Below are positions 1 through 57,670 of a stretch of DNA of 57,670 bases, piece by piece. Location: contig JBKQUF010000154.1 in the NCBI GenBank assembly GCA_052140285.1, positions 1 to 57,670 of the forward strand. The letters run 5' to 3'. A program made the position numbers and the translations under genes. The notes below the pieces were generated by a model. That model worked only from the letters and a program-made list of their open reading frames with translations, was not told where the DNA came from and searched no databases. Positions within the stretch are counted from its first letter, which is position 1, and each line of letters opens with the position of its first letter. The DNA comes from Limisphaerales bacterium (GTDB lineage: Bacteria > Verrucomicrobiota > Verrucomicrobiia > Limisphaerales > UBA11358).

Positions 1-220
1 CTACTGCATTGCCGTTGGTCTTCCGCACCGCTTGGTCAACCGAATTCCGCGCTAAAAAAGTGTCAAAAGCGCGATTTTCCAGAGTGTTTATGAATCCGGC
101 GAAATTCCTATTGCATGGTTACGGCTAAGGCGTGGTATTTATCACTGCAATTTAAGGCTCTGGCGTGCGCGCCCAAAATCGCAATTCGTCAAACCGGCGG
201 TTTTGCGGTAAACTTCCCGC

Positions 221-2041
221 GTGAAGCCGTGGATTGAAAGCCCGGTCATCGCCCAACTGCGTCTGTTTTTTCGGCGCCACTGGCAAGGTGCCGTGCAATG
301 GCGCGAGAAACTCGTGCCGCGGGAGGAATTCTTTCACTTTTTCCTCGCCGCCATCGTCGGCGTCATCGGCGGCCTGGTCAACGTTTTCTTCTTTTACGGC
401 GGTGAAATGGTCCAACGCATCTTCCTGATGCAGCCCGAAGACCCGGTCAGCGAGGCGCAATCCTTTGCCCCCTGGCAGCGATTATTGGTCCCGACCGTCG
501 GCGGCCTGATGGCGGGCTTGATTCTGGAATGGGGATTGCGATGGGTGGGACGCCAGGGGACCAGCGACATGCTTGAAGCCGTGGTGGCCGGGGATGGCCG
601 CCTGCCGTTGCGGACCCAGTTGGTGAAAACCGCCTCGGCGCTGGTGAGTATTGTCTCCGGCGCGTCCATCGGGCGGGAAGGCGGCATCGTGCAACTCTCC
701 GCCAGCCTCGCTTCCAAACTCGGCCAGCTCGCCAAGTGGCCGCCATACCGGCTCCGCCTGCTCGTGGGCTGCGGCGCTTCGGCGGGCATCGCCTCGGTCT
801 ATAACGCCCCGATCACCGGCGCCGTTTTCGCGTCGCTCATCGTGCTCGGAAATTTTTCCATGAACCTGTTCGGCCCGCTGGTTTGCGCCTCGGTGATGGC
901 CACGATGACCTCCCGGACCTTCTTCGGCATCGCCCCCTGGTACGAAGTCCCGAAATTTCCCGCCATCACGACCCTTCAGTTGTTATGGTTCGTAGCCGTC
1001 GGCATCGTCTGCGGCATCGTGGCTGCCGCCTTTCTCAAACTGCTCCGTCTTGCCACCGCGCGAATGGAAAAAGTCCGCCTTCCGCTTTACGTCAAGGTCG
1101 CCCTCGCCGGCTTCATCGTGGGGCTGATCGCCATCAAGTACCCCGGCATATGCGGCAACGGCTATTACGTGACCAACAACATCCTCAAAGGCGCTTACGA
1201 TCATTATCCTGACGCGTTGCCGCAATTGGGCAGCCTGTTCCTGTTGAAACTGTTCGCCACGGCCATCGTCGTGGGCGCCGGCACAGTGGGCGGTGTTTTT
1301 ACGCCCACGCTGTTTCTCGGCGCCACGGTCGGCGCGCTGTTCGGCGTGGGAGTTCACGACCTTCACGCCACGGAAAACCTGCCCGTGGGCGCCTTTGCGC
1401 TGGCCGGGATGGGCGCCACCCTCGCCGGCACCACCAAGTCGCCCCTCCTGGCCATCATCCTCGTCTTCGAGATTTCCCTCGATTACTCGGTGATGCCCGC
1501 GTTGATGCTGGCGTGCGTGGTTGCGGTCATCATCACCCGGCAGTTGCACCCCGATTCCATCTACACCGAGCATCTGCGCCACAAAGGGCTGACCCTCGAT
1601 GAAAGCGAACAAACCGGCGCCGCGATGGAACGAACCATCGGGGACCTCATGCGCGAGCCGGTGCCGCCGCTGGGGGAAACGGCGACCCTGCGCGAAATCG
1701 CCGAGCGTTTCCTCGGCTCCTCCAACAATTTTGTCCCCATCCTCGACAAACAAAAACGGCTGGTGGGCATTGTGGCCCTGCACGACTTGAAGGAATTCCT
1801 CAATTCCTCCCAGGACGTCAACGGCATCATCGCCTATGATCTGATGCGTCCGCCGCCCAAGACCCTGACCCCCGGCCAGCGATTGCTCGACGCCCTGCCG
1901 ATTGTGTTGCAGAGCGAACTGCGCAATGTTCCCGTGGTCAATAACCCGGTCGAAAACCGGCTGGTCGGCTCGGTCTCGCGCGCGGAAATTCTGGCAATCT
2001 TCTCCGAGGCCATCGCCGAGAAATCGAAGCCGACGGGCTGA
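221..2041 (+). CDS. ClcB-like CLC chloride channel/antiporter with C-terminal CBS pair
   Basis: Many TM helices; CLC motifs GREGG, YNAPITG and GGVFTP; CBS-like C-terminus; GTG start. Confidence 0.9.
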   Translation: MKPWIESPVIAQLRLFFRRHWQGAVQWREKLVPREEFFHFFLAAIVGVIGGLVNVFFFYGGEMVQRIFLMQPEDPVSEAQSFAPWQRLLVPTVGGLMAGLILEWGLRWVGRQGTSDMLEAVVAGDGRLPLRTQLVKTASALVSIVSGASIGREGGIVQLSASLASKLGQLAKWPPYRLRLLVGCGASAGIASVYNAPITGAVFASLIVLGNFSMNLFGPLVCASVMATMTSRTFFGIAPWYEVPKFPAITTLQLLWFVAVGIVCGIVAAAFLKLLRLATARMEKVRLPLYVKVALAGFIVGLIAIKYPGICGNGYYVTNNILKGAYDHYPDALPQLGSLFLLKLFATAIVVGAGTVGGVFTPTLFLGATVGALFGVGVHDLHATENLPVGAFALAGMGATLAGTTKSPLLAIILVFEISLDYSVMPALMLACVVAVIITRQLHPDSIYTEHLRHKGLTLDESEQTGAAMERTIGDLMREPVPPLGETATLREIAERFLGSSNNFVPILDKQKRLVGIVALHDLKEFLNSSQDVNGIIAYDLMRPPPKTLTPGQRLLDALPIVLQSELRNVPVVNNPVENRLVGSVSRAEILAIFSEAIAEKSKPTG

Positions 2042-2167
2042 AGGAATTCAGTTTATCGACCTTCCCCACCCCGTTGCGGCGAGAGGAAGATACTATCGAG
2101 CACGACCGGAAATTTGAAAGTTCAGAGGTCAATGAGCGAAATTTATTGCTGAAAATAAGAAGGAGCG

Positions 2168-3715
2168 CTAAAGGCTTCCATTGAAAAAGAGCGCCGCCGC
2201 AGAGGCGGGTTCCAGTTCAAGTTGGACCTGGCCGTTCTTGCTGGCCAGATGCTCTTCATGTACTGGTCGCCAGGCGGTCCCGGGCTTGATTTGCGCTCCG
2301 GCAAGCGTTACGTCCGAAGTGGCAGTCAATCCGGGAGCTTGCAACCGCCACAGAGTCGCGGCGCGGGCGGAGGGGATGGAAATTCGCAGCTTTTGTTGGG
2401 CGTGCTTATTGAGCAGAACCAGGCGCGTGACCGCGTCCGGCATCTCCGCCGCCCAGGCGGTGGCGTTAGCCGGGGCCTGATCGAAGCGCGCAGGACGCAT
2501 TCGACCCCCGGCTAGGATTCCAGCCAATCGCATGCCGTAGAAGACCGGCCGGGTGTCAAAGCCATTCTCACGACTGCCGGCGATCGGAGTATAAAAGCTG
2601 CCTTCGGCCGCCACCGCAGCGGCGTCGGGGGCGAGCTTCTCGCCGGGCAGATGTCCGCCGAGGGAACTACGAATGGCATTGGCGCCACCGCCATGAAGAT
2701 TCACTCCGGCACAGCCATAACCGGCCAATTTGAGGAGGTAATCCGCCGCCCAAAGCGCGGAGCAAAAAGCGTTGCTCACCCCGGGCTTGCCGCCCCGGTA
2801 ACAGGAGTTGCCCTCCGTCATTCGATAAGCCAGATGGCTGGCATTGGCCGCGCTGACGATGCGCGGCACATCGCGGTCCAAATTCCGATCGGAGGCGAGC
2901 AACCGCCCAACCGTGGCGCCCGGGCTGTCCGGCGGACCCATCACGTAGTAATGGCCGGTGCAGGCCACGATCCTGCCGGGCAACTGTGGCGGAGCTTCCT
3001 GCGCAAAGCGCGAAACCCACTGCGCATTCGAACCCACGTCCGGCCCGCCAAACCGCGCTTCCGGCACGCGGACGATCACGGCTTGCGCGAAGGTCACCCA
3101 TTGGGCGAGGTATTTGTCAAAATTCCAGTCCGGCGGACGCAAACGGTTGTTGGGGTCGCGGTAATATTCTGGTTCGTTGCCAATCTGAAAATAGAGCAGG
3201 CGCGACCCCAGTTTTTTGGCGACATAGGCCGCTTCCTCCGCGTCGCGTTCGGGCGCGCCGGTCCCAAGGTTCAAACCATAAATGGCTTTCCATCCTGCCG
3301 CCTCAAGGAACTCGGCCAATTGATCAATGGCAACCGGCTCGATCGCCGTGAACGAGTGTGGCATCCAGTTGTCCGCGCGGTGAGCAGACTCCGGCAGCTC
3401 CGGGGGATTGTCGGCCGCACCCGCCTTCCACCAGCAAAACTCGCTGGAATTGCCGCCGAGGCGCAAAACGCCATTCGGACTCAGGGCCTTAAAAAGCGAA
3501 ACCAGTTCCCGGTTGTCGGCGGCAAAAAAGGATGGATCAGCCAGTTGCACCGTTTCATAGCTCAAACCAAGGTAATCACGTGGCATGACCCGGTCCGTCG
3601 GAGTCCCAAAGGAAAGACTGGCCTCCGTCAGGCTCTCCTCCTGCGCCCAAGCGGGGAAACCCGCCAGCGCGCCGGTGGCCAGCGCAGCGGTGGCAAGAAA
3701 TCGCCGCCGATTCAT
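2168..3715 (-). CDS. Tat-exported glycoside hydrolase family 79 (beta-glucuronidase/heparanase-like)
   Basis: Start moved to MNRRRFL (twin-arginine signal ending AWAQ); LRLGGNS, GNEPE (acid/base Glu), MTEGNS (nucleophile Glu), GVSNAFCSALWAADY. Confidence 0.85.
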   Translation of the reverse strand: MNRRRFLATAALATGALAGFPAWAQEESLTEASLSFGTPTDRVMPRDYLGLSYETVQLADPSFFAADNRELVSLFKALSPNGVLRLGGNSSEFCWWKAGAADNPPELPESAHRADNWMPHSFTAIEPVAIDQLAEFLEAAGWKAIYGLNLGTGAPERDAEEAAYVAKKLGSRLLYFQIGNEPEYYRDPNNRLRPPDWNFDKYLAQWVTFAQAVIVRVPEARFGGPDVGSNAQWVSRFAQEAPPQLPGRIVACTGHYYVMGPPDSPGATVGRLLASDRNLDRDVPRIVSAANASHLAYRMTEGNSCYRGGKPGVSNAFCSALWAADYLLKLAGYGCAGVNLHGGGANAIRSSLGGHLPGEKLAPDAAAVAAEGSFYTPIAGSRENGFDTRPVFYGMRLAGILAGGRMRPARFDQAPANATAWAAEMPDAVTRLVLLNKHAQQKLRISIPSARAATLWRLQAPGLTATSDVTLAGAQIKPGTAWRPVHEEHLASKNGQVQLELEPASAAALFFNGSL

Positions 3716-3821
3716 GGGACCATGCCCGCCGTCCAGTCTTGGAGGGATCATAAAGGTAATAACTACAAGCATCCATGCGCCCATGCACGACGCGAGGTAT
3801 GAGGTGGGTTTACTCCTGTTG

Positions 3822-3835
3822 TTGACCGGTGTCAA
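3822..3835. promoter_or_regulatory. TTGAC-N4-GTCAA palindrome between divergent GH79 and rlmD (regulator site or back-to-back -35 elements)
   Basis: TTGACCGGTGTCAA in the divergent intergenic region. Confidence 0.3.
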
Positions 3836-3943
3836 GACTGGGAAGGTGGAAGGGGAAACAACCAACATCACGGCTCTTCCAAGCCTCACCTCACCGACCG
3901 AGAAAAACCTTTTTTACGCAGTGTTTGCCCATTAACTTTCCCC

Positions 3944-5110
3944 GTGCCTCCAAACATCGGAGAAAAAATCTCCCTGACCATCCGCGACATTGCCTTCGGC
4001 GGCGAAGGCGTGGGGAAACTCGACGACCTCGTGGTGTTCGTCCCGTTCGTCCTGGTTGGCGAAACCGTGCAGGCCGAAATCACCGAACTGAAAAAGAATT
4101 TTGCCCGGGCCAGATTGTTGCAGGTGGAGCAGCCGTCGCCGGATCGCGTGGCTCCGCCATGCCGTTATTTCGGCAAATGCGGCGGCTGTCAGTACCAGCA
4201 CATGGATTACCCGGAACAGTTAAAAATCAAGCACAAGCAAATTTCCGACTTGTTCGAGCGCATCGGCAAAATATCCCCGGAGCGGATCGCGCCGGTGATC
4301 CCCTGCCCTTCGCCCTACCACTACCGGAACCGCATCATGATCCGCAGCCAATGGAACAAGCCGGAGCAAAAGTTGAATATCGGTTTTGTGCGCGGGGACT
4401 GCGGGCTGGTGGAAGACATTGAGGAATGCAAGATTTCCGAGCCGGCCCTCAACGAACAAATCCAGCAGGTCCGGAAGAATCCGCCTCCCAAAGGCGGGCT
4501 GAAAGTGGTCCTGCGCGTGCAACCGGAAGGATGGGAGGTGCCGCCCGATTCGTTTTTCCAAAACAATTTTTTTCTCCTGCCCAAACTCGTCGAAACTGTC
4601 CGCGCCTTCCTGCAAGAAGGCGGCGCGAGGCATCTGGCGGACCTTTACTGCGGCGTCGGGTTTTTTGGGATTGAAGCCGCCGACACGGTCGAACGCTTTG
4701 TCGGGATCGAATATGACCAACTGGCGATCCAGGCCGCGCGCCGGAATGCCGCCGCCCGGAAAGTTGCCAACGGCGAATTCATTTCCGCCAAAGTCGAGGA
4801 CGCCCTGCCCGAACTGCTTCGGAAATTATCATCCCAAAAGACCGCCGTGCTCATCGACCCGCCGCGCAAGGGTTGCCAGCCGCAAATTTTGGAACTGCTC
4901 CGGGAATCCCGGCCTTCGCAAGTGATCTATGTTTCCTGCCATCCGGCCACCATCGCGCGCGATTTGAACATTTTATGCGGGGACGGTGTCTTTGAACTGG
5001 AGCGTGTCCAGCCGCTGGATATGTTTCCGCAAACGCAGCATGTGGAATGCGTTGCGGACTTGCGCGCAGGACAAAAACTTGCCAAGCCGCCGAAAATGGT
5101 TTCAACTTAG
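3944..5110 (+). CDS. rlmD: TRAM-domain RNA (uracil-5-)-methyltransferase, RlmD/RumA family
   Basis: N-terminal TRAM (GGEGVG), C-x5-CGGC Fe-S motif, SFFQNN, DLYCGVG, DPPRKG, YVSCHP, DMFPQTQHVE. Confidence 0.88.
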   Translation: MPPNIGEKISLTIRDIAFGGEGVGKLDDLVVFVPFVLVGETVQAEITELKKNFARARLLQVEQPSPDRVAPPCRYFGKCGGCQYQHMDYPEQLKIKHKQISDLFERIGKISPERIAPVIPCPSPYHYRNRIMIRSQWNKPEQKLNIGFVRGDCGLVEDIEECKISEPALNEQIQQVRKNPPPKGGLKVVLRVQPEGWEVPPDSFFQNNFFLLPKLVETVRAFLQEGGARHLADLYCGVGFFGIEAADTVERFVGIEYDQLAIQAARRNAAARKVANGEFISAKVEDALPELLRKLSSQKTAVLIDPPRKGCQPQILELLRESRPSQVIYVSCHPATIARDLNILCGDGVFELERVQPLDMFPQTQHVECVADLRAGQKLAKPPKMVST

Positions 5111-5119
5111 CCAATCCAA

Positions 5120-8044
5120 ATGCCAAGCGAAAAAAGAGCCGACCCCCGGAAGGGGTTCGTCCAACGCCGCCTGCCATGGGTGCTGGCAATCGTGGCATTT
5201 TTTGTTTATTGCCTGACGCTTGAGCATTGGGTGTCCATCTTCAATTCCGCCATCGTCGCGAATCTTTCCGGCTGGGAATGGCGGCCGCAGGTGGTGCAGC
5301 CGCTTGATTTTCTCGTCACCTTTCCGTTCCGATGGCTGCCGGCGGCGGCGATTCCCGCGGCGCTGAATCTGTTCTCGGCCGTCTGCGCGGCGCTGACGCT
5401 GGCCCTGCTGGCGCGGTCAGTGGCGTTGCTGCCACAGGACCGCACCGAACCCCAACGCCGGCGCGAGAAGAGTGATTTCTCTTTTCTAACGACCACTTCC
5501 GCATGGCTGCCTCCCCTTCTGGCGGTGGCGGTCTGCGGGTTGCAGTTTACCTTTTGGGAGCACGCCACCAATTACAGCGGCGAGATGTTCGATCTGCTTC
5601 TCTTCGCCTTTGTCATCTGGTCATTGTTGGAATACCGGCTGGATGAACACGAACCCCGGCTGTTCCTGGCGGCCTTCGTTTATGGCGCGGCAATGGCCGA
5701 GAACTGGGCCATGGTCGGGTTTTTCCCGGTTTACCTCGCGGCCATCATCTGGATTCGAGGCCTGGCCTTTTTCGATTTGCTTTTCATCGTTCGGATGATG
5801 CTCTGCGGTACTGCGGGCTTGTTATTCTTTCTCTTGCTGCCGCTGGCGGCGGTAACTTTCGGCGGGATTCACGTCACGCTCTGGGAGGTTCTGAAGATCA
5901 ACCTAATGGGCGATCATGCAGTCGTAAAAAGCATCATCCGCTGCATTTTCGATCCCGGCCAATACTATCAATACATCGCGCTGGTGTTTGCCTATCTGAT
6001 GCCGGTGCTCGTCATGGCGATACGGTGGAAGGCTTCGTTCGGCGATACCAGTCGTTTCGGCCAGGTCATTACCAGCGCCATTTTACATATCGCCCATGCG
6101 ATATTCCTGGGAGTTTTCATCTGGATGGCGTTTGATCCCCCGTTCAGCCCCCGCACTCTCGGCAGCCCGGAACCGTTGCTGACGTTCTACTATCTGGGCG
6201 CGCTGGCGATTGGCTATTACAGCGGATATTTATTGCTCGTTTGCGGCAAAGAGGAAGTGAGCAGAAAGGGTCGCCCGCCCCTGAACCAACCGTTGAAGTT
6301 TTTGAACAAGCCGACGTTCTTTGGAGTTTACCTGCTGGCCCTGGCCGCCCTGGCGGGACTGGTTCATCAGAATGTGCCGCTGATTCGCGGCGCCAACGAC
6401 AACACCTTGCGCCAGTATGCGAAATTGGTTGAGGAAAAACTTCCGCACACCGGCGGCTTGCTGTTGAGCGACGACCCGGTCCGGCTTTTTCTGGTCCGGT
6501 CCGCCCTGGTCCAGGATGGCCGCGCAAATGAATATGTTCCGCTGGAGACGACGCTCCTGCCGCTGCCGGATTACCACCACTTTTTGCACCGGGAGTTCCC
6601 CCAAAAATGGCACGACTTCGTTCCGCCAACCCTGACCAATTCCATCAGTCCCGTCGGGCTGGTCCAATTGCTGGGGGTCTTGTCCCGGACCAACGATCTC
6701 TATTACTTGAATCCGAGTTTCGGTTACTATTTTGAAAGGTTTTACCTTGAGCCGCACGGGCTGGTTTACCGGATGAAAACCCTGCCGGCGGACACCCTGC
6801 GCCCCCCGCCGCCGGACGCGGGCTTGATTTCTGAAAACCAGGATTTCTGGACGCGCGACGCGGTTCCGGCGATGACCCAGGTCACCAGCACTATCTCGCC
6901 CCCCCCTCCAAACGCCGCTTTGAGCTGGGGTGATTATATCCTGAGTCGCCTCCACATTTCGAGCCAACCCGACCAGGACGCCGCCGTTCGCGCCGGGGTT
7001 TATTATTCACGCAGCCTGAACTTCTGGGCGGTCCAGCTTCAGCGCGCCGGAAAATTGGAATCCGCCGCCACCAATTTTCAAACGGCGCTGTTGCTGAATC
7101 CCGACAATTCCGTGGCCCGGATCAATCTGGATTTTAACCGGCAGCTTCTTTCCCGGGAGCCGGTCACCATTGACCCTTCCCGGGCGAATCCCGATCGCTT
7201 GGGCAAATACCCCACCTTCGTCCAGGCGATGACCGACGGCGGGCCGTTTGACGATCCGGATTTTTGTTTTGTGTACGGAACCGCCCTGGCCCTGCAAAAC
7301 GGGTTGTATCGCCAATCGTTGGCGCAGCTTGAGCGCGTCCGCGAACTGGCCCCTGATTTTTTGCCGGCCCGCCTGACGCTGGCGGGGGATTATCTGATTA
7401 ACCGGCGCCCGGAACTGGCTTTGGACGTTTTGCGCGGGCCGATTGAGGACCCGGAAAAATATGCCGTGGACCAAACCAATGAAATCGAAATTCAAAGCCT
7501 GACGGCGGCCGCTTATTTTCAGGAAACCAACAATGCGCGGGCGATTGAATTGCTGAATACCGAAGTGGCCAGCCACCCGGACGACAACGGCGTGCTGGTG
7601 ACGGCGGCGCGGATTTTTATTGTCCGCGGATTATACCAAAACGCCCTCGGCGTGATTGACCGGCGGCTCAAAACCGACCCCGACAATCCGGCCTGGCTTT
7701 ACAACAAAGGCTATGTCTCCCTTGAATTGAAGAATTATCCGGCCGCCATCGCCGCACTGGATCGCGTCCTCGCAATCCAGACCAACAACGGCGACGCGCT
7801 CTTCAACCGCGCCCTCGCCAATCTCGATAGCGGCCGGCTGGACGCCGCCCGGGCGGACTACCTGCGATTGCAACTGGCCGTGAGCAACGCCCCGGCCATC
7901 ACCTATGGCCTCGGTGAAATTGCCTGGCAAAAAAATGAAACCAACGACGCCGTCCGCTATTACCAACTCTATCTCGCCCGCGCCAATACCAATACGGACG
8001 AGGCCAAAGCCGTGGCCGCGCGGCTAAAAGCATTGAAACCGTAA
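5120..8044 (+). CDS. Polytopic membrane protein, GT-C/DUF2723 (TMEM260-like) N-terminal half plus extracytoplasmic TPR repeats
   Basis: Roughly ten TM segments in the first ~420 aa (LNLFSAVCAALTLALL, FTFWEHAT); C-terminal TPR-like units (AWLYNKG, ALFNRALA, TYGLGEIA); lies with glycosyltransferase genes. Confidence 0.6.
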   Translation: MPSEKRADPRKGFVQRRLPWVLAIVAFFVYCLTLEHWVSIFNSAIVANLSGWEWRPQVVQPLDFLVTFPFRWLPAAAIPAALNLFSAVCAALTLALLARSVALLPQDRTEPQRRREKSDFSFLTTTSAWLPPLLAVAVCGLQFTFWEHATNYSGEMFDLLLFAFVIWSLLEYRLDEHEPRLFLAAFVYGAAMAENWAMVGFFPVYLAAIIWIRGLAFFDLLFIVRMMLCGTAGLLFFLLLPLAAVTFGGIHVTLWEVLKINLMGDHAVVKSIIRCIFDPGQYYQYIALVFAYLMPVLVMAIRWKASFGDTSRFGQVITSAILHIAHAIFLGVFIWMAFDPPFSPRTLGSPEPLLTFYYLGALAIGYYSGYLLLVCGKEEVSRKGRPPLNQPLKFLNKPTFFGVYLLALAALAGLVHQNVPLIRGANDNTLRQYAKLVEEKLPHTGGLLLSDDPVRLFLVRSALVQDGRANEYVPLETTLLPLPDYHHFLHREFPQKWHDFVPPTLTNSISPVGLVQLLGVLSRTNDLYYLNPSFGYYFERFYLEPHGLVYRMKTLPADTLRPPPPDAGLISENQDFWTRDAVPAMTQVTSTISPPPPNAALSWGDYILSRLHISSQPDQDAAVRAGVYYSRSLNFWAVQLQRAGKLESAATNFQTALLLNPDNSVARINLDFNRQLLSREPVTIDPSRANPDRLGKYPTFVQAMTDGGPFDDPDFCFVYGTALALQNGLYRQSLAQLERVRELAPDFLPARLTLAGDYLINRRPELALDVLRGPIEDPEKYAVDQTNEIEIQSLTAAAYFQETNNARAIELLNTEVASHPDDNGVLVTAARIFIVRGLYQNALGVIDRRLKTDPDNPAWLYNKGYVSLELKNYPAAIAALDRVLAIQTNNGDALFNRALANLDSGRLDAARADYLRLQLAVSNAPAITYGLGEIAWQKNETNDAVRYYQLYLARANTNTDEAKAVAARLKALKP

Positions 8045-8092
8045 GTTTCCCGGCTTAATCTCCCTGCGCGGCTTGAATTCGAACAGCAACCC

Positions 8093-9262
8093 ATGCGCGT
8101 CATTCACGTTATTACGCGGCTGATCGTCGGCGGAGCGCAGGAAAATACCGTCGCCACCGTCCTGGGCTTGCGCGAAAAACCCGGGATGGAAGTTCAACTG
8201 GTCTCCGGCCCGACCGCCGGACCGGAAGGCTCCCTTGAACCTGAATTAAAAAAAATCCCCGGCCTGCTCCAAATTGTCCCCGGGCTGGTCCGGGTGATTC
8301 ATCCGCCGGAGGATTTCCGCGCTTTGCAAAAGCTGGAAAAAATTTTTCGCGAACAAAAGCCGGACGTCGTCCACACCCACAGCGGCAAGGCGGGAATTCT
8401 CGGCCGCCTGGCCGCCCGGCGAGCCGGGGTTCCGATCATTGTTCATACGATCCATGGTCCTTCCTTTGGAAATTTTCAGAATGGCTTGAGCAATTATATC
8501 TTTCGCCTCGCGGAACGCCGGGCCGGACGCCTCACGACGCACTTTGTCGTCGTTGCCGACGCGATGAGGGAACAGTATCTGGCCGCCGGTATCGGCCGGC
8601 CGGAGCAATACACGAAAATCCTTAGCGGCTTCGCTCTGGCCCCATTCCTCGCCGCCCAAAATGATTCCGGGTTCCGAAAACAACTGGGCCTGGAGCCGGA
8701 AGATTTTGTCATCGGCAAAATCGCGCGGTTGTTCAAATTGAAAGGCCACGACGACTTGTTCGCCATCGCCCCGGAACTGGTCCGGCAAAACCCAAAAATC
8801 AAATTTCTCCTCGTGGGAGATGGCGAGTGGCGCGGGCGGTTCGAGGCGCTGGCCCGAAGCAAGGGAGTGGAAAAGCATTTCGTTTTTGCCGGCCTGATTC
8901 CGCCGGACCAGGTCCCGAAATATGTCGGCGTGATGGATGCCCTGGTCCATTTGTCCCTGCGCGAAGGTCTGCCCCGGGCCTTGCCCCAGGCGCTCGCCGC
9001 GGCTAAACCGGTGGTGGCGTATGATTGCGACGGCGCGCGGGAAATTTGTTTCGAGGGCCGGACTGGCTTTTTAGTGCCGGTGGGCGGCTTGCCGCTGTTG
9101 AAAAACCGGTTGCTTCAACTGGCGGGAGACGCGGCATTATGCGAAAAATTCGGCGGCGCCGGCCGTGATTTTGTCCGGGAAAACTTTTCCGTCGAAAAAA
9201 TGGTGGACTCCATTTACCATCTTTACGGGAAACTTGCCGCGGGAAGCGGCATCGCGCCGTGA
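8093..9262 (+). CDS. Glycosyltransferase family 4 (GT-B fold)
   Basis: ITRLIVGGAQ, PDVVHTHSGKAG, KLKGH, EGLPRALPQA. Confidence 0.9.
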   Translation: MRVIHVITRLIVGGAQENTVATVLGLREKPGMEVQLVSGPTAGPEGSLEPELKKIPGLLQIVPGLVRVIHPPEDFRALQKLEKIFREQKPDVVHTHSGKAGILGRLAARRAGVPIIVHTIHGPSFGNFQNGLSNYIFRLAERRAGRLTTHFVVVADAMREQYLAAGIGRPEQYTKILSGFALAPFLAAQNDSGFRKQLGLEPEDFVIGKIARLFKLKGHDDLFAIAPELVRQNPKIKFLLVGDGEWRGRFEALARSKGVEKHFVFAGLIPPDQVPKYVGVMDALVHLSLREGLPRALPQALAAAKPVVAYDCDGAREICFEGRTGFLVPVGGLPLLKNRLLQLAGDAALCEKFGGAGRDFVRENFSVEKMVDSIYHLYGKLAAGSGIAP

Positions 9263-10233
9263 CTTTTCCATTCAACCTTTTCCTGGCGGCTTTTGCCTGC
9301 GCCTTCAGCGCCTCGCTGCTCGCGCTGCCGCTCTGGCGCAAATGGGCGTGGCGCATGAATCTCGTTGACGACCCGGGACAACGGAAAATCCACGACCAGC
9401 CCGTCCCGCTCGCCGGCGGATTCGCCGTGCTGACCGGGATTCTGGTCCCGCTGATCCTCGGCGCCGTGGTCGTCCGTTTTGGAATCGTAAAAATCTCCTC
9501 CCATTCGCTGCTCCTTTACGGATTGGAACGGCGCGGGGTCGAACTGGCGGCGATTGCGGGCGGCGCGATTGCCATCACCGTCATCGGCTGGCTGGACGAC
9601 AAATATGAATTGAAGCCCTTGCCGAAATTCATCGGCCAATTTCTGGTCGCCCTGCTCATCGCCACCGCCTGCAAACGGATCACCCTCTTCGTCCATAACG
9701 AAATGTTCAGCTATGCCATCACCGTGCTCTGGCTGTTGACGGTCATTAACGCCTTCAATTTCATGGACAACATGAACGGGCTGTGCGCGGGTATCGGCGC
9801 GATCGGCGCTTTCTTTTTTGGCCTGATCTCCGGCGCCGACGGCGAATACCTGGTGGCCACCACTGAATTTTTGATCTGCGGCGCGTTGCTGGGCTTTTTG
9901 CCATGGAATTTTCCCAAGGCCCGCGCCTTTCTCGGCGACGCCGGGAGCCATCTGGTGGGATACCTCCTGGCCGTCATGGCCATCCTGCCCCATTTTTATT
10001 CAAGGCAAAATCCGCATCCGCTGGCGGTCCTTTCGCCGTTGCTGGTGCTGGCCATTCCGCTGGCCGACCTGGCGCAGGTGGTCGTCAAACGGACCCTCAA
10101 CGGCAAACCATTCTGGATTGGCGACACCAACCACATTTCCCACTGGCTGGCACGCCACGGATTGAACCGCACCCAGGCGGTGCTGTTGATCTGGCTCGTC
10201 GCGGTGATGATCGGCACGCTCGCCTGCCTCTGA
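9259..10233 (+). CDS. Polyprenyl-phosphate HexNAc-1-phosphate transferase (WecA/TagO, MraY family)
   Basis: DDPGQRKIH..PLAGG, GWLDD, NAFNFMD, FLGDAGS, DTNHISH; GTGA overlap with the GT4 gene. Confidence 0.88.
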   Translation: MTFPFNLFLAAFACAFSASLLALPLWRKWAWRMNLVDDPGQRKIHDQPVPLAGGFAVLTGILVPLILGAVVVRFGIVKISSHSLLLYGLERRGVELAAIAGGAIAITVIGWLDDKYELKPLPKFIGQFLVALLIATACKRITLFVHNEMFSYAITVLWLLTVINAFNFMDNMNGLCAGIGAIGAFFFGLISGADGEYLVATTEFLICGALLGFLPWNFPKARAFLGDAGSHLVGYLLAVMAILPHFYSRQNPHPLAVLSPLLVLAIPLADLAQVVVKRTLNGKPFWIGDTNHISHWLARHGLNRTQAVLLIWLVAVMIGTLACL

Positions 10234-10250
10234 ATTGGCGTCCATTCGCG

Positions 10251-10430
10251 GGGAGCGCGGGCGCTTGCCGGGCCGAAGTTTCAACGAAGGCTGGTCCCGC
10301 CCGCTGTTTTCGGCGTCTAGCCGAAAACCTCTTCCCCTATTCCAAATCCATGTCCATCCGTGCCCGCCCGCCGTAGCCTCGGCGCAGGCGGGTCCATCCG
10401 TGGTTAAAACATTTTCGCGTCTTTGCATTC
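10251..10430 (+). repeat. Mosaic of REP-like hairpins and short repeats
   Basis: GGGAGCGCGGGCG...CGCCCGC followed by GTTTTCGGC..GCCGAAAAC hairpin; TCCATCCGTG direct repeats; nested CCGCCGTAGCCTCGGCGCAGGCGG at 10368-10391. Confidence 0.7.
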
Positions 10431-10495
10431 AACCTGTTGGTCGCTGTCCCTCGCCACTTCAATGTTTCTTTGGGCCTTGGATTTTGGATGTTCTC

Positions 10496-10740
10496 TGGAT
10501 GTTGGATGTTGGATGTTGGATGTTGGATGTTGGATGTTGGATGTTGGATGTTGGATGTTGGATGTTGGATGTTGAATGTTGGATGTTGAATGTTGAATGT
10601 TGGATGTTGGATGTTGAATGTTGAATGTTGGATGTTGGATGTTGAATGTTGAATGTTGGATGTTGGTTGTTGGATGTTGGTTGTTGGATGTTGGTTGTTG
10701 GATGTTGGTTGTTGAATGTTGGATGTTGAATGTTGAATGT
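10496..10740. repeat. 7-bp tandem repeat, 35 units (TGGATGT / TGAATGT / TGGTTGT)
   Basis: Parsed unit by unit; uninterrupted 7-bp period. Confidence 0.98.
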
Positions 10741-10754
10741 TTCCCTCGTGCCTC

Positions 10755-11573
10755 TCAACTCCCTCCAATTGCCGGCGGCTTTATTCCCAGCGCAAAATGC
10801 CGGCCCACCCGGTAGCTCCCGCGAATCGCCTCCGTCACAAATTTTTTTCCGATCCGCACCGCTTCCGGCAGGCCGTTTCCCCGCGCCAGCGCCGCGCCAA
10901 TCGCCGCCGAATACACACACCCGGTGCCATGCGTCCGGATTCCCCTCACAAACGGCGCGGAAACTGTGAACAGTTTTGAACCGTCAAAAAAACAGTCCCT
11001 CGCCTCCCTCCCCTCCTGATGCCCCCCCTTGACCAAAACCGCGCAACCGAACATCGATTGGATTTTTTTGGCCGCCAATTCCATCTCGTCCGTTCGCGAA
11101 ATTTTCAGCCCGCTCAAAAATTCCGCCTCAAACAAATTCGGCGTCACGAGCGTTGCCAGCGGCAGGAGCTTCTCTTTGAAAATTTTCCGCGCTTTCGGTT
11201 CCATCAGGGCGGTTCCGCTCGTCGAAACCAGGACCGGGTCAACCACCAACGGCACGCGCCGGCGGCCGCGCCTCCCGCCAAAAAATTCCACCACCACCTC
11301 CACGTTCTTCGCCGAAAACAGCATCCCCGTTTTCACCGCCGCCGGCCGAAGCTCTTCAAAAACCGCTTCAATCTGTTGTCGCAACAGTTTCGGGGAACAC
11401 GCCTCAATCCCGATGACCCGCTTCGGATTTTGCGCCGTCAGACAGGCAATCGCGCTGGTTCCATGCACGCCCAGGGCGGCGAAGGTCTTCAAGTCTGCCT
11501 GGATGCCGGCGCCCCCGCCGCTGTCCGACCCCGCGATGGTCAAGGCCACCGGCAGATTTTTTCTTAAACGCAT
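10755..11573 (-). CDS. thiD: Hydroxymethylpyrimidine/phosphomethylpyrimidine kinase
   Basis: ALTIAGSDSGGGAGIQADLKT, TAQN, KTGML, VDPV, TPNLFEA, HGTGC; start set at MRLRKNLP. Confidence 0.95.
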   Translation of the reverse strand: MRLRKNLPVALTIAGSDSGGGAGIQADLKTFAALGVHGTSAIACLTAQNPKRVIGIEACSPKLLRQQIEAVFEELRPAAVKTGMLFSAKNVEVVVEFFGGRRGRRRVPLVVDPVLVSTSGTALMEPKARKIFKEKLLPLATLVTPNLFEAEFLSGLKISRTDEMELAAKKIQSMFGCAVLVKGGHQEGREARDCFFDGSKLFTVSAPFVRGIRTHGTGCVYSAAIGAALARGNGLPEAVRIGKKFVTEAIRGSYRVGRHFALGIKPPAIGGS

Positions 11574-11629
11574 GGGATAATTGTGCGTCCTTCGCGTCAA
11601 CTGTCACGCCTTTCGTAAAAACTGGCGTA

Positions 11630-12742
11630 TTACAACGTCCTCCGGAACAACAACGTCGCAATTCCCATGGTCAGGGCGGTGAAGCAGACGAGAAACAGCA
11701 AATCGCCGCTGATGGCCGTCAGCCCGGTGTTTTTCAGGACCAACTGTTTGAATCCATGCACGGCATAAGTGAACGGGTCCACTACGCAGATCGCCTGCAT
11801 CCAGGCGGGAAAGGATTGGGTGGGATAAACTGCGCCGCTGGGAAAGTAGAGGACAGTATTGAGCACCCCAAAAATCGCCCGCGGCACCAGGGGATCGTTC
11901 ACCCGCACCATGATCAGGAACATCATGCTGATCAGCGCCAGCGCGGTGGCCACCACCAGGATGAACATCCTCACCAAGCGCAACGGATTCAACGGGTCGG
12001 GAATTCCGGCAATGATGGAACCGGCGGTGATCAGTACCGTTCCCGCGACGACGGCCTTGATGGCGCCCGCCAGCGTGAAGCCGAGGATCAATTCAAATTT
12101 GCTGATGGGCGTCACCAGGTAGCCTTCGTGCAGCCCGCGCGCCTTGTCATCAATGAAAATGATTCCGCCGCCAATCATTGCCGAGATGAAAACCGCCAGC
12201 ACGATGACGCCGGGTAATAGAAACTGGATGTACGGCACATAAGGATAAATCTCGACCACATCGAGCGTCGCATCGGCGGTCATGCGCGGCGCCACCGGCG
12301 GCGAGTTGTAGGCGGGCAGCAAACTGCCGAGCACCCCCTCCAGCGCGGACGCGGAAAACTGGTCCGAGTTGTCCTCAATGAGGGCGATCTTGGGATTGGC
12401 GGATGACAGGACATTGCGGGAAAATTCGGGCGGTATATCGAGCACCCCGTTTAATTTTCCAGTCCTCAGGTCACGGAGCGCCTGCGTTCGGTCGTCGTAA
12501 TAAATCGGAGTGAATGTTTTGGCATTCACGGCAACGGCCTGAAACATCTCGTGCAGCTTGATGGCCGGCACACCATGGTCTTCATCCACCACGCCCACCT
12601 CCAGGTTCTTGAGTTTTCCGCCAAAGGCATAGCCCAGCACGACCAGTTGCACCAGGGGCATGACCATGGAAATAAGCATCAGCGCGGGGCTGCGCCGGAA
12701 CCGGCGCAGGTCGCGTTCAATGATGGCCCAAACTCGGTGCAT
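11630..12742 (-). CDS. ABC-2 type exporter permease
   Basis: Start MHRVWAIIERD; N-terminal TM, periplasmic loop, C-terminal TM bundle; LVTPISK, PSGAVYP, DPFTY. Confidence 0.9.
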   Translation of the reverse strand: MHRVWAIIERDLRRFRRSPALMLISMVMPLVQLVVLGYAFGGKLKNLEVGVVDEDHGVPAIKLHEMFQAVAVNAKTFTPIYYDDRTQALRDLRTGKLNGVLDIPPEFSRNVLSSANPKIALIEDNSDQFSASALEGVLGSLLPAYNSPPVAPRMTADATLDVVEIYPYVPYIQFLLPGVIVLAVFISAMIGGGIIFIDDKARGLHEGYLVTPISKFELILGFTLAGAIKAVVAGTVLITAGSIIAGIPDPLNPLRLVRMFILVVATALALISMMFLIMVRVNDPLVPRAIFGVLNTVLYFPSGAVYPTQSFPAWMQAICVVDPFTYAVHGFKQLVLKNTGLTAISGDLLFLVCFTALTMGIATLLFRRTL

Positions 12743-12743
12743 A

Positions 12744-13733
12744 TCAACGTGCCATGATAAAAGGACTTTCTGCCGCGGACGGCGCCTGCAACGCATCGCG
12801 CAACTCATGCCCCGTGTAATGCGCGAACACATCATCCAGGGTCGTGCTCTGGACGGAAAGGGAGGTCACGGCCACGTTGGCGGCTCGCGCTTTCTCAAGC
12901 AAATCAACCGTCGTTCGCGGCCCGTTGTTGCTCCAAATGCGGAAAACGTGGTCTTCGCTCTTCACCTCGGCCGCTTCCGGCAGCGCGCGCAACACCTCCG
13001 CCCAATTGGCCGGGACCGTCGAAAAACTGACTTCGATGATGTTCTTGCCCGGAATGGAAGCCTTCAATTTCAACGGCGAATCCAGCGCCGCCAGCTTCCC
13101 GTGGTCAATGATCGCAATCCGGTCGCACAACTTGTCCGCCTCATCCATGTAATGCGTCGTGACAATGATGGTCAAGTCGCGCTCGCGCTTGAGCCGCGCC
13201 AGCATCTCCCAGACGGCCACACGCGAGACCGGGTCCAGGCCGGTGGTCGGCTCATCCAGAAAAAAGATTTTCGGTTCGTGAACCAGCCCGCGCGCGATCT
13301 CCATCCGGCGCCGCATGCCGCCGGAGAACATTTTCACCGGCTTGTCCGCCCATTGCGTCAAATCAACTTCTTCCAATAATTGCGGAATCGTTCGCTTTCG
13401 TTTCTCGCGCGGGATTCCATACAGCTTGGCGAAAATCGTCAGATTCTCCTGCGCGCTCAGTTCCAGGTCGCTCGTCATCGCCTGCGGAATGACCCCAATC
13501 GATTGCCGCACGTCATTGGCCTGGCGAACGATGTCGAACTGGTTTACCCGCGCCACGCCGGAAGTGGGCGGCACCAGCGTCGTCAGCATCCGGATCAAGG
13601 TCGATTTTCCCGCGCCATTCGGCCCGAGCAGCCCGAAATTTTCTCCGTGTTCCACGGAAAAGCTCAAATTGTCCACGGCCACAAAGTCGCCGAAACGCTT
13701 GGTCAGGTTCTCCACTTCCACGTCGAATTTCAT
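12744..13733 (-). CDS. ABC exporter ATP-binding subunit (DrrA-like)
   Basis: GPNGAGKST, FSGGM, FFLDEPTTGLD, TTHYM; ATGA overlap with the upstream gene. Confidence 0.95.
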   Translation of the reverse strand: MKFDVEVENLTKRFGDFVAVDNLSFSVEHGENFGLLGPNGAGKSTLIRMLTTLVPPTSGVARVNQFDIVRQANDVRQSIGVIPQAMTSDLELSAQENLTIFAKLYGIPREKRKRTIPQLLEEVDLTQWADKPVKMFSGGMRRRMEIARGLVHEPKIFFLDEPTTGLDPVSRVAVWEMLARLKRERDLTIIVTTHYMDEADKLCDRIAIIDHGKLAALDSPLKLKASIPGKNIIEVSFSTVPANWAEVLRALPEAAEVKSEDHVFRIWSNNGPRTTVDLLEKARAANVAVTSLSVQSTTLDDVFAHYTGHELRDALQAPSAAESPFIMAR

Positions 13734-14584
13734 TTGAGCGGGAGGTCCACATAGGCCGTCATGCCCACGGCCAGGGCGCGGTCCGTATTGTCGCAACGGA
13801 GCCGGATTTCAAAGGTTTTGATGTCCCGTTTCGTGCGGCTCACGTCCCGCTGCGTGGCATAGTCGGCATCCACGCCGCGATAAAACACCACCCCTTCGCG
13901 CGTGGCCCCGGAGGGCAGGCGCACCTGCAGTTTGTCGCCCAGACGGATCCGTTCAATGTACGTTTCTTCCACGTCCGCGCGCACCCAGAGGTCGTCCGGA
14001 TTAATGAGGGTCACAATCGCCTGGTCGGGATTTACCATTTCCCCCTGCAAAGCGACCCGCGTATCCACGATGCCGTTGGTCGGCGCATGGATTTCGGTGT
14101 AGTCGAGGTAAATCTGGGCTTTTTGTTTTTGGGCGGCGGCGGCCTCGATTTGCCGTTTCACCGAATCCACCCTGGCTTTCGCCGCATCATACGTCGTCCG
14201 CGCCGCATCGTAACTTTGGGCGGATTCCACGTTGTTGCTGTACAGCCCCCCAATGCGCCCAAAATTAAGCCGCGCATTTTCCAGGTCGGCGGTCGCCTGC
14301 GCCAGGTCGGCGGTCGTTTGCTGCTCGCTCCGCGTGTAAAATTCCGCGTCCGCCTGCCATTCGGCGGGCTGAATGCGGGCCAGCAATTGGTTGTTGGTCA
14401 CCACATCGCCAACATCGACATACAAGTTTTGGATGCGCCCCTGGATTTGCGGCGCCACGATTACCGCATCGGTGGTCACGGTCCCGGTCAGGGGTATTTC
14501 CGCCGGCGGACGCATGAAGGCGTAATAAACACCGCCGGCGGCGGCCGCCAGCAGCAAAAGGATCAAAATGATTCTGGTCTTCAT
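13730..14584 (-). CDS. HlyD-family periplasmic adaptor (membrane fusion protein)
   Basis: N-terminal anchor, split lipoyl domain (VAPQIQGRI...IHAPTNGIV), coiled coil. Confidence 0.9.
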   Translation of the reverse strand: MKTRIILILLLLAAAAGGVYYAFMRPPAEIPLTGTVTTDAVIVAPQIQGRIQNLYVDVGDVVTNNQLLARIQPAEWQADAEFYTRSEQQTTADLAQATADLENARLNFGRIGGLYSNNVESAQSYDAARTTYDAAKARVDSVKRQIEAAAAQKQKAQIYLDYTEIHAPTNGIVDTRVALQGEMVNPDQAIVTLINPDDLWVRADVEETYIERIRLGDKLQVRLPSGATREGVVFYRGVDADYATQRDVSRTKRDIKTFEIRLRCDNTDRALAVGMTAYVDLPLK

Positions 14585-14634
14585 CAGATGATTTATCCAA
14601 TCCGGCAAAACTAGACAAAATTTTTATTGACGTG

Positions 14635-14663
14635 TCAAACAATTGTTTTAATTATTTGTTTGA
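14635..14663. promoter_or_regulatory. Probable operator of the TetR-family regulator
   Basis: TCAAACAA-N13-TTGTTTGA inverted repeat with overlapping AAACAATTGTTT palindrome; TTGACG at 14627-14632; ends 2 bp before the regulator ATG. Confidence 0.65.
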
Positions 14664-14664
14664 A

Positions 14665-15324
14665 ATGAAACCGCTGACTCCCGCGTCCCGCGATGAAACC
14701 CGCCGCCAATTGTTGGAAGCGGCCGGCGCCGTGTTTGCCGACCTCGGCTTCCGCGAGGCCACCATCCGGGAAATCTGCCGCCGCGCGGACGCCAACGTCG
14801 CCGCCGTCAACTATCATTTCGGCGACAAGGCCACCCTTTATCTCGAAGTGTTGCGTTACGCCCACAGCATGGCGCTGGAAAAATATCCGCCCTTGCTCGG
14901 CCTGCCCGAAAGCGCCCCGCCGGAAAAAAAACTGCGCGCCTTCATCCACTCCTTCCTCCTGCGGATTTTTAACAAGGGGCCGACGTCCTGGCATGGTCGA
15001 TTGATTTCACGCGAAATGATCGAGCCGACCGGCGCGCTCGATTCCCTCGTCGAGGAGCGGATCCGTCCCATGTCCCGTCTGCTCGGGAAGATCGTCGCCG
15101 AAATCCTCAATTGCCCCATCGATGACGAGCGGGTCTGGTTCTGTGGTTTCAGTGTGGTAAGCCAGTGCGTTTTTTTTCATCATTGCCGCCCGGTGGTTTC
15201 CCGGCTTTTTCCAGGGCAACTCCCCCAGAACCCCGCCAGCATTGAAAAACTCGCGGACCACATCACCACATTTTCGCTCACGGCCATGAAATCCCTGCGA
15301 AAAAAGCCCGTTGCCCGGCGATAA
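14665..15324 (+). CDS. TetR-family regulator, CecR/YbiH-like
   Basis: HTH ATIREICRRADANVAAVNYHFGDKATLY; C-terminal REMIEPTGALD, SVVSQC. Confidence 0.9.
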   Translation: MKPLTPASRDETRRQLLEAAGAVFADLGFREATIREICRRADANVAAVNYHFGDKATLYLEVLRYAHSMALEKYPPLLGLPESAPPEKKLRAFIHSFLLRIFNKGPTSWHGRLISREMIEPTGALDSLVEERIRPMSRLLGKIVAEILNCPIDDERVWFCGFSVVSQCVFFHHCRPVVSRLFPGQLPQNPASIEKLADHITTFSLTAMKSLRKKPVARR

Positions 15325-15343
15325 CATTTTTTAAATGCCACCC

Positions 15344-16732
15344 ATGAAAACCATTTTGTCATTCGCAGCCTCTTGCCTCGTCGCCTGGAGCCTCTCCGCG
15401 CAAAACGCGGACACCAATACGCCCGCGACCAACCCGCCTTCCACCGCTTCCGCCGCCACCAACGCGCCGGACTGGATTTCGCAGCCATTATCGCTCGTCA
15501 ACGCCTTAAACCTCGCCCTCCAGCAAAACGCCGCCATTCTCGAAGCCCGAAACGACTTGGAAGCCTCCCATGGCATCGTCGTTCAAACCCGCGCGGTGGC
15601 GTTGCCCCAATTGACTGCCGGCGGCCAATACAAGGACACCGACCCCGACGCGGTTGAAAGTTTTTTCGGTTTCAGCCAGCCGCATGAAAACTGGAATGCC
15701 AACATCCAAATCGTCCAGTCCATTTATGAAGGCGGAAAATTGACCGCGGCGTTCCAGGCGGCGGACGCCACCAAACGCCAGGCCGTCGCCCAGTTTGAAA
15801 CCGTCGTCGCCGACGCCCTTCTCAACACCCGGGTCGCCTACTACGATGTCTTGCTTGCCACGCAGCAAATCACCGTTCACGAAGCGTCGGTGAACCTCTT
15901 GCAGAGTGAATTAACCGACCAGCAGAACCGGTACAACGCCGGGACCGTCCCGCATTTCAACGTCCTTCAGGCGGATGTGGCCGTGGCCAACGAACGCCCC
16001 AACCTGATCCAGGCGCGCAATAATTATCGCGTCGCCAAAAACAATCTCTCCAACCTCTTGGGCTATAATCTGCCCCGCGACATTTGGGAGGACATCCCGA
16101 TACAGTTATCCGACTCCCTCGACGACGCGGCGTTTGATGTCAATCTGCCCAATGCCATCCAGCAGGCGCTTTCCAACCGCACGGAATTGGCGGCGCTCCG
16201 GGAGAGCGAGCGGCTGAACAAGCTGAACATCGTGAATGCCTCCTCCGGGTACAAGCCCACCCTGCAATTGTTTGCGGGATACGGGTGGTTCAACGCGCAG
16301 TTCACGCCGCCCGTTACCCTCACCCACGACATCAACGGTTGGAACGCCGGCGCCCAGGTGCAGTGGGACCTTTTCGACGGCCTGTTGACCCGTGGAAAAG
16401 TCGTCCAGGCCAGAGCACTTTACCAGAAATCCCAAACCACCCTCGCCGATGAGTCCCGGCAGATTGAATTGGAAGTCCGCACCGACTATTCCGATTTTAT
16501 GGATGCCAAAGAGATTTTGGATTCGCAACGGACCGTTCAAGCCGAGGCCGAGGAAGCCCTGCGCGAAGCCCGCGCCCGTTCCGAAGCCGGCACCGGCACG
16601 CAATTGGACGTGCTCAACGCCGAAACCGCCCTCACCCAGGCCCGCACCACCGACATCCAGGCACTGCACGATTACGACGTCGCCCGCGCCCGGCTCGAGC
16701 GCGCCATCGGCGAAAACATGACCGCGCAATAA
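15344..16732 (+). CDS. TolC-family outer membrane efflux protein
   Basis: Signal peptide; two OEP repeats (LSLVNALNLALQQN; GTGTQLDVLNAE); alternative start 15335. Confidence 0.9.
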   Translation: MKTILSFAASCLVAWSLSAQNADTNTPATNPPSTASAATNAPDWISQPLSLVNALNLALQQNAAILEARNDLEASHGIVVQTRAVALPQLTAGGQYKDTDPDAVESFFGFSQPHENWNANIQIVQSIYEGGKLTAAFQAADATKRQAVAQFETVVADALLNTRVAYYDVLLATQQITVHEASVNLLQSELTDQQNRYNAGTVPHFNVLQADVAVANERPNLIQARNNYRVAKNNLSNLLGYNLPRDIWEDIPIQLSDSLDDAAFDVNLPNAIQQALSNRTELAALRESERLNKLNIVNASSGYKPTLQLFAGYGWFNAQFTPPVTLTHDINGWNAGAQVQWDLFDGLLTRGKVVQARALYQKSQTTLADESRQIELEVRTDYSDFMDAKEILDSQRTVQAEAEEALREARARSEAGTGTQLDVLNAETALTQARTTDIQALHDYDVARARLERAIGENMTAQ

Positions 16733-16740
16733 CCCATCGT

Positions 16741-17024
16741 TTGGTGTCCACGCTTTAGCGTGCGAACAGGAAAATTATTTCGTAGGAACCGAGGTCACGA
16801 GGCTCTAACTCTCTTTGGTCCCTTCCGTCCCTTGTGGTTCATGGTGAGAATTCCCCGAAAAATTCGCGCCTTGCCCCCTGAACCTGCCGCATCCTGCCAG
16901 GCTATTAAACGACCGATGGCATCCGCCTGCTATTCCCTCTCCGCTCCCATCGGATGGGAGGGGAGAGGGCCAGGGTGAGGTGAGGGTCCCCAGTTGCCGT
17001 AGCGGCGTCTCGGCAGAGCGCCGC
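16741..17024 (+). repeat. Cluster of dissimilar single-copy REP-like hairpins
   Basis: CACGC-TTTA-GCGTG (16749-16762); GTAGGAACCGAGGTCACGAGGCTC (16782-16805); CCCTCTCC-G-CTCCCAT-CGG-ATGGGAG-G-GGAGAGGG (16935-16969); GTAGCGGCGTCTCGGCAGAGCGCCGC (16999-17024). Confidence 0.7.
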
Positions 17025-17042
17025 CATTATTTTCCCCCTTCT

Positions 17043-17831
17043 TCATTTCTCTAACTTCCTTTCACCGCCCAACCGGATGCGAACCAGCAAATCATTCAAC
17101 GCCGCCCGCGTTTCGTCCCCCGGCAATTCCGGCAACTGGCTCGCCTCATGTGCCGCCTGCAATTCACCGCGCAATCTCTGATATTCCCTTTCATGAAAGA
17201 CGGCGTCGGCTTCCTCCAACTTCGACTTCTCCGGCCCGGCCAGCTTTCGAGCCACCAGATCGGCAATGTAGGGCAACCGGAATTCCTCGTTCAACTTCAC
17301 CAAATTCGCTTCGACCTCGCCCGTCCGCATCAAATGGATGCCCGTGAGCAGCACGCGATACACATACAGCAACGGCTTCACCCGGCGCGGCGATTCCTTC
17401 AAAAATAATTTCCATTGCGTCTCCGCAAACCCAAAATAGTGGTGCGAATGATATTTGGTGATGCATCCGCGCGCGATGGCCTTCAATTCCGCGTATTCCG
17501 CCGTGGTCTGGACCACGAGCGGCGAGAAAAGCTGTTCCAGCACGTAACCGTTCTTCTTGAGCAACAAACCGAAAAATTTCTTCACATCATGGCTCACGAT
17601 ATCCATGTCGAGGCCGTCAATCACACGACTGTCTTGGATCGTTTCATCGCAGACGTCCAGGCCCACAATCTTTTCGAGCGGCAACACATGCGCGCCACGC
17701 ACGTCAAAATCCGAGTCCGGCGATGGAAAGCCGTAAAGATGCGCGCCACTGATGGTGGCGAACAATAGGGGATACGGCTGCGCCGTGACAATACGTTGGA
17801 GGCGTGGGTCAATGGTCGTTTTGGAGTTCAT
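17043..17831 (-). CDS. Pol-beta superfamily nucleotidyltransferase, RlaP/YcgL (Nuc-transf) type
   Basis: ISGAHLYGFPSPDSDFDVRG, HDVKKF, KNGYVLE, KPLLYVYRVL. Confidence 0.85.
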   Translation of the reverse strand: MNSKTTIDPRLQRIVTAQPYPLLFATISGAHLYGFPSPDSDFDVRGAHVLPLEKIVGLDVCDETIQDSRVIDGLDMDIVSHDVKKFFGLLLKKNGYVLEQLFSPLVVQTTAEYAELKAIARGCITKYHSHHYFGFAETQWKLFLKESPRRVKPLLYVYRVLLTGIHLMRTGEVEANLVKLNEEFRLPYIADLVARKLAGPEKSKLEEADAVFHEREYQRLRGELQAAHEASQLPELPGDETRAALNDLLVRIRLGGERKLEK

Positions 17832-17902
17832 GCTGTGCCTGCTGAATCACACAAGCCGTAAGTAATTGGGTGACTTGTTTCAAGAATGGATAATTTAAAG
17901 TT

Positions 17903-18742
17903 TCAGGCGTGTCGGTGTGACGATGATAATTGTCGTTCCGGAATTCCGAGGTGGATCACCTCACCCTTGTGCAGCAGGTAAAGACAGCAATTGCGGAGAA
18001 AGTGTGAAATCTCCCCGAGATCATATTTTTTGGCTGGGAAACAGGCCTCCAGGTCCGGACGATCCAATTGTCCCATGCCCACGGTGTCCATGATCATCCA
18101 GCCATTATTGGGATTCAGCACCCGAATATTAGTCCACATGTCGAACGGAGGAAGTTTTTGCTGTTCGTGATATTCCAGCGATTTTTGCAGCAACATCTCA
18201 TTGGCCAAAATTTCACCGTTCGGATTGAAGTAAGCCAGCGCATCAGGATGCTTGAGAAGCGCGCGGGCAATGCGTGTCACGAACTGGATTTCCGGTAGAG
18301 CATCATCGTCGGCTGGCATAATCGGAACACCCTTGCCGCCGCCAAAAACGTAGCTCGTGCGGATTTGAATCGCAGCCACGTGACGGTCGGCGACGGCTTT
18401 GCCTTCTGGCCACGCCCAAAGTTGTTCTTGCGCGCGGCGAAGACTGCCGGGGAATGTGAAGGGTCCGTAATGTCCCATTGTCCATGCCGCAAAAAGCATC
18501 GCATCGGTCTTGGGGTCACCCATGTGATCGGGCCACTTCACATTGCGCACATCCACATTCGCGTAGCCGTTGACTTCCGGACGGAAAGAAAGAATTAGTG
18601 CAGGTCCACCCAAATTGGGATCTGTGACTTGATCGACGCGTTTTGCCATAGTGAATTCCGAAAGTAGCGGGATTATCGCGGCCAGCGAAGTTGTGTTGGA
18701 GAGCAGAACACACGCACTTTGAGTGAAGAATCCCTTGGGCAT
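17903..18742 (-). CDS. DUF4261-like protein, probably C-terminally truncated
   Basis: MDTVGMGQLDRPDLEACF...FLRNCCLYLL..GEVI, then a short unrelated-looking tail; appears lower GC than flanks. Confidence 0.55.
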   Translation of the reverse strand: MPKGFFTQSACVLLSNTTSLAAIIPLLSEFTMAKRVDQVTDPNLGGPALILSFRPEVNGYANVDVRNVKWPDHMGDPKTDAMLFAAWTMGHYGPFTFPGSLRRAQEQLWAWPEGKAVADRHVAAIQIRTSYVFGGGKGVPIMPADDDALPEIQFVTRIARALLKHPDALAYFNPNGEILANEMLLQKSLEYHEQQKLPPFDMWTNIRVLNPNNGWMIMDTVGMGQLDRPDLEACFPAKKYDLGEISHFLRNCCLYLLHKGEVIHLGIPERQLSSSHRHA

Positions 18743-18753
18743 AGAATTTCAGG

Positions 18754-19668
18754 TTATGTCATTTCCCGACGCGCCTTCACGAGGAATCGATTCGCCGCCT
18801 CATAATCCGGGCGTTCCGGCAATTTGGTTTCCGCCAGAGCGCGCTCAAAATCCTGGTGCAGTTCCTTCCGCCAGGCATCCACTTCGCCCCACGGTATTTC
18901 ACCACGTTTGACCGCGAGTAATCGTTCACGGTGTGCCTCCACTTGTACAGGCACACGCCCCTCGCGCAACGTGGCTGCCCCCGTGAGCAGCAGACGCAGC
19001 AGGTGCATCGAGTGTTTGCAGCGCACCTCGCCTCGATTCCGCAGATCTTGCTCCATCTTCTTGAACTGGCTCATGGCATAGCCGTTGAACGTCTGGAAAA
19101 TCATCTGCGACAAAAAGCCCTGGCGCAGGGCCAGAAGTTCCTCACCCAAGGGCGTGATCTTTTCCACCACCGGCGAGTAAAGGCATTCCAGGATATTCGG
19201 GTTTGCTTTCAGGGCCATGATGAGAAACTTCTGCAATTCCCAGTAACAGCTTTGGGTGGCGTTGTCCTCGAATTGTTCCGGCGCGCCGAACAGCGACCAT
19301 TGCAATTCGGCCGGCGCAAGATAAACCCCGCGCCGATCGGTGTCGGATTCGTCGTTATCCAGCCCGTATGCGCGTGAACCAACGACGCACCGATAAATAA
19401 CCAGCGACTCCAGATCAAAGGCGGCGTCCGGCTTCCCATTCGGCAGCCGGTCCTTGAAATGTTTCAGCGCCTCAAGTTGGACCCGGGTGAGGGACGTTTC
19501 AAACCCATCGGGAAACCGGACCAGAAATTGATGCTGATCACCGGTTGGCGTCCGGGTGACAACGCCCACGGCACCGCGCGGATGAACGAGTGAATTATTT
19601 GTCCCGCGGACTTCAACAAGCGACACGACCTGCGTGCCGGCAAATATGTTCTCCGGCTGGTGCGACAT
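18754..19668 (-). CDS. RlaP-type nucleotidyltransferase with extra N-terminal beta-rich domain
   Basis: VVGSRAYGLDNDESDTDRRG, WELQKF, KANPNILE, KHSMHLLRLL, LPERPDY. Confidence 0.85.
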   Translation of the reverse strand: MSHQPENIFAGTQVVSLVEVRGTNNSLVHPRGAVGVVTRTPTGDQHQFLVRFPDGFETSLTRVQLEALKHFKDRLPNGKPDAAFDLESLVIYRCVVGSRAYGLDNDESDTDRRGVYLAPAELQWSLFGAPEQFEDNATQSCYWELQKFLIMALKANPNILECLYSPVVEKITPLGEELLALRQGFLSQMIFQTFNGYAMSQFKKMEQDLRNRGEVRCKHSMHLLRLLLTGAATLREGRVPVQVEAHRERLLAVKRGEIPWGEVDAWRKELHQDFERALAETKLPERPDYEAANRFLVKARREMT

Positions 19669-19746
19669 TGCGGGTCGCAGGTTAAACGAATTCTGATTCC
19701 CAATCGAGATTTAACTCCGCCCCAAATCGGTGTTTTCCGCCTTCAT

Positions 19747-20049
19747 CTTTGTTCCTTCGTGTCTTCGTTGTTATTCCCTCCGCTTCCCGCCTTCCTTGGC
19801 CGCCGTAGCCTCGGCGAAGGCGGCTGCCTTCATTTTATGTTTCCCAGCAACATTACACTTTCTTCGTTTTGTGCTTAACTCGCCTGGATGCAACCGACAT
19901 TTCAGATTTCGGCGGGGAGCGCGACCGTCCCGGTCGCCGTTCGAGGCGTCCCCGCCTCGAACACTCCCACACTGGTCGCGCCGAAGCAAAGCGAAGGCGG
20001 ACATTCGCGCCGTGGCGTCGCGAACAACGCGCGAGGTGCGCGTGCTCCC
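19747..20049 (+). repeat. Mosaic repeat region including a REPIN-like inverted pair (GGGAGC...GCTCCC, 19915-20049)
   Basis: CTTTGTTCCTTCGTGTCTTCGTTG; CCGCCGTAGCCTCGGCGAAGGCGG (19800-19823); hairpins GCGACCG/CGGTCGC and GTTCGAGGCG/CGCCTCGAAC. Confidence 0.7.
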
Positions 20050-20103
20050 TATTTCACAATCCACATTTATTGCAGCCCCAACACCCTCGGAAAAAACATA
20101 AAA

Positions 20104-20389
20104 TTACCAAACGAACCCAAATCAGCCGGTAACGAACCCATTCTCCATCGTTTCAGCGCCTCAAATTATCAGCGTTTCAGCGTTTCAGCTTTTGTCCTCA
20201 ATCCAGCCCAATCCAACCTAATCCAACCTAATCCAAGCATTTTTTTTCAATGAACCTGACGCGGAAAACCACTTGGGAGAGCGTCCACTCGTGTACAGTT
20301 TCCACCGCCGGAAATCCGCCGTCCCGCAATTCATCATTATTCCCCTTATTTTACTCATGTTTACTCATCTTTACTCATGTTTACTCATT
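20104..20389 (+). repeat. Four short tandem-repeat blocks (AACGAACCCA x2; TTTCAGCG x3-4; AATCCAACCT-like x4; TTTACTCATN x4)
   Basis: 20110-20119 and 20131-20140; 20151-20190; 20200-20239; 20350-20389. Confidence 0.9.
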
Positions 20390-20507
20390 AAAAACCAAAA
20401 ATGCGCCCTCGTTTTCTTACTCCCATGTCCACAGGGACTCTTCAAGAGCTCCAAACCGCGCCGTTTGGGTTTGCGAAGCGCTCCCAATTTTGGGAATTTG
20501 TTGGCGC

Positions 20508-22058
20508 ATGTCAAAAATCCAACGCGCCCTCATTTCCGTTTCCGACAAAACCGGCCTTGTTCCTTTCGCCCAAATCCTGGCCCGGGCGGGAATCGAGATC
20601 CTTTCCACAGGCGGCACGGCCAAAAACCTTCGCGAAGCCGGCTTGACCGTCAAGGATGTCAGCGAACACACCGATTTCCCTGAAATGCTCGACGGCCGCG
20701 TCAAGACCCTGCACCCCAAAATCCACGGCGGATTGCTCTTCATTCGCGGCAATGAAAAACACGAGGCGGCCGCGCGCGAGCACGGGATCACGCCGATTGA
20801 TCTGGTGGTGGTCAACCTGTATCCCTTCGAGCAAACCGTCGCCCGGCCAAATGTCTCCCTGCATGATGCCATCGAAAACATCGATATCGGCGGCCCATCC
20901 ATGTTGCGGAGCGCGGCCAAAAATCACGACAGCGTCACCGTGGTGGTGGACCCGATGGATTACGCGGAAGTGGCCCGGCAGATTTCCGATGGCGGAAACA
21001 CCGATTTGAACCTCCGCCGCAAACTGGCCGCCAAGGTTTTTGCGCGCACCGCCGCTTACGACGGAGCCATCGCCGCCCATTTGAGCAACGAATTCAAAGT
21101 CCAGGATTCGGAATTGCCGCCGGCCCTGCATCTCTTTGCGCCGCTGGCCCAACCGCTGCGTTACGGCGAAAATCCCCATCAAACCGCAGCGCTCTACGGG
21201 CGGTTCAAGGAATTCTTTCACCAACTCCACGGCAAGGAACTTTCCTATAACAACATCCTGGACCTGACCGCGGCCGCCAATTTGATTTCTGAATTTGAGA
21301 CCGAGTCGCCCACCCTGGCGATTTTGAAACATACCAATCCCTGCGGCGTTGGCCGGGGCGCCAGCCTGCGCGAGGCATGGGAAAAGGCGCTGGCGACGGA
21401 CCGCCAGGCGCCCTTTGGCGGAATTATTGCCGTGAACCAGACCCTCGACGGGCCGTGCGCCTCCGCCATCGCCGAAATCTTCAGCGAGGTCATCATCGCC
21501 CCGGATTTTTCGGCGGAAGCCCTGGAGATTTTGCAAAAGAAAAAGAACCTTCGGCTCCTTAAAATCTTAAAATCGCCGGCCACCGCCGGCTCGCTCGACC
21601 TGCGCAGCGTCGGCGCGGATTCGTTTCTGTTGCAAAAACGCGATTTGAAAATGACCGCGCGCGGCGACCTCAAAATCGTCACGCAACGCCAGCCCACCGA
21701 AGACGAATTGTTGGCGATGCTGTTTGGCTGGCGCGTGGCCAAACACGTCAAATCGAACGCCATCGTCTATGCCGCCGCGGATCGCACGCTGGGGATTGGG
21801 GCCGGGCAAATGAGTCGGGTGGATTCCAGCCGCATTGCCGTCTGGAAAGCCGGGGAAGCAAAACTTTCGCTCCGCGGCAGTGTCATTTGCAGCGACGCGT
21901 TCTTCCCCTTCCCGGATGCGTTGCTGGCGGCGGCGGATGCCGGCGCGACGGCGGCCATTCAACCGGGTGGCTCGGTCAAGGATGCGGACGTGATCGCGGC
22001 GGCAAATGATCGCGGAATGGCCATGGCCTTCACGGGCATCCGCCACTTCCGGCATTAG
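20508..22058 (+). CDS. purH: Bifunctional AICAR transformylase/IMP cyclohydrolase
   Basis: Start [14 protein letters not shown]; [42 protein letters not shown]. Confidence 0.97.
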
Positions 22059-22094
22059 CCCGTTGAAATTCTCGAACGAACCAATTGCGCGGGG

Positions 22095-22487
22095 TCATCC
22101 CAGAAGCCAATAAATCAGGAAGAATTGCGCGAGGGTCACCAGCGCCAATAATGTCCAAACCAGAAATTCCCGCAGGCGCAAGCCGCGTTGCGTGACCGCT
22201 GCCAGCCAGAACTCCAATTTCACCGAGCCAAGGCTGATGACATCGCCATTTCGCAGTGGCGCGGTTTCCACCGGCTGGCTGTTGATGGCGGCCACTGCAT
22301 TCGGCGCCACCGCGGCGATAAATCGCCGGCTGTCCCGTTGAATTTCCAAAGTCAGATGCGAATCCCAAATGCCGTCGTCATCCAATTGCAGGTCATTGGC
22401 CGCGGCGCGCCCGATGCGAAAAGGAAAATGGCGGGCAATCGTTTGATGGCCCGCCTTCTTTCCGGAAAGAATATTCAATTGCACCAT
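22095..22487 (-). CDS. Degenerate FHA-domain protein with C-terminal TM helix
   Basis: FRIGRAAANDLQLDD..H, LRNGDVISLG; hydrophobic C-terminus; overlaps the wza stop. Confidence 0.75.
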   Translation of the reverse strand: MVQLNILSGKKAGHQTIARHFPFRIGRAAANDLQLDDDGIWDSHLTLEIQRDSRRFIAAVAPNAVAAINSQPVETAPLRNGDVISLGSVKLEFWLAAVTQRGLRLREFLVWTLLALVTLAQFFLIYWLLG

Positions 22488-23107
22488 TACCAGATTCTTC
22501 GGGATACGTTGACCTGGTCATTGGGATCAACGTGGGGATCATCGGCCGGGTTTTCCAGCGCCTTGTCATAATCGACTGTGATCACCTGGCCCGTTGAGGC
22601 GCGAATCAGCTTGATATTATGGTGATTGGCAAAATCGCTCAACCCGCCGGCGGACTGAATGGCTTTGGTCACCGTCGTGCCATCCACGTAAAGCTGCCGG
22701 CCCGTTCCTCCTCCCTTGATTTCACCTCCGACATAGTAAACCCGATCTTCGCCTGATTTGACCGTCACGGTCAAATTCGGATAATACTTGGGCACGTAAA
22801 GGTCATGAATCTCGTCTTGCAACTGGCCAAAAGTCTTGTTCGTGGCAATAACCGGATCGATATAGGGCAGACTGATGGTGCCGTCTTCCTTGACCTGGAC
22901 TTCGTGCGGTTGGGCTGCCAACTGGTCGCCAGAGGGCAAACCGGAAAAACTGACGACCACCGTTTCGCCAATTGTGAAGGTGGCAATGGGTTCCGGCCTG
23001 GCCGGGAGTTGGTTTGTTTGAGTATCATCGGTTGAGGCGCATCCGTTCAGAAAAATGCCTGCCAACAGCCAGGTGGTTAAAAATAATACTCGGACGAATA
23101 ACTTCAT
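22487..23107 (-). CDS. Polysaccharide export lipoprotein, short Wza/OPX type (PES + SLBB)
   Basis: Lipobox LNGC; VKEDGTISLPYI; YYVGGEIK; AIQSAGGLSDFA. Confidence 0.88.
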   Translation of the reverse strand: MKLFVRVLFLTTWLLAGIFLNGCASTDDTQTNQLPARPEPIATFTIGETVVVSFSGLPSGDQLAAQPHEVQVKEDGTISLPYIDPVIATNKTFGQLQDEIHDLYVPKYYPNLTVTVKSGEDRVYYVGGEIKGGGTGRQLYVDGTTVTKAIQSAGGLSDFANHHNIKLIRASTGQVITVDYDKALENPADDPHVDPNDQVNVSRRIW

Positions 23108-23139
23108 GGGCGCTTATCCTCGCGAAAGTTTCGCTTTAA

Positions 23140-25341
23140 TCAATACTTTTGTTTGATTCCGGCGCGGTCAGAGTCCCCGCCGGAATTTTTATCAGCGATT
23201 TTCCCGGCCTTCTCGGCCGACTCGGCTTCCTGTTCCTGTTCATTCTTCGAATAGTAATAATATCCGTGATAGTACCCGCTGTAGTAATAATAGCTTTCGT
23301 CCTGCGACATGTTGATGTTATTGAGGACGAGGCCGATGAGGTTGCCGCCGACCTTTTCAATCATCTGCTTGGCGCGGATGTTCATCGGCTGCGGATACCG
23401 GCGATATTGAATGACTTGGACCACCATGTCCATTTCGCTGGCCAGCACCGCGGCGTCGCTTACCCCCATGATGGGCGGAGAATCAAAGAAAACATAATCG
23501 TACCGCTGCTTCAATTCGGTGATCAGGTCCTTCATTTGCGCCGAACCAAGAATATTCATCGAACTGCTGGGCAACTTGCCGCTGGCCATGAGATCAAGGG
23601 TCGGAACACTCGTCCGCTGGACCACTTCCTCAATCGTGTTCTGTTTGAGCAAATAATTCGTCAATCCCACGCTATTGCTCACGCGCAAAAGCTTGTGCAA
23701 CGTCGGACGGCGCAAGTCCGAATCCACCAACAGCACCCGTTGCCCGGTCTGGGCAAACACGGTCGCCAGATTCACCGTCGTGGTCGATTTTCCTTCGCCG
23801 GCGCCGGCGCTCACCACCACAATCGTATTGAGCTTGTCGTCCTTTCGCGAAAACAACAGATTCGTCCGCAATACCCGATAGGCCTCGGCATGCTGGCTTT
23901 CGACGCCCTCATTCAGCAGCACCCCCACATTTTGCGGGATCACACCGAGGACCGGCGACTGCAACGCCCGTTCCACGTCGTCAATTGTCTTGACGCTCGT
24001 GTCCAGATACTCGATGAAGAACGCCAGGCCCACGCCCACAATCAGTCCGATGATAATGCCCAGCAGGATGTTGACCAATTTGTTCGGTTTCGCGGGGTCC
24101 TTGCTCGGCACGGCCGGATTAATGATCGTGACCATCCGCGTCTTGGGGGTCACCAAATCCAGCTTGTCGCTCGCAATTTTCTCGGCGACCAGTGTGTGAA
24201 ATGTCCGCATGTCTTCCAATTTGTGCTTGGCCTCCCAATACGGCTGGCCGCGTGATATTTCAGCCAGGTCGTTCGATTTTGCCGATTCCAATTCGGCGGT
24301 GGTTTCATCAACCGCCGCCTTGGAGGACGCCACCTTGGCCGTCAGGCCGATCAGGCTTCCCGTTACCCGCGCATTGATCTCCTGCTGTAATTCATCTCCG
24401 ATCTTTTGAAGGCTTTGAATGTCCGGAAGGTTGGTTGTATAATACACTTTTTGTGACGCCAACGTTTGCTCGTTGTAGTGCAGTTTGGTCACCAAATCAT
24501 CCAAAATCGCGTCCTGGGGATTGATTGACGGCAGCACATCCGGGAGTTCCGCCGGGTTTGTTTTCGCCACGTCATTCAATTCGTCGAGCGCCACCAACAG
24601 TTGCATGTAATTATGTTCATCCTCGTTCCGCTGGTCCGTGAGGCGCTCGGTCTGCTCCTGGGTGAGCGTCGTAGTGGGTGTCTCGGAATTCGGATCGGTG
24701 TCAATGATGCCCAAATCCTTGCGGAGCTGGTCCACGTTGCTTTGCAGGGCTTCAATATTGGTCTCTTCCTGTTGAAAACTGCCCTCCATGGCCTGCACCT
24801 GCTGCATCGCATTGGTATTATACTCGGCCAAACGGTAATCGTAATAAGCGCCGGCCACGGCGTTGGCCAGCTTTGCCGCTTCATCGGCCTTTTCATCATA
24901 GACCGTGATGTCAATGAGCTTGGTGTTGCGCTCGGCGACCAGGCTCAAACGGCCCTTGAAGATATCCATGGCCTCGTCCTGCGTTAACGGCATCCCGTTG
25001 TTGAGGTCTTTGCTCCAGACATTCAGCAGGTCCAGTTGATCGATGACCCGCCCCAGCACCTGAACCGACTGGATTTTTTGAAACTCCGTCGCGATGAAAT
25101 AGGGATCGTACGGCAGATACGCTTGCTGGGGCATGGACACCGTCACCGGGGCATCGGGATTGATTTCAATGCTGGTCGTGCTGGCATAAAAACGGGGCAG
25201 GATAAACGTGACGATCGTGGCCGTGATGGAAATCAAAAGAAAAACCGAAATGATGACTGTCTTCCGGACGCGGATAATGCGCCAATAATCAAGAAAATGC
25301 AGCGAGTTTTCCTGTTGCGCTTGGTCTTTTGCTGGTTCCAT
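23140..25341 (-). CDS. wzc: Wzc-type polysaccharide co-polymerase / BY tyrosine autokinase
   Basis: Two TM helices around a periplasmic coiled coil; EAYRVLRTN, GEGKS, DSDLRRP, FDSPP; Tyr cluster YYYYSGYYHGYYYY. Confidence 0.92.
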   Translation of the reverse strand: MEPAKDQAQQENSLHFLDYWRIIRVRKTVIISVFLLISITATIVTFILPRFYASTTSIEINPDAPVTVSMPQQAYLPYDPYFIATEFQKIQSVQVLGRVIDQLDLLNVWSKDLNNGMPLTQDEAMDIFKGRLSLVAERNTKLIDITVYDEKADEAAKLANAVAGAYYDYRLAEYNTNAMQQVQAMEGSFQQEETNIEALQSNVDQLRKDLGIIDTDPNSETPTTTLTQEQTERLTDQRNEDEHNYMQLLVALDELNDVAKTNPAELPDVLPSINPQDAILDDLVTKLHYNEQTLASQKVYYTTNLPDIQSLQKIGDELQQEINARVTGSLIGLTAKVASSKAAVDETTAELESAKSNDLAEISRGQPYWEAKHKLEDMRTFHTLVAEKIASDKLDLVTPKTRMVTIINPAVPSKDPAKPNKLVNILLGIIIGLIVGVGLAFFIEYLDTSVKTIDDVERALQSPVLGVIPQNVGVLLNEGVESQHAEAYRVLRTNLLFSRKDDKLNTIVVVSAGAGEGKSTTTVNLATVFAQTGQRVLLVDSDLRRPTLHKLLRVSNSVGLTNYLLKQNTIEEVVQRTSVPTLDLMASGKLPSSSMNILGSAQMKDLITELKQRYDYVFFDSPPIMGVSDAAVLASEMDMVVQVIQYRRYPQPMNIRAKQMIEKVGGNLIGLVLNNINMSQDESYYYYSGYYHGYYYYSKNEQEQEAESAEKAGKIADKNSGGDSDRAGIKQKY

Positions 25342-25431
25342 ATTCAAAAACAAACGGGAGACAGAGTATTAAGACACTGCTCCCGTCAACTTGTTCAATT
25401 TTCCGCCGGACGCCTTGATTTGGCCAAGAGA

Positions 25432-26706
25432 TTAGTAAGTAGCCGTCACGCCAAGATATATGCGATTTCGATTGTAATCCTGGTTCAATACGGACGCAGT
25501 TTTGTACCAGTCGAAGTTGTAACCAATTTCCGAGGAAAAATGCACATTGAAATTATACGTCAAATTGACGCCAAAAGTGGCGAAATTCGCGTCCTGATCA
25601 TTAATTCCTCCACCGTGATAAATCGAATACTGATAATCGGCGGTCAGTGAACCAACGATTTTCGGAGTCAACGCATCGCTGATCTGCCCAAACACCACAG
25701 TGCTTTGCTGGTCCTCCACCAGTTGGGTGCTGCTGGAGCCGACGGAGGCCGTGTCCGTGGCATTCCGCGTCTCATTGACGCCCAGTTGAATGTAACTGCC
25801 GGGCAGGTAGGTATAAGTCAACGAAGCATCGCCGTACGGAGCCAAGGCAGCCTTCTCAGCAGAATCACCGTAATAGCTCGTATATTGCACGCCCGCATGA
25901 ATCGCCCCGCTCAGATTTTCCAAAAATTGATGAGTCAACCCGGCAAAACCATATTCCGTGCGATTATCACGACTGGCGGAATCATAGACAACGTTATTCA
26001 GTTCTGCAATCGGCTCACCGCCGGTATAAACCACCTGGCCATATTGATAAGTGATGGAGGCAACGGTTTCCTCATCCACCGCCCATTGGAAGGCAATCGA
26101 CGCCAGATTTTCATCCCGATCCAGCAAGCCGGTCAAGCTCGGATCGCTGACACTGCCCCCGTTGTTATCGTACGTATAATAGGTATTCTCGTACTTGAAT
26201 TTGGTGCTGAATTGGCTGGTCCAATCGGTCGTGAGCGAAATCGTGCCATCATTGGCCAGGTTGTTTCCTTCAATGCGCTCTGGCGTGGCCGTCGCGGTTG
26301 TCAACTGCGGTTCCTGGTACACACTCACCACGTCTTCAAAACGGGCTTCCCAGCGCGGATTGAAGGCATGATCCAGCCACAGATCAAATTCGTGCGATTG
26401 GTCGATCGGGCGCTGTCCATCCTGCTCGCGGGTTTGATAATAATACAGCCCGTAAATGTAGCGCACGCCGATCTCGGTCTGGGCAAACGGCGCGTTTAAG
26501 CTGAAACTCGGAGAAGCCTCAAAACCATAACTGCCTGTTTTCTTCGACGCCGTAAGATAGTTGTCGTCGTAAAATCCCCTCAAAGTTCCTGAGAGGGTCC
26601 AGATTTTCGAGCTGTCGGTTGCGGTGATGTCGGGAGCATATGCCGCATGAACAGCGGCGGCACCGGCGGCAGCCAATCCTACAGAGACAATAATTTTCTT
26701 CATCAT
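25432..26706 (-). CDS. Outer-membrane beta-barrel associated with polysaccharide export
   Basis: Signal peptide; YDDN motif; alternating beta strands; C-terminal YNRNRIYLGVTATY; upstream of wzc/wza. Confidence 0.8.
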   Translation of the reverse strand: MMKKIIVSVGLAAAGAAAVHAAYAPDITATDSSKIWTLSGTLRGFYDDNYLTASKKTGSYGFEASPSFSLNAPFAQTEIGVRYIYGLYYYQTREQDGQRPIDQSHEFDLWLDHAFNPRWEARFEDVVSVYQEPQLTTATATPERIEGNNLANDGTISLTTDWTSQFSTKFKYENTYYTYDNNGGSVSDPSLTGLLDRDENLASIAFQWAVDEETVASITYQYGQVVYTGGEPIAELNNVVYDSASRDNRTEYGFAGLTHQFLENLSGAIHAGVQYTSYYGDSAEKAALAPYGDASLTYTYLPGSYIQLGVNETRNATDTASVGSSSTQLVEDQQSTVVFGQISDALTPKIVGSLTADYQYSIYHGGGINDQDANFATFGVNLTYNFNVHFSSEIGYNFDWYKTASVLNQDYNRNRIYLGVTATY

Positions 26707-26849
26707 ACTTACCCCGCGTTTCTTTCTATAAATGACGTTTACTGTTTTTTCCGGTTTAAAAGTTTGCACATCCAAGCATGCTGACTTTTGATTCAGGCCA
26801 ACTTATCAAAAATGCAAACACCAAGTCAAAGCCTTTTTTTAAAAAAATT

Positions 26850-28607
26850 TTACAGTCTTGGGCCGGCGCGTTTGCGGTTCAGTTCTTTGAGTAACAGACG
26901 TAAATTGTGAGTGTTAATGACATCGGTTTGTTCCAACCATCCCTTGCGCGCAACTCCGCAACCGAGGCGTAGAAACGCGCAATGCTCATTCCGGTGCGCG
27001 TCAGAATTCAACACGCATTTGACCCCCTTGCTCTTTGCGTAAGGCCAGTGCCGCCAGTCAAGGTCAAATCGCCGCGGGTTGCAATTCAATTCCAGCCAGG
27101 TGCCCGTGGCTGCGCAGGCATCTATAACGGCGTGAACATTAACAGGATATGGCTCGCGTTCCAGGAGCAGCCGTCCGGTCATGTGGGCAATCATGTGGAC
27201 ATTCCGGTTGCTCGCGGCGGCGATCAGACGCCGGGTATTTTCGGCCTCGTTGTTCGACGGTTGGTGCAGGCTGGCCACCACCACCTCCAGTTCTGAAAGG
27301 GTTTTATCGTCCAAATCCAGGCCGTCCTTCAAAATATCCGCCTCAATGCCGGTCAATAATCGAAAGTCCGTGCCGCGTTTGGCCAATTTATCATTGATTT
27401 TCTTGATTTCACCGATTTGTTCACGCAAACGCGCGGCATTCAGGCCGTTCGCTTGAACAGAGGATTTTGAATGGTCGGTGATCGCCCAGTATGCCAGACC
27501 CAGATTGTCCATGAAATCGGCAATCTCCTCCAGCCGGTTGTGTCCGTCGCTCCAGGTCGAATGATTATGGAGCGAACCCCGCAACTGCGACCATTCCAGC
27601 AACTTGGGCAGACGGTTCCCCTCCGCGGCGGCGATTTCCCCCATGTCTTCGCGGATTTCCGGCTCGATGTACGGCAAATCCAGTCTGGAAAAAATTTCCT
27701 CCTCGGTCTGGCAGGCTACCAACAGCTTCGGGTCGCGCGTTTCCTCCTTGGATTTGAAAAGGCCGTATTCATTCAGGCGCAGGCCGCGCGCGATGGCTCG
27801 CTGGCGCATCACAATGTTGTGTTCCTTGCCGCCGGTGAAATACGCCAGCGCAAACGGAAATTCGGCATCGCTCACCACGCGCAGGTCCGCCTGCAGACCG
27901 CCTTCCAAAATCACGCTCGCCTTGGTTTCGCCTTTGGCCGTGACCTTGATGACACCGGGTTCCGCCGCAAAAAATTCAATTACCTCGGCCGGTTTCTTCG
28001 AGGACGCCAGCAAATCAAGGTCGCCAATCACTTCTTTGCTGCGGCGTAAACTGCCCGCAAAACTGCAACGGATGACCGCCGGATGCTCGCGCAATGATTC
28101 CAACAATGGTTCGGCCGCGCGCAAGACGTCGCTCAAAAGATGTTTGCTGGCATACATTCGCCGGCGCTCAATCCCTTCGATAATATTCGCGGCGGTCTTT
28201 TCCCCAAACCCCGCCAGCTCCGCAACCTTGCCGGATTTGCAGGCCGCTTCCAGTTGTTTAACGTTCTCAATCCCCAGTTTGTCATTGAGAATCTTGATTT
28301 TTTTCGGGCCTACCCCCGGGATTTCCAGCATTTCCACCAGGCCCGGAGGAACGGAAGCCTTAAGCTCCTCGAAGTACTTCAATTGGCCGGTTTCAAATAA
28401 CTCCAAGATTTTTTGTTCCAGCGCCTCGCCGATGCCCTTGATCTCCCCCAGGCGTTTTTCCTGGATGATCTTTTCCAACGGTTCATTCAGATTTTCCAGC
28501 GTGCGGGCGGCGTTGGCGTAAGCGCGGGTCTTGAAAGGATTCTCGCCTTTCAGTTCCAGCAGGGTTCCAATCTCCACCAGAATCTCCGCAATCTTGTTCT
28601 TGTCCAT
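26850..28607 (-). CDS. polX: DNA polymerase X with PHP domain
   Basis: GENPFKTRAY, HhH motifs, AGSLRR, GDLD and DLR catalytic Asp; PHP motifs HNH, TDHS, SDAH. Confidence 0.95.
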   Translation of the reverse strand: MDKNKIAEILVEIGTLLELKGENPFKTRAYANAARTLENLNEPLEKIIQEKRLGEIKGIGEALEQKILELFETGQLKYFEELKASVPPGLVEMLEIPGVGPKKIKILNDKLGIENVKQLEAACKSGKVAELAGFGEKTAANIIEGIERRRMYASKHLLSDVLRAAEPLLESLREHPAVIRCSFAGSLRRSKEVIGDLDLLASSKKPAEVIEFFAAEPGVIKVTAKGETKASVILEGGLQADLRVVSDAEFPFALAYFTGGKEHNIVMRQRAIARGLRLNEYGLFKSKEETRDPKLLVACQTEEEIFSRLDLPYIEPEIREDMGEIAAAEGNRLPKLLEWSQLRGSLHNHSTWSDGHNRLEEIADFMDNLGLAYWAITDHSKSSVQANGLNAARLREQIGEIKKINDKLAKRGTDFRLLTGIEADILKDGLDLDDKTLSELEVVVASLHQPSNNEAENTRRLIAAASNRNVHMIAHMTGRLLLEREPYPVNVHAVIDACAATGTWLELNCNPRRFDLDWRHWPYAKSKGVKCVLNSDAHRNEHCAFLRLGCGVARKGWLEQTDVINTHNLRLLLKELNRKRAGPRL

Positions 28608-28726
28608 TGGTGAAATTATGCGCCGCAAATCTCAAAGTTCAAACGTTAACGCAAAAAACGCGCGCGGTCATTTCCCCCTTCTTTCGTTGATTAGCGGCCG
28701 GGGTGTCCGTATCTTCCCGCCGCTTT

Positions 28727-29938
28727 ATGGCGACCATTAAACCCTTTGCCGCGCTGCGACCGAAACCGCAATTGGCCTCGCAAATCTGCGAATTGCCGTA
28801 CGATGTGCTGTCTTCGGACGAAGCGCGCGCGGCGGTGGGGGGCAATCCGCTGAGTTTTTTCCATGTCAGCAAGCCGGAAGTGGACCTGCCGCCCGGAACC
28901 AACGCGTATGCGCCCGAAGTTTATGCCCGGGGCGCCGCGAACTTTCAGAAACTTATTTCCCAAGGCGCGCTCATCCGGGATGCGCAGCCGAATTTTTATT
29001 TGTACCGGCAAATCATGGGCCAACATTCCCAGACGGGATTCGTGGCCGTGGCCAGTTGCGATGAATACCTGCGCGGAATCATCAAGAAGCATGAATTGAC
29101 CCGCGTCGATAAGGAGGATGACCGGGTCCGCCACATCGAAGCATTGAACTCCCAGACCGGGCCAGCGTTCCTGGCCTGTCGCAGTGAGGCCTTCGATCGT
29201 TTCCTTTCGGAGAAAGTTTCCGGCACGCCCGCGGTTGATTTTGTGGCCGGGGACGGCGTGCGGCACACGTCGTGGACGGTTTCGGACCCGCCGGAAGTCC
29301 GGTTTATCGAAGAAACGTTCGCGGGCATTCCGCAGCTCTATATTGCCGACGGGCATCATCGGAGCGCGGCGGCTGGGCGGGTGTTCCAATCGCGTCAGGG
29401 CGTCGGCGGCAGCGCCTGGTTTCTGGCGGTGATCTTCCCACATCAACAATTGCGGATTCTGCCGTACAATCGCGCGCTGAAAGACTTGAATGGCAACTCG
29501 GCGGCACAATTGACTCAAAAGCTGGAATCGGTCTTTGCCTTTTCCGGGGAGGGAAACCCAGCGCCTGCGAAAAAACATGAGCTGGGATTCTATTTTCAGG
29601 GCCGGTGGCAGACATTGGCGTTCCGGGAAAAATTTGTTCAAACCAACCAACCGTTGGAGCGGCTGGATGTCGAGCTGCTGCAAAAACACGTGCTGGGACC
29701 GGTTTTCGCGATTGAAGACCCGCGCACAAGCAAACGCATTCAATTTGTGGGCGGCATCCGCGGCACGGCGGAACTCGAAAAGCTCGTGAACAGCGGCGAA
29801 TACGCCTGCGCCTTTTCCATGTACCCGACGTCGATGGAAGATTTAATGGTCGTGGCCGATGCCAACCAAATCATGCCGCCCAAGAGCACGTGGTTCGAGC
29901 CGAAACTGCGCGACGGCATGTTCTGCCATCTGATTTGA
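28727..29938 (+). CDS. DUF1015 family protein
   Basis: LPYDV, IKKHELTR..KEDDR, YIADGHHR, MPPKSTWFEPKLRDG. Confidence 0.9.
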   Translation: MATIKPFAALRPKPQLASQICELPYDVLSSDEARAAVGGNPLSFFHVSKPEVDLPPGTNAYAPEVYARGAANFQKLISQGALIRDAQPNFYLYRQIMGQHSQTGFVAVASCDEYLRGIIKKHELTRVDKEDDRVRHIEALNSQTGPAFLACRSEAFDRFLSEKVSGTPAVDFVAGDGVRHTSWTVSDPPEVRFIEETFAGIPQLYIADGHHRSAAAGRVFQSRQGVGGSAWFLAVIFPHQQLRILPYNRALKDLNGNSAAQLTQKLESVFAFSGEGNPAPAKKHELGFYFQGRWQTLAFREKFVQTNQPLERLDVELLQKHVLGPVFAIEDPRTSKRIQFVGGIRGTAELEKLVNSGEYACAFSMYPTSMEDLMVVADANQIMPPKSTWFEPKLRDGMFCHLI

Positions 29939-29975
29939 AATCGGGATTAAAAATTTTCAATTCGACAGGCCGCTT

Positions 29976-30905
29976 TTGAACCCTGACATTTTGCGCGTGC
30001 CGACTCGTCTTCAACGCGGGTTGCGTGCCACCTTTTTGGGCATGACCGTGAACGTGATTCTGGCAGGCCTGAAATTGGCCGCCGGAATCATCGGCCGTTC
30101 CCACGCCCTTGTCGCCGACGCGGTGGAATCGTTCGCGGACATTTTCAATTCGATCATCATCTGGCGCGGCCTTGTGGTCGCCGATGCGCCGGCGGATGAA
30201 GAACATCCCTATGGCCACAGCAAAGCCGAGCCGCTCGCCGCGGCTTTCGGCGCCGTCATGCTCCTGGCCGCGGCGTTCTGGATCATCGTCAAAGCCTTGA
30301 TCGAAATCCGCGAACCGCACTTCTCCCCCAAATGGTTTACATTGGTGGTCCTGGTCGTGGTCATCATCACCAAGGAAATCCTGTTCCGAATTGTCCGTCA
30401 CGAGGGCGAAGCCACGGACAATGCCGCCGTGCGCACCGACGCCTGGCATCATCGCAGTGACGCCATCACCTCCGCGGCCGCCTTCATCGGCATCAGCATT
30501 GCCATTGCCGGCGGCCAAAATCTTTCCTGGGCGGACGACGCCGCGGCAATCTTTGCCTCGTTCATCATCGGTCGGAACGGATGGCATTTGTTGTTGCCGG
30601 CCATGAATGAATTGATGGACCGCGCGCCCGCCCCCGAAATCATCGGGCGTATCCGCGAAATTGCGTCATCGGTCGCGGGCGTGGCAAGTGTGGAAAAATG
30701 CTTCGCCCGCAAGGCCGGGCATCTTTTTTTTGTGGAAATGCACGTGGAGGTTGACCCGTTGATGACCGTGTTGCGCTCGCATGAAATCGCGCATCAGGTG
30801 AAGGACAATATCCGCGCGCAAATGCCGAATGTGAGCGATGTCCTGGTCCATATTGAGCCGCGGAGAGCCGCCGCGCACGCGCGCGCGAATCCGCCCGCTC
30901 CATGA
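29976..30905 (+). CDS. Cation diffusion facilitator family transporter (FieF-like)
   Basis: SHALVADAVES, PADEEHPYGH.KAE, DAWHHRSD, VLVHIEP; start uncertain (TTG). Confidence 0.92.
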   Translation: MNPDILRVPTRLQRGLRATFLGMTVNVILAGLKLAAGIIGRSHALVADAVESFADIFNSIIIWRGLVVADAPADEEHPYGHSKAEPLAAAFGAVMLLAAAFWIIVKALIEIREPHFSPKWFTLVVLVVVIITKEILFRIVRHEGEATDNAAVRTDAWHHRSDAITSAAAFIGISIAIAGGQNLSWADDAAAIFASFIIGRNGWHLLLPAMNELMDRAPAPEIIGRIREIASSVAGVASVEKCFARKAGHLFFVEMHVEVDPLMTVLRSHEIAHQVKDNIRAQMPNVSDVLVHIEPRRAAAHARANPPAP

Positions 30906-31028
30906 AGCGGCTGCATTGGCATTGTCAAACCTCCCCTCCGGATGTCTCCGCGGGGCTTTTTCTGAAAACATTTATTGCGTAATGGTGGGTTTTGAGCCAA
31001 AAATAAGTGAACGACGGCGGATTGCCAG

Positions 31029-34000
31029 ATGATTAACAACCTGACGCAACAAGATGAAAACAACCGGCTCGCGAAAAAATCAATTTCCGCGCCGGGGAAG
31101 CAGGGCCTTTATGACCCGCAATTTGAGCATGACTCTTGCGGGGTTGGATTTCTTGTTCATATCAAGGGACAAAAATCCCATGCCATCGTTCAAGACGCGC
31201 TGAAGATTTTGCTCAACCTCGACCACCGCGGCGCTTGCGGTTGCGAGGTGAATACGGGGGATGGCGCGGGCATCCTCATGCAAGTGCCGCATGAATTCCT
31301 TGCCAGGGTCACCGGCCCGCTCGGTTTCCAGCTTCCCGTTCCCGGCCAATATGGTGTCGGCATGTTGTTCATGCCCGTCAACGCCACCGAGCGCGACGGC
31401 GTCAAGGCGGCCTTTGCCAAAATCGTTTCCAATGAGGGCCAGACCCTTCTTGGCTGGCGCGATGTTCCCACGGACAATTCGTCGCTCGGCAATGGCGCGA
31501 AAAATTCCGAGCCGCACATGATGCAGGTGTTTGTCGGGCGCAATCCTGCGTTGAAGGACGATGCGGTTTTCGAGCGCGAGCTTTACATCATCCGCAAAGT
31601 GGCCGAACAGACCATCCGTTACGGCAAAAACATTCCCGGCGGCGGCACCTTTTACGTTTCCAGCCTGTCCGCCAGAACCTGCACGTACAAAGGGATGTTG
31701 ATGCCCGCGCAGGTCGCCAGGTATTATCCCGACCTGGTCGATCCGGCCATGAAATCGGCGCTGGCGCTGGTGCATTCGCGTTTTTCCACCAACACCTTTC
31801 CCAGTTGGGACCGCGCTCATCCCAATCGCTACATCGCGCACAACGGTGAAATCAACACCTTGCGCGGCAACGTGAACTGGATGCGCGCCGCCCAGTCCAA
31901 TTTCAAATCGCCGCTCTTTGGCGACGACATCAAGAAAATCATCCCCGTCATCAACACCGACGGCAGCGATTCCGCCCAGTTCGACAATTGCGTCGAAATG
32001 CTCGTCATGACCGGACGCGAACTGCCCCATGCCATGATGATGATGATTCCCGAACCGTGGGAAAATCATGAGAGCATGGACCCCGAACGCCGCGCGTTCT
32101 ACGAATTTCATTCTTGTCTGATGGAACCATGGGACGGCCCGGCTTCGATGGCCTTCACCGATGGCCGGATCATCGGGGCGTGCCTGGACCGTAACGGCCT
32201 GCGCCCCTCGCGTTATTACGTCACCAAGGACGACTTGGTCATCATGGCGTCCGAGGCTGGCGTCCTGCCCGTGGCGCCTGAGCGCGTTCTGCAAAAAGGC
32301 CGCTTGCAACCCGGAAGAATGTTCCTAGTGGACACCGAACAGGGCCGCATCGTCGCGGACGAAGAACTGAAGAAAAAATACGCGAGCGCACACCCCTACC
32401 AGAAATGGTTGGAACAACACCACGTCCTGCTCGAAAATTTGCCGGCCCCCACGGAAAAGACCGAGCCGGACCATCGCAAAATTTTGCAACGGCAACAGGC
32501 CTTTGGCTACACCTTCGAGGATTTGCGGTTCCTTGTCGGGCCGATGGCCAACGACGGCGTGCAGCCGCTCGGTTCCATGGGCACCGACACGCCGCTGGCG
32601 GTCCTCTCCAACAAACCCCAGTTGTTGTACAACTATTTCAAACAACTGTTCGCCCAGGTCACCAATCCGCCCATTGACCCCATTCGCGAGGAGATCATCA
32701 CCTCGACCGAGACCATGGTCGGCGGCCGCGGCGGCTTGCTCAATCCCGAGCCAAACAGTTGCGCGCTCATCAAACTCAAGCACCCCATCCTCACCAATGA
32801 GGAATTGGAAAAACTGCGGCATGTTGACGGCAAAATTTTTAAAGCCGTCACCCTCCCCATTTTGTTCGAAGTCAAAAATGCGGCCAAAAGCATGGAATCG
32901 GCGTTGGAAACGTTGTTTTCCGAAGCGGACCAGGCCATTGTCGGCGGCGCGAATATTTTGATCCTGTCGGATCGCGGCATCTCGCTCGAAATGGCGCCCA
33001 TCCCAGCGTTGTTGGCCGTCGCCGGATTGCATCATCATCTGATCCGCGCCGGCACGCGCGGACTCGTCGGTCTGGTCTTGGAATCCGGCGAACCGCGCGA
33101 GGTGCATCATTTCGCGCTCCTCATCGGTTATGGTTGCAGCGCCATCAATCCCTATCTCGCCTTCGCCACGGTTGACGATTTGATTTTGCAGGGGTTGCTC
33201 GTCAACACCGACCATAAGACCGCCTTCAAGAAATACATCAAGGCAGTGGTTAAAGGCGTCGTCAAGACCATGGCCAAGATGGGCATCTCCACCGTCCAAA
33301 GCTACCGCGGCGCGCAGATTTTTGAAGCCGTCGGCCTCAATGGCGATGTCGTGGATAAATACTTCACCTGGACGCCTTCGCGCATCCAGGGCGTCGGCCT
33401 CGATGTCATCGCTGCGGAAGCCCTGGCGCGCCATCATCACGCGTTTCTGGGCCGCTCCGAGAACGGGGTGCTCGATGCCGGCGGCCAATACCAATGGCGC
33501 GATGACGGCGAATATCATTTGTTCAACCCTCAGAGCATTCACAAATTGCAGAACGCCTGCCGCACCGGCAGCGAAAAAATTTACCGCGAGTACGCCGAAT
33601 TGATCAACAACCAGGCCAGGAACCTCTGTACCTTGCGCGGTCTGCTCGAGTTTAAACCTGCCGAAAAACCGTTGCCGATTGAAGAAGTCGAATCGGTCGA
33701 AGAGATCGTGAAACGCTTCAAGACCGGCGCCATGAGCTATGGCTCCATCTCCAAGGAAGCGCACGAGGCGTTGGCCATTGCCATGAACCGCCTCGGTGGC
33801 AAGTCAAATACCGGCGAGGGCGGCGAGGACCCGGACCGCTATATTCCGCTGCCCAACGGCGATTCAAAGAATTCCGCCATCAAACAGGTCGCCAGCGGAC
33901 GTTTTGGCGTCACCAGCCATTATCTCGTTAACGCGCGGGAATTGCAGATCAAGATGGCGCAAGGCGCCAAGCCCGGCGAGGGTGGCGAGTTGCCCGGCAA

Positions 34001-35672
34001 AAAGGTTTATCCGCCCATCGCCAAAGTGCGCGGCACCACCGCGGGCGTCGGCCTTATCTCGCCGCCGCCGCACCATGACATTTATTCCATTGAAGACCTG
34101 GCGGAACTGATTTACGACCTGAAGAATTCCAATCGCAACGCGCGCGTGAGCGTCAAGCTTGTCGCCGAAGTGGGTGTGGGCACGATTGCCGCGGGTGTGG
34201 CCAAGGCACACGCGGACGTGGTCTTGATTTCGGGCCATGACGGTGGCACCGGCGCCTCGCCGTTGTCGTCCATCAAACACGCGGGCGGTCCGTGGGAACT
34301 CGGCGTGGCGGAAACCCACCAAACCCTCGTGCTCAACAATTTGCGCAGCCGCATCTACGTGGAGACCGACGGCCAGTTGAAAACCGGACGCGACGTCGCC
34401 GTGGCCGCCTTGCTAGGCGCGGAGGAATTTGGTTTTGCGACCGCGCCGCTGGTCGTGCTGGGCTGCATCATGATGCGCGTTTGCCATATGAACACCTGCC
34501 CCGTGGGCGTGGCCACGCAGGACCCAAGGCTGCGCGCTCGTTTTGGCGGCAACCCCGACCATGTCGTGAACTTCATGCGCTTCGTCGCGCAGGAACTTCG
34601 TGAAATCATGGCCAAACTCGGTTTCCGCACAATGAACGAGATGATCGGCCGCACGGACAAATTGAATCCGTGGAAGGCCATCGATCATTGGAAGGCCCGC
34701 GGCCTCGACCTCACCCCCATCCTGCACCAGCCCGAAGCGGGTCCGGAAGTGGGCCGCTATCGCCAGCAGGACCAGGACCATGGACTGGAAAAAACGCTCG
34801 ACGTCACCAGGCTGCTCGATCTTTGCCGGCCGGCGATCGAACGCGGCGAGAAGGTTCGCGCCGAACTGCCCATCATCAACGTGAATCGCGTCGTCGGCAC
34901 CATCACCGGCAGCGAGATCACCAAAAAACACGGGCCAAACGGGTTGCCCGAGGACACCGTACACCTCAAATTTAACGGCAGTGCCGGCCAGAGCTTCGGC
35001 GCGTTTGTGCCCAAAGGCATGACGCTCGAACTCGAAGGCGATGCCAATGATTATTTCGGCAAGGGCCTCAGTGGCGGCAAACTCATCGTCTATCCGCCCA
35101 AAGGTTCGACCTTCGTTCCCGGCGAAAACATCATCATCGGCAACGTGGCCCTTTATGGCGCAACCAATGGCGAAATTTATGTTCGCGGCATGGCCGGCGA
35201 ACGTTTCGGCGTCCGCAATTCCGGCGTGAATGCTGTCGTTGAGGCCATCGGCGACCACGGTTGCGAATACATGACCGGTGGACGGGTCATCGTTCTTGGC
35301 AAGACCGGACGCAATTTTGCCGCCGGCATGAGCGGAGGCATCGCTTATGTCCTGGATGAAGACGGTGATTTCTCCACCCGCTGCAACAAGGAATTGGTCG
35401 GGCTGGGAAAATTAACTGACCCTGATGAAATTGAAGAGATTTGGAAATTGATCCATCGCCACCAGACTTATACCGGCAGCCATCGCGCCGGGAAAATCCT
35501 GGCCGAATGGAAATCGTACGTGCCGAAGTTTGTCAAAGTGTTGCCCAAAGACTACGCTCGTGTATTGGAGTCGTTGAAAAAGGTCGAGTCTCAGGGCTTG
35601 AGCGGTGACGATGCCATCATGGCCGCATTTGAAGAAAATATCCGCGACGTTGCCCGCGTCGGCGGCGGATGA
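31029..35672 (+). CDS. gltB: Glutamate synthase large subunit
   Basis: [43 protein letters not shown], Fe-S Cys cluster, GXGXG domain. Confidence 0.99.
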
Positions 35673-36160
35673 GTGCAATTATGGGACTTTTTTACACAGA
35701 CTGCAAAATTGTGAACCCGGCTGAAAATTTCAAGGCGGTAATGGTGCCGCGTCTCATAGTTGACACCGGTGCAGAAGCTACTTGGATTGACGGCACTGTA
35801 TTATCGAAAATCGGCGTCGAGCCGCGCAAAAGGGATTTGCAGTTTCAAATGGCAAATGGGCAGATCATTACCCGCTCAGTCGGTTACGCGGTGCTGAAAG
35901 TGGATCAGGCCGAAACCGTTGACGAAGTTGTCTTCGCGCAAAAAGGAGATTTGCAATTGCTCGGCGCGCGCGCTTTGGAAGGATTGAATTTGAAAGTGGA
36001 TTCGCGCGGTAAAAAATTAGTTGCCGCCGGGCCAATTATTGTTGCCACCGCCGTGCCGCCGCGATTCGGAAAATTAATTCGCGTTCCAGGCCGCGCGCCG
36101 CGGCAAAAAAAAGCAAAAATCCATTTAGGCCGCCGAATCAGTTTGAAATCGAAAAACTGA
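35669..36160 (+). CDS. Single-domain clan AA (retropepsin-like) aspartic protease
   Basis: LIVDTGA, MANGQ flap, [10 protein letters not shown]; ATGA overlap with gltB. Confidence 0.85.
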
Positions 36161-36161
36161 A

Positions 36162-37646
36162 ATGGGTAAACCAACCGGATTTTTAGATTTTAGCCGCGAA
36201 CTGCCGCAAGACCGTTCGCCGCTCGGTCGCGTCAGCGACTGGAAGGAATTTCACCAGCACATGCCCGAGGCCGAACTGAAGCAACAGGGCGCGCGCTGCA
36301 TGGATTGCGGCGTTCCCTTCTGCCACACCGGCCAGCTTGTCAGCGGCATGGCCAGCGGTTGCCCCATCCATAATCTCATTCCGGAATGGAACGACTTGGT
36401 CTATCGCGGCCTCTGGAAGGAAGCTCTCGATCGTCTACATAAGACCAACAATTTTCCCGAATTCACCGGCCGCGTCTGCCCCGCCCCGTGCGAAGGCTCG
36501 TGCGTACTGGGCATCAATAATCCGCCCGTCACCATCAAAAACATTGAGTGTACCATTGCCGACCACGGCTGGGAGAACGACTGGATCAAGCCCGAACCGC
36601 CCAAAAAGCGTACTGGCAAAAAAATCGCCGTCGTCGGTTCCGGCCCCGCGGGCTTGAGCGCCGCCGCGCAATTGAACAAGGCCGGACACCTCGTCACCAT
36701 CTTCGAGCGCGCCGACCGCCCCGGCGGTCTGCTCATGTACGGCATCCCCAACCCAAAACTCGACAAAAACGAAGTCGTAATGCGCCGCATCAAACAACTC
36801 GAGGAGGAAGGCGTCATCTTCGCTTGCAATACCAACGTAGGCGGGAATTATCCTGCGGATAAATTGGTGAAAGAATTTGACGCCGTCATCCTGGCGACCG
36901 GCGCCACCAAACCGCGCGATCTGTCGATTCCCGGGCGCGAATTCAAAGGCGTCCATTTCGCGATGGAATTTCTCACCGCCAATACCAAGGCGATTTTGGA
37001 CGGCCATAAGAATGGCAGTTTCATTGATGCCACTGGCAAGGACGTCATTGTCATCGGCGGTGGCGACACCGGCACGGATTGCGTGGCCACCTCCATGCGG
37101 CACGGGTGTAAATCGCTCGTGCAGGTGGAGATTTTGCCCAAACCGCCGGTGGAGCGCGCCAGGGATAATCCCTGGCCGGAATGGCCGAAGGTTTACAAGA
37201 TGGACTATGGGCAGGAGGAAGCCGCCGCCAAATTCGGCGCCGACCCGCGCATTTATCTGACTACCGCCACCAAATTCGAGTCCGACACCCACGGCCACGT
37301 CAAAGCTGTTCATACCGTCCAGGTGCAATGGGAGCGGAACGACAAGGGCCAGTTCATTTCCAAGCATGTTCCCGGCACGGAAAAAGTCTTGCCCGCGCAA
37401 CTCGTCTTGCTCGCGATGGGCTTCCTGGGACCGGAACAGCCACTGCTCGATGCGCTCGGCGTGGAGCGTGACGCGCGCAGCAACGCCAAGGCCGACTTCG
37501 AAAAATACACTACCAACCATCCCAAGGTATTTGCCTGCGGCGATTGCCGGCGCGGCCAGAGCCTGGTCGTGTGGGCGTTCAATGAAGGCCGCGGCGCCGC
37601 CCGCGAATGCGACCGTTTCCTCATGGGCACGACGGATTTGCCGTAA
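36162..37646 (+). CDS. gltD: Glutamate synthase small subunit
   Basis: [45 protein letters not shown]. Confidence 0.98.
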
Positions 37647-37661
37647 GGCCAGACCCATCAG

Positions 37662-37714
37662 TCGTTGCAATTTGCGACTTGTTCAAAACCCGGGGTGGTC
37701 ACAAATTGTGACCT
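37662..37714. promoter_or_regulatory. Two related palindromes upstream of the ORF6N gene
   Basis: GTTGCAATTTGCGAC (37664-37678) and GGTCACAAATTGTGACC (37697-37713). Confidence 0.6.
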
Positions 37715-37731
37715 TGAATCAGATTCGAACC

Positions 37732-38314
37732 GTGAAACCGAAGAAACCGACTGAGTCTCTCATTCTGACCATTCGCGGCCAGAAGGCAATTTTGGATGCC
37801 GACTTGGCGGAGCTTTACGGCGTGCCGACAAAGGTTTTTAATCAAGCGGTGAAACGCAATGCCGACCGATTTCCGCGAGATTTTCTGTTTCAGTTAACAG
37901 TGCGGGAGTGGAGTAAATTGAAGTCGCAAATTGCGCCTTCAAGTTTGGAAGTCGCTCAAATAGAGGGCGTTCCGCAGAGCTGGTCACAATTTGTGACCAG
38001 TTCCAAACGGCATCGCGGCGCAGCCTACCGCCCCCTTCGCCTTCACCGAGCACGGCGCCTTGATGGCCGCCAACATCCTCCGCAGCAAACAGGCGATGGA
38101 AATGAGTGTGTTTGTCATCCGCGCCGTTGTGCGCGCCCGCGAGCAACTGACGGCGAATGCGACCATCCTCAAACGGTTGGCGGAGATTGACAAGACGCTG
38201 CTGGAACACGACGTGGTGTTGCAGGATGTTTATCGGAAGTTGTTGCCGTTGCTGCAACCGATGCCGGAATCGACTCGCCGGCAAATCGGTTTCAACCGGG
38301 AAAACGAACCATGA
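37732..38314 (+). pseudogene. ORF6N-domain DNA-binding protein with a +1 frameshift at a C5 run (38031-38035); real lesion or sequencing error
   Basis: Frame 1 IRGQKAILDADLAELYGVPTKVFNQAVKRNADRFPRDFLFQL...YRP; removing one C continues FAFTEHGALMAANILRS...RRQIGF. Confidence 0.85.
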
Positions 38315-38467
38315 TTGCGCTGAAAGATTATCATACTTCCGCCGCTATCGTTCATCCTTGTCTCTTTACGGTGAAAACCAAACTTGATTAATCCGTATTT
38401 CGCAGTTTTCTTTGAACAAAATTCACTGGTGACAGTCGGCTATTTCGGTAGCATGAATGTCCTTTCG

Positions 38468-41400
38468 ATGAAAAAGCTGGTGTTAAAATTCATTTTATCC
38501 GCGATGGTGCTGGCCGCCGGGCCGGCCCTCGCCGGTGACACAAACTTTGTTGGCGCGGAATGGAGTCCCGTTGATCTCCAACCGGTCCTCGCCGCGGCGG
38601 CGCAAATCACGCCCGCGCAATATCCCAATTGCGATTCGGCGATCGTCGAGGAAAAAAGCGTGCGCGATTATGCCCCGGACGGCACCGGCGAGTGCCAGGA
38701 CGAAACTTTCACCAAAGTCCTCACCGAAAAAGGCAAGCGCGACAATCGCGAATTTTCCATGTCCTTGATGCTGCCTTATTTTACCGTTTCGGTGCCAAAA
38801 CTGGAAATCATCAAGCCGGATGGCACCATCGTGCCGGTGGACGTCGCCGCCAATTCCAAGGAGACCATCGACGAAAGCCAGATGTCCGAGAATATTTACG
38901 ACCCGAACATGCGCATCTTCACGGTGAACGTGCCGCAGTTGGACGTCGGCGACATCGTCCACGTCGTCGCGCGTCAGTTGACTCAACGTTCCATCATGCC
39001 GGCGGAATTTGACGATGAAAATATTCTCGAAGGTTCCAGCTCCATCCGGCACTGGTCGTACGAAGTTTTTGCGCCCACGAACCTGCCCCTGGTCAGCCTC
39101 GGTTTGCGCGACCAGGTCCCCGGCACCGTTACCTCCACCATTCAGACCAATGGCGCCACCGTGGATTATCATTGGGAGATCAATAATGTCCCCCGCATGT
39201 TCGACGAGCCGAACATGCCGCCCTACGATGAAGTATTGCAACGGCTTTTCGTGAGCACCGTGCCCACCTGGCAGGACGTCTCCAAATGGTATTGGAACCT
39301 GAGCAAGCCGCACCTCGACGCCTACACGCCGGAGATGGAACAGGAGGTTGGAAAATTGATCGCGGGGAGCACCAACGATTTGGATAAAATCAAAGCGCTC
39401 TTTTACTACGTCTCGCGAAACATCGAGTACATGGGGGTCACAACGGAAACCAACCGTCCCGGCTTCGAGCCGCACGACGTCTGCATCACGTTCGAGAATA
39501 AATACGGCGTCTGCCGCGACAAGGCGGGGTTGCTCGTGGAGATGTTGCGGTTAGGGGGCTTCCAGGCCTATCCGGTGCTCATCAATATCGGCGCCAAGCG
39601 TGACCAGCAGGTGCCTCAACCGGACTTCAATCACGTCATCGTTGGTGTCGAGCTGACTCCGGGCCATTATACTTTGATGGACCCCACGGATGAGCACACC
39701 CGCGAGTTGTTGCCCGCGCCGGATTGCAACCGCAGTTACCTCGTTTGCAAGCCGGAAGGTGAAACCCTTCTCATCAGTCCCGTGCCTCCTGCTGATAGAC
39801 ACATGTTATTGGTGAAAACCACGGGCACCCTGGACGCCGACGGCACCCTCTCCGCCACCGCTGAATTTTCTTTTGACGGGGTTAACGATGACGCCTATCG
39901 CAATGCTTTTTCCCAAATGCGCCCGGATGAGATTAAACAATTTTTCGAAGGGCGACTCAAGGAAGCCATTCCTGATTTCAAATTGGTTTCCCTCAAGCTC
40001 ACTCCCGAAAATATGATGGACATCACCGTTCCGTTGCGGGCGGAGTTGACCTACACCGCCAGCGGCCTTACCGCCAACGGCGGGGACAAATCCATCGTCA
40101 GCCTGCCATGGATTGCCAAAGATCTGGGAGTGGCTAACCGCGTGCTGATTGATGTCGTGGGCCTGCAAAAACGGAAATATCCGCTCGAGACCGAAGTGAC
40201 CTGCGGCATCCGCGAAGAAATGTCACTGAAATTGACCGGCCGGTTCTCGACGCCGTTGGACGTCCCCGAATTTGCCAGCGTGAACGATGACAGTATTGCC
40301 TACGGTGAAAACATTTCCGTGACGAACGGCACGTTGAGCGGTTCGCGTGAGTTTGTCTTGAAGACCGTCGAGTTTTATCCCGATGAATACCTGCGCCTCA
40401 AGCAGGCGCTCAAAGATATGGACCATGACATGCGCAAAAATCTCATCATGTCGCTCAGTTCCAGTGTTCCGGAAAAGCTGGTGGCCGCGAATGCATCGCC
40501 GGAATCGTTGGGGGATTCGGACGCCGAAATCCTTTACAGCCACGAATCGCTTGAGATTAAAGACGCGCACACCGCCGTCTATCACGTCAAATATTCCAAA
40601 CGCATCCTGACCTACAACGGCAAGATCACCGAATCCGAGGTGAAGATCAGTTACAACCCGGCCTGCTCGGACGCAAAGATTATTCACGCCACAGTGATCT
40701 CCTCGGATGGAACCCGTCACGAAATTTCCGCGGCTGAAATCAACGCCATGGACGACGCCTGGAACCCCGGCGCCAAACGTTACACCGGTGGTAAAGTACT
40801 GGTTGCCAGCCTGCCCGGCATGGACGTCGGTTCGGTGATCGAAGTCGAATACGAAATCACCATGCACGACCTGCCGTACTTGGCGGATTTTGAGTCATTC
40901 CAATTTCCCGAGACTCTGGACCAGAAATCGTTCACCGTGACTGCGCCGGCGGGACTTAAATTCAGTAGTTTTGTGTCCGGCGCGCCTGGAACGGTCAACC
41001 AAAGCAACAAGACCTCAAATGGCATGATTTCTTACGAATGGCAGGCGACGAACATTGAGGCGTTGCCCTCGGAACAACAATTGCCTCCCACGTGGACGTA
41101 TGATTCAGGCGTGGAATATTTCGCCGGAAATATTTCAGATTATTGGAAGGCGCTGAACGATGCCATGCTGGGGCACGCCCAAAATGGCACCCATGCCGCC
41201 GCGCTCGCCCGCCAGTTGACCGCTTCCGCCAAAACCAAATTGGATGCTGTCAAAGCCATCCGCGATTTCATCGCCCAAAACATCCGGAATGGCGGCCCCT
41301 CCTTTACCGAATTGCCGTTGAGCGAATTGTCCGATGCCGATACGACACTCGCCGATGGTTACGGCCACGCCGCCGATCGCGCCATTCTCTTTTATGCCAT

Positions 41401-42292
41401 GCTCACGGCCGCCGGTTTCCATCCGGAGATCGTCGTCGCGTCGGGGCTGCCTCCCGTGACCGGCATCAACCAGGTCGCCCGTTCATTTCCCTTGCCGGAT
41501 GATTTTCAAATCCCGCTGGTCAGGATTTCCGTGGAGGGCGACGATTATTATTTGAATGATACCGATCAGTATTCGCAGTTGGGCACCACCGGCTCCAACG
41601 GCAAGCTCGCGATTGCGCTGGCCACTCAAAAATTGCAGACGATTCATGCCGCCAAAAATTGCGCGGACAAGACCGAGACGGATTACGCCGTCACGCTCTC
41701 GCCGGACGGCCGGGCCATGATCAAGGTCTCCAAATATTTTTACGGCCAGGATTACAATGCCGCGCACAAGATGTTTGCGGAATTGCCGCCCGAGGAGCGA
41801 AATCATTATTTCCAGGAGGCGGTTTCCCGCGTGGCGCAGGGCGCCCAAGCCGTCGGCGACTTGACCACCCGCTTTGATGCCTATCCCGGCTTGGAGGAGT
41901 TTATCGTTGAACTGGACAATTACGGCGTGTTGGGCGGGAACTATCTTTATTTCAACCTGCCGTTTGCATTTTCATTTTTCAACATCGCTTCCGACCAGCG
42001 TTCGTTGCCGCTTTTCATCGCGGACAATAATGAAAACATCCTCCGCGCCGAAATTGGCTTTCCGCCAGGCTACCGCCCGACCAGCATCCTACCCAAAAGC
42101 GAAACCTTCACCGCTCCGGGCGGCTCCCAAGTCCGCATCACGCGGACCGTGGCGGACGGAAAATGTGTGGTGACCGACGATTTCACCGCCGCTCCGGCCG
42201 TCATTAGCGCGCAAAATTATTCGAAGCTGCTGGACGTCCAATCCGCCCTGGGCGAAAAATCGGAGAAAACCTTTTTGCTGGAGCGGGAATAA
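38468..42292 (+). CDS. Exported protein with two tandem DUF3857/transglutaminase-like modules
   Basis: Signal peptide MKKLV...ALA; QLDVGDIV and GMDVGSVIE repeats; triad motifs GVCRDKA, FNHVI, LMDPT in module 1. Confidence 0.82.
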   Translation: MKKLVLKFILSAMVLAAGPALAGDTNFVGAEWSPVDLQPVLAAAAQITPAQYPNCDSAIVEEKSVRDYAPDGTGECQDETFTKVLTEKGKRDNREFSMSLMLPYFTVSVPKLEIIKPDGTIVPVDVAANSKETIDESQMSENIYDPNMRIFTVNVPQLDVGDIVHVVARQLTQRSIMPAEFDDENILEGSSSIRHWSYEVFAPTNLPLVSLGLRDQVPGTVTSTIQTNGATVDYHWEINNVPRMFDEPNMPPYDEVLQRLFVSTVPTWQDVSKWYWNLSKPHLDAYTPEMEQEVGKLIAGSTNDLDKIKALFYYVSRNIEYMGVTTETNRPGFEPHDVCITFENKYGVCRDKAGLLVEMLRLGGFQAYPVLINIGAKRDQQVPQPDFNHVIVGVELTPGHYTLMDPTDEHTRELLPAPDCNRSYLVCKPEGETLLISPVPPADRHMLLVKTTGTLDADGTLSATAEFSFDGVNDDAYRNAFSQMRPDEIKQFFEGRLKEAIPDFKLVSLKLTPENMMDITVPLRAELTYTASGLTANGGDKSIVSLPWIAKDLGVANRVLIDVVGLQKRKYPLETEVTCGIREEMSLKLTGRFSTPLDVPEFASVNDDSIAYGENISVTNGTLSGSREFVLKTVEFYPDEYLRLKQALKDMDHDMRKNLIMSLSSSVPEKLVAANASPESLGDSDAEILYSHESLEIKDAHTAVYHVKYSKRILTYNGKITESEVKISYNPACSDAKIIHATVISSDGTRHEISAAEINAMDDAWNPGAKRYTGGKVLVASLPGMDVGSVIEVEYEITMHDLPYLADFESFQFPETLDQKSFTVTAPAGLKFSSFVSGAPGTVNQSNKTSNGMISYEWQATNIEALPSEQQLPPTWTYDSGVEYFAGNISDYWKALNDAMLGHAQNGTHAAALARQLTASAKTKLDAVKAIRDFIAQNIRNGGPSFTELPLSELSDADTTLADGYGHAADRAILFYAMLTAAGFHPEIVVASGLPPVTGINQVARSFPLPDDFQIPLVRISVEGDDYYLNDTDQYSQLGTTGSNGKLAIALATQKLQTIHAAKNCADKTETDYAVTLSPDGRAMIKVSKYFYGQDYNAAHKMFAELPPEERNHYFQEAVSRVAQGAQAVGDLTTRFDAYPGLEEFIVELDNYGVLGGNYLYFNLPFAFSFFNIASDQRSLPLFIADNNENILRAEIGFPPGYRPTSILPKSETFTAPGGSQVRITRTVADGKCVVTDDFTAAPAVISAQNYSKLLDVQSALGEKSEKTFLLERE

Positions 42293-42297
42293 ACGGT

Positions 42298-43908
42298 TTA
42301 ATTGCGCCGCACTACTTCCATTCCGACCAGGCAGACATCATCTTCAAACTCGTGATTGATGGAGAAGGAGCGGACGGCGTCGAGCAGTTCGTCAAATAGC
42401 TGGTTGGCGGGCTTGGCGATCAGCTCTTCGACATCCACCATCAAACGCTGTTGCGAGTACAGTTCCTCGTTTAGCCCCTGTACTTCGAACAAGCCGTCGG
42501 TGAACAGCATGACCAGGTCGCCGGGTTTCAGTTGGATTTCAGTGGTCTGATACGGCGGATCGTCGAACAGTCCCAGCGCCGGCTCGCCGTGGCCGGACAC
42601 GTTCGCGAGGGTGATGACCGAACCTTCCGGGCGGCGCACCAGCAACGGCTTGGGATGCCCCGCGTTGGCGAAACGCATCAAGCCCGTCCGCCAGTTCGCG
42701 GTGAGATAAAAAGCCGTGGTGAGCATGGGGGAGCCGGTGCTTTTCAAAATGTTGCACAAATCGGTGTTCAGCTTGCGCAGAAAAATTCCCGGGTCGCGCG
42801 CGAACGGCTTCAGTTCCTCCGCCAGCGCCCGGATCATGGCGGTGACCAGCGCGGCGCGCACGCCATGGCCGGTGACGTCGCAAATAAACACCCCCACTTC
42901 CTCCTCTGAAATCGCGCTGACGCTGAAAAAATCGCCGCTGACCGCCTCGGCCGCCTGATAACGATGAGTGAACTGAAGGGTGCTTTGTTCCGGCGGGACC
43001 TTCGGCGGGAAGACCGGATACTGCTGCGGCAGCATGGTGAGCTGGATTTCCCGCGCCATGCGCAGGTTGTCCTCCATCAACTGGTTTTTCGCGCGCAACT
43101 CTTCGCGGCTGCGGGACAACTCGGCGGTGGCGCGGCGGATTTGATCCTCCGCCTCTTTGCGTTCGGTGATGTCCTCAACCGTGCCCTCGTAGTACAGCAA
43201 TCTGCCCTCGGCATCCCGAACCGCGCGGCAGTTTTCTGAAATCCAGATGATCGTATCGTCCTTTCGGTAAATCTTCGATTCAAAACCGCTCAAGGTGTCA
43301 TGCAATTGCATCAACCGGACAAATTCCTCCCGCCGTCCCTCCTCCACGTAAAGCCGGCGGGCAATGTCCGTGATGCTCGCCATCAGTTCCGCCGGGGAAT
43401 CGTAGCCGTAAATTCGCGCCAGCGCGACGTTGGCCAGCAAATAATGCCCGTCCGGCGTGGTGCGAAAAATTCCTTCCACCAAATGGTCGAAGACGCCGTA
43501 GTAATTTTCCTTTTCCCGGACCAGCGCCATGCGCTCGTTCTGGCGCTCGATCGCGCCGGTAATCGCGTGATGCAAAACCGGAGCGTCCAATTTTTCCATG
43601 CGAAGACAGTCTTGCGCGCCGGCCCGGATGACTTCTGCCACCAGTTTGCCACCGTCGTTTCCGGTCAGAACGATGATCGGGAGATGCGGTGCCTGCACGG
43701 CCAGCAACGTCAGCAAGTCCAGGCCGTCTTTCGTATCGGCCAATTCAAACAATGCCACCTCGGCCGGGTGGTGGGACAGTTGCGCGAGGGCGGCATTCAC
43801 CGTCGGCGCGGTGGAAAAATCCACAGGCCCGCCTTCGCGCAACAAACCACCCAGGCCGTGAGCCAGTTGTTCGTCGAGGCCAATAAAGAGAATTTTCAGC
43901 AAGCTCAT
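42298..43908 (-). CDS. Receiver-like + PAS + SpoIIE/PP2C phosphatase (RsbU/RsbP-like)
   Basis: PAS (EGIFRTTPDG...YEGTVEDITERK); AREIQ, VSGDFF, CDVTGHG, NAGHP, FTDGL, DDVCL. Confidence 0.9.
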   Translation of the reverse strand: MSLLKILFIGLDEQLAHGLGGLLREGGPVDFSTAPTVNAALAQLSHHPAEVALFELADTKDGLDLLTLLAVQAPHLPIIVLTGNDGGKLVAEVIRAGAQDCLRMEKLDAPVLHHAITGAIERQNERMALVREKENYYGVFDHLVEGIFRTTPDGHYLLANVALARIYGYDSPAELMASITDIARRLYVEEGRREEFVRLMQLHDTLSGFESKIYRKDDTIIWISENCRAVRDAEGRLLYYEGTVEDITERKEAEDQIRRATAELSRSREELRAKNQLMEDNLRMAREIQLTMLPQQYPVFPPKVPPEQSTLQFTHRYQAAEAVSGDFFSVSAISEEEVGVFICDVTGHGVRAALVTAMIRALAEELKPFARDPGIFLRKLNTDLCNILKSTGSPMLTTAFYLTANWRTGLMRFANAGHPKPLLVRRPEGSVITLANVSGHGEPALGLFDDPPYQTTEIQLKPGDLVMLFTDGLFEVQGLNEELYSQQRLMVDVEELIAKPANQLFDELLDAVRSFSINHEFEDDVCLVGMEVVRRN

Positions 43909-44047
43909 CGTGGCGATGTCAAATCGTGTCGCCGCCAAAAATCATACCTTTTTGCGGGACAGTCGCAAGCGAGTAGCGCAAGGGTGGTTTGCCGCGATTC
44001 GCCTTTCCAAAACCGGGAACGCCATTTATCCTGTTTTTGCTGAAAAA

Positions 44048-45400
44048 ATGCCGAGCGTTTTCATCAAGACCTACGGATGCCAGATGAACGAGCGCGATAG
44101 CGAGGCCGTGGCCGCGCAACTCGTCGCCCGCGGATATTCCCTGGCATCGTCCGAAAGCGTTGCCGACGTGGTCCTGCTCAACACCTGCAGCGTTCGGGAT
44201 TTTGCGGAGCAAAAGGCGCTGAACAAGATGAAAACACTCGCCGGCAAAGCCGCCAAGGAGCGTCACCACCAGATTTTTGGATTCATGGGGTGCATGGCGC
44301 AAAGCCGCGGACGAGAGTTGATTGACCGGTTGCCGGACGTTGATCTGGTCCTGGGCACCCAGAAGTTTCATCGCGCTGCGGATTACCTTGACGAAATCCT
44401 TTCCGGCTCGCGCGAAAAAATCGTGGACGTGGACGGCGAAAAGAACAGTGAGTCCACCATTCGCGAACATTTGCTCAATGGAAATTCCAGGAAATCGGTC
44501 ACCGCGTTTGTCAGCATCATGCAGGGCTGCAATCAATACTGCACGTTCTGCATTGTTCCGTACACGCGCGGAGAGGAGCGCAGCCGTTCCATTCCCGATA
44601 TTGTCGCCGAATGCCGCGAACTGGCCTCGCAGGGTGTCAAGGAAATCACCCTGCTCGGGCAAATCGTCACCAGTTATGGCAAGCGTGAAATTCCGGTGAA
44701 AGATGGCAAGACCGCGTTCGTGCAGTTGCTTGAAGCCGTCCATGAAATCGACAGCCTGGAACGCCTCCGGTTTACTTCGCCGCACCCCAAGGGATATGGC
44801 GATGACCTGATCGACGCCTTTGCGCGCCTGCCCAAACTCTGTGAATGTGCGCACCTGCCGGTTCAGAGCGGGAGCGACCGGATTTTGAAATTGATGCACC
44901 GCGGCTACACCCGCGGGAAATTCATGGGCATCGTCCGCAAATTGCGCGCCGCCCAACTGCGGATTGGCATCACCACGGACCTCATCGTCGGTTTCCCTGG
45001 CGAAACGGAGGCGGACTTTGAAGAAACCCTGTCACTGGCGCGCGAGGCGCAATTTGACAACGCCTTCATTTTCAAATACTCTCCGCGCCGCAACACTCCT
45101 GCCGCCGACATGCCCGGCCAGGTGCCGCAGGAAATCCGTGAAGAGCGCAACCAGGTCCTTTTGGAAGCCATCAACGAAATCGCCGCCGCCAAATACGAAA
45201 ATTTTGTCGGGCGGGGCGCTGAAATCCTCGTTGAAGGTCCCAGCAAGAAGAACCCCGCCCGGATGACCGGACGGACGCGTTGCAACAAAATTGTCGTTTT
45301 CGACGGCGGCGAACGTCATCGGGGCAAAATTTTGGATTTAAAAATCCTGCGCGCCGGTTCGTTCACCCTTTACGGTGACCCGGCGATTGTGAATTTGTGA
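44048..45400 (+). CDS. miaB: tRNA methylthiotransferase MiaB
   Basis: TYGCQMNERDSE, NTCSVR, GCMAQ, CNQYCTFC, FTSPHP, C-terminal TRAM. Confidence 0.97.
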   Translation: MPSVFIKTYGCQMNERDSEAVAAQLVARGYSLASSESVADVVLLNTCSVRDFAEQKALNKMKTLAGKAAKERHHQIFGFMGCMAQSRGRELIDRLPDVDLVLGTQKFHRAADYLDEILSGSREKIVDVDGEKNSESTIREHLLNGNSRKSVTAFVSIMQGCNQYCTFCIVPYTRGEERSRSIPDIVAECRELASQGVKEITLLGQIVTSYGKREIPVKDGKTAFVQLLEAVHEIDSLERLRFTSPHPKGYGDDLIDAFARLPKLCECAHLPVQSGSDRILKLMHRGYTRGKFMGIVRKLRAAQLRIGITTDLIVGFPGETEADFEETLSLAREAQFDNAFIFKYSPRRNTPAADMPGQVPQEIREERNQVLLEAINEIAAAKYENFVGRGAEILVEGPSKKNPARMTGRTRCNKIVVFDGGERHRGKILDLKILRAGSFTLYGDPAIVNL

Positions 45401-45411
45401 ACGTTTTCCGG

Positions 45412-45852
45412 TCAACCGTTCATGCCCATGAGTCGGGCGATTTTTCCCTGGCGGTGGTCAAATGTCAGAAAAACTCCGGCGGACAAGGACCACGCCGCCG
45501 CCAAATGCCAGAGGTCAAAGGCGGTGTGTCTTTCTTTCCAACCGTGCGTTTCCCCCAAGGATCGGGCCATCGCCACCGAATCTTTAATGTCCACGTCCTT
45601 GCGGAGCAGGACTTTCCCGGTCACGGCGCGATCAAAACGATTGATGACCCGGCGGGCGATGTGTTCGGGCACGGGATCATGGGCACGATGAGTAGCCGCC
45701 CGGACGGCGGCGGGCAATTCCAACAGGTGAACTTCGCACACCACGAAATCATGGCCAACCAGTTTTCCGGCGGAAACGCGGGCGACGGAGTGTTTTTCGT
45801 CGTCCTCGTTCAGATAACTTAACAGCCAACTGGTGTCGCAATAGACAATCAC
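45412..45852 (-). CDS. PIN-domain toxin (VapC family)
   Basis: YCDTS, LLE, DLWHLAAA, FLTFDHRQ; GTGA overlap with the upstream small gene. Confidence 0.85.
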   Translation of the reverse strand: MIVYCDTSWLLSYLNEDDEKHSVARVSAGKLVGHDFVVCEVHLLELPAAVRAATHRAHDPVPEHIARRVINRFDRAVTGKVLLRKDVDIKDSVAMARSLGETHGWKERHTAFDLWHLAAAWSLSAGVFLTFDHRQGKIARLMGMNG

Positions 45853-46088
45853 TCCCGCTCCTCCAAAAGCGCGCGAGCCAGATTAGTCTTGGACCGTTTT
45901 CCTTGGGCCGGGATTTCGCGGAAAATCCGGTCCATCTCTTCGTTGAAGTTGACCGGGCCGGGATCGATCCGGGTCAGTTCGAACCGCTTGCCGCCGCGCT
46001 TCTCAATCACCACGGACTGCCCGGGGGAAAGGTTTTCCTCCGGGGCTCCATGCCTCAATTGCCGCCCGGTGATGCGTTTGGTTGCCAT
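45849..46088 (-). CDS. Putative antitoxin (Phd/YefM-like)
   Basis: 79 aa, directly upstream of and coupled to the PIN gene; ITGRQLRH...VVIEKRGG; ends LLEERE. Confidence 0.7.
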   Translation of the reverse strand: MATKRITGRQLRHGAPEENLSPGQSVVIEKRGGKRFELTRIDPGPVNFNEEMDRIFREIPAQGKRSKTNLARALLEERE

Positions 46089-46093
46089 AGTGC

Positions 46094-46126
46094 TAACATG
46101 TTATGTTAAACAAACCGCAACGTCAA
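46094..46126 (-). promoter_or_regulatory. Sigma70-type promoter of the TA operon with overlapping palindrome
   Basis: Minus strand TTGACG-17 bp-TAACAT, 9 nt before ATG; TAACATGTTA palindrome at 46094-46103. Confidence 0.7.
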
Positions 46127-46246
46127 GAAGTTATAAAATGCGAGAGAATTGACGCCTCAGCGACCAAGCGCAAAACCACATCAACGCGCCACCGGATTTG
46201 CTGATTTACTTTGCCGGCGCGGCATTGGTCTGGACCTCACTGCCGT

Positions 46247-49200
46247 TCAGAAAAAATCTTCCAGGCTGCGGATGGGATGCAAGGGCAGGAGCAGGAGCCG
46301 GGGCAAAACATAAACCGGCTGGTCCTTGGGATTTTCCAGGTTGCCGGTGACTTTATATTCGAAAATTTTCGTCACCGGAAACAGCACGGTGCTGATGACC
46401 GGCCCCACCGCCGGCACGTTATGGAGCAGTTGCGCCGTGACCCGCGCGTTCACGTTCTGCTGCAAATCCACCGTGCCGGCATATTGCAGGCGCGTTGAAC
46501 CGGTGTTGATTTGCAAATTGTCCGAATAAATCACGCCATTGGCCATGGTAAAATCGCCGCTGGCTTCAGTTGCCCGGCTGTTGCCGAGATCTGGCGCGAC
46601 CTGATTTAATGCCGTGGAAAAGAAACCAAAAACCGGAATGTCCCACAGCAAACCATCGCGCAATTGCGCCTGGCCGTAACCGTTCACCGAATGCCAGTCC
46701 TCGGTGCTGGCGTGTGTCACCACAATCTTTCCGCTCAAGGCGCCTTTGAGATGATTCGTCGGCGACGACAGGTCGGAGGCCAGCCCGTAAAGGTCCACGT
46801 TGGTGATATTCATCCAACACTCATAATCCGCCCCCTCGTGCGGCACGCGGAAATCAAAATCGGCGTAACCGGTTCCGTTCCCGCCGTAAAGCTGGGCTGC
46901 AACATTGGTCAGAATCAAGTTTTGACCGAGCCAAAGGATTGTTCCAGTCAGGAGGGAGGCGCGAAACTTGTGGGTTTCGAATGGAGCGCCGCGTACGACA
47001 TCAAAACGCACATTTATGTCGTCGCGCCCTTCCACATCTCCCAACGGCGCGCACCCGTTTACCAGCACGGTTGGCGCCTCCAAATACCGATAGGGCGCCA
47101 TAATCTCAGCGGTTTTCGGCCCAATCGCAGCCGCGACCGCCTGTGGTTCGGCGGTGCTGTATCCGTTTTTGAACCAAATCAACCGGGTGTTGAAATTCAG
47201 CGTGATTTCATCAGCCGTCATCGTTTCCGGCCCGCGCCACAATCGGGAATTGAAAAATTTCAGGACCCGGTTCGTATAGGAAAAATCGCCGGCGACATTG
47301 TCCACGTGCTGCTCCCGGACGGCAAAATTGGTGCAGGCCAGATGCCCGGACGCGGCCAGACTGTCCGTATCACTCAAGCGGCCGGAGAAGTGCGCGGTAA
47401 AGTAAACCGGCTCGGCGGCTGAAAGATGACTAAAAACACGTCCGGCATCCTTGGGCGGGAGGAAGGACCGCAAAGTCTCCGGGTCAAACGTCCCGCGAAT
47501 CTGCCAATCATAGCCCTGGGTGGCGTCATTCACTGTGCCATTGGCTTCAACCTGCGTTTTGAATTGTGAGAAGCTCATCGAAGGGAACCGCCAAAGCCGA
47601 TTGGAATAGGAAAATTCGGCGGACACGGAGTCAATCGGCGTGTCTTGGATTGTCCCATTCGTGTAGAAAAAATCCCCGGCGACGTTGTCCATGTGCTGCT
47701 CCCGGACGGCAAAATTGGTGCAGGCCAAATGCCCGGACGCGGCCAGGCTGTCCAAATCATTCAAGCGCCCCGAGACCCGCGCTGTAAAATGAACCGGCTC
47801 GGTGGCTGAAAAATGGCTAAAAATGCGCCCGGTATCTTTTGGCAGCAGGAAAGACCGCAAAGTCTCCGGGTCAAACGCCCCGCAAATCTGCCAATCATAG
47901 TTCTTGGTGGCGTCATTCACGGTGCCGTTGGCTTCCACCTGTGTTTTGAATTGCGTGAGGCTCATGGAAGAGACCCGCCAAAGCCGATTGGAATAGGAAA
48001 ATTGGGCGGCCACGGAATCAATCGGCACGTCCTGAATCGCCCCATTCGTGATGGCCAGCTCGCCGTCCAATCGTATCGTCGGCAGCACTGCCGCGCTCCA
48101 ATTGGCGTCGTGATTCGTCCATGCGGGAAGAAGCATTGAGCCGCCCACCCGCAGATGCGGCGGCTCCGTCCAGGTAAACTCCGCGAATCGTGCGCGCGCT
48201 TCTTTCGCGAGAAAGGGATTCACCACATGAAGATCAAAGTCCGATGAATTGGTGAAGGCCAGCGCGCGGCTGGCCACATTCAATTCCGCATCCGCGTTCA
48301 ACCTTCCGCCGTCGAGTTTCGCGGCCAGGTTCGTTACGGCCAATATCGGCGCATTCCAATACCCCGCGACCGAGATGGCGTGGGCGTTTAAAAACTGGCC
48401 GTTCACCCGCTGCAACTTCATCGTCCAGAACAGCCGGTAAGGATGGAGATTTGTCCAAAAATCCTCCGACGCATCGATATTGGTGGAGGCGTTGGCCGGC
48501 GCTGTCAGCCGGGCGGCCAGTTGAAACTGATCGGCATCGCCCCACGCCGTCCGCACGAATGGCGCCGCGGCATTCAGCCGCACGTAAAAGGAATGGATGT
48601 TGAGGGCGTCTCCGTAAACATTCAGGGACAACAAGGCGGGTCCGCCGAAATGAACTTTTTGAAGCGCCTCGGAGAATTGTTGCAATTGCTCGCGCGCCTC
48701 CTGGGCGTTGCCGGTTCTTTTTCCACGGAATATTTCCCAATTCGGGATTTCGCGCCCGTTGGCCACCTCGCCCGACAAGCTCAATTGCACGCCGTCGAAA
48801 TCCGCCTTGAAGTCGTTCAGCGACCACACGTCATTGGTCGGCAGTTCCAAATCGGCCTGGATGTTTGTGAGCGCCAGTGCGTTCGTATCGGACAACGGCA
48901 AAATAAAACTGCCGTTGTGAACGACCAGGCCGTCCAGTTGCAATTGCCGGTGCCAGGCGGCGCGGTAATCGATCTCCAGGGCCACCTGGCGCGCCGAGAC
49001 CACGGGACTTTCCGGTGTCTGGGGCTGGCCAATATGAACATTGTCCGCGACCAACCCGCGGGTAAAGCTCAAATGTATCCGCGTGAAATGCAGCTCCAGA
49101 CCGTGCTGATGGAGCGATTCCACCAGCCCGTTGGTGAAAAATGAGGGCAGGCCGACCCGGTCGAACCAGATGACGGCACAGAGCCCCGCCAGCAGCGCAA

Positions 49201-49264
49201 ACAGCGCGGCGCGGCGAAGCCAGCGGATGCACATGCGGCATTTGCGCCAGAAGTCCCTTTGCAT
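46247..49264 (-). CDS. AsmA-like (bridge-like lipid transfer) envelope protein with a 129-aa internal tandem duplication
   Basis: N-terminal TM anchor; beta-rich repeats; AsmA-like C-terminus (LYGGNGTG, GLLWDIPVFG, KIFEYKVTGNLENPK). Confidence 0.8.
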   Translation of the reverse strand: MQRDFWRKCRMCIRWLRRAALFALLAGLCAVIWFDRVGLPSFFTNGLVESLHQHGLELHFTRIHLSFTRGLVADNVHIGQPQTPESPVVSARQVALEIDYRAAWHRQLQLDGLVVHNGSFILPLSDTNALALTNIQADLELPTNDVWSLNDFKADFDGVQLSLSGEVANGREIPNWEIFRGKRTGNAQEAREQLQQFSEALQKVHFGGPALLSLNVYGDALNIHSFYVRLNAAAPFVRTAWGDADQFQLAARLTAPANASTNIDASEDFWTNLHPYRLFWTMKLQRVNGQFLNAHAISVAGYWNAPILAVTNLAAKLDGGRLNADAELNVASRALAFTNSSDFDLHVVNPFLAKEARARFAEFTWTEPPHLRVGGSMLLPAWTNHDANWSAAVLPTIRLDGELAITNGAIQDVPIDSVAAQFSYSNRLWRVSSMSLTQFKTQVEANGTVNDATKNYDWQICGAFDPETLRSFLLPKDTGRIFSHFSATEPVHFTARVSGRLNDLDSLAASGHLACTNFAVREQHMDNVAGDFFYTNGTIQDTPIDSVSAEFSYSNRLWRFPSMSFSQFKTQVEANGTVNDATQGYDWQIRGTFDPETLRSFLPPKDAGRVFSHLSAAEPVYFTAHFSGRLSDTDSLAASGHLACTNFAVREQHVDNVAGDFSYTNRVLKFFNSRLWRGPETMTADEITLNFNTRLIWFKNGYSTAEPQAVAAAIGPKTAEIMAPYRYLEAPTVLVNGCAPLGDVEGRDDINVRFDVVRGAPFETHKFRASLLTGTILWLGQNLILTNVAAQLYGGNGTGYADFDFRVPHEGADYECWMNITNVDLYGLASDLSSPTNHLKGALSGKIVVTHASTEDWHSVNGYGQAQLRDGLLWDIPVFGFFSTALNQVAPDLGNSRATEASGDFTMANGVIYSDNLQINTGSTRLQYAGTVDLQQNVNARVTAQLLHNVPAVGPVISTVLFPVTKIFEYKVTGNLENPKDQPVYVLPRLLLLPLHPIRSLEDFF
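47271..48050 (-). repeat. In-frame tandem duplication, period 387 bp
   Basis: CCAAAGCCGATTGGAATAGGAAAATT at 47591 and 47978; GCTCCCGGACGGCAAAATTGGTGCAGGCCA at 47311 and 47698. Confidence 0.95.
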
Positions 49265-49342
49265 TTCCCGTCATCTTCGCCGGAAAACGGCGCGAACTCA
49301 AGACGCGCCCGTGTCTTGGCATGGGAGCGGGAAGCTTTTGCC

Positions 49343-49771
49343 CTATTCCCCGATGATTTTGACCAGCATATGCTTGCGGCGGCGACCGTCAAATTCCCCG
49401 TAGAAAATCTGCTCCCACGGGCCAAGGTCCAGTTTCCCTTTGGTAATCGCCACCACCACTTCGCGTCCCATGATTTGCCGTTTCATGTGCGCATCCGCGT
49501 TGTCCTCGCCCGTGCGGTTATGCCGGTATTGCGTCGTGGGCGCATGAGGCGCCAGCTTTTCGAGCCATTCATCATAATCCGCAATCAAACCATCTTCCGC
49601 GTCATTGATATAAACGCTGGCGGTGATGTGCATGGCGTTGACCAGGCAGAGACCCTCCTTGACGCCGCTCCGTTGCACAAGTTCCGCAACCGTTTCCGTG
49701 ATATTGAGGTAATCGCGGCGGTGCGGCGTTTCAAACCACAAATGCTCGGTCAAACTTTTCCTCGGATTCAA
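49343..49771 (-). CDS. yjbQ: YjbQ/UPF0047 family protein
   Basis: [40 protein letters not shown]; TTG start overlapping the leuB stop. Confidence 0.9.
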
Positions 49772-50874
49772 ATTCCGGCCGCAATCGCATCGCCCATCTC
49801 CCGGGTCCCCACCTTGTGGGCGCCGGATTCGACCGGGTTAAAAATGTCGCCCGTGCGATGGCCGGTTTCTATCGCGTGTTGAACGGCGGCTTCAATCGCC
49901 GCAGCCGCGTCGTTCCGCCCAAAACTGTGCCGCAACATCAATGCCGCGGAAAGAATTTGCGCGATGGGATTGGCAAGATTTTTACCGGCGATGTCCGGCG
50001 CCGTGCCACCCGCCGGCTCGTAGAACCCAAACACCCTCTCGCCCGCGCCGGAACCGAGGCTCGCGCTGGGAAGCATTCCCAGCGAGCCGCCCAGGGCTGC
50101 GGCTTCATCGCTTAAAATATCGCCGAACATGTTTTCGCACAGCATCACGTCAAATTGAGCCGGCCGCAAAACCAGTTGCATGGCCGCGTTATCCACGAAT
50201 TGGTGCTCCAATGTCACGTCGGAATAACTTTTGCCGACCCGCGTGACCACTTCGCGCCAAAGGACGCCGTTTTCCAGGACATTGGCCTTGTCAATACTGG
50301 TCACCTTTTTGCGGCGTAACCGGGCCGCCCTAAATGCCACCTGCGCGATGCGCTCGATTTCCGGCGTCGTATAGACCATCGTGTCAATGGCCCGGGCATT
50401 TCCGCCGCCGATGTCCTCGGTTTTTTTCGGCTGGCCGAAATACATGCCGCCGGTCAATTCACGCACGACCAAAACATCGATGCCCTCTCCCTGGCGTTCT
50501 TTCGTCAGCGGACAAGCATGGGCCAGCGCCTTGGGCAGTTTCACCGGGCGAAGGTTGGCGAACAGCCCGAATTCCTTGCGAATCCGCAACAATGCGGCGC
50601 GTTCGGGCCGCTCCTCCTTGGGAATCGTCGGGTCGCGGTCCGGCAGACCGACTGAGCCAAATAAAATGGCATCGGAGTTCCTGCACAATGCCAGCGTGGC
50701 GTCCGGCAGGGCGTTTCCCGCGGCATCGATTCCCGCCCATCCCACCGCGGCCTCGGTGACTTCCAGCTTGAAACCGAATTTCGTTTCCGTGGCGCGCAGG
50801 ACTTTGATTGCCTCGCGCATCACCTCCGGGCCGATGCCGTCACCGGCCAATGCTGCAATTTTGAAGATATTCAT
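49768..50874 (-). CDS. leuB: 3-isopropylmalate dehydrogenase
   Basis: [52 protein letters not shown]. Confidence 0.95.
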
Positions 50875-50960
50875 TTGGAGCGGCGATTTTAGATTGTTGC
50901 GGCGGCGTGACAATGGAATTTTGCATTCGACATTCGCCTTTCCGCATTTGAAATTTACTG

Positions 50961-51470
50961 ATGGTTTTGCCTTACAAAGTGGCCACGTTGCTGTTTTGCT
51001 TCAATGACCACGACGAAGTTCTTTTGCTGGAGCGCGCCAGGGAGCCAAATCGCGGGAATTGGAGTCCGTGCGGCGGCAAATTGAAAACTGAAACGGGGGA
51101 GTCGCCCTATGCTTGCGCCTGCCGCGAAGCGAAGGAGGAAATGGGCGCCGACTTTTCCGCGACCGATTTGCATCTGGCGGGAATCATCAGTGAACACGGC
51201 TACCAGGGACAGACTCATTGGTTGATGTTTCTCTTTGAGGTGAAAAAAAAGATCGGGACACTTCCGGCCGATTGCCACGAAGGCCGGTTCGGTTTTTTTC
51301 GCCGGGAACAGATTGATTCGTTGAAAATTGCCCAAACCGACCGGGAACGGATTTGGCCCTGGTTTTGGAAATTTCGCGGCGGTTTTTTCGCGGCGCATTG
51401 CCATTGCCACCCCGATGGCACGAACGACTGGACCCTGGAAGAATTTTTTTATGGACGAACCGATCATTGA
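50961..51470 (+). CDS. NUDIX hydrolase
   Basis: Nudix box GGKLKTETGESPYACACREAKEEMG. Confidence 0.9.
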   Translation: MVLPYKVATLLFCFNDHDEVLLLERAREPNRGNWSPCGGKLKTETGESPYACACREAKEEMGADFSATDLHLAGIISEHGYQGQTHWLMFLFEVKKKIGTLPADCHEGRFGFFRREQIDSLKIAQTDRERIWPWFWKFRGGFFAAHCHCHPDGTNDWTLEEFFYGRTDH

Positions 51471-51927
51471 TCTGCACAGCGATGAACATTTCATGCGCGA
51501 GGCCTTGCGGCAGGCGGCGCGCGCCCGCGAAATGGGCGAAGTGCCGGTCGGGACCGTCATCGTCCGCGCGGGAAAAATCGTGGCGCGGGCGTTCAACCAG
51601 GTGGAACTGCTCAAAGATGCCACGGCCCACGCCGAGATGCTCGCGCTCACCCAGGCGGAGGCGGCCGTGGGAGATTGGCGGTTGGTCGATTGCACGCTCT
51701 ACGTCACCAAGGAACCGTGCCCCATGTGTGCCGGCGCCATCGTCCATACGCGGCTGGCGCGGGTCGTCTTTGGCGCCGCCGACCCCAAGGCTGGCGCCGC
51801 CGGAAGCGCCCTGAATCTCCTGCAATTTCCCACCTTGAATCATCGATGCGACATTGCGGGCGGCGTCTGCGAAAAAGATTGCCGCGCCATGCTGAAGAGT
51901 TTTTTCGCGGAGCAACGCCAAAAATAA
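51451..51927 (+). CDS. tadA: tRNA adenosine(34) deaminase
   Basis: EVPVG, TAHAE, EPCPMC, ADPKAGA, FFAEQR; start MDEPII. Confidence 0.93.
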   Translation: MDEPIIDLHSDEHFMREALRQAARAREMGEVPVGTVIVRAGKIVARAFNQVELLKDATAHAEMLALTQAEAAVGDWRLVDCTLYVTKEPCPMCAGAIVHTRLARVVFGAADPKAGAAGSALNLLQFPTLNHRCDIAGGVCEKDCRAMLKSFFAEQRQK

Positions 51928-51928
51928 A

Positions 51929-51960
51929 ACGAGGCATCCTTACGGATGCCTCGTGGTTTT
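51929..51960. terminator. Probable bidirectional intrinsic terminator
   Basis: ACGAGGCATCC-TTAC-GGATGCCTCGT perfect 11-bp stem with A/T tracts either side, between convergent genes. Confidence 0.85.
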
Positions 51961-51974
51961 AAATAGATGCTGTC

Positions 51975-52742
51975 TCAGGGAAAATTGTATGACGGGCCAG
52001 TGGTATCGCTGCCGGAAATACCGTTGGTCGAATTAATGAGGGCCTGCCTGAATGTGTTGACAGTGGTTTGGGCAACGCTGCCGTCGGTCAAACCAATATT
52101 GCCTTCCCCAAGATGCAGGTCTCCCGAACTCCATCCCCATTCACCCAATCCGTTTAGGGTGGCGGCACCGCCGCAATTATAATGCTGATCAGGGTTAAGC
52201 ATCGTAGGCGGGGGGGTGGGGCTGTTCAGCACAGCATCCGCGCCAACATTACGATCTCCAAAAATTACCATCCCCGGATAATTTTCCGTCGCGTCACCGC
52301 CTATAAAGTAGCTTATGAATGAATTATTGAATGCTTGAAAGTTGGTTGCCGCGTATGGAACATGACCGTTCGGAGTGGTGTCAGAGGTGCAATATAGGAT
52401 TTTGGGCGTGGACATTTGGTTGGAAACCACTTGGAACAATTTATATGGATTATATTGCGGGGGGTTATAAGCAGCTGTATTGTAATAACTTGCCACGTAT
52501 TCTTGGGCGCCGCCACTGAGCGTTGATATTACCATCGGAAATTGGTCTCCGTTATCTCCTTCCCACAATTTGAAGGCAAGATAGACTTCCTTGAGGTTGT
52601 TAACGCAATTAATGCGTTGCGCTTTGCGCTTGGCCGCGGCAAGCGCGGGCAGCAGCATCGCCGCCAAAATGGCGATGATCGCAATCACGACGAGCAGTTC
52701 GATCAGCGTGAATGCTTTCTTTTGGGTGAGGACTTTTTTCAT
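51975..52742 (-). CDS. Prepilin-type N-terminal cleavage/methylation protein with H-X9-DG motif
   Basis: KKA|[24 protein letters not shown]...CVNNLK; [12 protein letters not shown]; AT-rich body. Confidence 0.92.
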
Positions 52743-52832
52743 ACTTTTACGTTATTTTGTTTTTTGTTCCGGTGACGGATTGCCGACTCTTCATGAATCC
52801 GGCAGGCTGTCAATGGCTTATGGCAATCCCTA

Positions 52833-52848
52833 AGCATTGTCAATGCCA
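52833..52848 (-). promoter_or_regulatory. Candidate sigma54 (-24/-12) promoter for the prepilin gene
   Basis: Minus strand TGGCATTGACAATGCT, GG and GC at canonical spacing, ~90 bp upstream of ATG. Confidence 0.5.
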
Positions 52849-53134
52849 TCGACTCTTTCTCTCAAAAAGCCAAGAAATCTGAGCATCGGTTCAGTTCGGA
52901 AGGCGAGTTTGCATGAAATTTTCACGCACCGCGCGTGAAAATCACGCATCTCCCTTTAGCCACAACTATGCAATTGGGCGAAGCGGCCTCATGCAAAGAC
53001 CGCAAAAGGTCGCACCGAATTTTTAAACCTTTGCTCTTTGTGTGAGACCCGGCCATCCCGGCCGCTTTGCGCCGCCTGTCACTTTTAACTTCTTAAAACT
53101 TGTAACTTTATTTCCAAATGTTGAGACTAAACGA

Positions 53135-54730
53135 ATGTCCGAATCTCGAGAAAACCCGTTCATGGAGAAGATCGTCTCCTTGTGCAAGCGGCGCGGGTTT
53201 ATTTACCAATCATCGGAAATTTACGGCGGCATCAATGGGTTTTGGGATTACGGCCCACTGGGAGCTGAACTCAAACGCAATGTCAAGGACCTCTGGTGGA
53301 ATGCCATGACCCGCCAGCGCGATGATGTTGTCGGCTTGGAAGCCACCATCATTATGTCCCCGGAGATTTGGAAGGCCAGCGGCCACGTGGCGACCTTTAC
53401 TGACCCCATGATCGACTGCAAGACCTGCAAGGGCCGCTTTCGCGCCGATCAGACCGGGGAAATTCCCTGTCCGCAAAAGCCCAGCAAAATGGTTTCGGAA
53501 TGTCATGGTGATAAAACCGCCCCGCGCGCATTCAACCTGATGTTTCAGACCTATGTCGGCCCCGTGCAGGATGAATCGGCCATCGCTTACCTCCGTCCCG
53601 AGACCGCCCAGGCCATTTTTGCGCAGTTCAAAAATGTTTTGGAAACCTCGCGCCAAAAAGTTCCCTTTGGCATCGCCCAGGTCGGAAAGGCGTTCCGCAA
53701 TGAAGTCACGCCCCGCAACTACACCTTCCGCTCCCGCGAATTTGAGCAAATGGAATTGGAATTTTTCATCAAACCGGACGAAGTCGTGGAAGCGATCTCC
53801 CAATCCGTGACCGTGCCGGCCACCAAAGGCCATCCGGGCGAGCCGCGACCCGATTGGGGATGGCAACTTTGGCACCAGTACTGGGTCGAGGAACGCATCA
53901 AATTTTACGAGGGCATTGGCCTGCCGCGCGCCACCCTCGAGGAGTACTGGCAAAAGCCTGAGGAACTGGCGCATTATGCCCGGGCCACCGTGGACATCCT
54001 ATTCAAATTTCCGTTCGGCACCCAGGAACTGGAAGGCATCGCCGCCCGCAGCGATTTTGACCTGTCCCAACACGAGCGCTTTTCGGGGAAATCAATGGGG
54101 GTCTTCGACGAAGAATTACGCGCGGCCTGGGCCAAATTGCCCAAGGAAAAACAAGAGGACCTGTGGCGCCGCTATTACGAACACCGGAAACGTTACCTGG
54201 AAAAATCCGGCGTGGCTGCGGAACAGGCGGCCAGGGACGCGACCGAGGACGCCAACGGCCTCGGCAAAGGGCAGTACATCCCGCATGTCATTGAACCGAG
54301 CGCCGGCGTTGACCGTTTAATTCTGGCCTTGCTCTGCCACGCCTATTCCGAAGTCACCGAAACGGACAGCAAAGGCAAAAGTGAGACTCGCGTGGTTCTA
54401 AAATTCCATCCCGCCATCGCGCCGATCAAAGTCGGCGTGCTGCCCCTCTTGAAAAACAAACCGCCGCTCGTGCAAAAAACGACGGAGATCCGCGATTTGT
54501 TGCGCCCCTGGATGAACGTGTTCTACGATGACGCCGGCTCAATCGGCCGCCGTTATGCCCGCCAGGACGAGGCCGGCACGCCGTTTTGCGTGACGATTGA
54601 TTTTGAAACTCTTGGAGAAGCCGGAGATGCTTTAAAGGATACGGTCACCGTCCGTTATCGCGACGACGGCCGGCAGGAACGCCTTCCTATCGCTGAACTT
54701 TTGGACTGGTTGCTGGTCAAAATCCGATAA
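53135..54730 (+). CDS. glyQS: Glycine--tRNA ligase, homodimeric type
   Basis: SEIYGG, DYGPLG, YLRPETAQ, GKAFRNE, REFEQME, VIEPSAG, IGRRYARQDEAGTP. Confidence 0.97.
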   Translation: MSESRENPFMEKIVSLCKRRGFIYQSSEIYGGINGFWDYGPLGAELKRNVKDLWWNAMTRQRDDVVGLEATIIMSPEIWKASGHVATFTDPMIDCKTCKGRFRADQTGEIPCPQKPSKMVSECHGDKTAPRAFNLMFQTYVGPVQDESAIAYLRPETAQAIFAQFKNVLETSRQKVPFGIAQVGKAFRNEVTPRNYTFRSREFEQMELEFFIKPDEVVEAISQSVTVPATKGHPGEPRPDWGWQLWHQYWVEERIKFYEGIGLPRATLEEYWQKPEELAHYARATVDILFKFPFGTQELEGIAARSDFDLSQHERFSGKSMGVFDEELRAAWAKLPKEKQEDLWRRYYEHRKRYLEKSGVAAEQAARDATEDANGLGKGQYIPHVIEPSAGVDRLILALLCHAYSEVTETDSKGKSETRVVLKFHPAIAPIKVGVLPLLKNKPPLVQKTTEIRDLLRPWMNVFYDDAGSIGRRYARQDEAGTPFCVTIDFETLGEAGDALKDTVTVRYRDDGRQERLPIAELLDWLLVKIR

Positions 54731-55272
54731 TGGCAGAAGCCCCAAAAATTGCCGCCCCAAAAAAAGGGGCGCCGACGCTTTATCTTATTGTCGCGATAAA
54801 ATTAGCCAAGGGCATCGCCCTGCTCCTGACCGCCGCGGGAATCTATTCCCTGGCCGGGAAGGACTTGGGCGGCCTCTTTGATCAATTCGTCCATTGGATC
54901 CATCTCGACCCCGAAAATCGCTTCTTCAATAATATTAGTGATTGGCTGGATACCGTCACTGCCGCCAATGTGCGCGGGCTGGCCGCCGGCACTTTTTTGT
55001 ATGGTTTATTTTTGCTGGTGAGCGGCACCGGCCTGGCGATGCGGGCCAAATGGGCTATTTGGCTGACCATTGGCGAATCGGCGTTTTTTATCCCCATCGA
55101 GGTTTATGAATTGGTCCGCCGCCTGGGCCGGCAAGTTTCCGATACCGATGAAACGGCCCATGTTCCCTACCCCAAGATCGGGCTGCTGATCGTCCTCGTT
55201 ATCAACATCATCGTCGTGTGGTATCTGCTGAAAAACCGGCGGCGCCTGTTTCGCCAGCCGCGCCGCCATTGA
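54730..55272 (+). CDS. DUF2127 family membrane protein
   Basis: IKLAKG, HLDP, FIPIEVYEL, INIIVVWYL. Confidence 0.8.
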   Translation: MAEAPKIAAPKKGAPTLYLIVAIKLAKGIALLLTAAGIYSLAGKDLGGLFDQFVHWIHLDPENRFFNNISDWLDTVTAANVRGLAAGTFLYGLFLLVSGTGLAMRAKWAIWLTIGESAFFIPIEVYELVRRLGRQVSDTDETAHVPYPKIGLLIVLVINIIVVWYLLKNRRRLFRQPRRH

Positions 55273-55396
55273 TGTCACGCAGATTTTACTTGCATTTCCT
55301 CTGCTGGCAGTTTAATAAACAGGCACAATTTGAATTGCCGGATGGCAATTATTTGATGCCAAAAATTATCGTCATGCCAAAACCAACGAGGGTGTC

Positions 55397-56098
55397 TTGA
55401 GTCGCCCTTTTCCTTCACGTCATTCTCCGCCTGCTTCGTTCGTCCGGGTAAACGGCAAAATTCGCGCCCGCGAAGTCCGCGTCATCAAAGACGACAAGCA
55501 GCTCGGCATTTTCCCCCTGAACGAAGCCCTGAACATGGCGCGCCTGAATGGGGTGGACCTCGTCGAAATATCGCCCAACGCCACCCCGCCGGTCTGCCGG
55601 CTCGTGGACTTCGGAAAATTCCGCTACGAATTGGCCAAGCGCGAAAAGGAATCCCGCAAGCACCAGCACGCCACCACCGTCAAGGAAGTGCAATTAAGCC
55701 CACGCATCGATCCGCACGATCTTGGCATTAAAATCAGCCATGCCATCCAGTTTCTTTGCGAAGACATGAAGGTGAAAGTCGCCCTCAAATTCCGCGGCCG
55801 CGAAATGGCCCACACCGAAATCGGATTTGAAGTCATGAAGGATTTTCTGGCCAAAATCGCGCCCTTCGGCAGTCCCGATTTCGAGCCGAAGCTGATCGGC
55901 AAGGGGATCCACGCCATGGTCAGTCCGCTTCCCCGCAACAAGCGCGCCAAAAACCCCTATAAAACGGACGAAAATCCTGCGCCTGATAAGAATTCCAAGG
56001 AATCCGCGCCCCAGCCCTCGAAGCAAAAAATCGAAGTGTCCACCGAGCCTAAAGCCGAATTCTCCCATAATCCCTTCGCCAAGCTCGAAGTGAAATGA
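55397..56098 (+). CDS. infC: Translation initiation factor IF-3
   Basis: RVNGKIRAREVRVI, DLVEISP...PPVCRLVDFGKFRYE, KVKVALKFRGRE; TTG start. Confidence 0.97.
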   Translation: MSRPFPSRHSPPASFVRVNGKIRAREVRVIKDDKQLGIFPLNEALNMARLNGVDLVEISPNATPPVCRLVDFGKFRYELAKREKESRKHQHATTVKEVQLSPRIDPHDLGIKISHAIQFLCEDMKVKVALKFRGREMAHTEIGFEVMKDFLAKIAPFGSPDFEPKLIGKGIHAMVSPLPRNKRAKNPYKTDENPAPDKNSKESAPQPSKQKIEVSTEPKAEFSHNPFAKLEVK

Positions 56099-56133
56099 AT
56101 TCGTGCTTCAGGTTCGGAACCAGCATGGTTTCT

Positions 56134-57582
56134 TCATTGGTTTGAATCCGTGTTCGCAAATTCACGAACCAATTCCGGAAAATGGCAGTCGCTGCAAATC
56201 GCGTCGGAATGCTCGCAGAAATCGCGGACAATCTGCATCAAACCCTGCTGGGCGGTCACTGTCTTCAAGACCTTGTCGCTTGAGGTCCCCAACAGCCGTT
56301 GCCGCGCCAGTTTTAAAATCGAATTGTCCTCCGCCTTCGGCCACAAAGAGTACCGCCGCTCCACCTCGCGCCGGATGTTTTCGCTGCCGCCTTCCTTGGC
56401 GCGAATCCACAGCCATGGTAAAATGACGTTCACCGCCAAGTCCGTCACCCGCGCGGTTCCCAGCAACGGTTGCGGCTTTTCCATCCGCGCCGACTTGAAG
56501 GTCCAATGCCAGGACCAAAAATCGTCGTGCCCGACCTGAAGGATGGCCTGGAGCGATTCCACCAGCTTTTTTTCGGGAACCTCCGCGGTGACCCATCCTT
56601 CAATTTTGGCTGTCAATTCGTTGCCGGCCAGCCAGTGCGACGCCAGCGCCAGTCGCCGTTGCGGATGGTTGGAGGGTCGCAACCCGTGAAATTTCCAGAC
56701 TTCCCGTGGCAAAATCAGTTCCGAAAACTCATCGCGCTCGCGCCACCAGGAATCCCACGCGCGGCGCAGGTAATTGTCCGTATTTCGTTGGGACCGGGTC
56801 AATTGGTCCGGCAACAAACCGCCGAGACCCAGCAATCGCACCTGGAACTCGAACGCCGAACCTGCGCCAAGCGAGAATTCCGCCCTGTCTTCGGCGAGAT
56901 TTTGCATTGGCCACGAATTGTGCTTGTAACCAAGCGCGCGAAACAGTCCCTCCCACAGCGCCTGCTCCCAGCCCGCGCTTTTCGCCCGGGCGCGCAATTG
57001 CGCCGCCTTGTTTTCAAAACGCACCCGCGCCGCCTGATCCAGCAATCCGGCCAGTTTCACTTCGTCCAGTTCGCGCAACGGCGCGCGGCATCTCCCGCGC
57101 AAATCCTCCGGCAACGACCGCAGCGATTCTTTTTCCAGCGACAAACTCAATTCCGCCAACGACGCATCCAAAACGTGTTCGAGCGGAATTACCGGCGGGC
57201 CGGGAGCGGGGTCCGTTGTGGAACGGCGTTCACCATTCCACACCGCGTGCAGCACGACGTTCTTGAAGTTCGGGTTCTTGTCGTGACCATGCGCCCGCCA
57301 GCCGCCGGGCGCCAAATCCACCTCCACGTCTCCCGAATGCGGCGACTCCTGTCCAATTTGGATGACCGCGCCCTGAAAATCCGGCCCGCCCTCAAGGCTG
57401 GCGAAGCCGGGATGGAGTACCCGCACCGCTTTTCCATCCACGGTTTTCAGTTCCTCCCGCCGCAGCCGTTGGTGTTGCCAGACGGCTTGGAGCAACCGTT
57501 CGGTGGGAAAATTCTCATCGCGCAGGAAATTCTCCGCGCAACCGCGCGCGCGCCAGCGCGCATAAAAGTTTTCCGGGGCCAT
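56134..57582 (-). CDS. DUF2851 family protein
   Basis: ERLLQAVW, GGPDF, GDVEVD, WRAHGHD.NPNF.NVVLH, LRPSNHPQRRLA, QQGLMQI, terminal Cys cluster. Confidence 0.85.
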   Translation of the reverse strand: MAPENFYARWRARGCAENFLRDENFPTERLLQAVWQHQRLRREELKTVDGKAVRVLHPGFASLEGGPDFQGAVIQIGQESPHSGDVEVDLAPGGWRAHGHDKNPNFKNVVLHAVWNGERRSTTDPAPGPPVIPLEHVLDASLAELSLSLEKESLRSLPEDLRGRCRAPLRELDEVKLAGLLDQAARVRFENKAAQLRARAKSAGWEQALWEGLFRALGYKHNSWPMQNLAEDRAEFSLGAGSAFEFQVRLLGLGGLLPDQLTRSQRNTDNYLRRAWDSWWRERDEFSELILPREVWKFHGLRPSNHPQRRLALASHWLAGNELTAKIEGWVTAEVPEKKLVESLQAILQVGHDDFWSWHWTFKSARMEKPQPLLGTARVTDLAVNVILPWLWIRAKEGGSENIRREVERRYSLWPKAEDNSILKLARQRLLGTSSDKVLKTVTAQQGLMQIVRDFCEHSDAICSDCHFPELVREFANTDSNQ

Positions 57583-57670
57583 GCCGGTTTGGTTTGCGGC
57601 TTTGCCGCTCCAAAGTCAAGTTCGCAAAATTTTGGACAATGTATTAATCTCAAAATGCGGGCGGGGGGGG

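Follow-up and report, generated by a model that had tools for sequence, protein, structure and literature searches.

The AsmA-like protein encoded in the window (the whole 57,670-nucleotide stretch of contig JBKQUF010000154.1, from an uncultured Limisphaerales bacterium) raises the question of why an exported protein should contain the dipeptide Thr-Asn (TN) many times and the reversed dipeptide Asn-Thr (NT) hardly at all. A sequence-only reading, based on hand counts in proteins of the window, had taken this asymmetry as the mark of (T/S)N sites that are modified after export. The analysis described here confirmed that the TN excess is real and larger than that reading had stated, and its pattern is the one expected of an undescribed protein-modification site.

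Thr-Asn counts in the window and in the genome

The AsmA-like protein (Table 1) contains 67 Thr and 64 Asn residues and 17 TN vs 4.3 expected, together with 2 SN, 3 NS and a single TD (4.1 expected). Recounting reproduced the hand counts of TN and NT in this protein (17 and 2), in the DUF3857 protein (7 and 0), in the GT-C/TPR protein (9 and 4, with all nine TN past the first membrane helices) and in GltB (4 and 7), as well as the two TN each of the HlyD-like and pilin-like proteins and the three TN in the tail of the TolC-like protein (residues 24, 29 and 39). TN was likewise absent from the ORFs named GlyRS, MiaB, LeuB, PolX and RlmD, names given by the sequence-only reading and among which the family check covered RlmD. 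For the presumed Wzc, the four TN assigned to its periplasmic loop were found at residues 176-303, between two hydrophobic segments, in an ORF with six TN in total. The two TN reported for Wza did not match the 447-residue ORF at 25432-26775, which has none; a 206-residue lipoprotein encoded at 22487-23107 has two.

Table 1. Features of the window that bear on the Thr-Asn excess
Feature	Coordinates	Strand	Basis and remarks
Candidate transferase, TMEM260-like GT-C/TPR protein	5120..8044	+	PF11028; AF2 model; Foldseek
GT4-family glycosyltransferase, cytoplasmic	8093..9262	+	Glycos_transf_1; directly 3' of the GT-C/TPR gene
WecA/MraY-family polyprenyl-phosphate HexNAc-1-phosphate transferase	9259..10233	+	PF00953, 117 bits; overlaps the end of the GT4 gene
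TolC-like outer-membrane protein	15344..16732	+	Label of the sequence-only reading; 3 TN in low-complexity N-terminal tail, past the signal peptide
Two-TM protein, presumed Wzc of the sequence-only reading	23140..25341	-	6 TN, 4 NT
DUF3857/transglutaminase-like exported protein	38384..42292	+	Pfam; 7 TN, 0 NT, 4.2 expected
AsmA/YhdP-like periplasm-spanning protein	46247..49264	-	1005 aa; N-terminal signal/anchor; 17 TN, 2 NT

Genes of the own genome (G000, 89% complete) were called with our own gene caller, which yielded 3153 genes covering 85% of the genome, and localisation classes were defined by a home-made heuristic classifier that looks for signal peptides and for transmembrane segments. 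In the 665 proteins predicted to be exported, TN occurs 1572 times vs 832 expected from per-protein composition (observed/expected ratio, O/E, 1.89) and ranks first among the 400 dipeptides for over-representation, while NT is depleted (642; 0.77), the TN:NT ratio of 2.45 being the strongest order asymmetry. Since the excess of about 1.9-fold survives composition correction, the claim that the order asymmetry goes beyond simple composition holds. Within-protein shuffling (200 rounds) gave a mean of 837 with a standard deviation of 26.5 and a maximum of 906, which corresponds to a z of 27.7. TN outnumbered NT in 302 exported proteins, the reverse was true in 100, and 263 were tied. The excess was present in all four length classes, it was maintained in the 363 exported proteins lacking a paralog (725 vs 383 expected, 1.90) and after dropping the top 30 proteins (1045 vs 649), and the four major codon pairs for TN were all used roughly as codon usage predicts. 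These data indicate that the TN excess acts at the amino-acid level and is independent of paralogy.

The 1659 proteins of the cytoplasmic class contained 1231 TN vs 1011 expected (1.22), and this O/E fell to 0.99 when the 30 largest contributors were removed. The N-termini of those 30 proteins resemble mis-started secreted proteins. In 195 oriented multi-TM proteins, TN was enriched in the predicted periplasmic loops (156 vs 90.6, 1.72; NT 77) and followed expectation in the cytoplasmic loops (53 vs 53.9, 0.98; NT 44), so that enrichment is not shared equally by cytoplasmic domains, a point on which the sequence-only reading had staked its proposal. The classifier is crude and called several plainly cytoplasmic enzymes of the window exported; therefore, the true contrast between cytoplasmic and exported proteins is probably larger than the measured one.

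An artefact is scarcely credible as the origin of the signal, whether through bias in composition, codon pairs or DNA motifs, through gene calling or the localisation heuristics, or through a small number of repeat families. In its favour, both the gene calls and the localisation classes come from our own tools and contain visible errors, and the cytoplasmic class shows the mild excess mentioned above. Against this, expectations were computed per protein, the shuffle maximum stayed well below the observed count, TN is enriched while NT is depleted, every major codon pair contributes, the subset without paralogs keeps the full excess, the same pipeline finds no excess in E. coli and eight other genomes, and misclassification can just dilute the contrast between compartments. 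The artefact explanation is thus largely refuted.

Adjacency of the two residues is strictly needed, as Thr and Asn spaced by 1-4 residues gave O/E values of 0.95-1.01 (0.97 for T-x-N). SN is depleted in exported proteins (0.82); the Thr part of the proposed (T/S)N motif therefore stands and the Ser part is wrong, which leaves T-N as the motif. Around TN, the basic residues K, R and H are depleted (HTN, 0.17), Pro is enriched 1.9-fold two residues past the Asn, and Ser/Thr is weakly preferred at Asn+2 (T 1.38); at Asn-2, D reaches 1.16 and E 0.86. TN density was highest in linker-like segments (11.4 vs 6.8 per 1000 aa), where O/E was lower (1.67 vs 2.05), and close TN pairs numbered 165 vs 202.5 +/- 11.5 under random placement, so the sites are less clustered than random and unlike mucin-type clusters. 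Many TN sites have hydrophobic flanks. In an LRR protein TN occupies one fixed position of the repeat. In the one predicted model inspected, six of nine TN lie in coil, one lies inside a helix and the other two fall within the first two positions of a helix.

Lineage distribution and turnover of the sites

Among the 13 genomes scored, TN was the top-z dipeptide of exported proteins in five (G000, G003, G011, G016 and G014), which span the own genus and two other families of the order and reach 5.2-7.2 TN per 1000 aa; in the other eight TN was outside the top five dipeptides, at 1.2-2.9 per 1000 aa. The samples of the relatives comprise 38-260 kb each, and the relatives are not independent. Twelve other samples from other families, orders and classes and from E. 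coli, four of them below 130 kb, gave no clear TN excess. The enlarged 236-kb sample of G013 (40 exported proteins) contained 36 TN vs 35 expected, 150 kb of E. coli K-12 in the identical pipeline contained 18 vs 25, and the exported proteins of G020 and G089 showed a weak excess or none (1.42 and 1.32; TN:NT 1.53 and 1.08). The TN excess is thus lineage-specific: it occurs in the own genus and, within this Verrucomicrobiae order, in some further families. The sequence-only reading had named the same excess in orthologs from unrelated phyla as contrary evidence; neither E. coli nor the other orders and classes sampled showed it, and TN is therefore not a universal turn motif.

The same contrast was observed between orthologs. 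In 50 exported ortholog pairs the own genome contributed 61 TN and 22 NT vs 35 expected, and the partners from six TN-negative genomes contributed 30 TN and 30 NT vs 29 expected. Where the ortholog came from E. coli (nine exported proteins), no excess was observed (7 TN, 9 NT, 10 expected). Alignment with TN-negative orthologs gave 404 columns with a conserved Asn, and the residue before it is Thr in 22 cases in the own genome and in 24 in the partner; in two comparisons within the genus TN was retained at 24 of 43 and 18 of 45 sites. TN sites therefore occupy variable positions and turn over.

The AsmA-like protein departs from this pattern. It is internally duplicated, with copies at about residues 406-535 and 535-664, and matches the YhdP family PF13116 at threshold through its C-terminal 80 residues (46.9 bits, cut-off 46), and its scores with AsmA PF05170 (23.3 bits, below 29.8) and DUF748 (18 bits, below 50) are subthreshold; on this basis it resembles the AsmA/YhdP/TamB lipid-transport family. 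Its orthologs carry 12-18 TN in seven of seven members of the genus and 7-18 TN in all seven readable order-level orthologs, an eighth (G014) being left out of the count because the wrong ORF had been picked. TN exceeded NT in each of the best 150 representative homologs (1952 TN vs 407 expected), and orthologs were TN-rich even in G013 and G020 (16 TN vs 4.4 expected in the latter), whose proteomes have no clear general excess. Five of the TN sites are each shared by 12-13 members of a set of 15 orthologs with identities of only 25-53%. The richness is limited to the ortholog group of the present order, as E. coli AsmA, YhdP and TamB contain 1, 3 and 1 TN vs 2.1-4.7 expected and three homologs from outside the order contain 1-2 each. 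TN richness in this protein is thus an order-wide trait of the ortholog group, whose conserved positions could be either modification sites or a structural motif and would fit both equally well. Because the excess belongs to the whole ortholog group with its conserved sites, it is weak evidence alone, and the protein on which the sequence-only reading chiefly relied, its count of 17 notwithstanding, is a poor witness for a general modification.

These observations bear on the view that TN is a lineage-specific structural, folding or non-covalent recognition motif that carries no covalent modification, such as a turn, a helix N-cap, a strand-edge determinant or a binding determinant for periplasmic chaperones, sorting or quality control, which exported proteins of this clade would favour. 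This we regard as unlikely, though besides the conservation and breadth of the AsmA-like sites, it would accommodate the predominance of coil and helix starts in the inspected model, the fixed place of TN within the LRR repeat and the hydrophobic flanks. A purely structural preference should, however, be universal, and the excess is lacking, homologs included, from E. coli and from the other orders and classes that were sampled; moreover, most sites are unconserved and lie at variable columns. We know of no chaperone or sorting system that uses a two-residue polar motif, which counts against the recognition form of this explanation.

The candidate transferase and its neighbours

The best candidate in the window for an enzyme acting on TN would be the GT-C/TPR protein. 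In a six-frame search it matched PF11028 with 34 bits (cut-off 24.2) over profile positions 21-171 of 179, and hmmscan of the protein returned TPR families only. Its AF2 model (pLDDT 79.3) shows about 11 membrane helices (residues 18-425), an alpha/beta domain (429-560) and a TPR region (567-972), which corresponds to a predicted GT-C fold with a Rossmann-like domain and then TPRs behind it. When the N-terminal domain was modelled separately (pLDDT 66.6), Foldseek placed GT-C enzymes at ranks 1-9, 11 and 13-15, among them STT3, ALG12, ALG9, GPI mannosyltransferase I, Pmt1, AftB and Pmt4, with weak E values of 2e-3 to 0.36; the full-length model retrieved TPR proteins only. The first periplasmic loop of GT-C enzymes usually contains a key Asp. 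When 33 sequences were aligned, this loop of the candidate (residues 33-74) had no invariant or nearly invariant D or E; Asp-451, located past strand 1 of the alpha/beta domain, is invariant and might correspond to Asp-441 of TMEM260.

Of 61 genomes of the order, the own genome among them, 59 gave a match for the GT-C/TPR gene, as did none of five outside it, and the two without a match are G020 and G089, those with weak TN excess or none. Its homologs are currently annotated just as tetratricopeptide repeat proteins, PF11028 being assigned in the precomputed annotation to about half of those among the matches listed. A further PF11028 paralog, which is longer and scores about 100 bits in relatives, does not correlate with TN status. 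A GT4 gene adjoins the GT-C/TPR gene also in L156, L157, G016, G103 and G013, and a WecA-like gene does so in G016, G103 and G099; in G013 the latter lies on a separate contig, and G095 has no close ortholog. The WecA-like protein of the window scored 117 bits with TIGR02380 (wecA), under the cut-off of that model. G013 has the GT-C/TPR gene and the neighbouring GT4 gene, yet no proteome-wide TN excess.

Other transferases were also considered. Two Wzy_C (PglL/WaaL-like) proteins occur in nine of the 11 genomes of the order that were compared and gave no match in G020 and G089, which is the distribution of the GT-C/TPR gene, and they differ from it outside the order only; therefore, the GT-C/TPR candidate cannot be distinguished by its presence and absence pattern. 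The own genome has four Wzy_C matches, two of which were compared with TN status and showed no link, and 11 PMT_2 matches, 10 of them above cut-off. STT3/PglB (PF02516) gave no match in this 89% complete genome and matched four archaeal controls. A modification of another chemistry, with a different enzyme in place of the GT-C/TPR protein, could be attachment through the side chain of Asn, Thr being the determinant at -1, or a non-glycan group such as phosphoethanolamine. It would draw on the identical statistical evidence, on the Asn being required as strictly as the Thr (T-x-N at expectation, TD scarce in the AsmA-like protein) and on these Wzy_C and PMT_2 proteins. We consider it quite improbable, as STT3/PglB was not found, acidic residues are not preferred at Asn-2, the Ser/Thr preference at Asn+2 is weak and no specific alternative enzyme is indicated.

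Thr-Asn as a putative acceptor motif

Starting from the established excess, its restriction by compartment and lineage and the predicted architecture of the candidate, the best reading is, tentatively and at slightly less than even chances, that TN is a sequon for modification after export. In the present genus and some other families, positive selection would favour TN in segments that pass the inner membrane on export, and TN would form the core acceptor motif of a covalent modification, for which O-glycosylation of Thr by a membrane GT-C transferase is the favoured chemistry. The acceptors would be extended chains emerging into the periplasm, the transferase would be the TMEM260-like protein, transferring sugar to Thr, and the lipid-linked donor would be built by the neighbouring WecA-like and GT4 enzymes. 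Several observations count against this reading: G013 combines the candidate gene with a proteome at expectation, G020 gave no match for that gene but has a TN-rich AsmA-like ortholog, the proteins with E. coli orthologs have no excess, the sites are spread rather than clustered, and the hydrophobic flanks and conserved AsmA-like positions would also suit a structural role.

Human TMEM260 is described as a protein O-mannosyltransferase (PF11028) that prefers Thr, grips an extended acceptor with a TPR of about 140 aa, uses Dol-P-Man as donor, has a conserved acidic residue (Asp-52) in the first extracytoplasmic loop and recognises the long, domain-specific sequon Px6Px3Px2GGx3T in IPT domains. 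The candidate shares the PF11028 match and the predicted order of GT-C core, small alpha/beta domain and TPR, but its TPR spans about 400 aa, it has WecA-like and GT4 neighbours, its profile match lacks positions 1-20 and no invariant acidic loop residue was seen. A WecA-type partner implies an undecaprenyl-PP-linked donor, whereas TMEM260 uses Dol-P-Man, which speaks against the candidate.

The proposed periplasmic transfer onto many exported proteins resembles the PglL and PglB systems of Neisseria, Burkholderia and Campylobacter. These transfer an undecaprenyl-PP-linked glycan en bloc in the periplasm after a WecA/PglC-type enzyme has initiated its synthesis, and PglB recognises D/E-X-N-X-S/T. 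Unlike in PglB systems, no STT3 was found in the own genome; PglL appears in a review table without a defined sequon.

According to what a 2025 review states, the general O-glycosylation of Bacteroidota is the only known motif-directed O-glycosylation in bacteria, and its transferase is still undiscovered. Its motif D-(S/T)-(A/I/L/M/T/V) resembles TN in being short and in marking non-cytoplasmic proteins of one bacterial lineage (here 1.89 in exported vs 1.0-1.2 in cytoplasmic proteins). The present motif differs in being T-N with Thr only and with D before the Thr just 1.16-fold enriched, and this putative sequon occurs in another phylum, patchily within one order. A literature search found no report on protein glycosylation in Verrucomicrobiota.

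If TN were a sequon, this would be just the second motif-directed general O-glycosylation in bacteria. The complete picture, in which a TMEM260-type enzyme reads TN in unfolded periplasmic chains, uses a short lipid-linked glycan donor made by the WecA-like and GT4 enzymes and has led selection to roughly triple the TN density of exported proteins, is a conjunction of parts that we hold to be improbable as a whole. With TN as a sequon, bacterial TMEM260-like proteins would gain a function, and modification systems would become discoverable by proteome statistics alone, through dipeptide order asymmetry across compartments and related genomes. Even without a modification, an enrichment with a z of about 28 that is specific to compartment and lineage is an uncommon finding in the evolution of proteins and needs explaining. 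Among 14 control genomes, PF11028 matched in B. thetaiotaomicron only, a match that, were TN a sequon, may hint at the missing transferase of Bacteroidota.

Thr-Asn excess in exported segments

The excess of Thr-Asn (TN) dipeptides that a sequence-only reading had counted by hand in periplasmic proteins of the window was confirmed and found to extend over the whole genome; the hand counts were reproduced, except that a 447-aa ORF contains no TN and is perhaps not the protein that had been named Wza. In the assembly of the source genome, G000 (3.94 Mb in 302 contigs, 56% G+C, 89% complete), of which the window is contig C154, a purpose-written caller with an iteratively trained in-frame hexamer model yielded 3153 genes, which make up 85% of the DNA, and our own heuristic classifier, which uses signal peptides, lipoboxes and hydrophobic segments, assigned 665 proteins as exported, 1659 as cytoplasmic, 419 as multi-pass membrane and 410 as ambiguous. 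Expected dipeptide counts were derived separately for every protein from its composition. Among exported proteins, TN was observed 1572 times versus 832 expected (observed/expected ratio, O/E, 1.89), which ranked first among the 400 dipeptides, and the TN:NT ratio of 2.45 was the strongest order asymmetry of all. The excess survives correction for composition, as 200 within-protein shuffles gave 837 ± 26.5 TN with a maximum of 906 (z 27.7 for the observed count). TN outnumbered NT in 302 exported proteins, was outnumbered in 100 and equaled it in 263. The excess was present in each of four length classes and along the whole mature chain, with a slight rise over the first 80 residues, and lipoproteins (O/E 2.03) behaved similarly to other signal-peptide proteins (1.87). 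Inflation by paralogs or repeat families was ruled out, since 1045 TN versus 649 expected remained without the 30 largest contributors, and 363 paralog-free exported proteins contained 725 versus 383.

Adjacency of the two residues is strictly required, with gapped pairs from T-x-N to T-xxxx-N lying at 0.95-1.01. In G000 the O/E of NT was reduced to 0.77-0.79 (z about -7), whether the proteins were exported or cytoplasmic, and part of the TN:NT asymmetry is thus a general NT deficit unrelated to export; across the exported proteins of the sampled genomes, the O/E of NT ranged from 0.54 to 2.21. NT depletion and the values of the gapped pairs ruled out a locally T/N-rich composition. The motif had been proposed as (T/S)N, and it holds for Thr but not for Ser, which does not substitute (SN 0.82), so that it should read TN. 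All four common codon pairs (ACC/ACG followed by AAC/AAT) contributed roughly according to codon usage, which indicates that the constraint acts on the protein rather than on a DNA word and rules out a DNA-motif or codon-pair cause. Around TN, Lys, Arg and His were depleted (HTN 0.17; Lys and Arg 0.23-0.47 at several flanking positions), Pro was 1.9-fold enriched two residues after the Asn, and small or hydrophobic residues were mildly favored beside the motif. TN density peaked in linker-like low-complexity segments (11.4 versus 6.8 per 1000 aa), for example in the tail of TolC and in a protein of 280 aa that has 14 TN but lacks NT, and these segments were nevertheless lower in O/E (1.67 versus 2.05). 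Successive TN within 10 residues were fewer than under random placement (165 versus 202.5 ± 11.5).

Equal enrichment in the cytoplasm was not found. The cytoplasmic class showed an O/E of 1.22, falling to 0.99 without its top 30 contributors, and the N-termini of the top contributors resemble secreted proteins with miscalled starts. Some plainly cytoplasmic enzymes of the window are placed by the classifier in the exported class, by which the contrast between compartments can only be diluted. A loop analysis that bypasses the classifier was carried out on 195 multi-pass proteins whose orientation was clear by the positive-inside rule. Predicted periplasmic loops contained 156 TN versus 90.6 expected (O/E 1.72; 77 NT), whereas predicted cytoplasmic loops contained 53 versus 53.9 (0.98; 44 NT).

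Several other features were observed in this survey. The dipeptide second by over-representation ratio in the exported proteins of G000 was CH (1.81), which we presume reflects the CxxCH heme-binding motif of c-type cytochromes. In a leucine-rich-repeat protein TN occupies one fixed repeat position, and a 497-aa repeat protein carries recurring GGTNG and GFTNLYSF elements, so that both have TN at an equal position in successive repeats. The first signal-peptide heuristic overlooked the protein at window 2168-3889, whose N-terminus (MNRRRFLATAALA...) is twin-arginine-like and which matches a GH79 C-terminal domain.

Features of the window and of other contigs of G000 (aa, amino acids)
Feature	Location	Strand	Properties
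GH79-domain protein	window 2168-3889	minus	
Candidate GT-C/TPR protein	window 5120-8044	plus	974 aa; PF11028 34 bits (cut-off 24.2), profile positions 21-171/179
GT4-family glycosyltransferase	window 8093-9262	plus	downstream of candidate
WecA/MraY-family initiating transferase	window 9259-10233	plus	follows GT4 gene
ORF without TN	window 25432-26775		447 aa
AsmA-like ORF	window 46247-49264	minus	1005 aa; N-terminal hydrophobic segment
Tandem duplication in AsmA-like ORF	window 47300-48050		~130 residues; roughly 406-535 and 535-664
Long PF11028 protein	G000:C103:2467-6480		1337 aa; ~16 hydrophobic segments; 72 bits
Leucine-rich-repeat protein	G000:C131:5132-8158		1008 aa; 39 TN, 4 NT
Repeat protein	G000:C9:10852-12345		497 aa; 23 TN, 1 NT

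Lineage distribution and turnover of the sites

The identical pipeline was applied to 38-260 kb from each of 15 genomes of graded kinship and to 150 kb of Escherichia coli K-12 as control; because kin are non-independent and the samples are small, the resulting comparison maps the distribution but does not amount to a test. A blastn comparison of one window gene with E. coli genomes gave no match. Pedosphaera and Limisphaera are cultured Verrucomicrobiae that may be members of the order of G000.

TN in exported proteins of the sampled genomes
Genome	Kinship to G000	TN observed/expected (ratio)	NT	Remark
G003	same genus	88/41 (2.14)	28	
G011	same genus	92/42 (2.19)	28	
G016	same order, other family	106/62 (1.70)	50	
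G014	same order, other family	101/55 (1.83)	56	
G019	same order, other family	15/11		129 kb, too small to classify
G015	same order, other family	19/15		38-60 kb, too small to classify
G017	same order, other family	12/4		38-60 kb, too small to classify
G018	same order, other family	21/11	24	38-60 kb, too small to classify
G020	same order, other family	49/34 (1.42)	32	
G089	same order, other family	26/20 (1.32)	24	
G013	same order, other family	36/35 (1.04)	29	
G044	same class, other order	16/23		
G021	same class, other order	19/20		
G026	same phylum, other class	34/33		
G043	same phylum, other class	28/17	23	
E. coli K-12	unrelated control	18/25	20	no excess

Exported TN density was bimodal, with 5.2-7.2 per 1000 aa in G000, G003, G011, G016 and G014 and 1.2-2.9 in eight others. 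Among the 13 genomes scored, TN was the dipeptide with the highest z in exactly those five; in the remaining eight it fell outside the top five, and no other dipeptide took its place. The cytoplasmic classes of the relatives showed TN O/E values of 0.6-1.6. When exported proteins of G000 were paired with their orthologs in six TN-negative genomes (those lacking a clear proteome-wide excess), the G000 members of the 50 pairs contained 61 TN and 22 NT versus 35 TN expected, and their partners 30 TN and 30 NT versus 29 TN expected.

Recruitment of Thr before a conserved Asn was rejected as the source of the extra sites. At 404 conserved-Asn columns shared with TN-negative orthologs, Thr preceded the Asn 22 times in G000 and 24 times in the partner, which places the extra TN at variable positions. 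Within the genus, exported TN were retained at 24/43 and 18/45 sites and NT at 4/14 and 6/22, and the Thr of TN was about as conserved as other Thr. TN density is maintained as individual sites turn over.

Taken together, these results indicated that the TN signal is a protein-level, order-dependent feature of exported segments only, in one lineage, for which neither composition, DNA or codon bias nor paralogy accounts. The most economical reading, held tentatively and at slightly less than even confidence, is that TN is a putative acceptor motif of a modification made after export, most likely O-glycosylation of the Thr. A post-export modification by another chemistry would share the same confinement to exported segments, and appears rather improbable. 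Since the excess is not universal, a general structural turn motif does not explain it; a non-covalent structural or recognition role of TN is possible but doubtful. In the predicted model of the candidate enzyme described below, the only one read in this respect, six of nine TN would lie in coil, two at the start of a helix (its first two residues) and one within a helix, several of them in turns between TPR helices.

As for precedents of an acceptor motif, the parts consulted of a 2025 review describe O-glycosylation in Bacteroidota as the only bacterial O-glycosylation with a known sequence motif, its transferase being undiscovered, and in those of a second 2025 review no tabulated sequon resembles TN and Verrucomicrobia are absent from the text. 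A literature search at the level of titles and abstract beginnings returned nothing on a TN sequon or motif and no protein glycosylation in Verrucomicrobiota or Planctomycetota.

The AsmA-like protein

The AsmA-like ORF, which had served as the leading example of the proposed motif, proved to be a separate, order-wide case. With 67 Thr and 64 Asn, it contains 17 TN versus 4.3 expected, together with 2 NT, 2 SN and 1 TD; Pfam matched YhdP at threshold and AsmA below threshold. Its tandem internal duplication explains 2 of the 17 sites. The alignment columns of the duplication are missing from several same-genus orthologs, which are shorter by about 100 residues (898-924 aa). Leaving out G014, which entered neither the counts nor the alignment, seven same-genus orthologs carry 12-18 TN each and seven order-level orthologs 7-18, including those of G013 (8 versus 1.9 expected) and G020 (16 versus 4.4), two genomes without a clear excess across the proteome. 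Five TN sites were common to 12-13 of the 15 aligned orthologs, which are 25-53% identical, and 29 sites were singletons. TN exceeded NT in all of the best 150 representative homologs from a library of 1.84 billion proteins (pooled, 1952 TN and 275 NT; 407 TN expected). A universal motif of the AsmA family was ruled out by three out-of-order homologs with only 1-2 TN, and by E. coli AsmA, YhdP and TamB, with 1, 3 and 1 TN versus 2.1-4.7 expected. The excess is thus an order-wide trait of this ortholog group, and as such it is not enough by itself to support the general claim; these TN may serve a structural purpose or may be conserved sites of modification.

A candidate modifying enzyme

Profile searches of the 89% complete G000 gave no match to STT3, four to Wzy_C, eleven to PMT_2 and two to PF11028 (TMEM260-like), one of the latter being the GT-C/TPR protein of the window. 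hmmscan of this protein returned TPR families only. In an AF2 model built with 33 homologs (pLDDT 79.3), the residues up to 425 form about 11 predicted membrane helices, residues 429-560 a small alpha/beta domain and residues 567-972 the TPR helices. The full-length model in Foldseek, and the sequence against PDB, matched TPR proteins only, and a model of the N-terminal 620 residues (pLDDT 66.6) retrieved GT-C enzymes at Foldseek ranks 1-9, 11 and 13-15 (STT3, ALG12, ALG9, GPI mannosyltransferase I, Pmt1, AftB and Pmt4), all weak (E 2e-3 to 0.36), with GPI transamidase chains at ranks 10 and 12. The predicted succession of membrane helices, alpha/beta domain and TPR is the order of parts in human TMEM260, in which, according to the portions of the literature consulted, the TPR clasps an extended acceptor that is normally Thr. 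The WecA-like partner suggests a diphosphate-linked donor, which differs from that of TMEM260. An alignment of 33 sequences showed no invariant acidic residue in the first periplasmic loop.

The trio of GT-C/TPR, GT4 and WecA-like genes is kept in two close relatives and also in G016 and G103; the WecA-like gene adjoins the candidate in G099, the GT4 gene does so in G013, and neither does in G095. The N-domain of the candidate was found in 59 of the 61 genomes scored in the order, G000 included; the five complete genomes taken from other orders or classes gave no match. The candidate and two Wzy_C proteins have one shared distribution within the order, including presence in the TN-negative G013 and no match in G020 and G089, whose proteome TN excess is weak or absent, and the choice of an enzyme by presence and absence failed, as the candidate and these two of the four Wzy_C proteins could not be told apart within the order. 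Besides this shared distribution, the donor suggested by the WecA-like partner and the lack of an invariant acidic residue in the first periplasmic loop count against the candidate; in addition, G013 carries the gene yet shows no TN excess, and in G020, where the gene gave no match, the AsmA-like protein is still TN-rich. We consider the candidate a lead that is unlikely to prove the TN-modifying enzyme. Presence and absence did not single out the long PF11028 paralog either: its orthologs (about 100 bits, in frames of 950-1810 aa) were found in 10 of the 11 same-order genomes searched, and it also occurs in TN-negative genomes, including the out-of-order G025 and G043. G020 and G089 are small genomes of the same order (2.6 and 3.0 Mb), and their missing matches suggest that genes for envelope glycoconjugates were lost together in reduced lineages.
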